A stretch of 64,000 bases of DNA, from positions 331,978-395,977 of the forward strand of contig CAYOXC010000001.1 in the NCBI GenBank assembly GCA_964407865.1, written 5' to 3'. The position numbers and the translations under genes were made by a program. Source of the DNA: an uncultured Gammaproteobacteria bacterium. Its GTDB lineage: Bacteria > Patescibacteriota > Patescibacteriia > Magasanikbacterales > GWA2-37-8. The notes under the pieces are model-generated. The model was not told the origin of the DNA, did not search any database, and saw only the letters and a program-made list of their open reading frames with translations. Position 1 is the stretch's first letter. Each line of letters opens with the position of its first letter. This document shows, piece by piece, positions 1-64,000 of the stretch.

Positions 1-6903: not shown

Positions 6904-7799
6904 AATTTATCTATCTTTTCTTTTAGCTCTAACAGCTTATGGTTTTCAGGGTTTACTATTCGTAGTTCTTCATAAGATTTTGACGCCAACTCTCTTTTGC
7001 CGCATATTATAGCATTTTCTATAAGAAAGTCAAGATACTTAGGGTTCTTTGGTTCAAGTTCCGATGCCTGAATTATTGCGTCTAGCGCCAATTCTGGTTG
7101 ATTTGCCTTAGTGTATAATTCGGCCAAACGATGAAAACGCGACGACAACGAATCGTTGATGGTGGTTGCTCTTTCTAAATAATTTATTGCCTCGTTTATT
7201 CTACCTTTTTCATCGTAAAGTTCAGAAAGCTTAACCATCAACGCATCGTCATTGGGTGTTAATTTAGCCAGAAAATCATAGGTCTGAAAAGCTTCATCAA
7301 AAGCACTTTTAGCCAAATACGTGTCAGCCAGTCCGCGGTAAGCTGAAATAGATTTTTTGTCTATTTTTATAGCTGCAATAAAAAGTTCTTCCGCTTTTTC
7401 AAAATTTTGCTCTCGAAACATGGCTTCCGCTTTATTGATAAGCTCATTTAAATCCTTTTCCTTCTCAACCAGATTAGTCACTTTGTACCGAGCGCGATTT
7501 TTTAACAATTCTTCATAATGCAATAGTCGCTCAATCTTTCCAACATATATACGAAACTTTAACTGAAAAACACGCCACACACGACCAAGTGGCGACAACT
7601 TTTCTTTAATCTGTTTTTGTGCAAAAGCACCTTTGTCTGTTAGTCGTTTTTCGATAATTGATTTCTTTTTCTTTACCTCCTGCTCTTCTGGCAAATTTTC
7701 CAAATCAAGATTGGCAATAATTGGAAATTTTCTAAGTAAAACAAAAATAATGACAAGTACTGATAAACCGATAAGCGATATATAAATATATGAAATCAT
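6894..7799 (-). CDS. TPR-repeat protein with N-terminal transmembrane anchor
   Basis: Multiple 34-aa TPR-like repeats (AxxYxxLAxxY, NPKY); N-terminal hydrophobic helix; 3' end abuts the tRNA-Thr 5' end. Confidence 0.6.
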   Translation of the reverse strand: MISYIYISLIGLSVLVIIFVLLRKFPIIANLDLENLPEEQEVKKKKSIIEKRLTDKGAFAQKQIKEKLSPLGRVWRVFQLKFRIYVGKIERLLHYEELLKNRARYKVTNLVEKEKDLNELINKAEAMFREQNFEKAEELFIAAIKIDKKSISAYRGLADTYLAKSAFDEAFQTYDFLAKLTPNDDALMVKLSELYDEKGRINEAINYLERATTINDSLSSRFHRLAELYTKANQPELALDAIIQASELEPKNPKYLDFLIENAIICGKRELASKSYEELRIVNPENHKLLELKEKIDKLPL

Positions 7800-7800
7800 A

Positions 7801-8568
7801 TTAATTGGCCAAAAATTCTATAGTTTTATCGTAAATGTCTTTAAAAGAATCTAGCTTGGTTGAGGCATTGCCAACAAGTACGCCATCGGTATTTTTGTTC
7901 TTAAAGTAATCAGAAACATTATCCCCTTTTACGCTACCGCCGTATAATATTTTAATATTAATCCCCGACAATAAAGTTGTAGCGATATCCATAACTCTTA
8001 TATGCATTTTTTCAGCATCAACTGCATTGCAGGCCTCCCCTGTTCCAATCGCCCAAACCGGTTCATATGCAATAAAAATAGTGGCACCCTCACTGATCGA
8101 TAGATCATTGAATGCCGCTCTTAGCTGAACTTCAACAACCTCTTCAGCTTTGTTTGCCTTTCTTTCGTCTAATGTTTCTCCGACACAGACAACCGGGATG
8201 AGGCCTGCAACAAGAGCCGCTTCAATTTTTTGGCGAACATCATGGTTTGATTCATGAAAAATATGACGCCTTTCAGAATGGCCGATCAAAGCATAATCAC
8301 AACCGGCTAATTTAAACATTTGCATTGAATGCTCTCCGGTATAACCCCCTTTATCTATCCAATATGCATTTTGCGATCCTATTCCTATTCCAACATCGTG
8401 CAAAACCTGACCCACGGTATACAACGAAAGCGCGCTTGGGAAAACACCGATTTTTATTTTTTCCTGACTCTTATCAAAAGTATCAGCAAAACTATTGGCT
8501 AAGATGTTGCTCTCGTCGTAATCAAGATACATTTTCCAATTAGCAAACAGATATATAGATTTTTCCAT
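7801..8568 (-). CDS. tpiA: triosephosphate isomerase
   Basis: ANWKMY, AYEPVWAIGTG and GGSV motifs. Confidence 0.9.
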   Translation of the reverse strand: MEKSIYLFANWKMYLDYDESNILANSFADTFDKSQEKIKIGVFPSALSLYTVGQVLHDVGIGIGSQNAYWIDKGGYTGEHSMQMFKLAGCDYALIGHSERRHIFHESNHDVRQKIEAALVAGLIPVVCVGETLDERKANKAEEVVEVQLRAAFNDLSISEGATIFIAYEPVWAIGTGEACNAVDAEKMHIRVMDIATTLLSGINIKILYGGSVKGDNVSDYFKNKNTDGVLVGNASTKLDSFKDIYDKTIEFLAN

Positions 8569-8572
8569 AATT

Positions 8573-9853
8573 CTATTTCAATAAATTAGATAATTGTTTT
8601 CTATCAAGAGAGCCGATAACTGCCACTTTCATTTTATTTTCCTTAAATATTTCCTTGGCTAAATCCTGAACTTGTCGAGCTGTTACTTTTTTTATCTTAA
8701 CCAGATCTTTTTCATAATCATCAAGGTTGTTTTGAAACCAAAATTTTAAAGCGTAAAAACTTGCTTGGGCGCTTGAATCTTCCATCCTTAAAGCATACTG
8801 ACCGGTCAAATTTGTTTTAGCGTCGTTTAATTCCTTCAATGACACAGCCTGGCGAGTAATTTTTTTAAGTTCATCTTTAATCACCTCGATCGCCTCCTTT
8901 AATCGCTTCTGGTCCAAACCGGCCTCAATCCAAATAAGACCTGAATCTCTAAACATTTCCTGTCCCATGCGAATCTTATAAGCTAAACCTCGTCGTTCCC
9001 GAACTTCGATAAATAAGCGAGAACTCATACCGCCGCCAAGTATGTTAAGAAGTACGGCTAAGGCCCAGCGCTTTTTGTCGTTATAAGATATTCCAGGAAA
9101 ACCTACGATTACATTGGCCTGATCAACTCGTCTTCTGCTTAAAACAGAACGCTTTGAGGGTATTAGTTGATTCGTAAATTTTGAAAAATCTTTCTTATAT
9201 ATTTTTTTATAAACTGTTTTTTTACTGTAATCAACACCAAAATATTTATTTATTTTTACTAATAAATCATTTTGAATATTGCCAGCAGCTACCAGTACCA
9301 TGTTATCAGGCCTATATGCACCCTTATAAAAAGAAAAGAGATCGTCTCGACTAACTGCGTTAACTGTTTTTTTCGTGCCAGCAATATCGCGTCCAAGCGG
9401 ATGGTTGCCAAATAATAATTTTTCAAAAATTAAACTGACAGCCGTGGCTGGATTGTCTTCGTACATTTTTATCTCTTCAACAATGACACCCTTTTCTCTT
9501 TTTACTTCTTCTGCATCAAACTTAGAAAAAAATAAAATATCTGCCAGAATATCCAGGGCTAAAGAAGATTTATTGCTTGCAATCTTAATGTAATAACCAG
9601 TATATTCCTTGCTAGTAAATGCGTTAAACTGCGTGCCTGCCGCATCTAACTCGCGGGAAATATCAAGAGCTGTGGGGCGTTTCTTTGTACCCTTGAACAT
9701 CAAATGTTCAACAAAATGAGATGCTCCGGATATTTTTTCCGATTCATATCTCGATCCAACAGGCACCATGGCGAGAAATGTCACCGCTTTTGTTCCCTTG
9801 ATTGGTTTGATTATTACTGAAAGACCATTCTTTAATTTCTTAACTTTTAGCAT
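8573..9853 (-). CDS. M16 family zinc peptidase (insulinase-like)
   Basis: HFVEHLMFKGT inverted zinc-binding motif HxxEH. Confidence 0.8.
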   Translation of the reverse strand: MLKVKKLKNGLSVIIKPIKGTKAVTFLAMVPVGSRYESEKISGASHFVEHLMFKGTKKRPTALDISRELDAAGTQFNAFTSKEYTGYYIKIASNKSSLALDILADILFFSKFDAEEVKREKGVIVEEIKMYEDNPATAVSLIFEKLLFGNHPLGRDIAGTKKTVNAVSRDDLFSFYKGAYRPDNMVLVAAGNIQNDLLVKINKYFGVDYSKKTVYKKIYKKDFSKFTNQLIPSKRSVLSRRRVDQANVIVGFPGISYNDKKRWALAVLLNILGGGMSSRLFIEVRERRGLAYKIRMGQEMFRDSGLIWIEAGLDQKRLKEAIEVIKDELKKITRQAVSLKELNDAKTNLTGQYALRMEDSSAQASFYALKFWFQNNLDDYEKDLVKIKKVTARQVQDLAKEIFKENKMKVAVIGSLDRKQLSNLLK

Positions 9854-9856
9854 AAT

Positions 9857-10147
9857 TTAATACTTGATCGTATTGTCACGTGACTTTTTCTCCTGTTCCA
9901 ACGCCCGTATTCTATCCCGAGCTTCTTCGAGTTCTTTTATATCTATCTCCCCGCCGGATGCTTCCATTTGACTGATTAATTTTTTATAAGCCTGAATTTC
10001 AGATTCTAACTCCTCAAGTGATTTTATATCCTCAAGTGAAGTTGATTCGGACATTGATCCACTTACGCCTCTTTCCTTCTTTAATAAATCGGGTTCAAGT
10101 GAAGTTTGGTCTGACATAGAACCACTCCCTTTTAATTCATTAATCAT
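9857..10147 (-). CDS. hypothetical coiled-coil protein with internal tandem repeat
   Basis: GSGSMS(D/E)xTSLE duplicated; charged C-terminal coiled coil. Confidence 0.4.
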   Translation of the reverse strand: MINELKGSGSMSDQTSLEPDLLKKERGVSGSMSESTSLEDIKSLEELESEIQAYKKLISQMEASGGEIDIKELEEARDRIRALEQEKKSRDNTIKY

Positions 10148-10158
10148 AAAAAAAATAA

Positions 10159-11529
10159 TTATAAATTAAATTTATTTCTTAAATAATTATTAACTTCTGC
10201 AATATCAATTCTTTCTTGTTTCATTGTGTCACGATCTCGTATCGTCACTTTCTTGTCTTCGATTGAATCAAAATCTACAGTAATACAATACGGTGTACCA
10301 ATTTCATCCTGACGTCGATAGCGCTTGCCGATACTTTGAGTTTCATCATAATCAACCATAAAATTCTGACGCAAATCATGAGCCAAAGGCTTGGCGATTT
10401 TAGCTAATTCACTCTTTTTTGAAAGCGGTAAAATAGCCGCCTGATACGGAGATAAATAGTAAGGAAACTTCATCACCACCCGCTTATCTGTTTCACCTTT
10501 TTCAGATGTCGGTGCTTCCTCTTCATGGTAAGCTTCAAGCAATAAAACTAAAAGCATTCTTTCAATGCCAAAAGTCGGCTCAATCACATGTGGTATGATC
10601 TTTTCTCCTGTCTCAGGATCAGTATATGATAAATCTTCACCGCTTACTTCCTGATGACGCGACAGATCAAAATTGGTTCGATAGGCAATGCCGTGTAGCT
10701 CCTTTGTGCCAAAAGGATATTTATATTCAATATCAACAGTTCGTTTGGAATAATGCGCCAATTCATTCTTTTCTATTTCATGCCAAACTAAATTTTTCAT
10801 ATCAACTTGCATAACATCTTTCCACCATCTTTTTATCTCTTTAAGCCACATCTCGAAATATTTTTCCCAATTTTTTGAATCAATAAAATATTCAAGTTCA
10901 GCAATTTCAAACTCTCTGGTGCGAAATATAAAATTACCAGGCGTTATTTCATTGCGAAAACATTTACCAATTTGAGCAATACCAAAAGGCAAACGACGTC
11001 TTGTGGAATTCTGTATGTTTTTAAAATTTACAAACATCCCGCCAGCGGTTTCCGGACGCAAATAGGCCTCGGTGGTGTTATCTTCTGTGGTGCCGATAAA
11101 AGTTTTGAACATCAAATTAAAACTCTTGGCTTCAGTTAAACTACCACCGCAATCAGGGCAACTAATTTTTTCTTTCTTTGAAGGTTTTTCTTTATCGTAT
11201 CCTGGTTCAATGCTTTTTGCCTCCAAAAGATGATCTTCTCTGAAACGATGGTGGCAAGATTTGCATTCAACCAATTTATCGCTAAAATTATCCAAATGCC
11301 CTGAAGCTATCCAAGCTTTTGGATTCATGATTATCGCTGAATCAAGAGGCACCATGTCGTCGCGCTGTTGGACAAAAAATTTCCACCAAGCCTTTTTTAT
11401 ATTTTGCTTCAATAAATGACCGAGTGGCCCGAAATCCCAACTGTTGGCTAAACCGCCATATATTTCCGAACCTGGAAAAATAAAACCCCTTCTCTTGCAC
11501 AACGAAACTAGAATATCAAGGTCTTTCAT
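10159..11529 (-). CDS. glyS: glycyl-tRNA synthetase, dimeric archaeal/eukaryal type
   Basis: N-terminal GFIFPGSEIYGGLANSWDFGPLG and class II aaRS motifs; about 455 aa single-chain GlyRS. Confidence 0.9.
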   Translation of the reverse strand: MKDLDILVSLCKRRGFIFPGSEIYGGLANSWDFGPLGHLLKQNIKKAWWKFFVQQRDDMVPLDSAIIMNPKAWIASGHLDNFSDKLVECKSCHHRFREDHLLEAKSIEPGYDKEKPSKKEKISCPDCGGSLTEAKSFNLMFKTFIGTTEDNTTEAYLRPETAGGMFVNFKNIQNSTRRRLPFGIAQIGKCFRNEITPGNFIFRTREFEIAELEYFIDSKNWEKYFEMWLKEIKRWWKDVMQVDMKNLVWHEIEKNELAHYSKRTVDIEYKYPFGTKELHGIAYRTNFDLSRHQEVSGEDLSYTDPETGEKIIPHVIEPTFGIERMLLVLLLEAYHEEEAPTSEKGETDKRVVMKFPYYLSPYQAAILPLSKKSELAKIAKPLAHDLRQNFMVDYDETQSIGKRYRRQDEIGTPYCITVDFDSIEDKKVTIRDRDTMKQERIDIAEVNNYLRNKFNL

Positions 11530-11532
11530 ATA

Positions 11533-12177
11533 TTATTCAATATTACCATTTTTATTTATATAAGTTTCTAAAACTTGAATATATTCATCCTCAAAAATCG
11601 TTGGGTCATAAAGAGAAGCATCTCTGGTGTCAGCTAAATTTTGAGAAATGAGAACTAAAGCTAATCCTAAGGGTTGGTTCATTCTTTCAGTCATATAAAC
11701 TAGTGTGTCTAAATTGTAGCCATCTCCACTACTAGCACAAAACATTCGATTGAATTCAACATCGCCAACAAAAACTTTCTCCTTAAAGCGTTCATTTAAA
11801 AGCACTTTTTTACCGCCTCGCCACTCAGGCTTTGTCTCAAAACCATAACCCAATTCCTCACAAGTTCGACCGATACGATTTACAAATATATAGGCTTCTG
11901 ACAAATTAGTACCTGTTGTATAGGACTCAGGAAATAAAAGCGAAGCTAAAATTGTTTGTGTCATTTCACCCTCAATAAAATACGTGGGATATTCAATTTC
12001 AAATTGATATTTTGAGTGTCCTAAACTAATTTTACCACTATTGTTTCTTGGGGCTGGTTCTAAATAAGTCGTTGAGCTATCTTCTTTAATTGCAGATTTT
12101 TTAAAAACGCAACCCGAAGTTACTGCAACAAGCAAAAGAATAACAAGAAAAGAAACGATTTGCAGCGGTTGTTTCAT
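11533..12177 (-). CDS. hypothetical lipoprotein
   Basis: Signal peptide ending in TSGC lipobox. Confidence 0.4.
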   Translation of the reverse strand: MKQPLQIVSFLVILLLVAVTSGCVFKKSAIKEDSSTTYLEPAPRNNSGKISLGHSKYQFEIEYPTYFIEGEMTQTILASLLFPESYTTGTNLSEAYIFVNRIGRTCEELGYGFETKPEWRGGKKVLLNERFKEKVFVGDVEFNRMFCASSGDGYNLDTLVYMTERMNQPLGLALVLISQNLADTRDASLYDPTIFEDEYIQVLETYINKNGNIE

Positions 12178-12181
12178 AATG

Positions 12182-12730
12182 TTAGATGGTATTTATTTCC
12201 TTCTCTTTATTTTCACCGACTTCTTTAACCCGCTCATTAAAATCTTTTACCATCTTATCTAATTCTTCCTGCAAACGATATTTTTCATCTTCAGAAATAG
12301 TTTTATCTTTTTCACCTTCTTGAATCATATTTCGAACCTCTTCGCGCACCTTGCGCAATGAAATTCTCGCATTTTCCAATTTTTGATGAAGCACCTTGAT
12401 CAATTCCTGCCGCCTTTCAATTGTTAATTCAGGCAAACAAAGGCGAATCAAGCGACCGTCGTTTACAGGATTAATGCCGACATCAGAATCGCGCACTCCT
12501 TTTTCAATAACTGCTAGAAGCGATTTGTCCCAAGGCTCAACGATTAAAGTTTTCGGATCAGAAACTGAAATTGAAGCGACTGCTTTTAACGGCTGCCTGG
12601 AACCATAAGCTTCAACATGGACTTCCTCAACCATGGCTGCTGAAGCACGTCCGGTCCGTAAACCAGATATGTCCTGTTTTAAAAATTCAATTACTTTGTC
12701 AAATTCCACTTTGTGTTCACTGATATTCAT
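12182..12730 (-). CDS. frr: ribosome recycling factor
   Basis: Full-length similarity to the RRF consensus (VSxPEPRTLxIxPWD, LPxLTEERRxELxK). Confidence 0.9.
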   Translation of the reverse strand: MNISEHKVEFDKVIEFLKQDISGLRTGRASAAMVEEVHVEAYGSRQPLKAVASISVSDPKTLIVEPWDKSLLAVIEKGVRDSDVGINPVNDGRLIRLCLPELTIERRQELIKVLHQKLENARISLRKVREEVRNMIQEGEKDKTISEDEKYRLQEELDKMVKDFNERVKEVGENKEKEINTI

Positions 12731-12741
12731 AAACTAAATAT

Positions 12742-13824
12742 TTAATTTAATACGGTAAATCCCATGATTAGCATGCTGTCATTTTCAGCATGAATCTTCA
12801 TCATGATAGGAATCGTGTTTGTTGGCAATTGCTTGGTCGTCCAATTTGCACCGCCATCTACGCTTTTGTAGAAAGTCGAACGAACATGAACATTTTTATC
12901 TCCCAAAATAGTGCCGGTGTAATAAATTTCATTCTGATTTTTAGGATTAACAGTAAAAGCATATATTTGCACCGCACCCGGCCTAGTCAAAAGTTGTAGG
13001 TCTTTCCAAGTAGCACCAGCATCGTCTGAACGTAAAATTCCATATTTGCTTATCCAAAACAAACTGTTATTTTCAGCCGCATTAAGATGAATGCGATAAA
13101 ATGTTTGGCTGTCTCGAAAATCTTTCATTCCCTCGCGCAAATCCTGCCAAGTTATACCTTTATCATCAGTGCGATAAAGTCCAGATTTTAAACTAGCGAC
13201 ATAGACGCGTCCAGGCACCTGTTTATCAACGACCAAATCCTGAAGTTGAAAATTAAAACGTTTTATAACAGTCCAGCTGCGCCCGCCATCTCGACTGATA
13301 ATCACATCACCTCCGACTTCAATTCCCCATATGGTTCCGTCGCTTGGATCAATATCTAAAGCGGCAATTCTCTCACCGGTTCGTTCTTCTAAAAAGGCCT
13401 GGGACCAAGTGCGAGAACAGTCTTCGGTTTTATAAATATGAGCGCCGTCACTGGCAAAAATGTTGCATTTATCACTCGGATCAACTGCCAAAGCATAAAT
13501 AAATTTACCGCTCAAAAACGGCACTGACTGCCAGGTATCCCCATTGTTATAGGTATAATATAATCCTTGCCCGCGGGTACCTAGATAAAAAGCATTAGCA
13601 TCACTTGGATCTTCAAAAATACGATAAACCTTAACTCCGCCAATAGTTTTTAAACCTTCAGCAGAGGGAAATGCCATAGCTGCGTTCCACGTCTCACCTT
13701 TGTCAGCAGACCTAAACATTCCCATAAGTCCCGATTCAGAACTTTTTTTGAAAGATATACAACTGGCTCCAAGAAAAATAAAAGCAGCGACAATAACTAA
13801 AGCTAAAATTTTAATTCGAGTCAT
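12742..13824 (-). CDS. exported BNR/Asp-box repeat beta-propeller protein (Ycf48-like)
   Basis: Signal peptide; repeated SxDxGxTW motifs (GETWNA, GDTWQS, GGRSWT, KGITWQ, GATWKD, GGANWT). Confidence 0.6.
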   Translation of the reverse strand: MTRIKILALVIVAAFIFLGASCISFKKSSESGLMGMFRSADKGETWNAAMAFPSAEGLKTIGGVKVYRIFEDPSDANAFYLGTRGQGLYYTYNNGDTWQSVPFLSGKFIYALAVDPSDKCNIFASDGAHIYKTEDCSRTWSQAFLEERTGERIAALDIDPSDGTIWGIEVGGDVIISRDGGRSWTVIKRFNFQLQDLVVDKQVPGRVYVASLKSGLYRTDDKGITWQDLREGMKDFRDSQTFYRIHLNAAENNSLFWISKYGILRSDDAGATWKDLQLLTRPGAVQIYAFTVNPKNQNEIYYTGTILGDKNVHVRSTFYKSVDGGANWTTKQLPTNTIPIMMKIHAENDSMLIMGFTVLN

Positions 13825-13842
13825 AAAATAATATATAAATTA

Positions 13843-14754
13843 TTAAATTTTTAATAAAATACGTTCAATCAACAAACGCGGATGTATATTTTGTCCAAGC
13901 ATCTGTCGCGCTAACTGCAGCTCATCAATAACACCAAGGGCTTCCTTTGAACTAACCGTCTTTCCAAAAAATCCAGCGCCTTTTAAGACGTCACGCCAAA
14001 CCATAATCCAAAGATCAAGAACTTTCTTTAAACGATCACGGCCGCGTATGGCGTCATCTTTATCACCAAATAAATCTTCAGTTTGTTTTAATTTTAAATA
14101 AAATGGTTGTCCGCTTATATTTTTCAACCGCTCAATTTCATTTTTGTATTCATTTAAAAGTGTCTGATCTCTCAAAAACTTTATCGCCCGGCCCGGCCGT
14201 CCCCAGGATAAAGCAGTTGCTTCACCGCCCAGTTCCTGCTCATAACCCATGGCGACTAATCCGGATAAAATTTCCTCTTCTGGTACCAAAGAAAATGCAA
14301 CTATCTGACAACGCGATCTGACGGTGGCTGGAAACGATTGGTCGTTTGTAGTAAGAAGGATGATGATATTTCCTTCGCTGGATTCCTCCAGAGTCTTTAA
14401 AAGTGCATTAGCCGCCTCTGAATTCAATGATTCTGCATCGTTAATAACTACTATTTTCATTTTTCCAATCCAGGAATGATTTCGTAAAAAACCGCTAATC
14501 CTTTTTGCCTGAGCAATGTTTATATCTCGATTAAGGCGACCCTTCTTTTCATCAACTTCACGCTCAATAAATAAATAATCTGGATGAGTATTGAGCTGGG
14601 CTTTATCAACATTTAACGCTCGAGAAGCAATTTCCTCTGCAACTCTGCGTTTTCCTATTTCATCAGGACCAACAAAACATAAAGCATGGGCGATTTTTTC
14701 ACTGTCCAAAGCAGAGGTGAGAAATTCAAGGTTTTTCTTGTGTCCAATAATCAT
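13843..14754 (-). CDS. holB: DNA polymerase III delta' subunit
   Basis: AAA+ clamp-loader motifs ALCFVGPDEIGKRRVA, VVINDAESL, SRCQ. Confidence 0.8.
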   Translation of the reverse strand: MIIGHKKNLEFLTSALDSEKIAHALCFVGPDEIGKRRVAEEIASRALNVDKAQLNTHPDYLFIEREVDEKKGRLNRDINIAQAKRISGFLRNHSWIGKMKIVVINDAESLNSEAANALLKTLEESSEGNIIILLTTNDQSFPATVRSRCQIVAFSLVPEEEILSGLVAMGYEQELGGEATALSWGRPGRAIKFLRDQTLLNEYKNEIERLKNISGQPFYLKLKQTEDLFGDKDDAIRGRDRLKKVLDLWIMVWRDVLKGAGFFGKTVSSKEALGVIDELQLARQMLGQNIHPRLLIERILLKI

Positions 14755-14818
14755 AAAGTCAATAAAAACAACATCTCGCGCTCCTTTGGCGTTCGTTTGC
14801 GGTCCAAAATATAATACC

Positions 14819-15946
14819 TTAATTTATCGCCTCACGCAAGTTCAACCAGGTTGAATTTGCCGTATTTTCCCAACTAAAAGCCATTGATTTCTTAAGGCCT
14901 TTTTCTATTTGCTGGCTTCTTAGTTCAGTATCCCCAAATAGCCTAATAGCCGCCTGGCTAATATCTTCAACTGATAAAGGCGAGACATAAAGAGCCGCGC
15001 TTCCCCCCACCTCTTCAAGTGAATTGCCGGACGAAGCGACTACCGGACAACCAGAAGCCATGGCATGAAGCAAAGGAAGTCCGAATCCCTCGTAAAGAGA
15101 AGGAAATATAAAAACTCGAGCTAAATTATAAAATTTTGGAAGTTCTGAATTTTCGACCCAACCCAAAAGATTAATATCTTTGTTATTCGGACTTTTACCA
15201 ATAATATCCTTTACTTTATCAAAACCGCGACCAGGAATTCCTGCCAGTACAAGCTCTGCATCAATCTCTTTTTTTATTAAATCAAAAGCTTTAATGATAT
15301 TTACAGTATTCTTTTTTTCTTCAAGCCGCCCAACAGTTAAAAAAAATGGTTTTCTAATATTATATTTTTCTAAAAAATTTTCTTTATCATCTTCCGTTAA
15401 TTGCAGTCTTTTAAAAAAATTATGATCATAGCCAAGGGGTGTGACTTTGACTTTGTCTAAATCATAACCATAAAGCCGACCAAGTTCCTGGCGCGAAAAT
15501 TCTGAAGGAGTGATAATCAGTTTGGATTTTTTCATTATCAATCGATTCATTGCCTTGAGATATTGACAGCCGGAAAAACTATAAGCATTTGGAAAAACTT
15601 CAAAAGCACTGTCATGTATTGTGGTGACTGTATTTTTGGGACAAACAAAAGGCACGAGCTGACCAGGAGCAAAAAACAAATCTAATTTATGACGCAAAAA
15701 ATATCCAGATAGGCGAAATTGACTCCAGCCTTTATTTAGTGGCCACGGTAATATTGCGGTCTGCCAATTTTCCGGCAATTTTTTAAGGTCATCAACAAGC
15801 TGATTGTTTGAATACAAAATTACCCGCACGTCTGCGGGAATAATTTTTTTTAGATGATTTATCACCTCAAAGCAATACTCCTCAACTCCGGTTCTATTTT
15901 TTTTATTAGCATGAGATGCTTCGATTCCAATTATCATAAAATGCAA
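14819..15946 (-). CDS. glycosyltransferase family 4 (GT-B, retaining)
   Basis: C-terminal FIFPSLYEGFGLPLLHAMASGCPVV (EX7E region). Confidence 0.8.
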   Translation of the reverse strand: MHFMIIGIEASHANKKNRTGVEEYCFEVINHLKKIIPADVRVILYSNNQLVDDLKKLPENWQTAILPWPLNKGWSQFRLSGYFLRHKLDLFFAPGQLVPFVCPKNTVTTIHDSAFEVFPNAYSFSGCQYLKAMNRLIMKKSKLIITPSEFSRQELGRLYGYDLDKVKVTPLGYDHNFFKRLQLTEDDKENFLEKYNIRKPFFLTVGRLEEKKNTVNIIKAFDLIKKEIDAELVLAGIPGRGFDKVKDIIGKSPNNKDINLLGWVENSELPKFYNLARVFIFPSLYEGFGLPLLHAMASGCPVVASSGNSLEEVGGSAALYVSPLSVEDISQAAIRLFGDTELRSQQIEKGLKKSMAFSWENTANSTWLNLREAIN

Positions 15947-15999
15947 AAACTACATGGGTTCACAACTATAACTATTCGGATTATTTAGCGCCCAAACAT

Positions 16000-17007
16000 T
16001 TATCTCGTTGCTAGAATGCTTCTTTTGTAATTATTAATATTTTCAAGCGCTGTACCCGTGCCTTTAACTGCACAAAAAAGCGGGTTCTCCGCAACATAAG
16101 TTGGAACGCCGGTAGTTTCAGTAATCAATTCAGATAAATTGCGGAGTTGGGCTGAACCACCAGTCAATACTATGCCTTTATCCATAACATCTGCAGAGAG
16201 TTCAGGTGGTGTATCGTGCAAAACCTCTTTAATTGCTTTCATTAGAAGTTCGAGATCGTGCTGAAGAGCCTCAGTGACGTCATCGGCAGTAACAGTAATA
16301 ATTCGTGGCAAACCGCTGACCATATCTTGGCCTTTGATTTCTGTGGTCAACGGCTTGGACATAAACATTGCTGAACCAGCGTTAATTTTAATTTCTTCAG
16401 CAGTGTGAACGCCGATAGATAAATTATATTTCCTTCTAACAAAATCACTAATCGATTGGTCAAATTTATTTCCTCCAATTCTTACCGAACCGCTAGCCAC
16501 AATGCCACCGAGCGAAATAACGGCAATTTCTGATGTTCCTCCGCCAACATCAATCACCATATGGCCCGAAGCCGCTCCAATAGGAATATCAGCTCCAATA
16601 GCTGCTACAAGTGGCGCTTTGATCAGATAAGCTGCGCGAGCACCAGCAGCAATAGTAGCGTCAATTACCGCTCTACGCTCTGTTGAGGTAATACCAGAAG
16701 GCACCGCCACCATCACTTCTGGACGAAAAAGATGCACTCCTCCCAGGGATTTATTTATAAAATACCTAAGCATTGCTTCGGTTGTTTTATAATTGGCAAT
16801 AACGCCTTCTTTCAAAGGGTGTTCAGCTGAAATAGAATCCGGTGTGCGGCCAAGCATATCCTTGGCTTCTAGCCCAACAGCCAAAATTTTACCATCGCTT
16901 TTAGAAATAGCAACAACTGATGGTTCATTTACCACCACACCTTTTTTAGGAACATAAACACGAGCATTATTGGTCCCCAGATCAATTCCTATCTTCTTAA
17001 TAAACAT
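16000..17007 (-). CDS. mreB: rod shape-determining protein MreB
   Basis: IGIDLGTNN, DVGGGTSEIAVISLGGIV actin-fold motifs. Confidence 0.9.
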   Translation of the reverse strand: MFIKKIGIDLGTNNARVYVPKKGVVVNEPSVVAISKSDGKILAVGLEAKDMLGRTPDSISAEHPLKEGVIANYKTTEAMLRYFINKSLGGVHLFRPEVMVAVPSGITSTERRAVIDATIAAGARAAYLIKAPLVAAIGADIPIGAASGHMVIDVGGGTSEIAVISLGGIVASGSVRIGGNKFDQSISDFVRRKYNLSIGVHTAEEIKINAGSAMFMSKPLTTEIKGQDMVSGLPRIITVTADDVTEALQHDLELLMKAIKEVLHDTPPELSADVMDKGIVLTGGSAQLRNLSELITETTGVPTYVAENPLFCAVKGTGTALENINNYKRSILATR

Positions 17008-17020
17008 AGATTAAAATAAT

Positions 17021-18517
17021 TTATTTTGTTCTAACCTCAAACTCGACATCCTTTAATAATATTGTGGCATAATCATAACGCATATCACCATGCTTTTCTG
17101 TTTTTTCACCAGGTGTTGCAAACGCTAATTTCTTATCAAAATTCAGGCCTAAAGTCAATTTGGTGTTATTTGTACCAAGTTGCTTTTGTACATAGAGGCG
17201 GTAATCATTGGCATGTAATCGCGCGCTCACTTCCGGCGAAACGTAATATTCAAAACTAAGACTTTTGGTCTGGCCAGGTTCAATCGAAATAAATGTCCCG
17301 AACCATTGTCGACCGTTTTCAATACCCTGATCAGTTTTTCTCGGCTCATTGGTTTTATCTGATTTCATGGAACCGCTCGTTTTTATGAGTTTTGAACCAA
17401 CCGGTACATAAACCCTGGCATAGTCGCGATAGCGAGTCGTCCGCCAGTCAAATTTACCTTTGTGCACAAAAGTCATTGTTGCCCGCGCTATATATTTACC
17501 GCTAGTAGTAGTGAATAACTCGTAATTTAAACTGCGCTCTATGGCCACATCAGTTTTTAAAGCACCCAAATTAGCATCAACCCAAAATAAATAATCATAA
17601 TTTATTCCCGTCATCTTTCCTGCCCAATTTTTTGCTTCGAATACATCCTGATACTCAACCAGCGGTGAATACATCATAATTTGCTTTTGCTCAAGCATTT
17701 TCTCAATTAAGGATTTATACTCATCCCAATGAAAAAAAACATTTTTTGCCGCCATCATCACCACGCTGTGTGTTAATTCAATTAATAATTTTTTTCGCTC
17801 GTCAAAAGATATCCCCTTGCTTTCAAAACCATACTCAACTTCATATTCCAATTTTTCAGTAAAATTTTTAGAAGTAAATTCAATACCGCCGGCTTTAACC
17901 GGACCGGTTATTTCAAGCAATTCCTCAATAACGGTTGGGGTAAAACCAATAACAGAATCTATTTCCATGGCCTTAACACCATTTTCTTTACGATAAAGCT
18001 CTAGAGATTTAGCTGCGGCAGTGGCAAAATCCGGTGACCAGTTGGAATCGCGAAAATACCAGCGTTCAAGACCAAGAAATTCACGGATCGGATCAGGCGG
18101 ATCAGATGGAAAATTTTTAGGCGCCAAATTATCCAAAATTTCAGTACCTTCAACTTTCACAATTTCTGGATTAGCGCGATTTAGTGTGATAACCGCATAA
18201 GTACCAATAAAGCCGCCGGCCGGACGAAGTTCTGTATTATTTAAAAATAAAACTAAATGGGTTTGCGGACGCTCAAAACCAAAAAATTTCTGAACAAAAT
18301 TAGCTCCGATCTTTTCAGAGATCATCACTATCTCGCCGTTTTCGTTTACAACCGGTTTATTCACTTCTTCCATGCTAAAAAATCTTTCTCCAACCTGAGA
18401 AATAATGGCTTTTTGCAAACCACCGGAACGATACCAAAAAAACACAAAGGTTCCGCTAGCTACTAAAAGCGCGGCAAGAGTAATTAATGAAATTTTTATA
18501 AATCTGCCAAATTTCAT
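17021..18517 (-). CDS. DUF4012 domain protein with N-terminal membrane anchor
   Basis: ELRPAGGFIGTYAVI motif and the size and architecture of the DUF4012 family, which is often found near cell-envelope genes. Confidence 0.5.
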   Translation of the reverse strand: MKFGRFIKISLITLAALLVASGTFVFFWYRSGGLQKAIISQVGERFFSMEEVNKPVVNENGEIVMISEKIGANFVQKFFGFERPQTHLVLFLNNTELRPAGGFIGTYAVITLNRANPEIVKVEGTEILDNLAPKNFPSDPPDPIREFLGLERWYFRDSNWSPDFATAAAKSLELYRKENGVKAMEIDSVIGFTPTVIEELLEITGPVKAGGIEFTSKNFTEKLEYEVEYGFESKGISFDERKKLLIELTHSVVMMAAKNVFFHWDEYKSLIEKMLEQKQIMMYSPLVEYQDVFEAKNWAGKMTGINYDYLFWVDANLGALKTDVAIERSLNYELFTTTSGKYIARATMTFVHKGKFDWRTTRYRDYARVYVPVGSKLIKTSGSMKSDKTNEPRKTDQGIENGRQWFGTFISIEPGQTKSLSFEYYVSPEVSARLHANDYRLYVQKQLGTNNTKLTLGLNFDKKLAFATPGEKTEKHGDMRYDYATILLKDVEFEVRTK

Positions 18518-20013
18518 ACGGCGGCTCTTTTTTTAACTGATACATTAAAACCCAAATATTTTCCAAAAGCCAAACGTGTCACCGCATCAATACAAGGAAT
18601 AGCTGAAAAAATAATCAATGAAACCGGCAACAAAACCCACTGCAATACCATAATTAAATATTTATATTTAGGATGAGCTGTTGGTCGAATCGGCAAAATA
18701 AGCATGCTTAGAATAGCAGAGATGATAAGACCAAGCATAGCTAAAGTCATCATTACTTCGAGAACATGGGGGGTGTTAAAAAAAAGAGCACTCTGTCTTA
18801 CTGCATCCCCCGCCACCCAAAGAGGCAAACGTCCAACCACAGTAATAATTATTGCGGTTAAAGCCCAGCTCCATTTTCCTTCCCATTCGTGAAATATAAG
18901 CGGTAATTTTTTCCACCATGCAATCTGCGGGTATTTATTCCACTGCCACATTAGATATGGTATATGCTCCGAACCCCAGGCCCAGCGGCGTTGCTGATAA
19001 TATAAATTTTTAAAGCTTTTCCACAGCTTTTCGTCGCGCGGCGTATCCATGGAAACTGGGATATAAAGCGGTGTAACCTCATAATCACCTTTGTTGGCAA
19101 ACCAACATTGATAAAAAATGCGCGAATCTTCGCTGACAATATTTTTGGCATGACCGCCACAGTCTACTATTGCCTTAAAGCTCATGCTGTGGGATGAAAA
19201 TGTAACCATATTGTCCATTCGGGCAAGCGAAAACATTGTCCAAAAAGTGGTACCCAAGGCCATAATACGAAGAAATGCCGGTGATTCCCAAAGATTATTA
19301 TTGTAAAGAGTGACTGGCTGAAAAGAGCTGTGGTCCGGACGCGGATGGCGACAATACATGTAATTAAGATGGGCAAAATACTGGTGATGAACAATTGTAT
19401 CAATGTCAAAAGCCGAAACAATTATATCAATATATTTCCAACCTTTGCTATCAGCATATTTTTTGAATTCCTTCTCAATCCAATTTAGATGAGAGCCCTT
19501 GCCCGGTATTTCACCCGGCAGCTTATCGGGATGGGTATAAAATATCAAATCAGCAAATTTACCTTGATATTTCTCCTCTATTAAAGGTTGTACCTTGTGC
19601 CACAAATTAATTTTTCGCGCTTCACCGGAAATGACAACGCATATTTTTTCCGCCGGATAGGTAGATTTGATAACTGCATCAAGAGTGGCTGAAACGACTG
19701 ATACATCTTCATTGGTAAATGGAAAAAATATTACATTCTTCTTGTCCTGCCAATCAGGAAATTCGGTTTTTAAGCGATCAAACCAGCTGATTTTTAAAGC
19801 TCTGCGAAAGCGACTCCATGAAAGGATTAAAAAAAATGAAAAATATACCACGCGCAAAGTCCAGTATAAATCAAAAACGATAATAAAATATATCATCCAA
19901 AGCGGCCGGACAAATGAAAAAAGTATGCTCAAAATCAAAAATATCCAAATACTAATTGCCGGCAGCATTTCATATATTCGATATTTTTTAAAATCAGATA
20001 TTATCATAGTCAT
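18514..20013 (-). CDS. processive family 2 glycosyltransferase (cellulose/chitin-synthase-like) membrane protein
   Basis: Multiple TM helices flanking a GT-A domain; QQRRW (QxxRW) motif. Confidence 0.7.
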   Translation of the reverse strand: MTMIISDFKKYRIYEMLPAISIWIFLILSILFSFVRPLWMIYFIIVFDLYWTLRVVYFSFFLILSWSRFRRALKISWFDRLKTEFPDWQDKKNVIFFPFTNEDVSVVSATLDAVIKSTYPAEKICVVISGEARKINLWHKVQPLIEEKYQGKFADLIFYTHPDKLPGEIPGKGSHLNWIEKEFKKYADSKGWKYIDIIVSAFDIDTIVHHQYFAHLNYMYCRHPRPDHSSFQPVTLYNNNLWESPAFLRIMALGTTFWTMFSLARMDNMVTFSSHSMSFKAIVDCGGHAKNIVSEDSRIFYQCWFANKGDYEVTPLYIPVSMDTPRDEKLWKSFKNLYYQQRRWAWGSEHIPYLMWQWNKYPQIAWWKKLPLIFHEWEGKWSWALTAIIITVVGRLPLWVAGDAVRQSALFFNTPHVLEVMMTLAMLGLIISAILSMLILPIRPTAHPKYKYLIMVLQWVLLPVSLIIFSAIPCIDAVTRLAFGKYLGFNVSVKKRAAV

Positions 20014-20402
20014 GTCTCGAGTTTGCCGTAGAGATGTGGCTTGCCGCTATATTTAGCACTGATATACACGCCTTTCTTGGTCTTTGAAAATTTATTATCT
20101 ACCAGCTGAAAATCCGCATTATTCTTCAGATGAAGAATACTAATAACAGGTATTTTTAAAACGTAACCGAGAATATTCGCGGTTGTGGTAGCTATACGCG
20201 TAGCAGTAAAGCGTCCTTGTCCGACCAAAACAGCCATGCCGTCTATATCGTCAAAATTTTTTTTATATTTTTTAAGCGCTACTTCCAACAATGCAATGAG
20301 TGGTAATTTCAAATTTTTTTTCTCCTCTAAAATCCACTTATTTTTGATCTTAAGATAAAATAGCACCTTATCATTATTTGAATTATCAATGATCACCTTC
20401 AT
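20010..20402 (-). CDS. tsaB: TsaB (YeaZ)-like tRNA t6A biosynthesis protein, short form
   Basis: GQGRFTATRIATTTANILGYVLKIPV resembles the GPGSFTGxRIG motif of inactive Kae1 homologs. Confidence 0.5.
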   Translation of the reverse strand: MKVIIDNSNNDKVLFYLKIKNKWILEEKKNLKLPLIALLEVALKKYKKNFDDIDGMAVLVGQGRFTATRIATTTANILGYVLKIPVISILHLKNNADFQLVDNKFSKTKKGVYISAKYSGKPHLYGKLET

Positions 20403-20404
20403 AT

Positions 20405-20998
20405 TTAACTAGCCAACTTGAACTCGTTGATTGCGATAATATTTTTTGATTCGAGCAAACTGTACAAAAACCTGTCGCCAACCTCGCGTCGATCCTGAAA
20501 TTCATTTTCATTCATCATGGTATAACGAAGCTCGCGACCAATACTCTTTTCAAACTCTCTTACTATCTTAGCTACAATTGCTGACTTTAAATTACCAACA
20601 ATAAGCAGATCTGACTCAGCTTTATTGTCATCGGTAAAAAATCCGGTGAGCACCAAAAATTTAATTTTACCAGCCCGCTTTTTGAGCTCACTAACAAACT
20701 CCCGCTCTTCAATAATCTGGACTTTATTTAAAAGCTCTTTAAATTCAGGATATAGCATGCTGGAAGTATCCAACTCATAGTACTTGCAACGCTCGGCAGA
20801 TTCAAATTCACGTGCCTTGGGGCGGGCTCGCATGATCAATCCAACTTTTTCCAGATTCATAATTTCTCTGCGCACGGCATTGAGCTGAACGCCAATAACT
20901 CGAGCTAGCTCACGAACATAGTAACTCTTGCCTGGATTAGCTAAAAAAAGCTGAAGTAATTTCAGTCGTGTTTTTGAACCAAAAAGGTGTTCAAGCAT
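20405..20998 (-). CDS. winged-HTH transcriptional regulator fused to a minimal nucleotidyltransferase-like domain
   Basis: N-terminal KSYYVRELARVIGVQLNAVRREIMNLEKVGLI wHTH; C-terminal region with a Pol-beta-like GS...DLLIVG pattern. Confidence 0.45.
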   Translation of the reverse strand: MLEHLFGSKTRLKLLQLFLANPGKSYYVRELARVIGVQLNAVRREIMNLEKVGLIMRARPKAREFESAERCKYYELDTSSMLYPEFKELLNKVQIIEEREFVSELKKRAGKIKFLVLTGFFTDDNKAESDLLIVGNLKSAIVAKIVREFEKSIGRELRYTMMNENEFQDRREVGDRFLYSLLESKNIIAINEFKLAS

Positions 20999-21099
20999 AA
21001 ATATTATTAAAAATGCCCTATTTTTTATCCACTAACGTAATAGACGCTTTTTCATTTATATAGTATAATTAAAAAGCTATAATTAGTCAAAGCTATCAT

Positions 21100-23391
21100 A
21101 TGAACAACACGATTCTGTTCAATGAGTTTTTTGTTGAAGGCGAAAATCAGGAGATATCTCATGTTCTGCTACACGTAATACAACCTTCTACTCCAAGTGA
21201 GGAAAAAGAGAAGGGTTATTTTTTTGCGGTTTGCGAAATTAACAATGGCAACAAAGACGACATATTCAACCTCCAAACACTGATGGATCGAGTAGAAAAT
21301 GAGTATTATGAAACGCCTAATGTGCCAGGAAAGAATACTTTAGAAACAATTCTTGAAAAAATTAACCGTGAAGGTTTTACCTTGTCTCGCCCGGAAACAG
21401 ATTTAAGCTGCCTTATCGGCGTACTAAAAGAAAGCGATCTGACATTTTCTTTTTGTGGTCAACCAGAATCTCTTTTGTTTTACAAAAATAAATCTGAACA
21501 ATATCAAACAATGGATCTGGTCGCTCAAAACGAAGGAGAGCAAGAAGATGAAAAACTTTTCTCTCAAATAATACAGGGCAAAATTAGCCCAGGTGATTAT
21601 TTTTTTGGCGGCACAGGTCATATCGCCAGCTGTTTTAATCACGACCGTTTACAAAAAATTATTACTGGCGGACGAACCGCTGAACAAAGCGCCGTGCATT
21701 TTGAAAAAGTTTTAAGCGGAATTAGAAACGGATACTCATTTGGAGGATTTATTATTCATGTAGCCGCTACTCCAAGCCGTCTAAAAACTGTTGACAAGTC
21801 AATAGAAGATAAAAAGATGCTTTACGATACAGAAAGACAAACCGCAAAAACACTGACACCTTCACTGCTTGGCAACCTAAACACAAAAGTAAAATCGATG
21901 ATGAATAACAATGAAGATGAGGACGAAGATGAATACGAAGAAGAGAGTGGAAAAAACGTAATTGAAACAAGTGAACCGCCAAAGACTCATGTTTCGACTC
22001 TAGTTACAAAAACCCAGACCAAACCCTATCCAAACAAAACATTGGCAAAACCAAGTGCTGAGTATGCCAAAATCATATTAAAAGGCATATGGATTGGTCT
22101 GCGCTATATTGGTATGGGAATATACTGGTTATTCTTTATGCTGGCAAAAATTATTATTAACATTGGTCGATTTGTCATTATGCTTGGAATTGTAGCAACG
22201 AACTTTAAAAATCGGCGTCGCGCTATTTTAGAATCCTGGACTGAAAGCTGGCATCATTTCACGCGCTGGTTTAAAAACTTGCCTCTTTTAACTAAAATTT
22301 TGGCACTGGCTTCCATTGTCTTTGCTGTTGTCTTTATGGTAAGCGTTTTCTATCTGCAAACAGAAAAAAATCGAGCCGAAAACGATCGTATTTATCGAGA
22401 ATCACTGCAAACTATAAAAAATAAAATTGATGCTGCGGAAAGTTCTTCGATTTACGGAGACGAAGTGCAGGCTAAGACCATATTGGAAGAAGCAAGAACG
22501 TTGATAGCTCAATTTGTCTGCCGGCCGATCGACAATGCCGCTTGTAATGATTTTACTGATCGTCTAAACAAATTGGGTTCAAAACTACGGAAAATGGAGA
22601 CCCTCTCCCCTAACCTAATTATTGATTTTAATAACCAAGGTTACTCTGGTTATGAAAAATTCTTAAAAATTGAAAATAAAATTCTTGTCTTTTCAGCAAA
22701 TACTTCAACCGTGCTGGTATATGATATTATGACAAAAGAAACAAAAGCACTAACACTCTCCGATGGATCTTTGAGTGGTTTTATTTGCGGTGCTGTTCCA
22801 AAAGAAAATGATTATGCCGCACTAATCGGCGCCGACAAAAAATCACTAGCGATCTTTGACCCAAAAAATATTACACTAAAAACGGGCGGAATTTCATATT
22901 CAGGAGAACCGGATATCCGAGCTATAGCCATATATAATCGTCGTCTTTATTCGCTTGATGCAGCCGCTAACCAGATTTACCGTCATGATAATATTAATGC
23001 TGGTTTTGGTTTAGGCCGCGACTGGATTTCGGAGCAAAACTTAAACCTTCGAGACGGAGTTGACATTACTATTGACGGTGATCTTTATATATTAAAAGAA
23101 AATGGAGAAATTCTTAAATTTAACAAAGGGATACCGCAGCCAATCAATTTAGAAATTGTTGATCCGACACTAAATTCTGGCGATGAAATATGGACTTATA
23201 CAGACTTAGCTAATATTTATATTTTAGACTCTGTTAATAAACGGATGATAATATTTGATAAAACGGGTAAATTTCTACGCCAGCTTACCGCTGATGAATT
23301 TTCCTCACCCACTTCAGCGGATATTGAAGAAGCAGCAGGTTTGGCTTACATACTCGATCAAAGTAAACTCTACGAAATTAAACTAAAATAA
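21100..23391 (+). CDS. large hypothetical membrane protein: cytoplasmic N-domain, central TM hairpins, C-terminal beta-propeller-like domain
   Basis: Hydrophobic segments around aa 330-420; C-terminal repeated (L/I)Y(I/S)LD motifs reminiscent of NHL/beta-propeller blades. Confidence 0.4.
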   Translation: MNNTILFNEFFVEGENQEISHVLLHVIQPSTPSEEKEKGYFFAVCEINNGNKDDIFNLQTLMDRVENEYYETPNVPGKNTLETILEKINREGFTLSRPETDLSCLIGVLKESDLTFSFCGQPESLLFYKNKSEQYQTMDLVAQNEGEQEDEKLFSQIIQGKISPGDYFFGGTGHIASCFNHDRLQKIITGGRTAEQSAVHFEKVLSGIRNGYSFGGFIIHVAATPSRLKTVDKSIEDKKMLYDTERQTAKTLTPSLLGNLNTKVKSMMNNNEDEDEDEYEEESGKNVIETSEPPKTHVSTLVTKTQTKPYPNKTLAKPSAEYAKIILKGIWIGLRYIGMGIYWLFFMLAKIIINIGRFVIMLGIVATNFKNRRRAILESWTESWHHFTRWFKNLPLLTKILALASIVFAVVFMVSVFYLQTEKNRAENDRIYRESLQTIKNKIDAAESSSIYGDEVQAKTILEEARTLIAQFVCRPIDNAACNDFTDRLNKLGSKLRKMETLSPNLIIDFNNQGYSGYEKFLKIENKILVFSANTSTVLVYDIMTKETKALTLSDGSLSGFICGAVPKENDYAALIGADKKSLAIFDPKNITLKTGGISYSGEPDIRAIAIYNRRLYSLDAAANQIYRHDNINAGFGLGRDWISEQNLNLRDGVDITIDGDLYILKENGEILKFNKGIPQPINLEIVDPTLNSGDEIWTYTDLANIYILDSVNKRMIIFDKTGKFLRQLTADEFSSPTSADIEEAAGLAYILDQSKLYEIKLK

Positions 23392-23416
23392 ATTTGAACT
23401 TCATTGTTTAAAAAAA

Positions 23417-23443
23417 GCCCGTGATTACTTACACGGGCTTTTG
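23417..23443. terminator. bidirectional rho-independent terminator
   Basis: aagcccgtg-attacttac-acgggctt hairpin flanked by A/T runs. Confidence 0.6.
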
Positions 23444-23477
23444 TATTTTAATGATAGACTTTTTTAACACTTTTATT

Positions 23478-24458
23478 CTACATCCAATTCTTTCTTTTAA
23501 AAATTATTATCATCATCGCAACACCCAAAAGCATCATTGAACAAATAAGCCAGAAACCATAAGGCAGATCAACAAAAGGCCGCCCACCCGCGTCAATTGC
23601 AAAAACAGTGGCAATTAGGGTAAGGGGGAAAGTAACAACAGAGATAATTGTCAAAGTTTTCATCACTTGATTAATCCTTAAATTAACAATTGATTCGTTT
23701 GTTTCATGCAGGGCATTTATCGACTCCCTCTGACTTTCTAGCATGTGCCAAATTTCATTGGTAAACTCTCTGACATTGTTAATATAACTCTGATAGGCTA
23801 AAAGATCTAGCTCTCGCCCGCTGTACATAATCAATCTTTCCAGTACGGTTCGGTGCCCCTGCATAGTGCGTCTAAAAGTTACGATATTAGTTTTTAATCT
23901 CAATATCTCTTCTGCAATTTCACGGCCTGATGTTTTGGTGAATAATTTTTTATCGACTAAATTTATATCTTCATTAATGTGCAAAAGAATCGGGAAAATA
24001 GCTTCGAGCAAGCGCATTAGCAATTCAAAAAGTATGTGGACTGCAGTGCCGGAAAAATACTCTGAACCACCTTTTTTTCCACATTCACTGAACATATCCT
24101 CTAACACTGCCAATTTATTATCATGGACAGTGATCAAGTAATTGGCACTGAGAAAAAAATCTATTTCCGTAAACCCTAGCCTTCGTGTCACTCGATCAAA
24201 AATAGGAAAATGAAGAACCATGAAATAATAGTCCTTGCGTTTGATGATTTTTGGCCTTTGAAAAGGGGGTGAGCTCTCCTTGAGGTCAATCTCGTGTAAA
24301 TTAAAGCGTTTGCCGATTTGGTTCAGCTCTCTTTCTGATTGACTACTGACATTAACCCAAAGCAAACCTTGGTGCTCAATTTCACGTATTTTTTTCATAA
24401 TAAACTTGTAACAATTGAATACTAAACCCTCGATACACTGACTTTTATTATAGCACAT
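23478..24458 (-). CDS. CorA-like divalent cation transporter lacking the canonical GMN motif
   Basis: CorA architecture (cytoplasmic domain plus two C-terminal TM helices and a basic tail); the position of YGMNF reads VFAIDAG. Confidence 0.55.
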   Translation of the reverse strand: MCYNKSQCIEGLVFNCYKFIMKKIREIEHQGLLWVNVSSQSERELNQIGKRFNLHEIDLKESSPPFQRPKIIKRKDYYFMVLHFPIFDRVTRRLGFTEIDFFLSANYLITVHDNKLAVLEDMFSECGKKGGSEYFSGTAVHILFELLMRLLEAIFPILLHINEDINLVDKKLFTKTSGREIAEEILRLKTNIVTFRRTMQGHRTVLERLIMYSGRELDLLAYQSYINNVREFTNEIWHMLESQRESINALHETNESIVNLRINQVMKTLTIISVVTFPLTLIATVFAIDAGGRPFVDLPYGFWLICSMMLLGVAMMIIIFKRKNWM

Positions 24459-24534
24459 TATAATTTTTTTTATAATAAATTACCCACACCAATAAATTGT
24501 TTGCCAAAATTGGCTGTGGTATAATATATCTGTT

Positions 24535-25050
24535 ATGAATCAAAACCAGGTAGAAAAAATTTTCGCCCCAAATACTGAAACAGAGGGCGAATTAAGGCGT
24601 CCAGAAACAACAACGACGCCTGAATTAGAATTAAACAAGGAACAAGCCAGTGAGGGGCTAGAAACTACAAAGGAGCAGGATTTTAATCATGAACAAATTA
24701 CACCAACCTTACCGCAAACAAAAAAGAAAATAACCCTCCCGTCTCCGGCTCGTGACAAAACAACTATCAAGGTTGAACAAATACTCTCTGCGGGACTAGA
24801 AGACACATATAAATCCCTGTCTCCTTTAGCTCAGCAAGAATTCAAACTTAAGGGCGAAGAAACTGCTTTAAAAATTCGCGAAATGCTTCGCCAAACAAAA
24901 ATTAAAGTAAAAAAAATTTTTAAACTTATTATTGAATGGCTTTCAATGTTACCCGGAGTAAACCGTTTCTTTCTAGAACAAGAAGCAAAGATTAAAACTG
25001 ATAAAATTATTGAGCTCAAAAAACAAGAAAGCAATAATATTGAAATTTAA
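24535..25050 (+). CDS. hypothetical acidic protein, upstream partner of the ATPase gene
   Basis: Extended -10 (TGgTATAAT) promoter at about 24513; 4-nt gap to the downstream ATPase gene. Confidence 0.4.
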   Translation: MNQNQVEKIFAPNTETEGELRRPETTTTPELELNKEQASEGLETTKEQDFNHEQITPTLPQTKKKITLPSPARDKTTIKVEQILSAGLEDTYKSLSPLAQQEFKLKGEETALKIREMLRQTKIKVKKIFKLIIEWLSMLPGVNRFFLEQEAKIKTDKIIELKKQESNNIEI

Positions 25051-25054
25051 ATAA

Positions 25055-27589
25055 ATGGAACCTCAAATAACCTTTAATCTGGAATCTTTTTTAAGCACAG
25101 ATACATTGTTAATTATAGGTGCTGCTTTTGGGGCTGTTTTTTCTTTTATTATTTTTATTAAAATTTTAAGAGCGATATTTCACCAACGCGCTAAAACAAG
25201 CAAAGCTTTTCACAAAACAATTTTATTAGTTAAAATCCCTAAAGAAATCGGAAACGGCTCTGAGTCTTCCAGCGGATCAGAAAATATTTCAAAAATTCGT
25301 GAACAAATAGCAGCTGCAGAAACTCTTTTCTCAACCGTTGCCGGTCTAAAAATAGACAAGGGGTTTATGACATGGCTTACCGGCCGAAATGATCATTTGT
25401 CGTTTGAAATTGTCGTTAAAAATGGAAAAATTTCTTTTTATGTGGCAGTACCTGATGGAAGTCGTGATTTTCTTGAACAGCAACTACTAGCACAATATCC
25501 TCACGCACAAATATCTGAAGAATCTGATTATAATATTTTTAGACCAGAAAGCCATATTGTTGGCGCTTATTTATATTTTAAAAATAAATCAGCCTTTCCT
25601 TTCAAAACATACAAACAACTAGATTCCGACCCTCTCCTTGCCATGCTTAACCCATTAAGTAAACTTGATAATAACGAAGGGGCGCTTATCCAATATATTG
25701 TCAGACCCGCTTCCTCAATTTGGCGTCAACAGGGTGTACAAATGACACGGGCGATTAGAGGCGGACAAAAATTTGAAAATGTAATGAGGCAAAGCAAATC
25801 TTCCAAAATGCTCAGTAAGATTGGTAAAAACTTCAATAAAAAAAGCTCACAAAATCAAAGTTCATCTGCTGAGCCTTACAGAATGACTCAACAGGAAGAA
25901 GAGATGGTGAAAAACATGGAAGAAAAAATTAGCCAAGGAGGAGTTGAGCTTACAATTCGATTGGTGTGCGCTGCACCATTTCAAGAAAAGGCAAAACTGA
26001 ATTTACAAAACATTATTAACTCTTTTAGTCAATATAACATCTACCGTTTTGGTAATTCATTTGGGGCGGCCGTACCGGCAAAACCAGCTAAATTAATACA
26101 AGACTCAATTTATCGCTCAATGAACACTAAGCATTATATGGTGGCCAATACCACAGAAATGGCCAGTTTTTGGCATTTGCCTCTACCCTCAACAGAAACG
26201 CCTCATATTGACTGGCTGGGTGCACGCAAAGCCCCACCACCGCTTAATATGCCCACAGAAGGCATTGTGCTCGGCCGCTGTCTGTATCGCGGCGAAGAAA
26301 AAATTGTAAAAATGAAAAAAGGAGATCGTCGACGACACCTTTATACTGTTGGTAAATCTGGCGGCGGTAAATCAGTCTTTATTCAAAATCTGGCTGTTCA
26401 AGATGTAAAAAATGGAGATGGAGTCTGTGTTATTGATCCACACGGAGATTTTGCGGAATACGTACTTCAACACGTACCCAAAGAAAGAGCTGAAGACGTA
26501 ATTTATTTCAATCCTGCAGATGTGGAGCGGCCGATTGGAATGAATATGCTTGAAGTAAAAAATGAAGAACAAAAAGATTTCGCTACTCAGGAAATGATTT
26601 CTATTTTTTATAAAATGGTTACTGACCCCTCTATGATCGGGCCGATGTTTGAACACAATATGCGCAATGTCATGTTAACCCTTATGTCAGACATGGAAAT
26701 GCCTGGGACAATCGCTGAAATACCGCGCATGTTTACTGACGACGCTTTTGTTGAAACTTGGAAGAAAAAGCTTAAAGATCCGGTGGTACTTTCTTTTTGG
26801 GAAAAGGAAATGGCGAAAACTTCTGATTTTCACAAATCAGAAATGCTTGGTTATTTAATCTCAAAAGTCGGACGCTTTGTTGAAAACTCCATGGTGCGCA
26901 ATATTATTGGCCAATCGCATTCTGGTTTTAATTTTCGTGAAGTAATGGATAATAAAAAAATATTATTGGTTAATCTGGCAAAAGGTCTGGTCGGAGAAAT
27001 AAACGCCAACCTGCTAGGCATGATAATTGTATCTAAACTGCAAATGGCAGCCATGGAAAGAGCGCAATTACCCGAAGAAGAACGCAATGACTTTTATTTA
27101 TATATCGATGAGTTTCAAAATTTTATCACCGACTCTATTGCCACAATTTTATCTGAAGCGCGCAAGTACCGTCTTGATTTAATTATTGCCCACCAATATC
27201 TTAAACAGCTTGAAGATAACAAAGGAAAGACAACTGTTAGGGATGCGGTGCTGGGCAATGCTGGCACGATTGTGTCTTTCAGAATCGGCATTGAGGATGC
27301 AGAAATATTACAAAAAGAATTTGCACCGGTTTTTTCCGCCTATGACCTGATAAACGTTGAACAATATACTGCTTATATTAAACTGCTTATTGACAATACC
27401 GCTGCTAAACCGTTTAATATGATGACCTACCCGCCAGAACCCGGCAACAAAGAGTTGGCCGCGGCAATCAAAGAACTTTCACGCCTTAAATACGGCCGTC
27501 CGCGCGAAATTGTAGAAGCGGAAATCATGGAACGCTCGGCTCTAGGATCAATAGGAGGCGAAAATAAACTTAGCGAATCTTCGCTTTAA
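25055..27589 (+). CDS. FtsK/HerA/VirB4-TraG superfamily P-loop ATPase with an N-terminal TM anchor and a novel N-domain
   Basis: Walker A VGKSGGGKS, VIDPHGDF (DPKGE-like), Walker B YLYIDEFQNF, AHQ sensor motif; N-terminal 400 aa homologous to ORF 32302..33681. Confidence 0.6.
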   Translation: MEPQITFNLESFLSTDTLLIIGAAFGAVFSFIIFIKILRAIFHQRAKTSKAFHKTILLVKIPKEIGNGSESSSGSENISKIREQIAAAETLFSTVAGLKIDKGFMTWLTGRNDHLSFEIVVKNGKISFYVAVPDGSRDFLEQQLLAQYPHAQISEESDYNIFRPESHIVGAYLYFKNKSAFPFKTYKQLDSDPLLAMLNPLSKLDNNEGALIQYIVRPASSIWRQQGVQMTRAIRGGQKFENVMRQSKSSKMLSKIGKNFNKKSSQNQSSSAEPYRMTQQEEEMVKNMEEKISQGGVELTIRLVCAAPFQEKAKLNLQNIINSFSQYNIYRFGNSFGAAVPAKPAKLIQDSIYRSMNTKHYMVANTTEMASFWHLPLPSTETPHIDWLGARKAPPPLNMPTEGIVLGRCLYRGEEKIVKMKKGDRRRHLYTVGKSGGGKSVFIQNLAVQDVKNGDGVCVIDPHGDFAEYVLQHVPKERAEDVIYFNPADVERPIGMNMLEVKNEEQKDFATQEMISIFYKMVTDPSMIGPMFEHNMRNVMLTLMSDMEMPGTIAEIPRMFTDDAFVETWKKKLKDPVVLSFWEKEMAKTSDFHKSEMLGYLISKVGRFVENSMVRNIIGQSHSGFNFREVMDNKKILLVNLAKGLVGEINANLLGMIIVSKLQMAAMERAQLPEEERNDFYLYIDEFQNFITDSIATILSEARKYRLDLIIAHQYLKQLEDNKGKTTVRDAVLGNAGTIVSFRIGIEDAEILQKEFAPVFSAYDLINVEQYTAYIKLLIDNTAAKPFNMMTYPPEPGNKELAAAIKELSRLKYGRPREIVEAEIMERSALGSIGGENKLSESSL

Positions 27590-27636
27590 TTCAATCTTTT
27601 ATTATTTTATTACCTTAAGGAGGCAATATTTTAATT

Positions 27637-29202
27637 ATGTCTACTCTATATAGAAAATATAGACCACAAAAATTTTCTGACTTAATAGGACAGGAACATC
27701 TAACACAAACGCTAATAAATGAAATTGCTACAGATAGGATTGCGCATGCTTATCTTTTTTCGGGACCTCGAGGTATTGGTAAAACAACAATGGCTCGTCT
27801 TTTGGCAAAAGCGATAAACTGCGAAAATAGAAAAAAAGAAGAATCAGAACCATGCAATAAGTGCTCCTCTTGCTCTGAAATTGCCGCTTCTCGAAATATT
27901 GATGTAATTGAAATTGACGCGGCTTCGCATACTGGCGTAGATAATGTCCGAGAAAATATTATTGACAATGCGCAGTTCAAACCAACCCGCTCACGATATA
28001 AGGTATTTATTATCGATGAAGCTCACATGCTTTCAACCAGCGCATTTAATGCCCTATTAAAAACTCTTGAGGAACCCCCTGCGCACGCAATATTTGTTTT
28101 AGCTACTACAGAATACCATAAACTGCCAGCTACTATTATTTCACGCTGTCAGCGCTTTAATTTTAAAAAAATTAAAGAAGAAACAATGCTCAAAAAATTA
28201 GAATCCATCGCCAAAGATGAGGGTGTTAAAATTGACAAAGAAATTTTAAAAAGAATTGTGGAAAAAAGCGAGGGCTGTATGCGCGATGCAGAGAGTCTGC
28301 TGGGTCAATTAATTTCATTGAATGTCAAAAAAATTGGCGCAGAGGAAGCTTCCTCAATTTTACCAGCGGCAGAAATCGATTCTATTCTAAATTATCTCAA
28401 AGCTATAGCTGAAAATAATGTTAAGGAAGCGATTGAGATAATTGACCTGGTTGTAAAAGAAGGCGCCAGCTTAGATGAATTTGCTTTACAAACAATTGAA
28501 GTTCTCAGGGCAATAATGGTTGCCCAATCCGGTCACACTGCTTTTGGTCTTGATTTTTCAGAAAATGATAGAAAAAGAATACGCGAATTATCAAGCCTTT
28601 TTAGACGCGACAGATTAATTGCTTTAATTGACGGAGCAATAAAACGACGCTCAGAAATGAAATACGCACCCGTACCACAATTACCATTAGAACTTTTAGC
28701 CGTAGAATTTTCTAACAAGGATGATAAAAATATAAACAATACACCACCACCTTCAGGTTCTAACGATAAACCAAAAAATACTTCAGAATCTATAGAAACG
28801 AAAGATGTGAATCCAATAATCAATTCAGATGAGACTCCAGTAATCAATCCAAATGTCACAAACAACGATGCTCCTGCGTTAAATATGACCGAGGCTAATA
28901 ATTTTTGGTCAGAAGTTGTCCTGCAAATTTCTGAGAAATTTCCTTCACTGGCCTTTGTTCTTAAAATGGCAGAAATTACTGAAACAAATGGAAATTGTGT
29001 TAATATTGCAGTTCCCTACTCATTTCATAAAGAAAAAATTGAGGAAAATAAATGTCGTAAAGCAATTGAAAATATATTTAGCGATCTAGCAGGCAATCCG
29101 GTCTTGATAAGCTGTTCGCTAAAAGACACTGCCCATTCACCTGCTATTGACGCAGAATTAAATAATCTTGCCGCTGAATTCGGCGGAGAATTAGTTAATT
29201 AA
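27637..29202 (+). CDS. dnaX: DNA polymerase III subunit gamma/tau
   Basis: LYRKYRPQKFSDLIGQEH, GPRGIGKTT, zinc module CxxC, SRCQ motifs. Confidence 0.9.
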   Translation: MSTLYRKYRPQKFSDLIGQEHLTQTLINEIATDRIAHAYLFSGPRGIGKTTMARLLAKAINCENRKKEESEPCNKCSSCSEIAASRNIDVIEIDAASHTGVDNVRENIIDNAQFKPTRSRYKVFIIDEAHMLSTSAFNALLKTLEEPPAHAIFVLATTEYHKLPATIISRCQRFNFKKIKEETMLKKLESIAKDEGVKIDKEILKRIVEKSEGCMRDAESLLGQLISLNVKKIGAEEASSILPAAEIDSILNYLKAIAENNVKEAIEIIDLVVKEGASLDEFALQTIEVLRAIMVAQSGHTAFGLDFSENDRKRIRELSSLFRRDRLIALIDGAIKRRSEMKYAPVPQLPLELLAVEFSNKDDKNINNTPPPSGSNDKPKNTSESIETKDVNPIINSDETPVINPNVTNNDAPALNMTEANNFWSEVVLQISEKFPSLAFVLKMAEITETNGNCVNIAVPYSFHKEKIEENKCRKAIENIFSDLAGNPVLISCSLKDTAHSPAIDAELNNLAAEFGGELVN

Positions 29203-29212
29203 CTATTTTAAC

Positions 29213-30253
29213 ATGAAATACAAGTTATTTTTTTTAATTTGCGCTGTGTTTTTTCCTGTAGCAGTATTTTCTGCTGACATGGAAACAAAAAATATTGCAG
29301 TACCTTTTATTCCAGAAGTTCATGATGGTATTTGGCTTCCACCGTGGAACAATGCCTGTGAAGAATCGAGTATAACAATGATTGATCAATATTATTTAGG
29401 GGTAAAAAGCATAACTGTTACCAAAGCTCGAGCGTTGATGCTACCTCTTTTTGATATTGAAGATACAATGTTTGGTTCTCACGAAGACACAGATGCGGCT
29501 CGAACTGCGCAACTAGCCAATCATGAAATGTCATTTTTGGCGACTGTAAAAGAAAATCCAACTATAGAAGAAATAAAGGAACAAATAAGAAATAATCGAC
29601 CTGTAATATCGATGCATTATGGGTTTGGGTTAAACAATCCGCATCACCGTTTTCGTCGAGGAGGATCTTCCTATCACACCTTAGTTATTAGTGGCTTTGA
29701 TGACAATACTAACGAGTTTATTATACAGGATTCTGGCGACTACAGCGGTTCAAACTATAGGTACTCATACAATACAATTATGAATACCATGCACGATTTT
29801 GACCATATGACCGGCAAAGCTGATGGACCAAAAAGGGTTGTTTTTACCATGAGACAAATGTTAGCCAAGGCAGAAGGTAGTACCAGGATCTATTATATAG
29901 TGAATAATACTAAACACTATGTCACCCACCCGGGCTTATTTAAACAACACAACTGGGAATGGCGACGGGTAAAAATTGTATCAAAGGAATTTATGGCACA
30001 ATTTACAGATGGCGACGCTATTACTTTTGAAACAAATCTTGATGATACAAAATCTGCGGCTGGCGCAACTGTTCCGGATCGGATAGTAAAAGCTCAGGGC
30101 AGTACTAGAATCTATTTGATAAGAAATAATTACAGGCATTATATTTCACATCCGGATCTGTTTAAAATTCACGGCTGGTCTTGGTCGGCTGTAGAAACTG
30201 TAACAAAGACATGGCTTGATAGCCTGCCCCTAGGTGATGCGATCAGAGAATAA
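29213..30253 (+). CDS. exported papain-like (C39-like) peptidase-domain protein with two tandem C-terminal repeats of about 45 aa
   Basis: Signal peptide; Cys (NACEES) and His (YHTLVISGFDD) arrangement; repeats EGSTRIYYIVNNTKHYVTHPGLF and QGSTRIYLIRNNYRHYISHPDLF. Confidence 0.4.
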   Translation: MKYKLFFLICAVFFPVAVFSADMETKNIAVPFIPEVHDGIWLPPWNNACEESSITMIDQYYLGVKSITVTKARALMLPLFDIEDTMFGSHEDTDAARTAQLANHEMSFLATVKENPTIEEIKEQIRNNRPVISMHYGFGLNNPHHRFRRGGSSYHTLVISGFDDNTNEFIIQDSGDYSGSNYRYSYNTIMNTMHDFDHMTGKADGPKRVVFTMRQMLAKAEGSTRIYYIVNNTKHYVTHPGLFKQHNWEWRRVKIVSKEFMAQFTDGDAITFETNLDDTKSAAGATVPDRIVKAQGSTRIYLIRNNYRHYISHPDLFKIHGWSWSAVETVTKTWLDSLPLGDAIRE

Positions 30254-30342
30254 TCAATGACTAAAAAATAACTTTTTTTACAATAACCCCGTATCTTGCG
30301 GGGTTATTAATTTTCTGCTAGACTAGTTGCACAAATTTATAC

Positions 30343-30413
30343 TCCGAGATCGTCTAATGGTAGGACACGAGACTCTGAATCTCGTTATCTAGGTTCGAAT
30401 CCTAGTCTCGGAA
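30343..30413 (+). tRNA. trnQ: tRNA-Gln (anticodon CTG)
   Basis: TCCGAGA/TCTCGGA acceptor with U1:A72, anticodon loop CTCTGAA, T-loop TAGGTTCGAATCCTAG. Confidence 0.8.
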
Positions 30414-30417
30414 CAAG

Positions 30418-30447
30418 CAAAAACAGGCATAACAAATGCCTGTTTTT
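30418..30447. terminator. bidirectional rho-independent terminator
   Basis: aaacaggcat-aacaa-atgcctgttttt. Confidence 0.6.
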
Positions 30448-30457
30448 TACAAATACA

Positions 30458-30612
30458 CTATTTTACAATCTCCATTATCTCAAGAAATTTATCTTTCTCC
30501 ACTGGTTCATGCTGTTCGCGAGGAACTCCGCAAGTAGGGCATTTTTCCGGCGCTTGCACTCCATAATGAAGATCATTACAAACACTGCAGCGCCAATAGG
30601 TTTTATTAGCCA
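30458..30612 (-). CDS. rubredoxin-like zinc-ribbon protein (about 51 aa)
   Basis: MANKTYWRCSVCNDLHYGVQAPEKCPTCGVPREQHEPV: two CxxC pairs typical of the rubredoxin/rubrerythrin C-terminal fold; below the ORF-track threshold. Confidence 0.6.
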
Positions 30613-30649
30613 TATAAAAATATAATTAGTTGCCTCTATTATACTACAC

Positions 30650-31360
30650 ATGATATTCTATATCCATATGCCAAAAACCAGCATTATCATTCCCACTTAT
30701 AACGAGAGGCAAAATATTAATGAATTAGTTACCAGGATTTTTAAATTAAATATTTCTGATCTAGAAGTAATTTTTGTTGATGATAATTCATTAGATAATA
30801 CAGCAAAAGAAATCGCAAAATTTTTCAATTTGTATCCGGTGAAGTTAATTCAACGTCCAAAAAAACTCGGACTCGGTTCAGCCTATATAGCTGGATTTAA
30901 ACAAGCAATTTTAAATGGTGCGGATTTTATTATGGAAATGGATGCCGACCTGTCTCATGCGCCTGAAGACATTCCCCGAATGATTGATTGTGCTAGAGAT
31001 TATGATTTAGTGATAGGTTCACGAAAAATTTCAGGAGGAAAAATTATCGGCTGGAATGCTTGGCGCCATCTTATGAGTAATGGAGCAATGATAGTTGCCA
31101 GGTTATTTCTTAATCTTAAAACTAAAGATGTCACCTCTGGTTTCCGCTGTTATAAGCGACAGGTACTTGAAAAAATCGATCTTAATTCAATAAAAAGTAA
31201 TGGCTACGCTTTTCAGGAAGAAATGCTCTATCAAACGGAAAAATTAGGATTTAAAATAGCTGAAATTCCAGTTAAATTTACAGATCGCTCTCGAGGAAAA
31301 TCAAAACTATCAACCAAGGATATTATAGAATTCTTCAAAGTGATGATAAGATTGAGTTGA
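30650..31360 (+). CDS. family 2 glycosyltransferase (polyprenol-phosphate mannose/glucose synthase, Dpm1-like)
   Basis: IIIPTYNE, VDDNSLDNT, DADLSH (DxD) motifs. Confidence 0.8.
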   Translation: MIFYIHMPKTSIIIPTYNERQNINELVTRIFKLNISDLEVIFVDDNSLDNTAKEIAKFFNLYPVKLIQRPKKLGLGSAYIAGFKQAILNGADFIMEMDADLSHAPEDIPRMIDCARDYDLVIGSRKISGGKIIGWNAWRHLMSNGAMIVARLFLNLKTKDVTSGFRCYKRQVLEKIDLNSIKSNGYAFQEEMLYQTEKLGFKIAEIPVKFTDRSRGKSKLSTKDIIEFFKVMIRLS

Positions 31361-32273
31361 GTTCTTCCATCGAATCAATCCGCACTAATTTTTTGCGGAT
31401 TTTTTTTATTTCCTTAATTCCGCTAATTCGCTCACCCTGAAAATACCAAGGCAAATATTTTCTAAATGTTACTATCCCCCGCTCTCCAAAATATTCTAAG
31501 TGAAGTTCGGCGTGCCTTAATATGGTTTTAATTAAACTGTTTATAGATAATTTTGCTCCGCTCATTTGAAAAACCTGAGGGTTTCCAAGAGCACCGCGGC
31601 CAATCATTATGCCAGCAGCACCAGTAATTTTTAAACATCTGCTACAATCACTTTGATTTTTTATATCGCCATTTGCAATAACTGGTATAGACAATAATTT
31701 AATCGCATCACCAATTTTATCCCAATTTGCCGATCCAGCATAACCTTGTACCTTAGTTCTTCCATGAATTGTCAGTAGATCAATACCCGCCCGTTCCAGC
31801 CGAGGAGCAAAATCTAAAATTTCATTTTCACTAACCCAGCCAAGACGAGTTTTTGCAGAAAGAGGACATTTTAATTTTTCTGATTTTATCGCACGGACAA
31901 TTTCTTCAGCTAGATCAGGGTATTTCATAAGCGCTGCACCAGCACGAGATTTTTGTGCTATTTTTGGCACTGGACAACCCATATTAATATCAATGCCATC
32001 AGGTTTGAATCTTTCAAAAATAATTCTTGCCGCTTTTGCCATTGAGCTTGGATTATCACCAAAAATTTGAATCACCACTGGACTCTCTCGCTTGTTAACA
32101 GTACACATGCGAAGAGTTTTTTCATTTTCTCGAATAATCGCTTCCGCGCTCACCATTTCTCGAAAAATCACGAAATTTTTGCCTGATATTTCTCTGCACA
32201 ACAAAGAAAACGGCTGATTTATATAATCAGCCATGGGGGCGAGGGCAAAAATAGGTTTATTCTTAAACCACAT
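31335..32273 (-). CDS. dusB: tRNA-dihydrouridine synthase
   Basis: LAPMADYINQPF, IDINMGCP, TIHGRT flavin TIM-barrel motifs. Confidence 0.85.
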   Translation of the reverse strand: MWFKNKPIFALAPMADYINQPFSLLCREISGKNFVIFREMVSAEAIIRENEKTLRMCTVNKRESPVVIQIFGDNPSSMAKAARIIFERFKPDGIDINMGCPVPKIAQKSRAGAALMKYPDLAEEIVRAIKSEKLKCPLSAKTRLGWVSENEILDFAPRLERAGIDLLTIHGRTKVQGYAGSANWDKIGDAIKLLSIPVIANGDIKNQSDCSRCLKITGAAGIMIGRGALGNPQVFQMSGAKLSINSLIKTILRHAELHLEYFGERGIVTFRKYLPWYFQGERISGIKEIKKIRKKLVRIDSMEELNSILSSL

Positions 32274-32301
32274 GATAGTGTTATAAATATATCAAAATGA
32301 A

Positions 32302-33681
32302 TTATCCATAAGGCAGTTCTTCGGGTTTTGGCAACTCTTTTATTTCTTCGTTTTTTGTTTGCTGAACTGGCTTGTGTTTAAGAGGCTTTTCAAAATTTTC
32401 TACCGGCAAATTAATTGGTGGCTCACTTCTTTTAATATCGGCTTTTTGCATTAGTGGCGTCTTAACAAGTGGTAATGGAAAATGCCAAACCGTCGCTAAT
32501 TCTTCAATGTTTAAAATATATGGATCATCAGAAATTTTCAACGCGCGACCTCTGTAGGCTCGAGCAATTTTATCGCCACTCATTATTTTCGCTTTAAAAC
32601 CATTGCGATTATTGATATAAAACTGGTTGAGAGAGCCAATCATACCACCGATGCACTTATGAGGCTTAAATGACTCTTTTTGAGCCACATAGAGCACTCT
32701 TACGCGAGACTTAAACCCAAGTTTAGAGATCTTGTCTTCAATGGATTCAACCACTGCTCGTGCCCCTGGTGATAAATCTGAAATCTTACCAGGAGAATCC
32801 TCTTTCTTCTTTAATTCTTCAGCGCTAAAATCATTATTCCATGCTTGTATTGCTGTTTTTAAAACCGCTTCAGGAGCTGAGCCGATATAATTAACAAGCG
32901 TCTTTTTGGGCGGCGCTTTTTTACCCGAGATTATTTTTTTAACCAAATCAATTCCGGCTGCCTTCCAGCTATTTTCAACCGGCAACACACTAATCTGCAT
33001 CCACAAATTTTCACCAGGTCCTACACGGCTAAAATTTTCAAGAATCGCTGCCATTGGATCAGCAAAAACAACATCTTTGGAAATATTATACTCAAACTCA
33101 GAATAAGTCCGAATGGGATAAACTTCATCTTCAGCAAGCGAAAACTCAATCCCCTGCGCATCATGTGTTTCATTTGGAAACTTGTCCGGTATTGAAAATA
33201 CATAATCTTCAACTTCAGTAATCTCAGCTTCAGAGTATTGGGCATATATAGCAGCTTCCACTAAATCCCGAAACTCAATTTCGGTTCGGACTAAAAACTG
33301 AATATAACCCTCAATGCTTACTATTTCAAAACTAAACCATTTAGATACTTTTCCTAAAAAATACCGATCATATACTCCGTAAGTTGAGAGGGCGCCGCTT
33401 AAGTGAGTAAAAACCTGTTCAACTGCTTTTGGAGATTGAACAAACTGCGCAGGAATATCCACGGCAAGCACTGACCATTGCCAAGTGTTAATGTACTCTT
33501 CCTGCTTAGCGGCGAGCCAACGGGTCAAGGCCTTGTTAAACAACCAAATGGCTGCAAGCCACCAAAGAAAAACAGCAAAAATAGCCCCCATCTGCTGCCA
33601 AGGAGAAAGGGTAAAAAAATTCTGCCAAAAAGACATGTCTACACTAAAGCCAAAAGGCGTATCCAGAAGCAGCGGCTCCAT
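32302..33681 (-). CDS. membrane-anchored protein homologous to the N-terminal domain of ATPase 25055..27589 (no ATPase domain)
   Basis: Alignable blocks FSFEIV/LSFEIV, AQYSEAEITE/AQYPHAQISE, and the shared C-terminal motif WH(F/L)PLP...PP(I/L)N(L/M)P. Confidence 0.5.
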   Translation of the reverse strand: MEPLLLDTPFGFSVDMSFWQNFFTLSPWQQMGAIFAVFLWWLAAIWLFNKALTRWLAAKQEEYINTWQWSVLAVDIPAQFVQSPKAVEQVFTHLSGALSTYGVYDRYFLGKVSKWFSFEIVSIEGYIQFLVRTEIEFRDLVEAAIYAQYSEAEITEVEDYVFSIPDKFPNETHDAQGIEFSLAEDEVYPIRTYSEFEYNISKDVVFADPMAAILENFSRVGPGENLWMQISVLPVENSWKAAGIDLVKKIISGKKAPPKKTLVNYIGSAPEAVLKTAIQAWNNDFSAEELKKKEDSPGKISDLSPGARAVVESIEDKISKLGFKSRVRVLYVAQKESFKPHKCIGGMIGSLNQFYINNRNGFKAKIMSGDKIARAYRGRALKISDDPYILNIEELATVWHFPLPLVKTPLMQKADIKRSEPPINLPVENFEKPLKHKPVQQTKNEEIKELPKPEELPYG

Positions 33682-33687
33682 AAAAAA

Positions 33688-33846
33688 TTATTTTAATGCA
33701 TTGAATATTCCGCCATAGACGATTAATAGAGCAAAGGCGGTCCACCACCAGCCAAATCCAGCTGAAAAATAACCGGCTAAAAAAGCTAAGAAACTGATGA
33801 TCGTAATAATAAATGCCACAAAATGCCGCGTTGAATTATCGGACAT
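33688..33846 (-). CDS. small two-TM membrane protein (52 aa) immediately upstream of 32302..33681
   Basis: ORF MSDNSTRHFVAFIITIISFLAFLAGYFSAGFGWWWTAFALLIVYGGIFNALK; 6-nt gap to the downstream gene. Confidence 0.35.
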   Translation of the reverse strand: MSDNSTRHFVAFIITIISFLAFLAGYFSAGFGWWWTAFALLIVYGGIFNALK

Positions 33847-33951
33847 ATTAAATATATTTGAAAGTTTTAACAGTATTTATTATATCACAAGCTTATAAAA
33901 TAAAAAACCCGATAATAGCATGACTATTACCGGGTTTGTTATTATATTATT

Positions 33952-34863
33952 TTAAGCTCTTCGTTGCCACTTTTCTATGTACACAAGCAAAGGCGAAGCT
34001 ATGAATATGGAAGAATATGCACCTGAAGCAACGCCGATAAGAAGCGCTAGGGCGAAATTATGGATAGTCGTGCCGCCAAAAAAGAATAATGCAAATAAAG
34101 GCAAGAGAGTCGTTAATGTGGTATTTATAGAACGCATTAAAGTCTGGTTCAGACCTAAATTTACTATTTCATCAAAAGACTCGCCAGTGCGGCGCAATAA
34201 TCGTTCACGTATACGGTCAAAAACAACAATCGCGTCATTAATTGAATAACCAAGCACTGTAAGCATGGCCACAACAAAAGCAACATCTATTTCAGTGCCT
34301 TTATAATGTCCGAGAACTGCAAAAATACCAATCACAAGCAATACATCATGCACAACAGCGGCTATAGCCATGGCTCCGTATTTCCAACTAGCAACCGGAC
34401 GAGAAACCGCGCGGAAGGCATAGGCGACATAGCCGATTATTCCGAAACAAACAAAAATAATTGCCCAAAGTGAACGTTGGCGGAGCTGCGAAGAAACAGA
34501 TGGACCAATCATTTCAAAACGTTTTTCAACAATCTTGTTATCTTCACTCTCAAATTCAGCTATTATTGCTTCTAACACTTTGGCATGAGCTTCCTCAGTA
34601 ACCAATGCAGTTCTAACAATTACACCATTTTCTCCGGTATTTTGAATTAAGGCATTACCAGCATCGTTTTTTTCTAATAAAGTTTTTAATTCAGTTACTT
34701 CCGGCCGGTTAGCAGAAAAATCTAGTTCCATCAAAGAACCACCGGTGAAATCAATGCTCCATTTCAGTCCCCAAACAACAAGAACGATAATCGATAAGAT
34801 AGTAACTAAACCGCTAAAGGTCAGCCAGATTTTCGAATATTTAATGAATGGTATTATTTTCAT
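33952..34863 (-). CDS. secF: protein translocase subunit SecF
   Basis: Six-TM SecF topology and conserved motifs. Confidence 0.85.
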   Translation of the reverse strand: MKIIPFIKYSKIWLTFSGLVTILSIIVLVVWGLKWSIDFTGGSLMELDFSANRPEVTELKTLLEKNDAGNALIQNTGENGVIVRTALVTEEAHAKVLEAIIAEFESEDNKIVEKRFEMIGPSVSSQLRQRSLWAIIFVCFGIIGYVAYAFRAVSRPVASWKYGAMAIAAVVHDVLLVIGIFAVLGHYKGTEIDVAFVVAMLTVLGYSINDAIVVFDRIRERLLRRTGESFDEIVNLGLNQTLMRSINTTLTTLLPLFALFFFGGTTIHNFALALLIGVASGAYSSIFIASPLLVYIEKWQRRA

Positions 34864-34874
34864 ATTTCAATATA

Positions 34875-36941
34875 TTATTTTTCCGGCTGAGCCGCTTCTT
34901 TTTTGTATCCCAAAAACATCCAGTTAGCTTCATCCTTTTTAAACCAGCTAAAAATTAAACGCATCAAATTTCTCGTTATAACAATTGCTGTAAACATACT
35001 GACCAAGATACCTAAAAATAACGTTACGGCAAAACCTTCTACAAACCCTGCGCCCATCCAAATCAAAAAGATACAGGATATCAAAGTGGTAATATTAGAA
35101 TCTCTGATAGAACTCCAAGCTCGCATAAAAGCTTCTTCTACGGCAGAGCGAAGATTTTTACCAAAACGTAATTCTTCTTTTAAACGTTCAAAAACCAATA
35201 TGTTCGCATCCACCGCCATACCTATAGAAAGTATAAAACCAGCGATACCAGATAGCGTTAATGTTACTCCAATCAACTTGAAAATTGCCAGGGTTATTGC
35301 GGCGTAAGAAAAAAGAGCTAAGACAGAAATCAGACCAGGTAAACGATAATAGAGAATCATCATGATAATAACAAAAAGTAATCCCCAAAGCCCGGCGTTA
35401 AAACTGGCTTTTAAAGATTCCGCGCCTAAGGTGGCATCAACTTTTTGCTGTCCTATGAGTTCAATTGCCACTGGCAAAGCACCTGAGTTCAAGCGTTGTG
35501 CTAAAAGCCTCGCCTCTTCCCACTGGAAATCTCCGGAAATAACCGCACTACCATCTAAAATAGGCTCGTTAACTCTTGGCACACTTATTGGCTCACCATC
35601 TAAAAAGATTGCGACTGGCTTTCCAACATTGCGTTCGGTAATTTCTCCGAAAAGTTTTGCTCCCTCGTCATTAAAAGTGAGACTAACCTGAACTTGGCCG
35701 CTACGCTGATCTTGAAGAACCTCGGCTTTTTTAAGTTGTTTGCCGGTTAATCCTGTAAACTTCCACTGATCGGTCGGCGGTAAAATATCAGCGGGTTTTT
35801 TTGTCTCAACAAAAATTCTTGCCACCTGATACTCCTTTGGAGTTTCTTCGTTTCTTTTATAAATCAAATGCCAACCATAATCAGTTTCGATCGGACCGAC
35901 TATCTCACCAACAGAAGCATCAAAAGCGGCTTTTTCAAAAGCCTCAACCATTTGCCCTCTCTTGAACGTGCCGAGATCTCCTCCGCTATCGCTAGCACCA
36001 GGTTCAGTTGAATGTTGCTTGACTAGATCTGTAAAATTATCGATATTAGCTTCATTTCTCAATGACTCGATCTTTGCTTTTGCGTCTTCCCGGCTCAAAC
36101 TTGAACCACAAAGCTCTGCGCCTTTATAACAAATTAAAAGATGCGAAGCAGTGACACGTTTCTCGCCATCTCTTTCGTTTATTTTCTTCAAAAGATTGAG
36201 TCCATTTGCTGTTTGAATAATTTCTTTAGTTGAAATAGCGCCAATTTTATTATTTTTTGCCCAATCATAAATTTCCGGATAAATCAATTCATCAATATAA
36301 CCTAAACTGCCGGCGTCTTTTTTGCTAGCCTCATCTTCTGAATACTTATTTACCAATAAAATAAAATCTGCGCCTTTAGCAAGTTCTTTTTGGACATTTT
36401 TAATTTTTGTTTCTGCGTTGGTATTAAAAATATCCATCTGTTGTTTTTCCTCAGTAGTTAGCTCTCGTGCCGGCTCTGTATTTTCTTCTTTAAACTCTAA
36501 AACTGGCGTTTCACCGATCATTTTTATTGCATCCTTAACATTGGCCACACCTGGTAATTCCACAATCACCCGGTGTTCTTCTCCAACTCTAGTTGTTTGT
36601 ACTAATGGTTCTGCCACACCCAAGCCCCCTCTAACTCTTCGTTCAATCACATCGCGCACACCCTCAACAGCATCAGCTCGCTCCATCGGCGGAATATTGT
36701 CGGTCTTAGCTGTATATTCAAGATGTGCTCCACCCTGCAAATCAAGGCCTAAATTAAAGCCTTTTTCAGGGAATTTTGGTATTCCAAGGTTTGTTTTAGC
36801 GTTTATCTGATTGATTACACTATTAACAGATGTTGGGGTAGCGATAGCTACTGCCACCAATACCAAAACCACAATGCCAGTAACACGCCATTTAACTTCT
36901 GACTTAGTTGCGATTTTCACAACATTTCTCGTTTTAGCCAT
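34875..36941 (-). CDS. secD: protein translocase subunit SecD with a tandem parvulin (PpiC-type PPIase) insertion in the periplasmic domain
   Basis: SecD TM core at the C-terminus; periplasmic region contains ASHLLICY...SGGDLGTFKRGQMVEAFEKAAF...GWHLIYK (parvulin signature) plus a second partial parvulin-like segment. Confidence 0.8.
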   Translation of the reverse strand: MAKTRNVVKIATKSEVKWRVTGIVVLVLVAVAIATPTSVNSVINQINAKTNLGIPKFPEKGFNLGLDLQGGAHLEYTAKTDNIPPMERADAVEGVRDVIERRVRGGLGVAEPLVQTTRVGEEHRVIVELPGVANVKDAIKMIGETPVLEFKEENTEPARELTTEEKQQMDIFNTNAETKIKNVQKELAKGADFILLVNKYSEDEASKKDAGSLGYIDELIYPEIYDWAKNNKIGAISTKEIIQTANGLNLLKKINERDGEKRVTASHLLICYKGAELCGSSLSREDAKAKIESLRNEANIDNFTDLVKQHSTEPGASDSGGDLGTFKRGQMVEAFEKAAFDASVGEIVGPIETDYGWHLIYKRNEETPKEYQVARIFVETKKPADILPPTDQWKFTGLTGKQLKKAEVLQDQRSGQVQVSLTFNDEGAKLFGEITERNVGKPVAIFLDGEPISVPRVNEPILDGSAVISGDFQWEEARLLAQRLNSGALPVAIELIGQQKVDATLGAESLKASFNAGLWGLLFVIIMMILYYRLPGLISVLALFSYAAITLAIFKLIGVTLTLSGIAGFILSIGMAVDANILVFERLKEELRFGKNLRSAVEEAFMRAWSSIRDSNITTLISCIFLIWMGAGFVEGFAVTLFLGILVSMFTAIVITRNLMRLIFSWFKKDEANWMFLGYKKEAAQPEK

Positions 36942-37027
36942 AATTTGATAATTTTATTGAAGTTTTTTGTGGAAAAATAGTACTAAATATAAAGAAAAAT
37001 TGCAAGTGGACAAGAAAATACTACACA

Positions 37028-37234
37028 TTATCTTCCCCAATTAATTTTATTCCAAATACGTTCATGAATATAATAAAATACTGTACTAGAAATACTAGAG
37101 ATAACGATTACTCCGAGCGCTATATCATAGCGACGGGTTATCGCCATAATAATTATAAAATTGGCGATTATAATAAGCAACCTAAAACTAATGGCTTTTA
37201 CAATTGAACGCTTATGATGTTCGTGGTTGCTCAT
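37028..37234 (-). CDS. DUF2061 family small membrane protein
   Basis: HKRSIVKAISFR...YYIHERIW pattern. Confidence 0.5.
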   Translation of the reverse strand: MSNHEHHKRSIVKAISFRLLIIIANFIIIMAITRRYDIALGVIVISSISSTVFYYIHERIWNKINWGR

Positions 37235-37244
37235 AAATCATTTT

Positions 37245-40019
37245 TTAGGCCCCATGACACTTTTTATATTTCTTTCCCGATCCGCAGGGGCATAAGTCAT
37301 TACGCCCTACTTCTTTACCGCTTGCGTCGCGCGGTTTACCACCAGCCACAACTTCGCCCGAATTTTTAGCAGCTCCCTTAAAAATAAGATTACTTTTTTG
37401 CACCAAACTCGGTGCCATCTGAATGCCAACTCCAATTTTATAAATAGAATACACCACCTCTTTTTGGATCAGACTTAAAAGTTCATTAAACATGTGATAA
37501 GTCTCTTTTTTGTATTCAACTAAAGGATCACGCTGTCCATAACCGCGCAGTCCTATGCCAGTGCGCAGATAATCTATTGCCACGAGGTGATCAATCCACA
37601 AACTATCAATGGCGCGTAAAAGCATTTGCTTCTCTACCTCAACAAGAAGAGCGGTATCTTCACCCGCTGCCTTAACAAGCATTTTGTCATACTTAAACTT
37701 GGCCAATTCAGTTAAATATTCAATAATTTTTGTCCGCACTTCAACTGCACCGATCTTATCCTTAGCCATTGCCCCAAGCTTTGCTAATTCGCTTTTCTCA
37801 CCTTCTTCTAACGGAAAAATAGTCTGCGTAGTCTCAGAAATTTCTTTTAAATTCCAGTCCACAATTTCTTCCGCATTTGTATGGAAAGACACAACCGCCT
37901 CGATTTCATTTTCCACCATTTCCATAATCATCTGGCGCAAGGTCTGTTTATCTTCTGTATCATTATTTTCTAAGGGCAGCCCTTTTAATTCAGCCGCTTC
38001 TTTCTCAAACTGACTAAGAATACTCTTTCTTTTTCCATAAATTACTTCACGATGCTTGTTCAAAACATCATCATAATCCAACAAATGTTTTCTGACATCA
38101 AAATGAAAACCTTCAACTTTGCGCTGAGCTGATTCAATAATTTTAGTGATCGAACGCTGCTCTATCGGCATGTCATCAGGCACTCTAAGCGTCTGCATGA
38201 CTGCTTTAATTCTATCACCGGCAAAAATACGCATCAAATCATCTTCAGTTGAAAGAAAGAATTGTGATTCACCGGGGTCACCCTGACGACCAGCGCGACC
38301 GCGAAGCTGGTTATCTATACGCCTTGATTCGTGTCGTTCAGATCCAATAACAAACAGGCCTCCATTTTCACGCGTCTTATCGGCTAAAGAAACATCGGGT
38401 GGATTACCACCTAAAATAATATCAACACCACGACCAGCCATGTTAGTGGCCAAAGTAACTGCTCCCGGTCGTCCTGCTTGAGCAACGATTTCACCTTCAC
38501 GCTCATGATTTTTTGCATTAAGTATTTCATGTCTTACTCCATCACGCTCCAGATACATGCTTAACTGTTCATTTTTTTCAACTGAAATTGTACCAATAAG
38601 AACTGGCTGGCCTTTTTCCTGAAGTTCTTTCACTTTCTTGGCAATGGCTTGGTATTTAGCCTCTTCTGTGCGATAAATACGATCAGGGTGGTCGTTGCGA
38701 CTCGAAGATTTGTTGGTCGGCACAACAACTACTTCTAAACTGTAAATTTTACCGAACTCTTCGGCCTCTGTAACAGCTGTACCGGTCATACCAGAAAGTT
38801 TTTCGTACATGCGAAAATAATTCTGAAAAGTAATCGTAGCCATAGTCCGACTTTCGCGCTGTATATTCACATGTTCTTTAGCTTCAATCGCCTGGTGCAA
38901 GCCTTCACTGTAACGACGTCCTGGCATTTTACGTCCGGTGAATTCATCAACAATGACAACTTCCCCGCCCTCAACTACATAATCGCGGTCAAGCTTAAAT
39001 AAAGTTCTTGCCCTAAGCGCTTGTTCAACATGATGAACCGTGGACACACCACCCTCAGCATAAATATTTTTAACCCCCAACCATTTTTCCATTTTCTGAA
39101 TACCGGCTTCGGTCAAAGTGGCGGAACGCATTTTTTCATCTATGTTGTAATCAGTATTTTCTTCCAAGCGAGCAACGAGTTCAGCAAACTGATAATACAT
39201 GTCAGCTGCCTCTTCGGCTGGAGCAGAAATAATTAAAGGAGTACGTGCTTCATCGATTAAAATTGAGTCAACTTCATCAACAATGGCATAGTTAAGCGGT
39301 CGCTGAACCATGTCCTGAAACGACTGAACCATGTTATCACGCAAATAATCAAAGCCATATTCATTATTGGTGCCATAAGTAATGTCGCAAGCATAAGCGT
39401 CTTTTCTCTGGCATGGTTCTAAATAATCATATTCAATTCTATACATTCCTTTACTGTCGCGCTCTTTGTCAATTACACTTCCCTCTTTTAAATCCTCATC
39501 TGGTACGGCAGCACGAGCATTGGCGTTATATTTATATGAAACACCAAGCTGCTGAATTACTCCGATGCTTAAACCCAAAGCATCATAAATTTGCCCCATC
39601 CAAACCGCGTCGCGTTTTGCCAAATAATCATTTACCGTAATTAAATGAACGCCCTTTCCAGATAGAGCGTTTAAATATATTGGCAATGTTGCCACAAGAG
39701 TTTTTCCTTCACCCGTTCTCATTTCTGAAATCTGACCGCGATGTAAAACTACTCCACCGATTAACTGCACATCAAAATGACGCATTCCAGTCAAACGCTT
39801 TGATGCTTCGCGCACAACAGCAAATGCCTCTGGCAAAAGATCATCGAGTGTTTCGCCATTCGCAAGACGACTCTTGAATTCTTCGGTTTTACTTTTTAAT
39901 TCAGAAGAATTGAGCTTACTAATATTCGGTTCAAAAGCATTGATTTTTTCCACTACTAACCGAATTTCCTTAATCACTTTCTCGTTCGGATCGCCAAAAA
40001 TTTTTGTTAAAATAGACAT
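37245..40019 (-). CDS. secA: preprotein translocase ATPase SecA
   Basis: DEAD-like motor motifs and C-terminal zinc finger CPCGSGKKYKKCHG. Confidence 0.95.
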   Translation of the reverse strand: MSILTKIFGDPNEKVIKEIRLVVEKINAFEPNISKLNSSELKSKTEEFKSRLANGETLDDLLPEAFAVVREASKRLTGMRHFDVQLIGGVVLHRGQISEMRTGEGKTLVATLPIYLNALSGKGVHLITVNDYLAKRDAVWMGQIYDALGLSIGVIQQLGVSYKYNANARAAVPDEDLKEGSVIDKERDSKGMYRIEYDYLEPCQRKDAYACDITYGTNNEYGFDYLRDNMVQSFQDMVQRPLNYAIVDEVDSILIDEARTPLIISAPAEEAADMYYQFAELVARLEENTDYNIDEKMRSATLTEAGIQKMEKWLGVKNIYAEGGVSTVHHVEQALRARTLFKLDRDYVVEGGEVVIVDEFTGRKMPGRRYSEGLHQAIEAKEHVNIQRESRTMATITFQNYFRMYEKLSGMTGTAVTEAEEFGKIYSLEVVVVPTNKSSSRNDHPDRIYRTEEAKYQAIAKKVKELQEKGQPVLIGTISVEKNEQLSMYLERDGVRHEILNAKNHEREGEIVAQAGRPGAVTLATNMAGRGVDIILGGNPPDVSLADKTRENGGLFVIGSERHESRRIDNQLRGRAGRQGDPGESQFFLSTEDDLMRIFAGDRIKAVMQTLRVPDDMPIEQRSITKIIESAQRKVEGFHFDVRKHLLDYDDVLNKHREVIYGKRKSILSQFEKEAAELKGLPLENNDTEDKQTLRQMIMEMVENEIEAVVSFHTNAEEIVDWNLKEISETTQTIFPLEEGEKSELAKLGAMAKDKIGAVEVRTKIIEYLTELAKFKYDKMLVKAAGEDTALLVEVEKQMLLRAIDSLWIDHLVAIDYLRTGIGLRGYGQRDPLVEYKKETYHMFNELLSLIQKEVVYSIYKIGVGIQMAPSLVQKSNLIFKGAAKNSGEVVAGGKPRDASGKEVGRNDLCPCGSGKKYKKCHGA

Positions 40020-40109
40020 GTAAATATAAAAACAGAGCTAAATTTAGCTCCATTATTCTACCATTTAACGCCTAATTTGGCAAGATTAAAAGAAATTCAA
40101 AATTTTAGC

Positions 40110-41063
40110 TTAAATTAGCCACAAACACGATAAAAATCCTATCAAAGCTAGAGATCTGGCTATAACATGGCGATGTTGTATTTTAAATTCAACTAAAATA
40201 TTTAAAAGTAGTGCTAGTGAAAATAAAATTATCAATGAAAAATAAAGCATTTTTGAAAAACCAAAAATAGGCATTGTGTCTGACAACATATGATTAGCGG
40301 CTCTATACTTGTAGAGTAAAGAAAATTCATTACCATGAAGACCGCTCGCAGTTGAATTTTTTACCGGCGGTAATTCAATTTCCTTGGTAGCTGCAAGACG
40401 AGCTTCTATAAAAGATTCCTGATTTAAATCAGTTTTTAGACCAGCAACACTGCTCATTTCAAGTGGTCGGCCAAAATGTTGAGTGGCAAAAACATTAGGG
40501 AGTCCAAGATATTGGCCGTTTGCAATACCAACGCCAATTTCTAAATAATCACGATCCAACATGTTCTCTCTGTGCGACGGGCTATCTTTCCAAGCTTTGA
40601 CAACCGATAAAGCATCAAAATATCCGATCGCTAAATTTTCACCAGCGTAAACATATTTATAACTAACATCCCGCAAAAAATTTTCTAATCGTAAACCTTC
40701 AGGATTAACATGTGCAAAATATTCCTTATCAGCCATATCTTTGGCCTTTGCTATGGCTGAAGCACTCAATTTTGGATTCTCCATAAGTTTGCCGGCATTT
40801 TCACTTGCTCTAAACTCATTGGTCAGCATGATTATTTTTGATTGCTCCACTGCTAAAATATCTGGCATGAGAAAGGCTTGGGCCGGCAAAAACAAAACAA
40901 ATATTAAAAGGATTGATTTTATTACAATGCCAAGCGCAGCATAAAACCAACATCTTTTTACATGTAAAAAGTGTGGTTGATATTTATTGCCGGAATGGGG
41001 AATAAAATATTTTTTAAACTGTTTTTTCATTAAAAAATTCAAACCCCGCTTTGGGCGGGGCAC
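40110..41063 (-). CDS. CAP (SCP/PR1-like) domain membrane protein
   Basis: HVNPEG...GENLAIG...KAWKDSPSHRENML CAP motifs; N- and C-terminal TM segments. Confidence 0.7.
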   Translation of the reverse strand: MPRPKRGLNFLMKKQFKKYFIPHSGNKYQPHFLHVKRCWFYAALGIVIKSILLIFVLFLPAQAFLMPDILAVEQSKIIMLTNEFRASENAGKLMENPKLSASAIAKAKDMADKEYFAHVNPEGLRLENFLRDVSYKYVYAGENLAIGYFDALSVVKAWKDSPSHRENMLDRDYLEIGVGIANGQYLGLPNVFATQHFGRPLEMSSVAGLKTDLNQESFIEARLAATKEIELPPVKNSTASGLHGNEFSLLYKYRAANHMLSDTMPIFGFSKMLYFSLIILFSLALLLNILVEFKIQHRHVIARSLALIGFLSCLWLI

Positions 41064-41072
41064 GTGATTAAA

Positions 41073-43124
41073 TTAAGGTTTTAACTTTACCATCACTCTT
41101 ACATCAACAATATCGACACCCTCTTCATGAACCATTACCGGATTTAGGTCGATTTCTGTTATTTTTCTTTCTTTATCAGCCAAGCGCGAGAGTGAAGAAA
41201 TGATTTTAGCTAAAGCGTTAATGTCAACTGATTTTTCACCGCGCGCCCCTTTCAGCACTGCTGCACTTTTTATCTCATTTATCATCTCCGCCGCTTTTTT
41301 ATCATCAACCGGACAAAGACGCATGGAAACATCTTTTATGATTTCGGTGAATATTCCACCTAAACCAAAAACTACTACTGGCCCGAAAGAAGGATCGCGT
41401 TTAATGCCAACTATTACTTCCTTACCTTTGACCATTGGTTGGATAACAAAACCATCAATTTGCGCCTTAGGTTTTTTAGCTAAAAAATTCTTAGTTATTT
41501 CATCCCAAGCTAATTTAGCCTCATCAATATTAGCAATATTTATTTTAACCCCGCCAACCTCAGTTTTGTGAATCGCTTCAGGAGACATTAATTTCATCGC
41601 CCAAGGAAAAGCAATCTTTTCAGCATAACGCTCCAACTTGCCTCTTGAGTCAACAAAATTTCCAACTAATTTTATTCCGTATTTTGCAAATAAAACTTTT
41701 GCCTCATTAAACCACATTATTCTTTCTTTTTCTTTGGCCTGGTCTAATTGAGCTTGATCACTAGACTTAGATGCTTCTATTTTATTTTTCTCTGGAGCTA
41801 AAGACGAAAAGGCGCTGATCATTTGAGCGGGATCAGAAAAATTCACTAATCCATTTATCATAAATAATTTTTCAGCCTGTGCAATAGCGGTACCGCCAAT
41901 AAAAAGCGGTATAATAATCTTCTTATCTTTATTTTTTATTACTGTTCTAGCAATTTTTAAAACAGGAGTAACACGCTGCGGTGTTAACAGTACAATGATG
42001 CCGAAATTATCTTTCAAGGATGTGAGTACTTTTAAAGCAGCCCGGTATCTGTCATCAAGTGCGTCCCCGACAATATCAATTGGATTACCAAGTGCAGCTG
42101 TTGGCGGCAGAACTTTTTGAAGCGCTAACTTTGCCGGCTGACTTATGCTGGCAAGCGATAAATTCCGACTACTCTCTAAAATGTCTGCAGTTACAATAGA
42201 AGGACCGCCGCCATTAGTTAAAATTACCCATTTATTTGGTAATTTTTTGATACCCACATCAAACAAACGGACTAAATCAAAAATTTGACCGAGTGATTCA
42301 ACTAAAATTACCCCAGCTTCACGACAAGCAGTTTTAAATATCTCATAAGAAGGAGCGAGTGATCCTGTGTGAGACGAAACCGCTTTAGCTCCACGCTCGC
42401 TTCTGCCAGCCTTTAATACAACTATTGGCTTGTGGATAGATATGCGACGGCATATCTTAACAAATTCCTTGCCATCGCTCAATCCTTCCAAATATAAAAT
42501 TATTGCTGTTGTATCCTTGTCTGCGCCTAAATAATTTATAAAATCATTTTCTTGCAAACCAGCGGCATTGCCCAAAGAAATAAATTTTGAAAATCCTATC
42601 CCTTTGCTTTCAGCCCAATCAAGCATGGCTGTACCCAACGCCCCAGATTGCGAAATAAAAGCAACGCCACCTTTTTTCGGCAGGTCGTTGCCAAAGGTAG
42701 CGTTCAAAACAGAACCTGTATCCATAATACCCAAACAATTCGGACCAACTAGATTTATTTTGTATTTTTTTGCTAAAGCAACCAATTCTTTTTCCCTTTT
42801 TTCACCAACTGACCCTATTTCTTTATAACCAGCCGTTATAATAATGACATGCGAAATCTTTTTTTCACCGCACTCTTTCAGTACAATCGGTACAATTTCT
42901 GGCTTAACTGCAATCAGAGCCAAGTCGATTTTTCCGGCAATTTTTTTAACAGAGGCATAACAACGTTTACCCAAAACCTTTTTAAAAGCTGGGTTAACTG
43001 GATAAACTCGCCTCTTTTTTCCTTGTGCTAAATTGGTATAAAGCGCATAACCCAATTTTTTAGGGTCTCCGGCGGCACCGATTACGGCGATTGCTTTTGG
43101 ATTAAATAATGTTTTTAGAGTCAT
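41073..43124 (-). CDS. acd: acetyl-CoA synthetase (ADP-forming), fused alpha-beta subunits
   Basis: N-terminal CoA-binding KAIAVIGAAGDP..., succinyl-CoA-synthetase-like domains, C-terminal ATP-grasp. Confidence 0.8.
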   Translation of the reverse strand: MTLKTLFNPKAIAVIGAAGDPKKLGYALYTNLAQGKKRRVYPVNPAFKKVLGKRCYASVKKIAGKIDLALIAVKPEIVPIVLKECGEKKISHVIIITAGYKEIGSVGEKREKELVALAKKYKINLVGPNCLGIMDTGSVLNATFGNDLPKKGGVAFISQSGALGTAMLDWAESKGIGFSKFISLGNAAGLQENDFINYLGADKDTTAIILYLEGLSDGKEFVKICRRISIHKPIVVLKAGRSERGAKAVSSHTGSLAPSYEIFKTACREAGVILVESLGQIFDLVRLFDVGIKKLPNKWVILTNGGGPSIVTADILESSRNLSLASISQPAKLALQKVLPPTAALGNPIDIVGDALDDRYRAALKVLTSLKDNFGIIVLLTPQRVTPVLKIARTVIKNKDKKIIIPLFIGGTAIAQAEKLFMINGLVNFSDPAQMISAFSSLAPEKNKIEASKSSDQAQLDQAKEKERIMWFNEAKVLFAKYGIKLVGNFVDSRGKLERYAEKIAFPWAMKLMSPEAIHKTEVGGVKINIANIDEAKLAWDEITKNFLAKKPKAQIDGFVIQPMVKGKEVIVGIKRDPSFGPVVVFGLGGIFTEIIKDVSMRLCPVDDKKAAEMINEIKSAAVLKGARGEKSVDINALAKIISSLSRLADKERKITEIDLNPVMVHEEGVDIVDVRVMVKLKP

Positions 43125-43900
43125 AGTTGATCTTCAAATATCGGTTTTTCTTCATTGTAAAAAATCCCAACAGGCACTTTGTCGATATTTTCTTTAATTT
43201 TATCCATAGCTTTAATAAAATTTGTTGTTGGCCACGAAGCATCAAGCTCGTATACTTTTTCCCGAAAATGTTCACGCGTGTCAGCAAACGAAATACATGG
43301 TTGAATAATGTCTACAATTGAAAAGCCTCTATGCATAATCGCTTTTTTCATGATATCTTGTAATCCTTTTGGTTCTAAACTGGAAGCCCGAGCTACAAAA
43401 CTAGCGCCTGCGGCAAGTAAAACCGCCAGAGGGCTTATTGGTTCTTCAATTGAACCAAATGGCGTAGAATGACCGCGATAACCTTTAGGAGAAGTCGGAG
43501 TAACCTGGCCGGTTGTTAAACCAAAAACTTGATTGTTGTGAACAAAAAGAGTGATGTTTGAATTGCGCTTTGCTGCATGTATCAAATGACCCATACCTTC
43601 AGCGTAAGCATCGCCGTCACCGGCAATGGCTATAACTGTCAAATCAGGATTTGCTATTTTTATCCCTTCAGCTGCAGCCACATCTCGTCCATGCAAAGAC
43701 ATTAAGCTAGAAATGTTTATGAAATCCGGCAACTTGCCATGGCAGCCTATGCCTGCGGTCAAAGCAAACTTATCCTTGTCATAACCGTTAGACACTAAAT
43801 CGGCGACGACTGATTTTAACGCTGCTAAAATAATAAAATTTGTACAACCAGGACACCAGGTGTTTACCGCTTGGGTTGATAAATCATTCATAAAGTTCAA
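43121..43900 (-). CDS. porB: 2-oxoacid:ferredoxin oxidoreductase beta subunit (TPP-binding)
   Basis: GDGDAYAEG, FVHNNQVFGLTTGQ TPP motifs. Confidence 0.8.
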   Translation of the reverse strand: MNFMNDLSTQAVNTWCPGCTNFIILAALKSVVADLVSNGYDKDKFALTAGIGCHGKLPDFINISSLMSLHGRDVAAAEGIKIANPDLTVIAIAGDGDAYAEGMGHLIHAAKRNSNITLFVHNNQVFGLTTGQVTPTSPKGYRGHSTPFGSIEEPISPLAVLLAAGASFVARASSLEPKGLQDIMKKAIMHRGFSIVDIIQPCISFADTREHFREKVYELDASWPTTNFIKAMDKIKENIDKVPVGIFYNEEKPIFEDQL

Positions 43901-43901
43901 T

Positions 43902-45587
43902 CTAAAATAGTTTATTTAATTTTACCGCAAGTTCTTCTGGCATAAAAGGCATGGAGTTATACTGACGTAAATTGTTTTTTATCTCTAAGCCTGTTTTTTC
44001 ACGAATCAATTTTGCCAATTGGCCGGTATAATTATTTTCAAGGCAAATAACTTTTTTCATACCTTTAGTTTCCTTGATAAATTTATCGGCAGGAAAAGGC
44101 TCCATCCAAAGTATCTGGACTGCTTTTATTGGCTTGGTGGTTAATTTAAGAGCCTCAAGCACGGCGCCTTTGGTTGATCCAAAAAAAACTAAAACGTTTT
44201 TTGCTTTTTTATCTCCCCAAATTTTTATAGCTTCATGACGTTTCATTTCTTTCAAAATACCCTTGGTTTTCGCAAATCTTTTCTCACACATCTTTTGCGT
44301 ATTCTTGGGCTCATCAGCAATCCAACCGTTTTCATCATGCTCATAACTAGATTGCTTTACCACTGTATCTTTATCTCCCGGAAAACAAAGCGGAGATATG
44401 CCGTCAGAAACAAAAGCATAGCGTTTATAAGATGGCCCCGGTTTGCCCAATCGATGCGGCAAAGGTTTGATTTTATTTTTGGAAAAATCAACAGTCGAAA
44501 CTGATTCCGAAATCTGTTTATCAAGCAGAACTACAACCGGCACCTGATATTGCCAAGCTAAATTCATCGCATCACCACCCAAAGCATAGGATTCATCCAT
44601 ATCGCCAGGTGCAAGAACAATTCGCGGATATTCACCGGGTAAATTTCTAACAAAATCCAGGTCCCCTTGACCGGTTCTTGTCGGTACGCCTGTTGACGCT
44701 ACCGCACGCTGTGAATCAGCAACAACGATTGGCGTTTCAGTTATACCAGCCATAGCCATAGCTTCAAGCATTAAAGCAAAACCTCCACCACATGATGCTA
44801 CCGCTGTCCTTTTTCCGGTAAAAGCAGCGCCTAGCGCCATGTTTATTACCGCGATTTCATTTTCTGGCTGCACTACCTTTATTTTATAATCTTTAGATTT
44901 TTTAGCTAAATAATGTAAAATCGAAGAGGATGGCGTCATCGGGTAAGCAAAATAATTATCTAATCCAGCCGCAACCAAACCTTCTGCGAATGCTTCATTA
45001 GCATCATGTATTTTTTTACTGGCTGATTTCGCTTGAGGTATATTAATCTGTGGCCAGCTTTTTTCTCTGGCAAAATCATAACCCATTTTAGCTAAAACAA
45101 TATTTGGTTCAGCTCCTTTGCCAAAAACATTTTTAAAAACATCGTTGAGATTATTTATATCAAAACCAAAATACCATAAAACTGCACCGAGCAAGGCAGC
45201 TGATCTCATGAGTGGAGGTATATTTTTTTCCTTGGCCCATTGGCTAGCCGGCACGATAAAATAAGAGCCAGATATTTTGCCCTCTTCAGCATCAAGAAAT
45301 ATTGGAGCATCTTTTTTTAGCTCCGCTTTGTGTTTTTTTATTGTTTCTTCATTAAAAGCCACGAGAGCATCCAAGGCTACGTAATCGCTGTTTACTTTTC
45401 CAGGAGAAAAAGTAATGCGGGCAAAATTATGCCCTCCACGAATCAACGAAGGATAATCGACTGATAAGAAAAATTCATAGCCCAGCTTGGCTACTAGTCT
45501 ACCAATGTTTATAGTCGCCTCTTTAGCCCCGTCACCAGCTCGACCGCCAATCACTAATGTGAAAACCGGTAAATTATTTTTTTTCAT
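43902..45587 (-). CDS. porA: 2-oxoacid:ferredoxin oxidoreductase fused gamma-alpha subunit
   Basis: N-terminal gamma-like GGRAGDGAKEAT...IRGG followed by the alpha catalytic domain. Confidence 0.75.
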   Translation of the reverse strand: MKKNNLPVFTLVIGGRAGDGAKEATINIGRLVAKLGYEFFLSVDYPSLIRGGHNFARITFSPGKVNSDYVALDALVAFNEETIKKHKAELKKDAPIFLDAEEGKISGSYFIVPASQWAKEKNIPPLMRSAALLGAVLWYFGFDINNLNDVFKNVFGKGAEPNIVLAKMGYDFAREKSWPQINIPQAKSASKKIHDANEAFAEGLVAAGLDNYFAYPMTPSSSILHYLAKKSKDYKIKVVQPENEIAVINMALGAAFTGKRTAVASCGGGFALMLEAMAMAGITETPIVVADSQRAVASTGVPTRTGQGDLDFVRNLPGEYPRIVLAPGDMDESYALGGDAMNLAWQYQVPVVVLLDKQISESVSTVDFSKNKIKPLPHRLGKPGPSYKRYAFVSDGISPLCFPGDKDTVVKQSSYEHDENGWIADEPKNTQKMCEKRFAKTKGILKEMKRHEAIKIWGDKKAKNVLVFFGSTKGAVLEALKLTTKPIKAVQILWMEPFPADKFIKETKGMKKVICLENNYTGQLAKLIREKTGLEIKNNLRQYNSMPFMPEELAVKLNKLF

Positions 45588-45590
45588 AAA

Positions 45591-47417
45591 TTATTTTTTG
45601 TATGGCGTATTAACCAGTGCGCCATCTGCTTTGGTTCGTCCGCGTTTGAGAACTTTTGAACGAACTTTTTGTTGAAATTTTGTATGCAATACTTTGTGTC
45701 GGTTCGTTGCCTGGTTAAAAAACTCAACATAAGCTTCTTTGACAGCGGGATTTTCATGAGCAAGACGGACTTTTTTCTTGCCATCAATTAGATATAGTGA
45801 AGCCGCCCGTCTTAAACGAATAGATTCGTCAACCGGCATTGACTGACCACCTCCACCGATACAACCACCAGGACATGCCATGACCTCCACGCAGTCATAT
45901 GCCTCGGGATTGGATTTTAACTCCTCTAAAATTATTTTTGCGTTTGATATTTTATTTGTCACAACTACACGCAATTCTGAACGCATGCCTTTTGCTGTTT
46001 TAATAGGCTTGGGCAATTTGATTGTTGCTTTTTTAATACCGTCTAAACCGCGCACATCTTTAAACAAATTATAATCTTTTAAATTTTTTCCGGTTAAAAG
46101 CCAGTAAGCAGTGCGCAAAGCTGATTCCATAACTCCGCCAGAAGCGCCGTATATAACCCCAGCACCAGAAGGGTCGCCAAACGGATTATCTGCTGGCAAT
46201 TGTTTTATCTTGCTTAAATTAATTTTTCTTTCTAAAAACCAATGGGCCAATTCCCGGGTCGTAATCACAACATCAACCGGCTTTAGACCGTCAATCAGAA
46301 ACTCAGGTCGTTCAATTTCATATTTTTTTGAAGTGCACGGCATTACTGATACGCTGATAATATCTTTCGGATTTATCTTCATCCTTTTAGCCCAATAGGT
46401 CTTTATGATTCCACCCATCATTATCTCAGGCGAACGGGCGGTGCTTAAATGACTGACTAAATCCGGTCGATAAAATTCAAGATAATTTACCCAAGAAGGA
46501 CAGCAAGAGGTAAACATTGGCAAATTTTTTCCATTTTTTATCCGCTCCACGCCTTCGGCTGCTTCCTCAAAAGTTGTAAAATCTGCCGCCGACGCAGTGT
46601 CGAAAACAAAATTAAAACCAAGTGATCGCAAACCTGCAGCAAGCTGATTGGTAGCGGCCGCCCCATAGGGCAAGCCGAGCTCTTCACCGATAGATACTCT
46701 AATTGAAGGGGCAAATTGCACAACTATTGTTTTACTTTTATCTTTTAATATCTGCTCTAATTCTTCAATTTTTTTAAATTCTCCCGCGGATTTTATAGCG
46801 CCTGCCGGACAATGAACAATGCACTGGCCACAGGCAATACAATCTTTTTTCTTATCTGATGTTGGTTTAATGCCAATATCAGAGCCGCGTTCATCAACTT
46901 CAAGATATTCAGTCGGACAAACATCAACACAGTTGCGGCAATCAATGCATTTGGTTTGATCAAAAATAATAGGTCCAAATTCGTATATTGGTCGACGAAT
47001 TTTCCTGTCAGGAAATCGCAACATTTTTGAATTAAGAATTTTTCGGTATTTAAGCAAATCGCAACGAGAATTCCAGACACAGGATGGGCAATCTTCCACA
47101 TGTTCGCCAAAAATAAGCTCCAAATTAAATTTTCTTGCCCGTTTAATTTGTGGGGTTGAGGTAGTAACTTCCATACCATCTTCGACCAAAGTTGAACAAG
47201 CGGTTGCAAGCGATCGACAACCTTTAACTTTTACCAAACACATGCGACAATTAGCTCGGACTTCAATATCAGGGTGCTTGCAAAGATGTGGTATATCAAT
47301 TTCAGATCTTAGCGCAACATCAAGAATGGTTTCGCCTTCAACTACCTCAATTTCTCTGCCATCAATTTTAATATTGAACTTTTTGGCCATACCCAGCATA
47401 TCAGCTTCCAGAGACAA
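45591..47417 (-). CDS. hydA: [FeFe]-hydrogenase catalytic subunit HydA (N-terminal 2Fe-2S and 4Fe-4S domains plus H-cluster domain)
   Basis: H-cluster motifs TSCCPSW, MPCTSKKYE, MACPGGCIGGGGQ. Confidence 0.9.
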   Translation of the reverse strand: MSLEADMLGMAKKFNIKIDGREIEVVEGETILDVALRSEIDIPHLCKHPDIEVRANCRMCLVKVKGCRSLATACSTLVEDGMEVTTSTPQIKRARKFNLELIFGEHVEDCPSCVWNSRCDLLKYRKILNSKMLRFPDRKIRRPIYEFGPIIFDQTKCIDCRNCVDVCPTEYLEVDERGSDIGIKPTSDKKKDCIACGQCIVHCPAGAIKSAGEFKKIEELEQILKDKSKTIVVQFAPSIRVSIGEELGLPYGAAATNQLAAGLRSLGFNFVFDTASAADFTTFEEAAEGVERIKNGKNLPMFTSCCPSWVNYLEFYRPDLVSHLSTARSPEIMMGGIIKTYWAKRMKINPKDIISVSVMPCTSKKYEIERPEFLIDGLKPVDVVITTRELAHWFLERKINLSKIKQLPADNPFGDPSGAGVIYGASGGVMESALRTAYWLLTGKNLKDYNLFKDVRGLDGIKKATIKLPKPIKTAKGMRSELRVVVTNKISNAKIILEELKSNPEAYDCVEVMACPGGCIGGGGQSMPVDESIRLRRAASLYLIDGKKKVRLAHENPAVKEAYVEFFNQATNRHKVLHTKFQQKVRSKVLKRGRTKADGALVNTPYKK

Positions 47418-47606
47418 ACACCGTTTAATGTCTGTACTCTTTAATTATTTAAAATTTATTCTATCTGCCACAGCTAATAACCAATCCCGTGTGTTTGTCT
47501 ATTTTTTATATCCAACCCCCTTAGATAAACATCTTTTACTTATTCTACCACCCAAATTTGATCTATTTAAATAAACACACTGGAAGTTGTATTGCTGGGC
47601 ATAATA

Positions 47607-48155
47607 CTAAATCCTCTTTATGATTTTTAAAAAAGCATAAGCAATTATGCTGCCGAGAAGTGCTGAGTAAAGCTGGTTCCAAGACATCATAAAAGCGGCG
47701 GTTTTTGCTAGTGTTTGATTAAGAAAAAAATTAAAGAATAGTTGGCTTGAAATAGTCAGAAATAAAAATTTTACTACCGAAGCCGTAGTGGCAGCCAACC
47801 AATAATTTTTTAAACGTAAAAAATGAAAAATAACCACTAGAATAATATTCGATAACATTATAAAGGGTACGAATGGCATAAACAACGCTGGCAACAAACC
47901 GCCGACTAAAGCCATAATGCTTGGCACAAAGGACAATATAATACCGCTTCGTAATCCAAGCATCACTGTGACAATGATAAGCAAGGCATTCACCATTGGT
48001 CCGGAGATAAACTGATTGGGAAAAAGCGGAGCCAGCATAGTGCCAGCTAAAAATACAAAAAATATTCCGACGGCTGAAATAGATTTATCTTTCGGCACTG
48101 CCCCGACTTGTTCTGCAGCGGGTGTATCGTAAATAATTTCTTTCATAAAAAGCAT
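47607..48155 (-). CDS. hypothetical polytopic membrane protein (ECF S-component-like) within the hydrogenase cluster
   Basis: Five to six hydrophobic helices; no catalytic motifs. Confidence 0.35.
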   Translation of the reverse strand: MLFMKEIIYDTPAAEQVGAVPKDKSISAVGIFFVFLAGTMLAPLFPNQFISGPMVNALLIIVTVMLGLRSGIILSFVPSIMALVGGLLPALFMPFVPFIMLSNIILVVIFHFLRLKNYWLAATTASVVKFLFLTISSQLFFNFFLNQTLAKTAAFMMSWNQLYSALLGSIIAYAFLKIIKRI

Positions 48156-48164
48156 TAAATAATT

Positions 48165-49163
48165 TTATTCGACTCCGACTTTGGTGATCAAACTCATCAT
48201 TGGTTCATGTACGCTTTTTCCCAATGGACAAAAACTTGAATCACGCATGGTTTCAAGAATGGCACGCATCATTAACCAGTCTGGTTTCTGTTTTTTCAAT
48301 TCCTGCTTTAGACGATAAAGACCCTCACGACACGGCGCACATTTACCGCAATTTGAATTATAAAAAAAATTCACCCAGCGTTTCATTAATTCTTTAGTTT
48401 TTGTTTTTTTCGCGTTATAGACAATTATTGATCCTGCTCCGCATAAAATCTGATCTAGTTCATCCGGCATTAATATTTGACCGGCAGCACCACCGCCGAC
48501 CTGTACAAAAAAATTACCGCGTGGTGAATTTTTTGTCTTACGCAAAACTTCTCGAATCGGATATTTAGCCGATAACTCAAAAACACCCGGGTTTGAAACA
48601 TCTCCGTGAATTGAGTAAAAGCGAGTATCTCGGTATTCGCCTTTGATTAATTTGGATATGTAATAGAAAGTTTCAACATTGTTAACCAATGTCGGATGGC
48701 CTTTTAAGCCACTTTCAGTAGGAAATGGAGGCTTCAGACGCGGTTCAGGCCTGTTGCCTTCCATGTTTTCGAGCAATGTGGTCTCTTCTCCACACAGATA
48801 ACCGCCATCCTCAGGAAAAAAACTAATAGGCATGCGGCCGATGAAAGGATCCAAACGAGTTTTAAATTTATTCAAATCTTTTCGCTGGCAATAAATATAA
48901 GCTTTTTCAGCACCAAGTTCGTCAATGGCTATTTTTATGCCATTTACTACTTCAGCCGGATGATATTGGAGTAAATACTTATCTTTATCAACGCCTGGTT
49001 CTCCTTCGGTAGCATTGCATACTATGTATACAGGTTCATCAAATCTTTCAATTTTTGCCTTTAAAACAGAGAGCCATTTGTATGACACCGGAAATTCTGC
49101 TCCACCGCGTCCAGTTAAACCAGATGCCTGAATTTTATGTAAATTTCTCATAATTATTTTCAA
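48165..49163 (-). CDS. hydB: NuoF-like flavoprotein (hydrogenase HydB-like), short form
   Basis: GLTGRGGAEFPVSYKW, CNATEGEPGVDKDKYL (FMN/NADH site), CGKCAPCREG (4Fe-4S). Confidence 0.75.
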   Translation of the reverse strand: MKIIMRNLHKIQASGLTGRGGAEFPVSYKWLSVLKAKIERFDEPVYIVCNATEGEPGVDKDKYLLQYHPAEVVNGIKIAIDELGAEKAYIYCQRKDLNKFKTRLDPFIGRMPISFFPEDGGYLCGEETTLLENMEGNRPEPRLKPPFPTESGLKGHPTLVNNVETFYYISKLIKGEYRDTRFYSIHGDVSNPGVFELSAKYPIREVLRKTKNSPRGNFFVQVGGGAAGQILMPDELDQILCGAGSIIVYNAKKTKTKELMKRWVNFFYNSNCGKCAPCREGLYRLKQELKKQKPDWLMMRAILETMRDSSFCPLGKSVHEPMMSLITKVGVE

Positions 49164-49243
49164 CTAGAATGCCTTAATTTTACCAAATTTTTTCAATTAC
49201 GGCAAAATTTATCGTGTGCACAATAGATTAAAGCGAAAACATT

Positions 49244-49272
49244 GACAAATATTGATATTTATGCTACAATCT
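49244..49272 (+). promoter_or_regulatory. sigma70-like promoter (TTGACA-17-TACAAT)
   Basis: near-consensus boxes upstream of the island gene at 49328. Confidence 0.45.
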
Positions 49273-49327
49273 AACGTCAGAATATAAAAAAACGAACATT
49301 ACAACCACGGAAATGGAAGGGGGAAAA

Positions 49328-49861
49328 ATGCTTTATAAAAAAGATGAAGAAAGTAGGCGGGCGTCATACATATTTCTTTTTCTACTGCCCTTTGCTATTG
49401 TGCCGGTTCTTTTGAACATATGGGCGAGTTCCAATTCGATCCATTTCGGTATGACCACGCCAGAGCTGATGAAAGAAGTCTATATGATTGTGTTTTACTT
49501 CATCGCCGGTTTTTTCATTGCTGCAACAATCGGCAGAGTGGTAAAACGAAAAAATGCAACTGCGGCATTCGGAGTTCGTGTTCTGGTAATAATCTCAGTC
49601 GTCGCGCTCACCTACAATCAACTGGCGATCAGTCTGGCACTGGCGCCAGTAAAAGTAGAATTTAAACAGGTGGCAAGCACCTGTAAAGCAAGAACAGGTG
49701 AACTGATTTGTGGTGATGCGCTAAAAAACGTTCTCAAAAAACGTGACCAGACGCTTGAGAAAATGAATGCAATCAGAATTGGCGATTGGCGCATTACTGC
49801 CGTAGATAAACATACCATCACCACAGACCGCGACAGCGTCTACATCTACTCTCCTTTTTAA
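49328..49861 (+). CDS. hypothetical membrane protein (3-4 TM) with C-terminal soluble domain; compositionally atypical
   Basis: GC about 44% against a host of about 36%; start probably at the second ATG (MLYKK), which has an AAGGGGG RBS. Confidence 0.4.
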   Translation: MLYKKDEESRRASYIFLFLLPFAIVPVLLNIWASSNSIHFGMTTPELMKEVYMIVFYFIAGFFIAATIGRVVKRKNATAAFGVRVLVIISVVALTYNQLAISLALAPVKVEFKQVASTCKARTGELICGDALKNVLKKRDQTLEKMNAIRIGDWRITAVDKHTITTDRDSVYIYSPF

Positions 49862-49970
49862 TCCCTCCTTTTTTATCCAACCGTTCTTTTTGTAAGACAG
49901 CCTAATCAGCTGTTTTTTTATATAAAAAAACCACCCCTCATGGGGGCGATTTTTTTAACTCATTTATTAA

Positions 49971-50372
49971 TTATTTCAAGTTGACTTTGCCGCCAGCCTC
50001 TTCAATCTTTTTCTTCATTTCCTCGGCATCGGCTTTATTAACACCTTCTTTAATTGCTTTTGGTGCAGCGTCAACTAAACCTTTGGCTTCAGCCAAACCC
50101 AATCCGGTTATTTCTTTTACTGCCTTGATAACATTTATCTTATTAGCGCCAGCATCAGTTAATTCAACAATGAAATCGTCCTTTTCTTCTACTGCGGCAC
50201 CAGCAGCAGCCGGAGCAGCCATCATCATGGCCGGAGCGGCAGCCGAAACACCGAATTTGTCTTCAAGGACTTTGACTAGTTCAGCCAAATCCAATACAGA
50301 CATTTTTTCAATCTCTTCCACGAGCTTTTTAAATTTCTCGGGAACGATTACTTCTTTTTTCTCGTCTGACAT
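49971..50372 (-). CDS. rplL: 50S ribosomal protein L7/L12
   Basis: Ala-rich hinge and conserved C-terminal domain. Confidence 0.95.
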
Positions 50373-50387
50373 AATTTTTTTGATTAA

Positions 50388-50909
50388 TTAGGCTTTCGCC
50401 TCTTTTATATTATTTAATACAGAAATTAATCCGCGCAAATTACCGGCCATTACATTAACAAAACCGGAAACCGGAGCGTTAAGTGAACCGACCAACTGTG
50501 CCAGGAGTTGTGGTTTTGAAGGCAGTGATGCTAAATTATTTACATAATCGGCACCAATAAACTTACCTTCAAATACTCCGCCGAATATTGATACTACTTT
50601 GTGCGTTTTGGCAAAATCCGCCACTACTCTGGCTGGAGCAATTTCATCGGACTGACCGAAAAAAGTTGCAACGCCGCCTTCAAAAACTTTTGGATCTGCT
50701 TCTAAACCAATTTGGTCAAACGCCTTTCGCAATAATGTCTTTTTAGCGACTAGCACATTAATACCCTCTTTGCGACAAATATTTCTAAATTCATCAGCTT
50801 CAGCTACGGTTAAACCCTGGAAATTTGCGAAAACCGAAGCTTTCGCGGATTTTAAACCATCGCTTAAAGATGATAGTGTGTCTTCTTTTTGTTTTCTTGT
50901 TTTTGGCAT
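50388..50909 (-). CDS. rplJ: 50S ribosomal protein L10
   Basis: Conserved L10 N-domain; positioned upstream of rplL. Confidence 0.9.
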   Translation of the reverse strand: MPKTRKQKEDTLSSLSDGLKSAKASVFANFQGLTVAEADEFRNICRKEGINVLVAKKTLLRKAFDQIGLEADPKVFEGGVATFFGQSDEIAPARVVADFAKTHKVVSIFGGVFEGKFIGADYVNNLASLPSKPQLLAQLVGSLNAPVSGFVNVMAGNLRGLISVLNNIKEAKA

Positions 50910-51065
50910 AATGGTTTATGGTCACAGTTCGTTTAAAAAACAAAACTGTGGCTTTAAACCACAGACTAAACAATCTTCGACCTAAAACACCCTAAAATGG
51001 GTAGTCAGATTGCCTCGGTAGCGTAATTAACCCTTGCGGGCGCTACTGTCTATGGCTATGATGAG
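50910..51065 (-). promoter_or_regulatory. rplJ leader with attenuator hairpin (L10-leader-like)
   Basis: Putative promoter TTGACA-17-TATTCT near 51060-51090 on the minus strand; about 150-nt leader containing ctgtggcttt aaa ccacag plus a T-run (forward 50944-50975). Confidence 0.4.
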
Positions 51066-51172
51066 AATAGCAAAATATCAAAAATATGTCAATAGATTAA
51101 AACCACAACTACCTAATCATAACTGTGAATGAATTGATCTTAATTAAAAACCTGCCATAGGCAGGTTTTTAA

Positions 51173-51859
51173 TTACTCAATAATTGTCCCTTTGGTTTGT
51201 TTTCCAGCAAGTGCCTTTTTTAGTTCAACCATATTCGTACCTTTAACAAAAGAAACTTTAAGTTTAAGTTTTTCAGCCAGTCTTGCTGCTGCAGGATCAA
51301 ATGGTATATTTGCACCCGGTTGCCATTTTTCGCCAATAATTTTACGCAATTCTTTCCAGGTCAAACGCGACAGTGGTTTTGCTTTTTTATTTTTTCGCGG
51401 ATCAGCAGTATAAACATAATCGATGTTAGAAACATTAACTACTTCTTTGGCGCCGTAAGCTTTAGCTAAAAGCACTGCATCTTTATCTGTGGAACAACCG
51501 GGTTTCCAGCCGCTAGCCACGATTATCGGTTTTGAAGTTTTTACTTTTCTTGTGGGGTTATATATGACTTCTGGATGTGCCATGTCTCCCAATAAAAATA
51601 TCGTAAACTGCGCATTGAGATGGGTGACATATATTCCTAATTGATCTAAATTTTTTTCCGACAATCCAACCGCCTCTTTTATTGCCTTCTGATAGGCGCG
51701 ACAGGTTCCACCGCCACCAATAACTAAAATATATTTTTCGCCTTTGTCCACCTGCTCAGAAATTATTTTACGGAAGTTTTTTAAAAATTTAACATTAAAA
51801 CCGTCAGCTGGAATTATCATTGAACCTCCAAGAGAAAAAACTCTAATTCTATTTTTCAT
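51173..51859 (-). CDS. pyrH: uridylate (UMP) kinase, archaeal-type amino-acid-kinase fold
   Basis: SLGGS, VIGGGG, SGWKPGCSTD, YTADP motifs. Confidence 0.7.
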   Translation of the reverse strand: MKNRIRVFSLGGSMIIPADGFNVKFLKNFRKIISEQVDKGEKYILVIGGGGTCRAYQKAIKEAVGLSEKNLDQLGIYVTHLNAQFTIFLLGDMAHPEVIYNPTRKVKTSKPIIVASGWKPGCSTDKDAVLLAKAYGAKEVVNVSNIDYVYTADPRKNKKAKPLSRLTWKELRKIIGEKWQPGANIPFDPAAARLAEKLKLKVSFVKGTNMVELKKALAGKQTKGTIIE

Positions 51860-52020
51860 GTAATTTAAAAATTAATATTTTTTTATTGACTTTGTTTTTA
51901 TCTAAACAAATACTTTTATTTACTTTTTCATACATACTTTTCTGCACCTTAAAGGGACTGGCTGTACGATAAGCCGTTTTTCCTTTCTGTGCTCTGTTTG
52001 AGGAATAATTTTTCACAAAA

Positions 52021-52419
52021 TTAATAGGCCTTCTTACCGAGAAGCATATTTGTTGCCCAAGCGACAACCCACATGATAACCGCTCCCCAAAACGCAGGCC
52101 AAAAACCGGCTACAAAAAAACCTTTAACTATGGTTGAGGCAAGCCAGAACATCAAGGCGTTGATTATGAGGGTAAATACGCCGAGTGTTAAGAGATTAAT
52201 CGGTAAGGTTAAAAGCACAGCAATCGGCCGGATAAGAGCGTTTATCAAACCGAAAATCAAAGCGGCAATAAGTGCGCTGTAAAAACTCGCCACTTTTATG
52301 CCTGGCACGTACATGGCGATAAGCATCAGCGCCCCGGCGCTGACAAGCCAACGAAGAATAAGCTTCATACTTTTAAGATTAATAATTATTAAAAACCAAT
52401 TAACAGACCGAGAATCCAC
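52021..52419 (-). CDS. phage holin 4_2 / DUF360 family membrane protein
   Basis: Three to four TM helices with the DUF360 pattern; true start may be the internal Met (MKLILRW, 52368). Confidence 0.5.
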   Translation of the reverse strand: MDSRSVNWFLIIINLKSMKLILRWLVSAGALMLIAMYVPGIKVASFYSALIAALIFGLINALIRPIAVLLTLPINLLTLGVFTLIINALMFWLASTIVKGFFVAGFWPAFWGAVIMWVVAWATNMLLGKKAY

Positions 52420-53030
52420 TGTATTATCGGAATAATTAAATCAAACAAAAAGAAAATAAATATTAGTAAAATAATAAAACCATATCGCTCAAGAAAAATA
52501 CGTATATTTCGAGCCGAATCCGGTAATATGGCATAAAGAATTTTTGATCCGTCCAAAGGTGGAATGGGAATCAAGTTAAAAACCATAAGCAGAACATTGG
52601 CATAGACAATAATAAAGAAAAATTGACTAACATAAGCCATGGGAAAAATGCGTACTAGCAATGCAAATGAAACTGCTAATAATAAATTTGCCATCGGCCC
52701 AGCTAAACCAACAAGGGCCGGTCCCCATTTTTGATCGCGTAAATTATATGGATTGTATGGTACTGGCTTGGCATAGGCAAACAAAAAAGTGCCGTTTGAT
52801 AAAAAAAATAAAAGCAAAGGCATAACTATAGTACCCCAAGTATCAATGTGCGCTCTTGGGTTTAAAGTTAGCCGACCGGCATATTTAGCAGTCGGATCTC
52901 CTAGGCGATTGGCCATCCAGCCATGTGCATATTCATGAATAATCGCAGAGGGTACAATAACAAGAAAATAAAATATTAGCTGAAGAGGGTTCATGGTTTT
53001 TTGACCCAACCTATGTGGCGGGGTTGACAA
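52389..53030 (-). CDS. M50 family (site-2 protease-like) membrane metalloprotease
   Basis: HEYAHG (HExxH) within a TM helix; polytopic. Confidence 0.75.
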   Translation of the reverse strand: MSTPPHRLGQKTMNPLQLIFYFLVIVPSAIIHEYAHGWMANRLGDPTAKYAGRLTLNPRAHIDTWGTIVMPLLLFFLSNGTFLFAYAKPVPYNPYNLRDQKWGPALVGLAGPMANLLLAVSFALLVRIFPMAYVSQFFFIIVYANVLLMVFNLIPIPPLDGSKILYAILPDSARNIRIFLERYGFIILLIFIFFLFDLIIPIIQWILGLLIGF

Positions 53031-53088
53031 AATAAATAAAAATGCTTATAATGCGATTATTATAACTTATTATAGCTACAAATTCAAT

Positions 53089-53268
53089 ATGAGCCGGACT
53101 TGCCAGCTTTGCGGCAAAGGAGCGTCGAGAGCAAATAGTGTCAGCCATTCAAATGTTAAAGTTCCTAGACGACAAAAACCAAACCTGCAAACCATTAAGC
53201 TCGCAGGAAAGAATGTAAAAAGCTGTTCAACTTGCCGCCGGACGCTTCGTAAAAAATTAGCCGCATAA
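53089..53268 (+). CDS. rpmB: 50S ribosomal protein L28
   Basis: 59-aa ORF MSRTCQLCGKGASRANSVSHSNVKVPRRQKPNLQTIKL... matches the L28 consensus (MSRxCxxxGK...SHSN...RRxxPNLQ); followed by the terminator at 53280-53309. Confidence 0.85.
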   Translation: MSRTCQLCGKGASRANSVSHSNVKVPRRQKPNLQTIKLAGKNVKSCSTCRRTLRKKLAA

Positions 53269-53279
53269 ATTTTATTGCA

Positions 53280-53309
53280 AAAAATCCGACATTACGTCGG
53301 GTTTTTTTA
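53280..53309 (+). terminator. rho-independent terminator
   Basis: aaaatccgac-atta-cgtcgggttttttt. Confidence 0.6.
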
Positions 53310-53348
53310 TTTTTCTACATTTTTTTATCTTGCCAAAGCGACATATAC

Positions 53349-53747
53349 ATGATAGTATATTTTGACAATTTAACTGTTAATATGAAAAAATCGACAAAAA
53401 ACAATATTGTTCTAATTGTCTTTATCGGAATTATTGCCAGTTTAATGATTTGGGCAATTACCCGCAAAGGCACCGGCCCAATTGGCTCACTATCTCTTTA
53501 TTTTCGTCCAGATTGTCCACACTGTATAAATGTTGAAAAATTCATTACTAATAATGGCTTAGACAAAAAGTACGATATAGAAATGAAAAACATTGACCTA
53601 AGCGGTCAATATGCAAACGAGCTTATGGCTCGTTCGCAGCTATGCGGCATTTCAGCTGAAACACTCGGTGTACCTCTCCTATATGACAGCGGCGATTGTT
53701 ATATGGGTGAAGAGGAAATTATTGATTATTTCCGTAAAATAAACTAA
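53349..53747 (+). CDS. membrane-anchored glutaredoxin/thioredoxin-fold protein (CPHC)
   Basis: N-terminal TM helix; active site CPHC; glutaredoxin-like fold length. Confidence 0.6.
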   Translation: MIVYFDNLTVNMKKSTKNNIVLIVFIGIIASLMIWAITRKGTGPIGSLSLYFRPDCPHCINVEKFITNNGLDKKYDIEMKNIDLSGQYANELMARSQLCGISAETLGVPLLYDSGDCYMGEEEIIDYFRKIN

Positions 53748-54007
53748 TAAAATATCTCAACATACAGTTGAGATATTTTTTATTATTCCTGCTAAAAACA
53801 GGGTAACATGTCCCTAATTACTAGGTGGTAGGCCTCACGTTAAGCCCACGGGCTTAAACAAATTTGGCTAACCTTCACATGTACTTTGTAGAACAGTTAT
53901 TGTCTCTAACAGGAACACCTATATTATACTAAATAATAAAAAATCGGTCAAAAAACCGATTTTTATTGATATTTTTGGCTTAAAAAATGACTGAGCAAAT
54001 TACTGCA

Positions 54008-54607
54008 CTACTCCAATATGCCATCCAAATTTACATCATATAAAACTTCTTCAGCCAACAAGCGATACTTTAAAATCTCCTCTGACTTAAACCAAATCGC
54101 AATCTCTCGCATAGCTTCTTCTGGTTTATCTGAGCAGTGTATCAAATTGCGCACAGCCCTCTCATCTCCACCGGCTAAATCATAAGAGTCCAAAGTTAAA
54201 TCACCTCGGATAGTACCAACATCAGAAGTTAACGGTTCAGTTCCGCCGACAATTTTTTTAACAATGCCAACCGCCTCATTCCCCTGCCATATCATAGCTA
54301 CAACCGGACCAGAAGTCATAAATTTAACAAGCGCTCTAACAATATCTTTGCCATACTCAACAGCTTCTTTATCAACTGGAAGTCCAGCTAACTTACGGCT
54401 CTCAAGCATTTTTACCCCTTTGGATTCAAACCAGGCATCGTCTTTATTGTAATGCGACCAACATTGTTCTTCGGTTGGCAGAACTAATTTTAGAGCCACA
54501 AGTTTCAATCCAGTGCGCTCAATCCTATGAATTATTTCCCCAATCATAGATCTCTGTACGCCGTCAGGTTTAATAATGACAAAAGATTGTTCATTTTTAT
54601 TAGCCAT
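54008..54607 (-). CDS. ndk: nucleoside diphosphate kinase (with short C-terminal extension)
   Basis: FVIIKPDGVQRSMIGEIIHRIE...; catalytic His region; start set at MANKNEQ rather than the upstream in-frame Met. Confidence 0.85.
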   Translation of the reverse strand: MANKNEQSFVIIKPDGVQRSMIGEIIHRIERTGLKLVALKLVLPTEEQCWSHYNKDDAWFESKGVKMLESRKLAGLPVDKEAVEYGKDIVRALVKFMTSGPVVAMIWQGNEAVGIVKKIVGGTEPLTSDVGTIRGDLTLDSYDLAGGDERAVRNLIHCSDKPEEAMREIAIWFKSEEILKYRLLAEEVLYDVNLDGILE

Positions 54608-54693
54608 AGACAAAATTATTTTTAACTTTTTAACACCAATAATAATTATTTTATTGCCGCTATAATACTCCACGAAAATTGCACTGTCAACCT

Positions 54694-55053
54694 CTAATAG
54701 CGCAGAATTACAAATCGAATCATAACGGTTTTTTTAATTCGATTAGGCCAAATAATTATACCTGCGGTAATTAGGTTGGTATCACCAATGTTCCGCCGCA
54801 AACAATATTTTTTCATCGCTCGCTCCATAGACTGTCGCTTCTTTGCTCCGATAGCTAAATCATTGGCCAAGACTCTCTGCCTACGTGTTTTTACTTCCAC
54901 AAAATAATAATCGCCGCCGGATTTGGCGACGATATCTATCTCTCCGTAATCAGTGTAAAAATTTCTTTCAATAATTTCGAATTTGTGTCGGCGTAAAAAA
55001 TTCACAGCTATATCTTCGCCCCACTCGCCTAACCGCCGTTTGCCATGACCCAT
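54694..55053 (-). CDS. yraN: YraN/UPF0102 family endonuclease
   Basis: GEWGEDIAVNFL...GEIDIV...FVEVKTR motifs. Confidence 0.75.
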   Translation of the reverse strand: MGHGKRRLGEWGEDIAVNFLRRHKFEIIERNFYTDYGEIDIVAKSGGDYYFVEVKTRRQRVLANDLAIGAKKRQSMERAMKKYCLRRNIGDTNLITAGIIIWPNRIKKTVMIRFVILRY

Positions 55054-55064
55054 ATATTACTTGC

Positions 55065-55472
55065 CTATTTAGGCAAATATTTTGCTTTAGCTATTTTTTC
55101 AGCCTGTTCTTTTTTGATGATCGGCGCTCGTCGCACTAAAAAAATTATATTTACTATTTTACGCCATATAGCTATTCCAAATATAATAATCAGCCAAAAA
55201 CGCCAAGCCAAAAAAGGAACTCTTTCCTGCCTGAAAAACATCCAAAGCAAACCCAGAAGTCCAACAGACAATCCGATATTACTAAAACTATTTATGGTTT
55301 TTTTAAGGTAATTAGTCTCTATTCTCTGACTTATAAATTTTAATACTAGTCCTGAAAAAACAAAAAAAAGAAAAAATATTACCCAAATCCACATGGTCAT
55401 GCCCCGGGCAATATATGGCTGATGAAACCAATAATACCAATCAAATAAATTCATTATACTGATGACATTCAT
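55065..55472 (-). CDS. hypothetical membrane protein
   Basis: Three to four hydrophobic helices. Confidence 0.3.
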   Translation of the reverse strand: MNVISIMNLFDWYYWFHQPYIARGMTMWIWVIFFLFFVFSGLVLKFISQRIETNYLKKTINSFSNIGLSVGLLGLLWMFFRQERVPFLAWRFWLIIIFGIAIWRKIVNIIFLVRRAPIIKKEQAEKIAKAKYLPK

Positions 55473-56023
55473 ACGCTTTTTTTCTTAAATACATGACAAA
55501 AATGATACTCGCCGATGGGTATGTCTTCTGTAAAATCAAAACCCTCATTATCGGCTATATTTTTCAATTCAGCCTGATCAATCATTTGCTCAGGCAAAGG
55601 TCCAAGAGGACCTAATTTCTTTGCCCAATCAACGACTACTAAATAGCCGTCTTTTTTTATTAAACGAGCCGCTTCTTTAATAGCATCTGGGCGATTTTTT
55701 AACATAAACATTACATTCATAAAAAAACCAGCATCCAGACTGTTTTCAGGCAGAGAAGCAGCGCCCGTCTTTTCTATGTCACTCCAAATAGTTTGAATAT
55801 TTTCAAACCCACCGGAGCGAGCCTGGCTTTTAATGCTTTCCAAAACATCTTTCATGATATCAAGAGCGTAAACAACACCGCGCTCTCCGACCCGAGGAGC
55901 TAACTGAAATGTAATATGACCGGTTCTGCCGCAACCAAAATCCGCAACGCGCATGCCTTCGCCAAGTTTTAGTTTATCTAAAATTTTTGCCGGATCGATT
56001 AAAGCAGTACCTGAATGTGGCAT
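55469..56023 (-). CDS. class I SAM-dependent methyltransferase
   Basis: VADFGCGRTGH (motif I) and downstream acidic residues. Confidence 0.7.
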   Translation of the reverse strand: MPHSGTALIDPAKILDKLKLGEGMRVADFGCGRTGHITFQLAPRVGERGVVYALDIMKDVLESIKSQARSGGFENIQTIWSDIEKTGAASLPENSLDAGFFMNVMFMLKNRPDAIKEAARLIKKDGYLVVVDWAKKLGPLGPLPEQMIDQAELKNIADNEGFDFTEDIPIGEYHFCHVFKKKSV

Positions 56024-56024
56024 A

Positions 56025-56315
56025 TTATTTTACGAATAAACGGCCAAGTGTTGCCATGAGAAAACCAGTCATAAGATTTGTGGCAACTAACATGCCAACA
56101 AAAATTAAAACTAAACCTAATAATTTATAAAATAAACGACTGCCACCAGAAGTGCCTAAATTATCTTCCGCCCAAGCAACAGAGCCGAAATTCTGAAAAA
56201 ACCATTCTGATTTAAAAATCATAACGGTACCGAAGGCTACAATTAATAAACCAATGATAATTCTAAACATAAAAAAATGTAAAAAACGTGCGCGGGAGAG
56301 GACTCGAACCTCCAA
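56025..56315 (-). CDS. small hypothetical membrane protein
   Basis: Three hydrophobic helices in 96 aa. Confidence 0.3.
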   Translation of the reverse strand: MEVRVLSRARFLHFFMFRIIIGLLIVAFGTVMIFKSEWFFQNFGSVAWAEDNLGTSGGSRLFYKLLGLVLIFVGMLVATNLMTGFLMATLGRLFVK

Positions 56316-56372
56316 GATCTTGCGACCGCTACCACCTCAAGGTAGTGCGTCTACCAATTTCGCCACCCGCGC
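56288..56372 (-). tRNA. trnL: tRNA-Leu (anticodon GAG), class II with long variable arm
   Basis: GCGCGGGTGGCGAAATTGGTAGACGCACTACCTTGAGGTGGTAG...GGTTCGAGTCCTCTCCCGCGCA. Confidence 0.85.
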
Positions 56373-56377
56373 TAATG

Positions 56378-56617
56378 TCATAATAAATTATTTTTAATCC
56401 ATTCTTTACCAATGCCTGATTTTAAATATTTTTCTCTTTTTCGTGCAGATAACCTATCTGAAAAATTTTCACTGTATATAAATTTAAAAGGGCTATACGG
56501 CGCGGTTGTTTTTTCTTTGCCGCGTTGATGTTCAGCAATTCTTCTATCTAAACAATTGGTTAAACCAACGTAAATATAATTTCTGAAAATACTTTTTAAA
56601 ACATAAACAGCATACAT
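56378..56617 (-). CDS. GIY-YIG nuclease superfamily protein (UPF0213/YhbQ-like)
   Basis: YAVYVLKS...YIYVGLTNCLDRRIAEHQRG...Y GIY-YIG core. Confidence 0.75.
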   Translation of the reverse strand: MYAVYVLKSIFRNYIYVGLTNCLDRRIAEHQRGKEKTTAPYSPFKFIYSENFSDRLSARKREKYLKSGIGKEWIKNNLL

Positions 56618-56622
56618 ATCTA

Positions 56623-56673
56623 ATCCTATAGTAGTGCGCCTGCCTGCCGGCAGGCAGGTCTACCAATTTCGCC
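56623..56673 (-). repeat. partial copy of tRNA-Leu (nt 1-32) interrupted by a perfect 20-bp GC palindrome
   Basis: 56651-56673 and 56623-56630 are identical to 56342-56372; inserted cctgcctgccggcaggcagg at 56631-56650. Confidence 0.7.
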
Positions 56674-56746
56674 ACCCGCGCGAACTGTTAATCGATAATA
56701 GCTGAAAGTTAACAAAAGTTCAAGACCCTGACTCTGTAAGCGTAAT

Positions 56747-57514
56747 CTAAAACTTTCTATCTCTACCGACAATCATCTGAATCTTATCTTTGGCTAATTT
56801 GATTTTTACCTTCACTTCTTTTGTTGTTTTGCCATCAGCCTCAACCACAAAAGGTCCTTTCTCACCAATGATTTCCATTTCTTCAAACGGGAAAATGCTT
56901 GGATCCTCGTATTGATAACCAAACCAACCCTTTTTTGTAATCGGCCTTAAAAAGGCTTCTAATTTATCATCCTGAGGATGAACGACGAACTCCTCGCGGT
57001 CGTGCTTATTTTTTTTCCAATAAAATGGCTGGAAGTTACATACTACGACTTCCATTTTGTATGGCGTAGTAACCTGAAAACGCTCATCATAAACAACACG
57101 AATTTTTGCCGGCGGAACATGTAGCTGAGAAACAAAATATCGATTATTAAACCAACCAACATCAAGCTTCTGCTTACGCCTACGAGCTAACACATCGGCC
57201 GCTGGAACACCTTCGGGAATACCTAAAACTTCTGCAATTGTATTTTCGGAACCGATCGGCAAAAAACCAAAGACGCAATCACAAGTTGCTCCACGAGACA
57301 GCACATGGCCAAAAGTTCGATCATTACCGACGATCACTATATTCTTTGCTCCACGGCGAATTTCATCGTCGATAATCGGCTTTACATCGATATACGTATT
57401 TAAACGCAAAATTTTACCAGCAATCCCATAATCAACGAGACGAATCTCAATTTGTTTTAGGGTTGACTGGTATTTTCGGTTGTTTAAATAATTGTCGTAA
57501 AGGTAAACGTACAT
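56747..57514 (-). CDS. diacylglycerol/lipid kinase catalytic-domain protein (DAGK_cat, YegS/BmrU-like)
   Basis: NIVIVGNDRTFGHV and GFLPIGSENTIAEVLGI motifs. Confidence 0.65.
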   Translation of the reverse strand: MYVYLYDNYLNNRKYQSTLKQIEIRLVDYGIAGKILRLNTYIDVKPIIDDEIRRGAKNIVIVGNDRTFGHVLSRGATCDCVFGFLPIGSENTIAEVLGIPEGVPAADVLARRRKQKLDVGWFNNRYFVSQLHVPPAKIRVVYDERFQVTTPYKMEVVVCNFQPFYWKKNKHDREEFVVHPQDDKLEAFLRPITKKGWFGYQYEDPSIFPFEEMEIIGEKGPFVVEADGKTTKEVKVKIKLAKDKIQMIVGRDRKF

Positions 57515-57528
57515 AAAAGAGGCCCAGA

Positions 57529-58011
57529 TTAAACTGCCCCCTGGTTGCTGTTATCTTCATTCCGACGAGAGCGGCTGCCACGTCCACTTCGCGTTTCCGA
57601 AGCTTCAAGACCAGGCATTGTTACTTTCCCGAAAAGTAGGGCGCCAGATTCCATAGCGATAGTAGAGGCCTCAATATCTCCAACCACTCGAGCAGTAGAT
57701 GTCAATTCAACATATTCACGCACTTTCATGTTGCCTCTTACCTCGCCTGCAATCGTTGCACTACCTGCTTTGACATTGGCAACTATCTTTGCGCCTGGTT
57801 CAACTAATAAAGTTTTACTGGTATTAACACTACCAGTTACTGTTCCTTTAACAATTATATTTCCTTCAGAGGCAAAATCACCTTCTACATTTACTGACGG
57901 TCCTACTATGGTATCAACATTGTCATCTGGTTGGCCGATTTCTTCGTAAGCTTCTTCATCCATTATCTCTTCAACCTCCTCAGCCGAGGTATTTTGACGC
58001 TTAAAAATCAT
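57529..58011 (-). CDS. bactofilin (polymer-forming cytoskeletal protein, DUF583)
   Basis: Repeated hydrophobic-Gly beta-helix windings VEGDFASEGNIIVKGTVTGSV...IAGEVRGNMKV...VVGDIEAS; disordered acidic/basic termini. Confidence 0.75.
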   Translation of the reverse strand: MIFKRQNTSAEEVEEIMDEEAYEEIGQPDDNVDTIVGPSVNVEGDFASEGNIIVKGTVTGSVNTSKTLLVEPGAKIVANVKAGSATIAGEVRGNMKVREYVELTSTARVVGDIEASTIAMESGALLFGKVTMPGLEASETRSGRGSRSRRNEDNSNQGAV

Positions 58012-58107
58012 AAATTTAAAAAATTATTAATAATAAATTTAATACTTATAAATTATAATACACCTTTTTGATATTTTTATCAAAAATTTTTTTATGTGGA
58101 CAAAAAC

Positions 58108-59808
58108 CTACATCTCTTCAATTGACTCAATAGAAAGCAGATTAAGAGCATTTTTAAGAACAATAAGCACGGCTTTTGACAAAGCAACTCTTGCTAAGAT
58201 AATCTCCTTAGAAGAAGCGTTAATAACACTGTGTTTGCCATAAAAATCATTATAAAGCTTCGCTAAATCAAAAGAATACTTTGCCACCACAGAAGGATTG
58301 TAATTATTTAGGGCTTTTGCAACGTGATCAGAAAACTCTTTTATTCGTAAAATAATATTTTTTTCTTCTGGTTCAGTTAATTTATCGAGGTTGGCCTTAT
58401 GTATTTGTTTATTCTTTCCGCTTTTTTTAATAATACTTAAAATTCTAGCTATGGTATAAAGCACATATGGACCGGTGAAGCCATCAAATGAAGTGGCGGT
58501 CTTGGGGTCAAAAATTATTACTTTGGCTGACTCGTGTTTTAAAAAATCAAATTTGATTGCAGCAAAAGCCAGAGCCCGAGCCGTTATTTTAATTTTTTCT
58601 TTTGGCCAATCAATGTGACGAGTAGATGTTTCAGCTACGGTTTTTTCAAAAACTTCATTATACACATCCTCATATAAAATTACAGTACCCGCCCGAGAGG
58701 ACATCTTCCCGCTCGGTAAATTGACTAAGCCATAGCCGACATGTGTCATTTTGAATTTATAACCGGCTAAATCAAGAATTTTAAATAGTTGCCTAAAATA
58801 AAAATTTTGTTCGGTCCCGGTTATATGAATACTTTCTTTTATGTTAGGAAAAAATTTATTTTTTACTAAGGCCAAACCAAGATCTGAAGTAAGATAAAGC
58901 CCGGTTCCATCGCTTTTTCTAAGCAAACCTATATCAAGACCATCAGCAGTCATATCAACAATTATTGCTCCTTTATCACCTATTTTTGCATTTCCTGATT
59001 CCAACAAATCGTCCACGACCTTTTGACCAAGTGGTTTAATGTCTTTTTCATAAAATACCTTCTTATGGCGCACACCAAGCTCACGGTAAACTGCTTCAAA
59101 TTTTTTCAAGCTCCATTGACGCGTTTTTTGATAAAGAGGCCAGATGCTTTTATCTTTTGCTTCAAGTTTTTTCTGCAACAATGCAACTTCTTCTTTTTTT
59201 TCAGGGTGATTTTTTAAATAATAACTTGCTTCAGCATAAACCTGGCCGAGCCATTTCTGAGTATCAGTTGTCGATCTTTCATTAGGATGGAATTGTTGAA
59301 TACCCCACAAACAGACGGCTACATGAGCGCCAAAATCATTTATATAATTAACTGGTATCGGAGCATACCCTCTAGCTTGATACAGATTAACTAAAGAATT
59401 GCCAATACAAATATTTCGCAAATGACCAACGTGGATTTCTTTGTGCGTATTGTTAGAAGGATATTCCAAAAGAACTTTTTGGCCCTTGCCTGATTGGTCG
59501 TGGCCGTACTTATCTTTCTTCTTTAAAACTTCCTGTACAATTTCTTTAGCCACTGCCTCGGTTTTAATAAATATATTTACATAAGGCCCTGCTGAGATTA
59601 TTTTTTCTATAGACTGAGGTTTCAACTTGTTCATCTTTTCCGCTAAAGCTGATGCAAATTCTGAAGGATTGTCGCCTTTGGCTCTGGCTAAAGAAAAACA
59701 TGAAAAAGCAAAATCACCCAACTCTGGCTTAGGTGGTTTTGATAGCTTGATTTCACCGGTTGCACCGTATTTTTTTAGCAAACTAATTATAATCTCCTCC
59801 ATAAACAT
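58108..59808 (-). CDS. argS: arginyl-tRNA synthetase
   Basis: HVGHLRN (HIGH) and class I motifs, anticodon-binding DALR domain. Confidence 0.9.
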   Translation of the reverse strand: MFMEEIIISLLKKYGATGEIKLSKPPKPELGDFAFSCFSLARAKGDNPSEFASALAEKMNKLKPQSIEKIISAGPYVNIFIKTEAVAKEIVQEVLKKKDKYGHDQSGKGQKVLLEYPSNNTHKEIHVGHLRNICIGNSLVNLYQARGYAPIPVNYINDFGAHVAVCLWGIQQFHPNERSTTDTQKWLGQVYAEASYYLKNHPEKKEEVALLQKKLEAKDKSIWPLYQKTRQWSLKKFEAVYRELGVRHKKVFYEKDIKPLGQKVVDDLLESGNAKIGDKGAIIVDMTADGLDIGLLRKSDGTGLYLTSDLGLALVKNKFFPNIKESIHITGTEQNFYFRQLFKILDLAGYKFKMTHVGYGLVNLPSGKMSSRAGTVILYEDVYNEVFEKTVAETSTRHIDWPKEKIKITARALAFAAIKFDFLKHESAKVIIFDPKTATSFDGFTGPYVLYTIARILSIIKKSGKNKQIHKANLDKLTEPEEKNIILRIKEFSDHVAKALNNYNPSVVAKYSFDLAKLYNDFYGKHSVINASSKEIILARVALSKAVLIVLKNALNLLSIESIEEM

Positions 59809-61008
59809 TTATACAACTTTTACAAACCAACGATTTCCTTTTTTTATTATGTCTCCGGATTTTACTTTGGCAAAATAGTCGCCTGATTCAACTTTTTCGT
59901 CGTTTATCTTTACACCGCCCTCATCAATCACTCGCCTTACTTCCGATTTGCTTTTGCAAATATTTGATTCAACCAATAAAGTTGTAATTTCATAATCTGA
60001 TGGTTTAATCTCAGAAATTTGCGTCGGCGCCTCTTTGCTTTGAATTACCGTTTTAAAAAAATCTTTCCCTTTACTTGCTGCAGAATCACCTAAAAAAGTA
60101 CGCACTACTTCATATGCCAATCTCAATTTATAATCTCTTGGGTTAGCACCAGAATTTAATTCCCTGCCAATCTGATTTATTTCTTCAACAGTCACACTGG
60201 TTGTCAATTCAAAACCTAATAAAATCATTTCATCAGACCAGCTCATTACTTTGCCAAACATATCTTCAGCAGTGTCGGTTAAGGCAATCATATTGCCTTC
60301 ACTCTTTCCCATTTTTTTGCCAGTCTCATCGGCAAGCAACTTGGTTGTTAAAACAAATTTATCTTTATTCTTTAAGGTTTTCATTAAATCTCGACCAGCA
60401 AGCATGTTAAAGGTCTGATCATTGCCGCCAACTTCTCCATCAACATCCATGGCTACACTGTCATACCCTTGCATCAAAGGGTATAGAAATTCGTGAAGAT
60501 AAATCGGTTTTTCTTCTTTCATTCTTCGTTCAAACATGTCACGCTCCAACATCCTCTGAACGGTAAAATTCGAAGTGAGTTCTACCACCTCAGCAAAATT
60601 TAATTTAGCCAGCCATTTGCTATTATATTTTAATTGAGCAGAATTTTTGCCGCTCCAATTAATAACTGAGGCAGATTGCTTTTTATATTGCTTACAATTT
60701 TTTAACACTTCTTCTCGAGTCAATTTTTGACGAGCAGAACTTTTATCAGTCGGATCACCAATCATGCCGGTAAAATCCCCTATCAACATAATCACTTTAT
60801 GTCCTAATTCCTGAAATTGGCGCAGTTTAAGCAAAGTAATCCCATGACCAATATGCAAAGTTGACGCCGTCGGATCATAGCCAGTATAAAGAGTCAAGCA
60901 CTCGCCGGATTTAAGTTTTTCTTCCAAAAAATCTTTGTTTGGATATATGTTCTCCACTCCGCGAGTTAGGATTTGTTCAATTTTTTTTGCATCAGTATTT
61001 ATTTTCAT
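59809..61008 (-). CDS. tyrS: tyrosyl-tRNA synthetase with C-terminal S4 domain
   Basis: HIGHG, KMGKS motifs; S4-like C-terminus. Confidence 0.9.
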   Translation of the reverse strand: MKINTDAKKIEQILTRGVENIYPNKDFLEEKLKSGECLTLYTGYDPTASTLHIGHGITLLKLRQFQELGHKVIMLIGDFTGMIGDPTDKSSARQKLTREEVLKNCKQYKKQSASVINWSGKNSAQLKYNSKWLAKLNFAEVVELTSNFTVQRMLERDMFERRMKEEKPIYLHEFLYPLMQGYDSVAMDVDGEVGGNDQTFNMLAGRDLMKTLKNKDKFVLTTKLLADETGKKMGKSEGNMIALTDTAEDMFGKVMSWSDEMILLGFELTTSVTVEEINQIGRELNSGANPRDYKLRLAYEVVRTFLGDSAASKGKDFFKTVIQSKEAPTQISEIKPSDYEITTLLVESNICKSKSEVRRVIDEGGVKINDEKVESGDYFAKVKSGDIIKKGNRWFVKVV

Positions 61009-61031
61009 AATAAAAAATAGTAATCAATAAG

Positions 61032-63782
61032 TTATGAAAGGTTTTGCAGTTGGATGTTTAACTTGCTAATTTTTTCCTCGGCGTCTTTTAATTTTTGCCG
61101 TTCAATTTCTACTACTTCCTTTGGCGCATTATTCACAAACTCATTGTTGGAGAGTTTTTTTTCTAGGCTTAAAATATACGGATTAACAGACGCAATCTCT
61201 TTTGAAATCCTATCTTTTTCCTTTTTAAAATCAATAATGCCGGATAAATTTATATAAACTTCAGATCCTGATTCAACAAAACCAGCACAGCCCTCCGGTT
61301 TCTCCACCTTTTCGTCAATAATCAAATCCTCAAGTCGCGACAAACCTTTGATTATCGCAGAACTATCACTAAGTAGTAGAAAAAGTTTACCAGCACTGAT
61401 TGATACATTTAATTTTTTTGCAGGTTCAATTTTATAATCAGCTCTAATCGATCTGATACCAGTAATAATATTTTTTATTACTTCAAAATCTGAAACACTA
61501 TTTGTAGCTTCAATTGGCAATTGTTCGGGCCATTTTTCTACTAAAAGCAAATTATCTTTTTTCATTTCCTGCCAAATCGCCTCTGTAACAAAAGGCATAA
61601 AGGGATGCCATAGTTTTAAAATTGTATTCAGTATATAACTTAATATTTCCGACTTATCTTCTTCGATTTTTGCGATCTCTAAATACCAATCAGCTAATTC
61701 TCCCCAGGTAAAATCACGCAACTTTTCTCCGGCAATGGAAAAATGATACTGCTCAATGTTTCGAGTAGTCATCTCAACTATTTCATTCAATCGGCTTAAT
61801 ATCCACTGATCAGCAGCGGTTTTTGCTTCTGGCTTATTTTCACTGGTTGTCTTAACGTTGGTAAGAATAAATCGTGAAATATTCCACAACTTATTAGTAA
61901 AATTTCTAAAGGCGGCAATTTTGTCTTCAGAAAGTTTCAAATCATTTCCAGGTGTTGAACCGATTAGAAGAGACAGTCTCGTAGCATCAGCGCCAAACTT
62001 ATCAATCATATCTAAAGGATTGATTACGTTATTCAATGACTTGCTCATCTTTCTCCCCTTATCATCTCTTACTAAGCCGTGCAGGTAAATTGTTTCAAAA
62101 GGGACATCGCCCAAGGTATAAGTGGTCATTAAAATCATTCGAGCAATCCAGAAGAATAAGATATCATAACCAGTCTCAAGCACTGAAGTTGGGTGATATT
62201 TTTTGAGGTCATCGGTTTCCTTTGGCCAGCCAAGAGTTGAAAAAGTCCACAAGCCAGAACTAAACCAAGTATCCAAAGTATCAGGGTCTTGTTCCCAATT
62301 TTCAGAGTCAACTGGCGGCTCAACTCCGACATGCACTTCTCTTTTGTCAGTCTCATAATTTTTATCGAGAGACTGGGGGTCTTTTCTATACCAAACCGGA
62401 ATTTGATGGCCATACCAAATTTGACGGCTAATACACCAATCGCGTAAATTATCCACCCAATTAAAATAAATTTTTTCAAAACGATCAGGAATAATTTTGA
62501 CCTGACCTTTTCTCACTACAGCCTGCATCAGCTCCTTCAAAGTTGTTTCTTTTCCGGTTTTTATCCCTTGAATTTTCGATTGACCCAACTTAAACTTTTT
62601 ATTTACTTTGATAAACCATTGACGCGAAGGCAGTGGTTCAATAGACGCATCGCAACGATAACAAACCGATAAATTATTCGGTGCGTCTTCTTCTTTTTCT
62701 AACAGGTCATGCTCGCGCAAATATTCAACCACTTTTTTACGCGCTTCCTTAACTGACAAACCTTGGTAAGTTTTACCAGCTTCCAGCGTCATTTTACCAT
62801 CTTCGTCGATTATTTTAATGACTGGTAGGTTATTTTTTTCAGCCATTTCATAATCAACATGGCTGTGAGCAGGCGTCACGCCAACTGCGCCAGTGCCAAA
62901 GTTTTTATCTACCGTCCCTTCGGCAATAATTTTAATCTGTAAATCAGCGCCGTTGGCAAAACTTTTGACTTCAAATACTTTACCGATAAATTTTTTATAT
63001 CTTTTATCTTCTGGGTTAACCGCCACTGCTGTGTCGCCTAACTTGGTTTCTGGTCTGGTCGTGGCAATAGCAAAAGGAAAATCCGATGAATATTTAAATG
63101 TATAAATTTTGGCCGATTGCTCCCGGTATTCAACCTCGTCATCAGCCAAAGTGGAATGACATCGCGGGCACCAATTTACAATTCTATACCCGCGTTCAAT
63201 CAAACCGTCATCGTACATTTTTTTAAAAACCGTTCTAACCGCCAAAGTCCTCGACTGATCCAAGGTAAAAGCCTCTCGCTCCCAATCTAAACTAGAACCC
63301 ATTTTTTTACACTGGTTTACAATGGTGTCATGGGACTCTTGAGCGAACTTATCTACTTCAGATAAAAACCTTTCCCGTCCAAGTTCTTTTTTTGGATCTT
63401 GTATGCCTTTTCCCATTAAAAGCTTCTCGACTTTTGTCTGCGTAGCAATAGCGGCGTGATCAGTTCCTGGCAGCCATAAAGTATAATCGCCTTTCATTCT
63501 ATGATATCGGGTAATCAAATCTTCAATCGCCAGCATAGCCGCATGGCCCATGTGTAAAACACCAGTAACGTTCGGTGGTGGTAATACCATAGAAAAAACT
63601 TGCCTCTCAGTATCACTGAGCTCTTTTACCCAAGGTGGCGGAACATCTGGCGAAAAAAACCCCGATGATTGCTCGCGGGAATAAATATTATCCTCGTAAT
63701 TTTTTGCCTCGTATGCTTTCGGGATTTCCATAATATTGCTATGTAAAAATACGATAGGCATAATAAATAATATTTGCGACAA
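61032..63782 (-). CDS. valS: valyl-tRNA synthetase
   Basis: PPNVTGVLHMGHA, KMSKS, editing domain, C-terminal coiled coil; true start possibly the internal Met (MEIPKAY). Confidence 0.9.
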   Translation of the reverse strand: MSQILFIMPIVFLHSNIMEIPKAYEAKNYEDNIYSREQSSGFFSPDVPPPWVKELSDTERQVFSMVLPPPNVTGVLHMGHAAMLAIEDLITRYHRMKGDYTLWLPGTDHAAIATQTKVEKLLMGKGIQDPKKELGRERFLSEVDKFAQESHDTIVNQCKKMGSSLDWEREAFTLDQSRTLAVRTVFKKMYDDGLIERGYRIVNWCPRCHSTLADDEVEYREQSAKIYTFKYSSDFPFAIATTRPETKLGDTAVAVNPEDKRYKKFIGKVFEVKSFANGADLQIKIIAEGTVDKNFGTGAVGVTPAHSHVDYEMAEKNNLPVIKIIDEDGKMTLEAGKTYQGLSVKEARKKVVEYLREHDLLEKEEDAPNNLSVCYRCDASIEPLPSRQWFIKVNKKFKLGQSKIQGIKTGKETTLKELMQAVVRKGQVKIIPDRFEKIYFNWVDNLRDWCISRQIWYGHQIPVWYRKDPQSLDKNYETDKREVHVGVEPPVDSENWEQDPDTLDTWFSSGLWTFSTLGWPKETDDLKKYHPTSVLETGYDILFFWIARMILMTTYTLGDVPFETIYLHGLVRDDKGRKMSKSLNNVINPLDMIDKFGADATRLSLLIGSTPGNDLKLSEDKIAAFRNFTNKLWNISRFILTNVKTTSENKPEAKTAADQWILSRLNEIVEMTTRNIEQYHFSIAGEKLRDFTWGELADWYLEIAKIEEDKSEILSYILNTILKLWHPFMPFVTEAIWQEMKKDNLLLVEKWPEQLPIEATNSVSDFEVIKNIITGIRSIRADYKIEPAKKLNVSISAGKLFLLLSDSSAIIKGLSRLEDLIIDEKVEKPEGCAGFVESGSEVYINLSGIIDFKKEKDRISKEIASVNPYILSLEKKLSNNEFVNNAPKEVVEIERQKLKDAEEKISKLNIQLQNLS

Positions 63783-63939
63783 TTACACTATTTACCTATC
63801 GCGGTATGATATAATTTTACAAGTAAATGTGTTTGAAAGCAAGTAATCAAAGCTTATTTTTCGCAAGAGTTGGCCAAAAGATATAATTGTTGATAAAAAC
63901 ACAGCTAAAATTAGCCAAATATTAACCGTTGACAATAAC

Positions 63940-63968
63940 TCAGATTTTATATATAATCATTAGTTCAA
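63940..63968 (+). promoter_or_regulatory. sigma70-like promoter (TTGACA-17-TATAAT) reading out of the window
   Basis: near-consensus boxes at the right edge. Confidence 0.35.
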
Positions 63969-64000
63969 CTGCCAAAGACTATGCTAAACACTATTACTCA

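Follow-up and report, generated by a model that had tools for sequence, protein, structure and literature searches.

The Patescibacteria form a very large and mostly uncultured bacterial group (PMC12102498). Their apparatus resembling a type IV secretion system (T4SS) was the first T4SS demonstrated to be indispensable to the organism that carries it (PMC12102498, PMC10633639, PMC12857230). In a survey that detected VirB4 and type IV coupling protein (T4CP) homologues by separate HMM profiles, 2918 of the 3035 genomes of Patescibacteria (96%) contained T4CP homologues, with 5713 copies, 148 of which were located near virB4 (PMC12102498). VirB4 was found in fewer genomes, 2417 (80%), and exaptation was raised by the survey authors themselves (PMC12102498). 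The larger number of genomes with T4CP homologues indicates that at least some of these proteins act without a T4SS. The essential T4SS cluster of Southlakia epibionticum has no recognisable coupling protein (PMC10633639), and ‘orphan T4CP’ genes have been tallied to date but not dissected (PMC12102498, PMC10633639, PMC12857230). TrsD, remotely homologous to the N-terminal portion of VirB4, is abundant in Patescibacteria (PMC12102498).

The present analysis concerned two genes that lie close together in an ultra-small bacterium (Patescibacteria/CPR), within a window of 64 kb, the whole stretch of DNA that was analysed. All four ORFs of the original prediction, the two genes and a small ORF before each, were recovered at their positions. 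The first gene (25055-27589, forward strand) encodes a protein of 844 aa, termed type A, with a transmembrane (TM) helix, a DUF8128 domain predicted to resemble the N-terminal domain (NTD) of VirB4 and a P-loop ATPase of the VirD4/TraD class. The single N-terminal TM helix, at residues 17-35 (25103-25159, forward strand), was the one hydrophobic segment, with a Kyte-Doolittle peak of 2.56. In the AF2 model, a long helix extended over residues 16-52. The flanking charges of -3 on the N side and +5 on the C side indicate an N-out/C-in orientation, which places both the N-domain and the ATPase in the cytoplasm. The DUF8128 domain (approximately residues 54-400; 25214-26254, forward strand) was supported by BLASTP against the paralog, invariant columns and pLDDT. 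The P-loop ATPase domain (approximately residues 405-830; 26267-27544, forward strand) was marked by Walker A, DPHGD, an all-helical insert, Walker B and AHQ.

The ATPase motifs, Walker A GKSGGGKS at residue 433, VIDPHGDF at 459, Walker B YLYIDEFQNF at 681 and AHQ at 712, lined up with those of TrwB in a phmmer alignment. The ATPase scored above the Pfam cut-offs for the T4CP families TrwB_AAD_bind, T4SS-DNA_transf and TraG-D_C, the match to TrwB_AAD_bind covering profile positions 8-309 of 387. Scores with the NCBIfam TraD equivalogs were all below cut-off (TIGR03743, 50.9/366 bits; TIGR03754, 30.9/647 bits; TIGR02759, 22.1/521 bits). Database homologues that were 72-81% identical carried PF26449, PF10412, PF02534 and PF12696. 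The ATPase part of the full-length AF2 model was moderately confident (pLDDT 77.8, pTM 0.51). Its secondary structure contained eight helices at approximately residues 504-632, between the Walker A and Walker B strands, so that the model predicts an all-alpha insert in the nucleotide-binding domain (NBD) at the T4CP AAD position. The C-terminal ATPase could not be assigned to the VirB4 sequence families CagE_TrbE_VirB, AAA_10, TraC or P-loop_TraG; a VirD4-clade nucleotide-binding domain with intact Walker A and B was found. Tethered to the membrane, the 844-aa protein belongs to the VirB4/VirD4 clade of ATPases within the FtsK-HerA superfamily. The prediction of an FtsK/HerA/VirB4-TraG-superfamily ATPase with the listed motifs held, and the protein belongs to the VirB4/VirD4 branch, not to canonical FtsK. 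By its Pfam matches the ATPase is VirD4/TraD/TrwB-like, and on the same matches the type-A family would fall among the T4CP homologues of the published survey (PMC12102498).

The second gene (32302-33681, reverse strand) encodes the type-B protein of 459 aa, which contains DUF8128 without an ATPase. It comprises a TM helix at approximately residues 30-52, a predicted VirB4-NTD-like domain at residues 69-400 and a disordered tail with a conserved C-terminal LPYG. BLASTP aligned ATPase residues 26-402 with paralog residues 32-428 at E = 2e-24 and 24% identity over 414 columns. This similarity confirmed, at the level of sequence, that the protein is a true stand-alone paralog of the N-terminal part of type A alone, as had been anticipated. 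An alignment of 149 sequences from both families contained 17 invariant columns, including the block WH.P...P...PP..(L/M)P. In type A, the domain ends in the invariant linker motifs WHLPLP (residue 373) and PPLNMP (residue 395).

The N-domain had been described as novel and unrecognised, but it corresponds to the Pfam family DUF8128 (PF26449). The assignment was taken from the precomputed annotation of database proteins identical to both ORFs (P0001 and P0121, the latter identical to the type-A protein). The AF2 model of DUF8128 reached a pLDDT of 89.7 and a pTM of 0.81, and the same region in the full-length model showed pLDDT values mostly above 90. The top 12 Foldseek matches of the DUF8128 model were all TrwK chains, with probabilities of 0.96-1.0 and modest TM-scores of approximately 0.35. 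Neither phmmer nor the 149-sequence profile retrieved a match among PDB sequences, even at E ≤ 10. The predicted fold of DUF8128 is that of the VirB4 N-terminal domain, and the link is structural only. A literature search for DUF8128 and for VirB4-NTD/TrsD found no papers. This domain, which is also encoded by plasmids of Bacillus, actinomycetes and haloarchaea and by phages of Bacillus, now has a fold-level annotation.

In other lineages, type B was present as a three-gene cassette 3′ of secDF, comprising a two-TM hairpin protein of approximately 52 aa, the DUF8128 protein and an ATPase that is soluble and carries a treble-clef zinc finger (zf_Tbcl_2) and a Lys-rich tail. Split cassettes were seen in loci L084, L052 and L046. 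Locus counts were based on a sample of 80 related paralog loci. The type-B ATPase gene directly followed the DUF8128 gene in approximately 31 related loci and in 0 of the 40 closest loci. The type-B ATPase family comprised at least 8000 matches. In the 40 closest related loci the ATPase gene is gone from the locus, be it by loss or by relocation. Within the type-B set, the membrane subunits are the 459-aa protein and the 52-aa hairpin. The ATPase-less copy had been interpreted as a partner or as a decayed second system. The idea of decay came near the truth, but the 459-aa protein is the scaffold subunit of a naturally split second system and not an ad hoc ATPase-less copy. Two paralogous systems occur throughout the Patescibacteria, type A being fused and type B being split.

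Each of the two genes was preceded by a small ORF. The 171-aa partner ORF (24535-25050, forward strand) stops 4 nt 5′ of the ATPase start. Its product had been called acidic, but 28 D+E were balanced by 28 K+R, giving a net charge of 0. The protein had no hydrophobic segment or TM helix and no family match in Pfam, NCBIfam, PHROGs or PADLOC. The conserved part was the helical C-terminal region of approximately 100 aa. It was 52% identical (E = 1e-47) to the ORF 5′ of the type-A orthologue in L001, and tblastn located the ORF 5′ of the ATPase gene in 6/6 loci with the region captured (L006, L015, L017, L023, L024 and L067). The ORF of the 52-aa two-TM hairpin protein (MSDN..RH ... GWWWT; 33688-33846, reverse strand) stops 6 nt 5′ of the paralog start and was absent from public gene calls. 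Counterparts were conserved ORFs of 52-55 aa in L001, L002, L004 and L084. Matches 5′ of the paralog were obtained by tblastn in 41/80 loci, which is the figure used here; a crude regex ORF rule gave 27/76, an under-count. No VirB3 model of Pfam matched either small protein, and the hairpin protein was without any Pfam match. By analogy only, the hairpin may occupy a VirB3/TrsC-like position. Judged by this sequence conservation, both small partner ORFs are real genes, in agreement with the original prediction.

The genes secF (33952-34863) and secD (34875-36941) are located 5′ of the type-B genes on the same, reverse strand (33952-36941 together). They were conserved, as genomic context without a demonstrated functional role: same-strand SecF was found 5′ of the paralog in 62/80 loci, SecD in 61/80 and SecA in 43/80. 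The type-A gene is followed on the forward strand by dnaX (27637-29202) and a gene for an exported Peptidase_C39_2 protein (29213-30253), both identified by Pfam and regarded as context only (27637-30253). DnaX and C39 were each present in 16/80 loci, and the order type-A gene, dnaX, C39 was repeated in L001 and L004/L005. The C39-like peptidase, suggested as an envelope component, is therefore a conserved neighbour, but dnaX lies in between and a functional link was not borne out. Linkage was not borne out either for the TM/beta-propeller protein (21100-23391), which was put forward in the same role and occurred in 1/80 related loci (L006). Near the more distant type-A orthologues in L093 and L094, dnaX was found as well; other neighbours of type A were an FtsQ-like POTRA_1 gene in L094 and gyrB-gyrA in L091, L092 and S. 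epibionticum. Type A is usually situated near dnaX or gyrBA and type B 3′ of secDF. The recurrent neighbours over the 80 loci were all housekeeping genes: secDF, secA, dus, mnmA, alaS, folD and a gene for a sigma-r4/HARE-HTH protein. Pfam searches of approximately 45 ORFs revealed no VirB6, VirB8, VirB4, T4SS channel gene or relaxase in the 64-kb window, and the gene clusters conserved in the surroundings of the 80 related loci contained no relaxase or mating-pair-formation genes. The proposed likeness to VirB4 or coupling proteins was supported by the T4CP Pfam matches and the predicted VirB4-NTD fold, but not by the gene content of the window.

Full-length type A was 62-79% identical to its relatives. 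The corresponding values were 57-80% for SecA, 39-59% for DnaX and 36-75% for the type-B paralog. There were 5774 representatives of 50%-identity clusters at E ≤ 1e-30. Being conserved approximately at the level of SecA and surrounded by housekeeping genes, the type-A motor probably belongs to the core machinery rather than being left over from a mobile element. SecA-level conservation and recurrent dnaX/gyrBA surroundings are unusual for coupling proteins and count against a coupling reading.

The DUF8128-ATPase architecture is not CPR-specific. On a Bacillus subtilis plasmid (L089), a two-domain homologue was located directly before genes for Replic_Relax, TcpC, TcpE and VirB4 (AAA_10). It holds the coupling-protein position of a conjugation module, near a relaxase-type gene. 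A haloarchaeal plasmid carried a split DUF8128 protein and a T4CP-like ATPase. Homologues in Bacillus phages were gp156 of phage G and gp203 of SP-10, with phrog_5156 matched at E 8e-87. In S. epibionticum, two T4CP-like genes with the type-A domain layout were present in addition to a canonical FtsK, SEML1_0096, which is itself essential. The product of SEML1_0142 (1019 aa) bears the annotation TraM-recognition-domain protein and has its P-loop at residues 381-800. The SEML1_0142 locus shares synteny with that of the type-A orthologue in L091, and we infer from synteny and annotation, not from sequence, that SEML1_0142 is a type-A orthologue. SEML1_0142 and the small ORF 5′ of it were both scored essential in published Tn-seq. 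Through this synteny-based assignment, one of the paralogs appears to be essential.

We consider it slightly more probable than the opposite that type A is a domesticated, chromosomally scattered coupling or energising ATPase of the patescibacterial T4SS-like apparatus, while the type-B protein persists as a scaffold or adaptor. Type A would assemble as a ring at the inner membrane face, like TrwB and VirB4, with its VirB4-like N-domain serving as a membrane-proximal scaffold. ATP hydrolysis would drive or gate the passage of a macromolecular substrate. The substrate may be nucleic acid, a guess prompted by two features of the type-B ATPase, its zinc finger and its basic tail, and by the plasmid homologues beside a relaxase-type gene. 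The coupling ATPase would serve a T4SS-like apparatus whose own gene cluster has no coupling protein. The motorless type-B protein is still under selection, keeps a C-terminal docking-type motif, LP(Y/F)(A/G), and would most likely be a membrane scaffold or adaptor whose partner in co-assembly is either the type-A motor or an unlinked protein.

Exaptation of a conjugative coupling protein into a T4SS-independent housekeeping translocase for handling or segregation of the cell's own DNA, as a DNA-uptake motor or for another macromolecule is a possible but less probable explanation. It would account for the SecA-level conservation of type A and for the excess of T4CP homologues over VirB4 (96% vs 80% of genomes), with 148/5713 copies near virB4 and exaptation raised in the survey (PMC12102498). 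It is also consistent with the zinc finger and Lys-rich tail of the type-B ATPase, which suggest nucleic-acid binding, and with the recurrent neighbours dnaX (in the window, L001, L004, L093 and L094), gyrB-gyrA and the FtsQ-like POTRA_1 gene. Since genomes below 1 Mb have almost only housekeeping neighbours, the dnaX/gyrBA synteny is weak evidence, and the plasmid relatives are located in conjugation modules. The canonical FtsK of S. epibionticum is itself essential and leaves no vacancy for a segregation motor. Deletion of comEC abolishes competence with viability kept (PMC12857230), which makes an essential role through DNA uptake unlikely. A further reading is more doubtful still. DUF8128-T4CP would be a living VirB4/VirD4 intermediate and, in Patescibacteria, an essential T4SS-independent translocon, with the type-B subunit repurposed as a regulator or adaptor of type A. 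If true, the translocon would combine a motor, a VirB4-like scaffold and a small TM protein into a minimal machine, fused in some cases and split in others, for the transport of nucleic acid or protein either across the membrane of these ultra-small epibionts or along it.

Homologues on plasmids and in Bacillus phages might indicate that the two genes stem from an integrated conjugative element or prophage and are decaying without host function. This origin is highly improbable, as both genes were intact with no frameshifts seen, orthologues were found at equivalent places on the chromosome in the related loci examined, and identities to relatives were 62-79% (full-length type A) and 36-75% (paralog). 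The window contained no integrase, relaxase or repeat boundary, the base composition was uniform, and neither patchy presence among close relatives nor att sites were seen. A role in anti-phage defence, as an ATPase like DptH, MADS mad8 or HerA, was considered as well; the PADLOC profile of mad8 matched the type-A P-loop region at E 4.6e-16. The likeness was limited to the common P-loop fold, VirB4 and TrwB scoring equally. No other MADS, Dnd or Dpt component was nearby, the paralog and small ORFs had no PADLOC match, and no variable island with partner genes for a methyltransferase or nuclease was observed. Genes of defence islands behave in the opposite way to type A, which is nearly universal and conserved at the level of SecA. 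With generic P-loop similarity and a conserved housekeeping context, this reading was rejected as being just as improbable as a mobile-element remnant. The lowest probability was given to the canonical cell-division DNA translocase FtsK/SpoIIIE, with which type A shares the FtsK-HerA superfamily, a membrane anchor, a chromosomal location and the adjoining dnaX. Type A has no FtsK_SpoIIIE, FtsK-alpha, FtsK-gamma or 4TM match in Pfam and one TM helix instead of four. Domain content, fold scores and the separate bona fide FtsK of S. epibionticum ruled out this candidate.

With these results, a vague annotation becomes a set of testable hypotheses on which ATPase powers what. The orphan T4CPs carry a VirB4-like N-domain in the predicted models. 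They resolve into two conserved paralogous systems with small partners, one of which was missed by public gene calls. The findings bear on the divergence of VirB4 and VirD4.

Among known systems, EccE of the mycobacterial ESX (type VII) apparatus gave a far weaker, partial match of approximately 170 residues with no sequence similarity and serves as a lead only. FtsK/SpoIIIE and type A are both membrane-anchored translocases of the ASCE P-loop superfamily. With VirB4/TrwK, type A shares the predicted fold of the VirB4-type N-terminal domain. It differs in having its own TM helix, in the absence of CagE_TrbE_VirB and AAA_10 matches, in scores of just 19 bits with VirB4_plasma and TraC (NCBIfam) and in having no VirB6 or VirB8 gene and no match to a VirB3 model nearby. 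The TrsC-TrsD-TrsE set of pGO1-type Gram-positive T4SS comprises a small VirB3-like TM protein, a VirB4-NTD-only protein and VirB4. By analogy only, the order small TM protein, NTD-like protein, ATPase recurs in the type-B cassette (L084, L052). Type-B cassettes adjoin secDF rather than virB4, and the ATPase they encode resembles T4CPs and bears a zinc finger, in contrast to VirB4. The T4CPs (VirD4/TrwB/TraD/DotL) have in common with type A the Pfam families, Walker A, DP.GD, Walker B, sensor-Q, the predicted helical insert at the AAD position and the N-terminal membrane anchor, and plasmid homologues of type A fill the T4CP slot beside a relaxase-type gene. T4CPs have a short anchor, typically of two TM helices, right before the NBD, whereas type A has one TM helix and a VirB4-NTD-like domain of approximately 350 aa. 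Type A further differs from T4CPs in that it is chromosomal, conserved approximately at the level of SecA, unlinked to relaxase or mating-pair-formation (MPF) genes and accompanied by fused and split paralogs.

All four ORFs named in the original prediction were present: a partner ORF of 171 aa (24535-25050, + strand), the ATPase ORF of 844 aa (25055-27589, +), its 459-aa paralog (32302-33681, -) and a 52-aa hairpin ORF (33688-33846, -). As proposed, the 844-aa protein carried one N-terminal transmembrane (TM) helix, with residues 17-35 as its sole hydrophobic segment. Flanking net charges of -3 and +5 place the N-terminus outside and everything after the helix in the cytoplasm. The predicted ATPase motifs were located (GKSGGGKS at 433, VIDPHGDF at 459, YLYIDEFQNF at 681, AHQ at 712) and all of them, Walker A and B included, aligned with the corresponding TrwB motifs. 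The paralog was homologous to the N-domain in BLASTP (ATPase residues 26-402 against paralog residues 32-428, E = 2e-24), and a 149-sequence alignment of both families held 17 invariant columns. Together, ORFs, motifs, BLASTP match and invariant columns confirm the observation. The 171-aa protein, described as acidic, had a net charge of 0. Only one T4CP-like (type IV coupling protein-like) ATPase of this kind was present in the window. No type IV secretion system (T4SS), relaxase or FtsK genes were found within the 64 kb, and the context was housekeeping.

The C-terminal half of the ATPase matched the Pfam families TrwB_AAD_bind (3e-10), T4SS-DNA_transf (5e-8), DUF87 and TraG-D_C, all above gathering cut-offs. 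Matches to NCBIfam TraD families and to TrwB in the PDB were sub-threshold. The N-domain and the paralog had no match in Pfam hmmscan, NCBIfam or PDB-sequence searches. The Pfam-A set behind hmmscan lacked PF26449, which is included in the precomputed annotations, so proteins without an hmmscan match may still belong to a Pfam family. Database entries identical to the two ORF products carry PF26449, named DUF8128, and the N-domain is thus not unrecognised as had been thought. No paper found in a literature search names DUF8128. The architecture, a membrane-anchored DUF8128 domain fused to a T4CP-class ATPase, and its family assignment are held with high confidence.

The AlphaFold2 model of the paralog, built from 149 sequences, was confident (pLDDT 89.7, pTM 0.81). 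Its top 12 Foldseek matches were TrwK chains only (7o42, 7o43, 8rtb, 8rtd), with E-values of 1e-5 to 7e-3, probabilities of 0.96-1.0 and modest TM-scores of about 0.35. A DUF8128 sequence profile found nothing among PDB sequences even at E <= 10, so the relationship to the N-terminal domain of VirB4 is visible at the fold level only. As judged from the predicted model, we count this fold relationship among the established results.

Directly upstream of the fused form (type A) stood a conserved, roughly 170-aa ORF, in agreement with the predicted small 5' partner. In the clade of the window, dnaX and a C39_2 peptidase gene lay downstream. More distant orthologues, closer in both domains to the window protein than to the split form (type B), neighboured dnaX (related loci L093 and L094), gyrB-gyrA (L091 and L092), an FtsQ-like POTRA gene (L094) or T2SSE/T2SSF genes (L095). 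The best 120 ATPase homologues were 72-81% identical, and all named ones came from Patescibacteria. At E <= 1e-30, an exhaustive phmmer search with the ATPase matched 5774 representatives of 50%-identity clusters; the best 150 were mostly fused proteins of 790-1000 aa, some reaching 2000 aa. Identity to relatives was 62-79% for the full-length ATPase, 57-80% for SecA and 46-71% for SecD and, in the same comparisons, 39-59% for DnaX and 36-75% for the paralog. The type-A ATPase is therefore among the most constrained proteins of the region. Some type-A orthologues (database homologues P0260-P0272; L092 8001-14021) extended far beyond the ATPase on the C-terminal side and measured 1200-2000 aa, as in the 2006-aa P0268. 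In others, such as P0365, the ATPase lay C-terminally in a protein of about 1450 aa.

Several other window genes were characterised. The exported Peptidase_C39_2 protein (29213-30253, +) had two internal C-terminal repeats of about 70 aa each. Its gene was conserved directly 3' of dnaX in 16 related loci; an enzymatic role in the cell wall or in peptide processing is possible. A DUF4012 protein and a neighbouring 499-aa multi-TM protein without Pfam match adjoined mreB (17021-20013, -), and the DUF4012-MreB order recurred in L002. An anaerobic energy-metabolism cluster (41073-49163, -) comprised an ADP-forming acetyl-CoA synthetase-like protein, 2-oxoacid:ferredoxin oxidoreductase subunits, an [FeFe]-hydrogenase large subunit and a NuoF-like flavoprotein.

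The paralog belongs to a second, split system near secDF. It had at least 502 relatives in GTDB species-representative genomes, of which the best 80 loci were fetched. Same-strand upstream neighbours were SecF in 62, SecD in 61 and SecA in 43 of the 80 loci. The small ORF predicted directly 5' of the paralog was borne out as a conserved two-TM hairpin (MSDN..RH...GWWWT) with tblastn matches in 41/80 loci. Relatives of 52-55 aa lay directly upstream of the DUF8128 gene (L001 20931-21092, L002 9837-10001, L004 9732-9890, L084 9746-9913), and on the contigs looked up, public annotation did not call the hairpin. Many GTDB representative genomes with this gene order are titled "uncultured Gammaproteobacteria bacterium" (L008, L010-L014, L016, L084 and others). 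They showed the Patescibacteria-type secDF-hairpin-DUF8128 synteny and a SecA 55-73% identical to that of the window, and the titles seem to be placeholders or taxonomically wrong.

In 31 more distant loci (within L046-L084), a T4CP-like ATPase gene directly followed the DUF8128 gene. L084 had the order secF, 55-aa hairpin, 513-aa DUF8128 protein and 683-aa ATPase (11521-13572); in L052, a 476-aa DUF8128 protein was followed by a 595-aa ATPase (11438-13225). These type-B ATPases share 42-47% identity with the window protein over its residues 405-844 and are part of a family of at least 8000 members. They had neither TM helix nor DUF8128 domain. At their C-terminus, a treble-clef zinc finger (PF23477, CxxC-x17-CxxC) preceded a long Lys-rich low-complexity tail, features which suggest nucleic-acid binding. 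Within 10 kb, the ATPase was absent from all 40 closest loci (L006-L045), and the motor gene is thus gone from the locus in these closest loci. Its absence there and presence in the 31 distant loci identify the paralog as the scaffold subunit in a second system that is naturally split. The suggested decayed second system comes close to this picture. All loci examined had the paralog as a full-length ORF. In 110 of 120 paralog homologues (P0001-P0120), a C-terminal [LMI]x[YF][GAVS] motif, mostly LPYA or LPYG, followed a disordered linker; in the window it is encoded at 32302-32313 (-), the 3' end of the ORF. Full-length ORFs and the retained motif indicate that the paralog is still under selection, and the tail looks like a putative short docking motif.

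In 18 type-B loci (L054 8878-9984 and 17 others), secF and the DUF8128 gene flanked a gene for a Sigma70_r4 and HARE-HTH protein. Southlakia epibionticum shows a similar order, with the sigma factor SEML1_0294 ahead of SEML1_0293, a non-essential T4CP-like protein (921 aa, TrwB_AAD_bind at 402-719; PMC10633639) that probably corresponds to the dispensable "t4cp" of PMC12102498. Tn-seq by Wang et al. 2023 (PMC10633639) scored SEML1_0142, a 1019-aa "TraM recognition domain-containing protein" with a P-loop region at 381-800 and no assigned domain at 71-380, as essential at every time point, and its small upstream ORF as GD/ES/ES, i.e. essential at two of three. The locus order YifB(-), small ORFs, ATPase and gyrB mirrors L091, where the DUF8128-bearing 997-aa protein is an orthologue of type A. 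We infer from synteny and annotation, and not from its sequence, that SEML1_0142 is the type-A orthologue, and all SEML1 assignments are of this kind. The essential T4SS cluster of this organism has no recognisable coupling protein (PMC10633639).

Relatives were also found on phages and plasmids. PHROG 5156 matched residues 111-828 of the 844-aa protein (E 8e-87) and the paralog (E 4e-13), and two-domain homologues occurred in Bacillus phages G (gp156), SP-10 (gp203), SBSphiC and others. In phage G, the VirB4-type ATPase gp155 precedes the DUF8128-type gp156 (L088 1258-5400). In the replication/early region of SP-10 (gp202-gp203, L086 4475-7343), an overlapping 114-aa ORF precedes the DUF8128-type gene. 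Plasmids of Bacillus, Streptomyces/Embleya, Clostridium and haloarchaea carried two-domain homologues, and matches were also present on Sulfolobus plasmids. The homologue of a 24.7-kb B. subtilis plasmid lies directly 5' of Replic_Relax, TcpC, TcpE and VirB4 (AAA_10) genes and occupies the coupling-protein position of the conjugation module. On a Halorussus plasmid the system was split: a 376-aa DUF8128-only protein matched the window paralog in BLASTP (2e-6), and the ATPase, T4CP-like, was a separate protein. These relatives identify the family as a coupling-type ATPase class of mobile elements that was chromosomally fixed in Patescibacteria.

The ATPase would assemble as a ring at the membrane with DUF8128 as scaffold and may handle a macromolecular substrate, perhaps nucleic acid. 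It might thereby serve as a scattered coupling or energising ATPase of a patescibacterial T4SS-like machine; this mechanism is put forward tentatively. VirD4-type T4CP homologues are present in 2918/3035 Patescibacteria genomes with 5713 copies, of which no more than 148 lie near virB4; VirB4 itself occurs in 2417 genomes, and the authors of that survey raise possible exaptation (PMC12102498). The presence of the family in more genomes than VirB4, the SecA-level conservation of type A and its position near dnaX or gyrBA speak for the main rival, a T4SS-independent housekeeping translocase, which we consider rather unlikely. Readings as a decaying mobile element and as a defence ATPase were rejected. 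The overall explanation, a blend of the architecture and coupling claims, is narrowly favoured.

The annotation of the gene family and its abundance in Patescibacteria were already known. No paper found in the literature search describes DUF8128 as VirB4-like in fold, separates types A and B, places type B next to secDF, reports the hairpin ORF that public gene calls miss or the motorless closest loci, or connects type A with a gene essential in Tn-seq.

Canonical cell-division FtsK, the alternative named in the original prediction, was rejected. No FtsK family matched the 844-aa protein in Pfam, NCBIfam or PDB-sequence searches, S. epibionticum has a separate, essential canonical FtsK, SEML1_0096 (PMC10633639), and the ATPase-class comparison gave FtsK the lowest figure, 7.9. 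The other figures were 17.7 for the DptH C-domain, 17.6 for the VirB4 C-terminal domain (4ag5), 17.1 for TrwB, 16.2 for DotL, 14.8 for HerA, 14.6 for Cag-beta, 14.3 for TrwK and 8.1 for TcpA. By structure, the ATPase is equidistant from VirB4 and VirD4. The protein thus shares with VirB4 the overall plan of an N-terminal domain plus ATPase, and its ATPase is T4CP-like by sequence.

Follow-up and report, generated by a model that had tools for sequence, protein, structure and literature searches.

On the minus strand of the window (the whole 64-kb stretch of DNA that was analysed), a small nuclease gene lies between an intact tRNA-Leu gene and a broken copy of the same tRNA. The order along this strand is a promoter-like site, nucleotides 1-23/24 of tRNA-Leu, a 20-nt palindrome (PAL), tRNA nucleotides 24/25-31, a 79-aa GIY-YIG open reading frame (ORF) and the intact tRNA-Leu(GAG). 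These features, together with the leader and spacer between them, are as follows.

56288..56372, minus strand: intact tRNA-Leu(GAG), 85 nt (ARAGORN; Rfam RF00005, 51.6 bits, full length)
56378..56617, minus strand: ORF of the 79-aa GIY-YIG nuclease, stop codon included (ORF list; Pfam PF01541)
56618..56630, minus strand: 13-nt leader TATAGGATTAGAT with a Shine-Dalgarno-like AGGA, a presumed function read from the sequence
56631..56638, minus strand: second piece of the dead tRNA copy, tRNA nucleotides 24/25-31, CGCACTAC (repeat search; sequence)
56639..56658, no strand: PAL, a perfect 20-nt palindrome CCTGCCTGCCGGCAGGCAGG, sole match in the window
56659..56681, minus strand: first piece of the dead tRNA copy, tRNA nucleotides 1-23 (blastn; repeat search)
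56682..56746, minus strand: 65-nt spacer from the stop codon of a DAGK-like gene to the tRNA fragment, with a sigma-70-like site inside

The tRNA-Leu(GAG) had been placed correctly in the original prediction, as both ARAGORN and Rfam indicate. It does not encode CCA and is followed by a T-run, and its acceptor stem, GCGCGGG, is that of the orthologous tRNA in two relatives (L119 and L120); it is the sole functional copy and the anchor of the cassette. The nuclease gene was also described accurately as lying directly 5′ of the tRNA on the minus strand (ORF list, Pfam), with its ATG at 56617 and its end 5 nt upstream of the tRNA. Upstream of it lies the predicted partial tRNA copy split by a palindrome: tRNA nucleotides 1-24 match 56681..56658 with 100% identity (blastn, E 1.6e-8), nucleotide 24 overlapping the last base of PAL, and nucleotides 24/25-31 recur beyond it. 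Compared with the intact tRNA, the insert in the dead copy is exactly 20 nt long, with no duplication and no deletion, and it sits exactly between the D-loop and the 3′ D-stem. Past nucleotide 31 the dead copy seems to continue in degenerate form (TATAGGATTAG versus CTTGAGGTGGTAG, compared by eye), and the leader at 56618..56630 may be such a continuation from the anticodon-loop region; in an alignment with other cassettes from Patescibacteria the tRNA fragment fades out within the leader. The palindrome at 56639-56658 is indeed perfect and 20 nt long, but it had been called 100% GC, whereas 16 of its 20 bases are G or C (80% G+C).

A promoter scan, in which hits are consensus matches only, located the sigma-70-like site TTGAAC-17-TATTAT at 56723..56695, which could drive a unit made up of the fragment with PAL, the nuclease gene and the tRNA. 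The nuclease ORF is a compositional outlier: its G+C content is 27.9% and its GC3 17.5%, against 39-40% and 31-36% in two flanking genes, and the window has 38% G+C. No group I intron was found in the tRNA-Leu: an Rfam search at E <= 1 over 55000-58000 returned tRNA only, with no ribozyme between the halves, and the downstream tRNA is complete.

The encoded protein matches the Pfam GIY-YIG family (PF01541) over residues 1-67 with an E-value of 1.1e-14 and 54.8 bits (cut-off 22.6). Among 34 homologues, mean column identity is 58% across phyla; Y5, Y16, G18, R25, R26 and E62 are invariant, H30 is at least 90% conserved, and these conserved residues we take to be catalytic by analogy with I-TevI. 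An AlphaFold2 model (pLDDT 95.8) places strands at residues 2-9, 15-20 and 44-52 and helices at 23-32, 55-66 and 68-77, a predicted beta-beta-alpha-beta-alpha-alpha core. Neither Pfam nor the model reveals a DNA-binding module, and the catalytic domain fills all 79 aa. The best PDB matches by hmmsearch were 1zg2 (E 8.5e-7), 1ywl (1.6e-6) and SLX1 (4e-3), and Foldseek placed 1zg2, Slx1 (TM up to 0.71) and HIGLE ahead of I-TevI; identity to the closest structures (1zg2, 1ywl, the Slx1 entries 7cq2 and 6sei, and HIGLE) is only 25-31%.

The 79-aa protein is thus a bare catalytic domain from the UPF0213/Slx1-like branch of the GIY-YIG superfamily, with a core fold and catalytic residues common to UPF0213/YhbQ proteins and eukaryotic Slx1. 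To our knowledge, UPF0213 proteins are without known function; Slx1 is a structure-specific endonuclease that has a RING domain and needs its partner Slx4. Unlike these proteins, for which we found no such report in the literature, the present family is linked to tRNA genes and shows signs of mobility; a literature search on UPF0213, YhbQ and COG2827 yielded nothing useful. Classical phage GIY-YIG homing enzymes combine a catalytic domain with a separate DNA-binding region, and in this the 79-aa protein differs from them. Because it has no DNA-binding module, we compare the gene with homing endonuclease genes in its way of working but do not count it among the typical ones, and we know of no 79-aa domain of such a kind that recognises a long specific site. 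NCBIfam and PHROG profiles (PHROG at E <= 0.01) contain no family for the nuclease, a plasmid collection holds no annotated homologues, and 50,697 phage records gave only two weak matches, both without annotation. Gene callers extend the nuclease ORF into tRNA or PAL sequence.

Relatives of the nuclease number at least 551 in species-representative genomes. The family sits almost only at tRNA-Leu genes, in several phyla: among 80 homologous loci spanning at least seven phyla, the gene adjoins a tRNA-Leu on the same strand, at a distance of 2-30 nt, in 71 (∼90%), and the anticodon of this tRNA is GAG, CAA, TAA, TAG or CAG. The minimal layout, with the nuclease as the only gene, recurs over these 80 loci, and beyond the nuclease gene, on the side away from the tRNA, there is usually a partial copy of that tRNA. 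Where the tRNA follows the gene, the repeat begins at about tRNA nucleotide 1 in most loci; where the tRNA precedes it, repeats often run past the tRNA 3′ end into the terminator. The target-site duplication that had been proposed is not of the classic short type: the repeat, derived from the tRNA at the same locus, extends from about nucleotide 1 to an end point that varies between nucleotides 24 and 71. Over the acceptor arm, the fragment usually shows 100% identity to the intact tRNA. Short-read assemblies seem to break at these repeated tRNA pieces, and three cassette-bearing contigs end about 40 nt beyond the nuclease gene, at the tRNA start. Culturable carriers of the cassette include Niabella, among them N. 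insulamsoli CP190246, as well as Algoriphagus and Chitinophaga. In the literature we found no account of the arrangement of nuclease, partial tRNA and palindrome, and no bacterial report linking GIY-YIG proteins to tRNA-Leu.

The cassette is an insertion, one that relatives lack. In four related genomes (L119, L120, L122 and L123), whose DAGK-like neighbour protein is 74-88% identical, the DAGK-like gene is directly followed by a tRNA-Leu that starts 0-45 nt past it, and the nuclease gene, the fragment and PAL are all missing. This tRNA is tRNA-Leu(GAG) in the first three, and ARAGORN gave no anticodon for L123. With 12-26% divergence in the neighbouring protein, even the closest of these relatives is too distant to fix the exact borders of the insertion. 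A lack of empty-site variants in related genomes had been named as grounds for rejecting an insertion, and their presence favours the original prediction.

Cassettes also amplify in tandem, decay and differ in the Leu isoacceptor gene at which they sit. Identity between tandem copies is 97-100% at six loci (L010, L035, L047, L049, L061 and L070) and 90% at L013, and frame-shifted copies are present as pseudogenes. Two Leu genes of a single assembly each carry a cassette (L009 and L011), and L004 pairs a seemingly CAA-type fragment with a neighbouring TAG tRNA. Proteins with 82-86% identity occur at different isoacceptor genes: three that are 83-86% identical (L056, L059 and L052) are found at GAG, CAG and GAG genes with unrelated flanks; in each case the fragment comes from the local tRNA, ending at nucleotide 32, 38 and 27, respectively, and a shared leader comes next. 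Clusters of the nuclease proteins mix phyla, anticodons and orientation (a grouping by distance rather than a tested tree), which points to horizontal spread of a nuclease whose phylogeny would be unlike that of its hosts or of the target gene copies. The original proposal, an insertion at a tRNA gene after which a working tRNA remains, is upheld by the empty sites in relatives, the recurrence at 71 of 80 loci, the arrays, the pseudogenes and the similar proteins at different isoacceptor genes.

PAL has a wider distribution. Further copies of the palindrome and the gene had been suggested as a check, and PAL was found in many genomes, but neither a second PAL nor a second nuclease gene is present in the 64-kb window. 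There PAL is a single match even when 3 mismatches are allowed (0 expected from 100 shuffles), and perfect 20-nt palindromes of any sequence would arise about 0.1 times per shuffled window. At the homologous loci PAL is exact in 41 of 80 and present with <=3 mismatches in 63 of 80, with long or indel variants in most of the remainder; a partial tRNA copy with PAL or a close variant occurs in ∼83% of loci, and an intact tRNA with PAL was never seen among the loci examined. Insertion is always precise, and within the tRNA copies it falls in a loop region: the D-loop, anticodon loop, T-loop or variable loop. PAL lies upstream of the ORF at some loci, downstream at others, and on both sides of the nuclease gene at six (L027, L060, L069, L005, L042 and L080). 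Around nuclease genes there are 82 PAL copies in 91 kb, 49 of them exact, against 6 in 344 kb of flanks, an enrichment of about 50-fold.

The exact 20-mer also turns up in viral contigs (35 stretches) and in metagenomes (at least 120 stretches), and its sequence is constant between phyla and in genomes that range from 29 to 71% G+C. Of 127 sampled metagenomic copies, just 9 (7%) lie near a member of the nuclease family and the other 118 are far from one; of 43 PAL sites in the viral-contig stretches, 1 is near a member. PAL is a separate, dispersed 20-nt element that is not private to the cassette, and since it mostly lies far from such genes its link with the nuclease may be indirect.

Several accounts of PAL found no support. 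PAL folds as a stable hairpin, and the leader as a whole has an unremarkable fold (z = -1.8); a terminator scan of the locus found no terminator-like site at PAL, which leaves a role as intrinsic terminator unsupported. A general preference for hairpin loops was rejected by comparing the flanks of 166 sites with 1452 random ones, whose self-complementarity they did not exceed (p = 0.2-0.6). Maintenance as a structure was not supported when PAL variants were compared with random mutants for pairing and stability (p = 0.4 and 0.1), and, there being no half-sites flanking the ORF, neither was an origin as the terminal repeats, joined end to end, of a larger element around the gene. No viral contig matched the 39-nt long form of PAL, and a literature search did not recover the PAL sequence, its 12-nt halves matching only two unrelated papers.

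Among known short repeats, the cyanobacterial SDRs are dispersed repeats of 21-27 nt, as summarised where PMC3116915 cites them (Elhai et al., 2008). Like SDRs, REP/REPIN sequences and the GC clusters of yeast mitochondria, PAL is a short, dispersed, G+C-rich palindrome in non-coding DNA. Unlike all of these, it keeps one sequence across phyla, and the GTAG/CGTC tag of REP/RAYT elements is absent from it; no Y1 (RAYT) transposase was noticed.

We think it probable that the locus holds a selfish nuclease cassette that behaves like a homing element and is specialised for tRNA-Leu genes, and in which PAL occupies putative cut sites in redundant tRNA copies. A gene for a bare GIY-YIG domain of UPF0213/Slx1 type has inserted beside a tRNA-Leu gene, and its product would break tRNA-Leu gene DNA. 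Repair would use tRNA sequence as homology, as in homing or in segmental duplication of the SegB type, copying the cassette in and duplicating the tRNA from nucleotide 1 to a variable end point, so that one tRNA stays whole. Expression of the nuclease gene would come from read-through in the tRNA transcription unit. PAL, as a separate element, would become fixed at putative cut sites in the non-essential tRNA copies, where it would destroy the cut site and also interrupt the direct repeat through which the cassette could otherwise be deleted; its absence from intact tRNAs would follow from the lethality of an insertion there. That the PAL positions mark cut sites is only a guess. The logic of self-immunity is incomplete, because whatever target the fragment has lost is still there in the intact tRNA, and the 100% identity of the acceptor arms is not predicted by simple homing across genes without later gene conversion.

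The closest precedent is SegB, a phage GIY-YIG endonuclease that cuts inside tRNA genes without isotype preference, and whose activity leads to tandem segmental amplification of tRNA and segB through homologous recombination (PMC13096335). As in this 'intronless homing' of T-even phages, the GIY-YIG gene studied here lies outside introns and among or next to tRNA genes, and the near-identical tandem arrays of cassettes and tRNA pieces resemble SegB amplification. Unlike SegB, the family is bacterial and chromosomal, with almost no phage or plasmid matches; ∼90% of it is at tRNA-Leu, and it is accompanied by PAL, nothing similar having been described for SegB. No homology between the nuclease and phage SegB was found (PHROG, E <= 0.01; 50,697 phage records). 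A second parallel is collaborative homing, reportedly described by Zeng, Bonocora and Shub in 2009, in which a free-standing endonuclease acts together with a group I intron that has no ORF and lies within the target of the endonuclease. Here too the nuclease gene adjoins its putative target gene, and a separate insertion in target copies would block cutting. Unlike that intron, PAL is 20 nt long and cannot splice, and as it occurs only in dead copies and never in a working tRNA it cannot protect a functional tRNA gene.

An alternative, which we regard as possible but unlikely, takes PAL as the mobile unit of a two-part transposon like REP/RAYT, with the GIY-YIG nuclease as the mobilising enzyme and tRNA-Leu as merely a safe harbour for its gene. 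The nuclease could cut the base of the extruded palindrome as well as target sites, and the excised self-complementary 20-mers could re-anneal blunt and be ligated into breaks. The resemblance to the structure-specific nuclease Slx1 would suit such an enzyme, as would the dispersal of PAL with an invariant 20-nt consensus, its precise insertion without target duplication, the 49 exact copies out of 82 with variants that look like decay from a master sequence, the ∼50-fold enrichment beside the gene and the several nuclease genes with PAL on both sides. However, this alternative leaves the tRNA-Leu placement and the tRNA duplication unexplained, and it sits poorly with a single PAL in 64 kb and with the 9 of 127 metagenomic and 1 of 43 viral-contig sites near a family member; we know of no GIY-YIG enzyme that serves as a transposase of this kind. 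A more far-reaching version, to which we give little credence, would make PAL and the mini-nuclease a new two-component mobile system: the structure-specific GIY-YIG domain would excise and insert the 20-nt palindrome by cruciform cutting, the 20-mers would re-anneal and host ligase would seal the blunt duplex into nuclease-made breaks, while the gene would persist by homing into tRNA-Leu genes. If true, the system would have a smaller transposable unit than any known, and its transposition chemistry would lie outside that of the DDE, HUH, serine and tyrosine enzymes.

It is more doubtful still that the nuclease is a host gene with a cellular role in tRNA-Leu processing, repair or quality control, co-transcribed with the tRNA, the fragments being by-products of local duplication. 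The very tight linkage to one tRNA isotype (same strand, 2-30 nt) and the strong conservation of the protein (58% mean column identity across phyla) would be expected of such a gene, and one published hint at an RNA role is a TrmH-type tRNA methyltransferase that is fused to an Slx1-like GIY-YIG domain (PMC1564403). Set against this are the close relatives without the gene at the same tRNA, the tandem arrays and pseudogenes, the patchy occurrence across phyla with a mixed phylogeny, the atypical composition, and genomes that have several copies, each at another Leu gene (L009 and L011, from one assembly).

An explanation at the RNA level appears highly improbable. The tRNA pieces would be cDNA of processed tRNA, or the RNA of fragment and hairpin would regulate or neutralise the nuclease in the manner of a type III toxin-antitoxin RNA antitoxin. 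The start of the repeat near the mature tRNA 5′ end at most loci with the tRNA after the gene, the location of PAL in loop regions of the tRNA copies, and a fragment in the 5′ leader of the ORF with PAL as a stable hairpin would agree with this. However, no reverse transcriptase is present, loci with the tRNA ahead of the gene often have repeats that run on beyond the 3′ end of the tRNA into the terminator, PAL lies upstream or downstream of the ORF depending on the locus, GIY-YIG enzymes are DNA nucleases, and the whole-leader fold is unremarkable. Finally, a remnant of an integrase-type island, with the partial tRNA as the attachment-site repeat of site-specific integration, has next to no probability: a direct repeat of tRNA sequence does flank foreign DNA, and tRNA-Leu genes are known integration sites of integrase-driven elements such as Bacteroides NBU1, but the locus anatomy contradicts it, with ∼260 bp between the repeats, no integrase, the 5′ rather than the 3′ part of the tRNA repeated, and a minimal layout that recurs across 80 loci with the nuclease as the only gene.

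The homing-like cassette suggests that a chromosomal parasite of an essential gene need be no more than a ∼240-bp nuclease gene, which would persist by keeping one tRNA whole, both in the bacteria with the smallest genomes (Patescibacteria) and in Bacteroidota and other phyla. It raises the question of how a catalytic domain of 79 residues gains specificity for leucine tRNA genes. The link between PAL and the nuclease, in turn, gives tiny repeats, whose origin has long been puzzling, a candidate enzyme together with a defined hot spot of insertion.

The window locus joins an intact tRNA-Leu gene to a cassette, made up of a small GIY-YIG nuclease ORF and a dead partial copy of the tRNA (the fragment) that is split by a 20-nt perfect palindrome (PAL).

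Features of the locus, in window coordinates:
56288-56372, minus strand: intact tRNA-Leu(GAG), called by ARAGORN and Rfam
56378-56617, minus strand: 79-aa nuclease ORF, ending 5 nt upstream of the tRNA; Pfam GIY-YIG match well above the curated cut-off
56638..56631, minus strand: fragment piece CGCACTAC, tRNA nt 24/25-31, 13 nt upstream of the ATG of the ORF
56639-56658: PAL, CCTGCCTGCCGGCAGGCAGG, between the two fragment pieces
56681..56659, minus strand: fragment piece, tRNA nt 1-23/24
56723..56695: sigma-70-like site, just upstream of the fragment

This layout, originally predicted by reading the sequence, was borne out by ARAGORN, Rfam, Pfam and blastn, the last of which recovers the 24-nt tRNA repeat within the window at an E value of 1.6e-8. 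The palindrome had been described as 100% GC, which is wrong, as it measures 80% G+C. It occurs once in the window with up to 3 mismatches allowed (expected 0), and it adds exactly 20 nt to the sequence of the intact tRNA, with no base lost and none duplicated. No terminator-like sites between fragment, ORF and tRNA were found in a scan of the locus and, given the sigma-70-like site upstream, co-transcription of the three is plausible.

The names attached to homologues suggest that the window comes from a Magasanikbacteria-like member of the Patescibacteria. For an empty-site comparison, loci were fetched for homologues 74-88% identical to the DAGK-like protein encoded upstream of the cassette. 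In four of these (L119, L120, L122 and L123), tRNA-Leu(GAG) begins 0-45 nt after the DAGK-like gene (in L123 ARAGORN left the anticodon undetermined), and the nuclease gene, tRNA fragment and PAL are all absent at this tRNA-Leu site. The acceptor stem of the window tRNA is identical in L119 and L120, and the downstream genes of the window site also continue in L119, L122 and L123. The comparison indicates that the window cassette is an insertion, as was first proposed together with the empty-site check that these four relatives now provide. The nuclease ORF has 27.9% G+C and 17.5% GC3, and its two flanking genes have 39-40% and 31-36%, respectively. In the closest relative (L119, 3353-3510), the cassette-free orthologous tRNA-Leu(GAG) is followed by a G+C-rich non-coding insert of ~150 nt, after which 18 nt of the tRNA 3′ end recur (GAATCCTCTCCCGCGCAC); a second kind of small insertion, unlike the cassette, appears to have occurred at this tRNA.

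An alignment of homologues, run as query against a single genome from each species, detected at least 551 relatives and yielded 80 loci, from Patescibacteria, Bacteroidota, Ignavibacteriota, Omnitrophota, Balneolaceae and assemblies labelled Nitrospiraceae, Bacteriovoracaceae and Gammaproteobacteria. In 71 of the 80 loci the nuclease gene has a tRNA-Leu gene on its own strand (anticodon GAG, CAA, TAA, TAG or CAG), no more than 150 nt downstream or 210 nt upstream; tRNA-Arg takes its place in two loci. The majority layout, to which the window belongs, is [tRNA 1..x][20-nt insert][tRNA x+1..y], ORF, intact tRNA, with a repeat usually starting at about tRNA nt 1. A mirror layout has, in this order, the intact tRNA, the ORF and a 3′ tRNA piece with insert, and here the repeat often takes in terminator sequence beyond the tRNA 3′ end. 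L009 (CAA) and L011 (GAG) are cassettes at two Leu genes of a single assembly.

A tRNA-Leu gene can have a different member of the wider family on each side, as divergent GIY-YIG paralogues (32-38% identity) lie across the same tRNA from the cassette in L015 (525-851), L028 (3391-3648) and L035 (3672-3941). Nor is the wider family restricted to tRNA-Leu, since on four metagenome contigs found via PAL (L168, L174, L197 and L218) its members adjoin tRNA-Asn, tRNA-Ser, tRNA-Lys and tRNA-Arg, with fragments of those tRNAs interrupted by PAL. On a viral contig (L115, 454-1460), a tRNA is directly preceded by a PAL-split tRNA fragment and a family nuclease gene, and its anticodon loop holds a group I intron (Rfam 86 bits, 1182-1416), with an ORF separating the ribozyme core from the 5′ half of the tRNA; this one tRNA gene has two different invaders. 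Four loci from the genome collection are only partly readable, with N runs of about tRNA size beside the cassette (L041, ~3885; L064, 174-260; L069, 1150-1235; L082, 2929-2987). All three short-read Logan contigs from the same organism in which the window's nuclease gene was found (L001-L003) end ~40 nt past that gene, at the tRNA start, and the repeated 5′ part of the tRNA may have caused these assembly breaks.

Tandem cassette copies are 97-100% identical in L010, L035, L047, L049, L061 and L070 and 90% identical in L013, and frame-shifted copies occur in L027, L040 and L047. Clustering of the proteins intermixes phyla, anticodons and both layouts. Three loci with proteins 83-86% identical (L056, L059 and L052) have unrelated flanks and sit at GAG, CAG and GAG tRNA-Leu genes, respectively. 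Their fragments are copies of the local tRNA, that of L059 including the local CAG anticodon loop, and end at nt 32, 38 and 27; a leader common to all three follows (GCAACA..AGTTCTTTAAT..ATG), and the right edge of the cassette lies at the first base of the intact tRNA. What travels is therefore, in essence, the leader together with the ORF, and each target appears to supply the tRNA 1..y repeat afresh. Fragments can also travel with the cassette, given that in L004 a fragment that looks CAA-type adjoins a TAG tRNA. The Patescibacteria cassettes have no recognisable leader in common; their fragments fade out into the ribosome-binding region.

Of the 80 loci, 41 have the exact PAL 20-mer and 63 a version with no more than 3 mismatches; in three more, the same 10-nt arms enclose a 19-nt centre to give a 39-nt form, and the remainder mostly have 19-22-nt indel variants. 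It was never seen inside the intact tRNA of a cassette in the 80 loci. Its insertion points in tRNA copies are few: GAA|TTGG within the D-loop; AGA|CGC where D-loop and D-stem meet, which is the position in the window and is found also in fragments of Lys, Val, Arg and other tRNAs adjoining family members; CGA|CTCAAAA at the anticodon stem/loop edge; and GCCGG|TTCGA at the T-stem/T-loop edge. The 91 kb surrounding the genes hold 82 PAL-like copies, against 6 in 344 kb of flanks (a ~50-fold difference). Of the 82, 49 are exact and pairing in the variants is preserved no better than in random mutants, so PAL looks like a master sequence that arrives repeatedly and then decays, rather than each copy being conserved as a structure. 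Hairpin-forming potential around PAL sites does not exceed that of random sites.

PAL also exists outside the cassette. The exact 20-mer was found in 35 viral-contig stretches and at least 120 metagenome stretches (29-71% G+C); of 127 metagenomic sites, only 9 have a family member within 400 nt. Away from cassettes it is found in intergenic DNA, within short tandem repeats and nested inside PAL-like palindromes; on one viral contig (L108, 2239-2330) the exact PAL sits in the variable loop of a tRNA-Met(CAT) that is complete in all other respects and reaches 50 bits against the Rfam tRNA model despite the insert. The same tRNA-Met with PAL has a partly deleted T-arm in L085 (~8570-8650). Stand-alone PALs often lie within tandem repeats of ~7-15 nt that continue on both sides, and a few viral sites have exact 7-14-nt direct repeats on either side, e.g. 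TTGCGGA|PAL|TTGCGGA (for the two patterns together, L084, L086, L092, L107, L127, L129, L142, L167, L170, L230 and L238).

A two-component system of the REP/RAYT kind, in which the nuclease mobilises PAL, is a rather improbable rival account of the cassette. A host function tied to tRNA-Leu is unlikely, with empty sites, arrays, pseudogenes and a patchy distribution all standing against it, and RNA-level models have little support. A remnant of an integrase island is contradicted by the anatomy of the locus.

Across 34 homologues of the nuclease, Y5, Y16, G18, R25, R26 and E62 never vary, and H30 hardly does. The AlphaFold2 model (pLDDT 95.8) predicts a beta-beta-alpha-beta-alpha-alpha core with no further domain. 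By sequence and fold the protein belongs with the UPF0213/Slx1-type GIY-YIG domains, its best matches being the UPF0213 proteins BH0048 and EF2693, next Slx1 and HIGLE, all ahead of I-TevI. No NCBIfam or PHROG family was found for it, and searches for homologues found none in plasmids and only two, both weak, in phages. Gene callers overextend some family ORFs into the tRNA (..KLVDA..) or PAL (..GRPACRQAG..), as at the C-termini of P0004, P0022, P0035 and P0078 and in a window ORF (56626-56772); since the peptide RPACRQAG is PAL translated, these ends are annotation artefacts.

A literature search found no reported link of UPF0213/Slx1-type domains to tRNA genes or mobility, and nothing relevant on the PAL sequence, GIY-YIG with tRNA-Leu, UPF0213, YhbQ or COG2827; many subscription papers lay outside this search and an earlier description is possible. 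PAL is similar in kind to other tiny dispersed palindromes, cyanobacterial SDRs for example, but differs in sequence and has a far wider host range. The nearest behavioural precedent for the cassette is SegB, a phage GIY-YIG enzyme that cuts within tRNA genes and whose nuclease activity, together with recombination proteins, is needed for tRNA-segB amplification (PMC13096335). SegB has no detectable homology to the window nuclease, which also lacks the DNA-binding module usual in homing endonucleases.

In the mechanism we propose, PAL would be an independent element that lodges permanently where dispensable tRNA copies are broken; in the intact tRNA it would presumably be lethal, hence its absence there. 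It may aid the cassette by removing the cut site and interrupting a deletion-prone direct repeat, but any site lost by the fragment is still present in the intact tRNA. The nuclease itself would break tRNA-Leu gene DNA, and a repair anchored by homology to the tRNA at one end, with a looser junction at the other, would insert the cassette and leave a partial repeat, so that one tRNA stays whole. Tandem arrays would arise from repeated cutting and unequal repair, a process demonstrated for SegB. By analogy, the cassette would thus work like a free-standing homing endonuclease gene.
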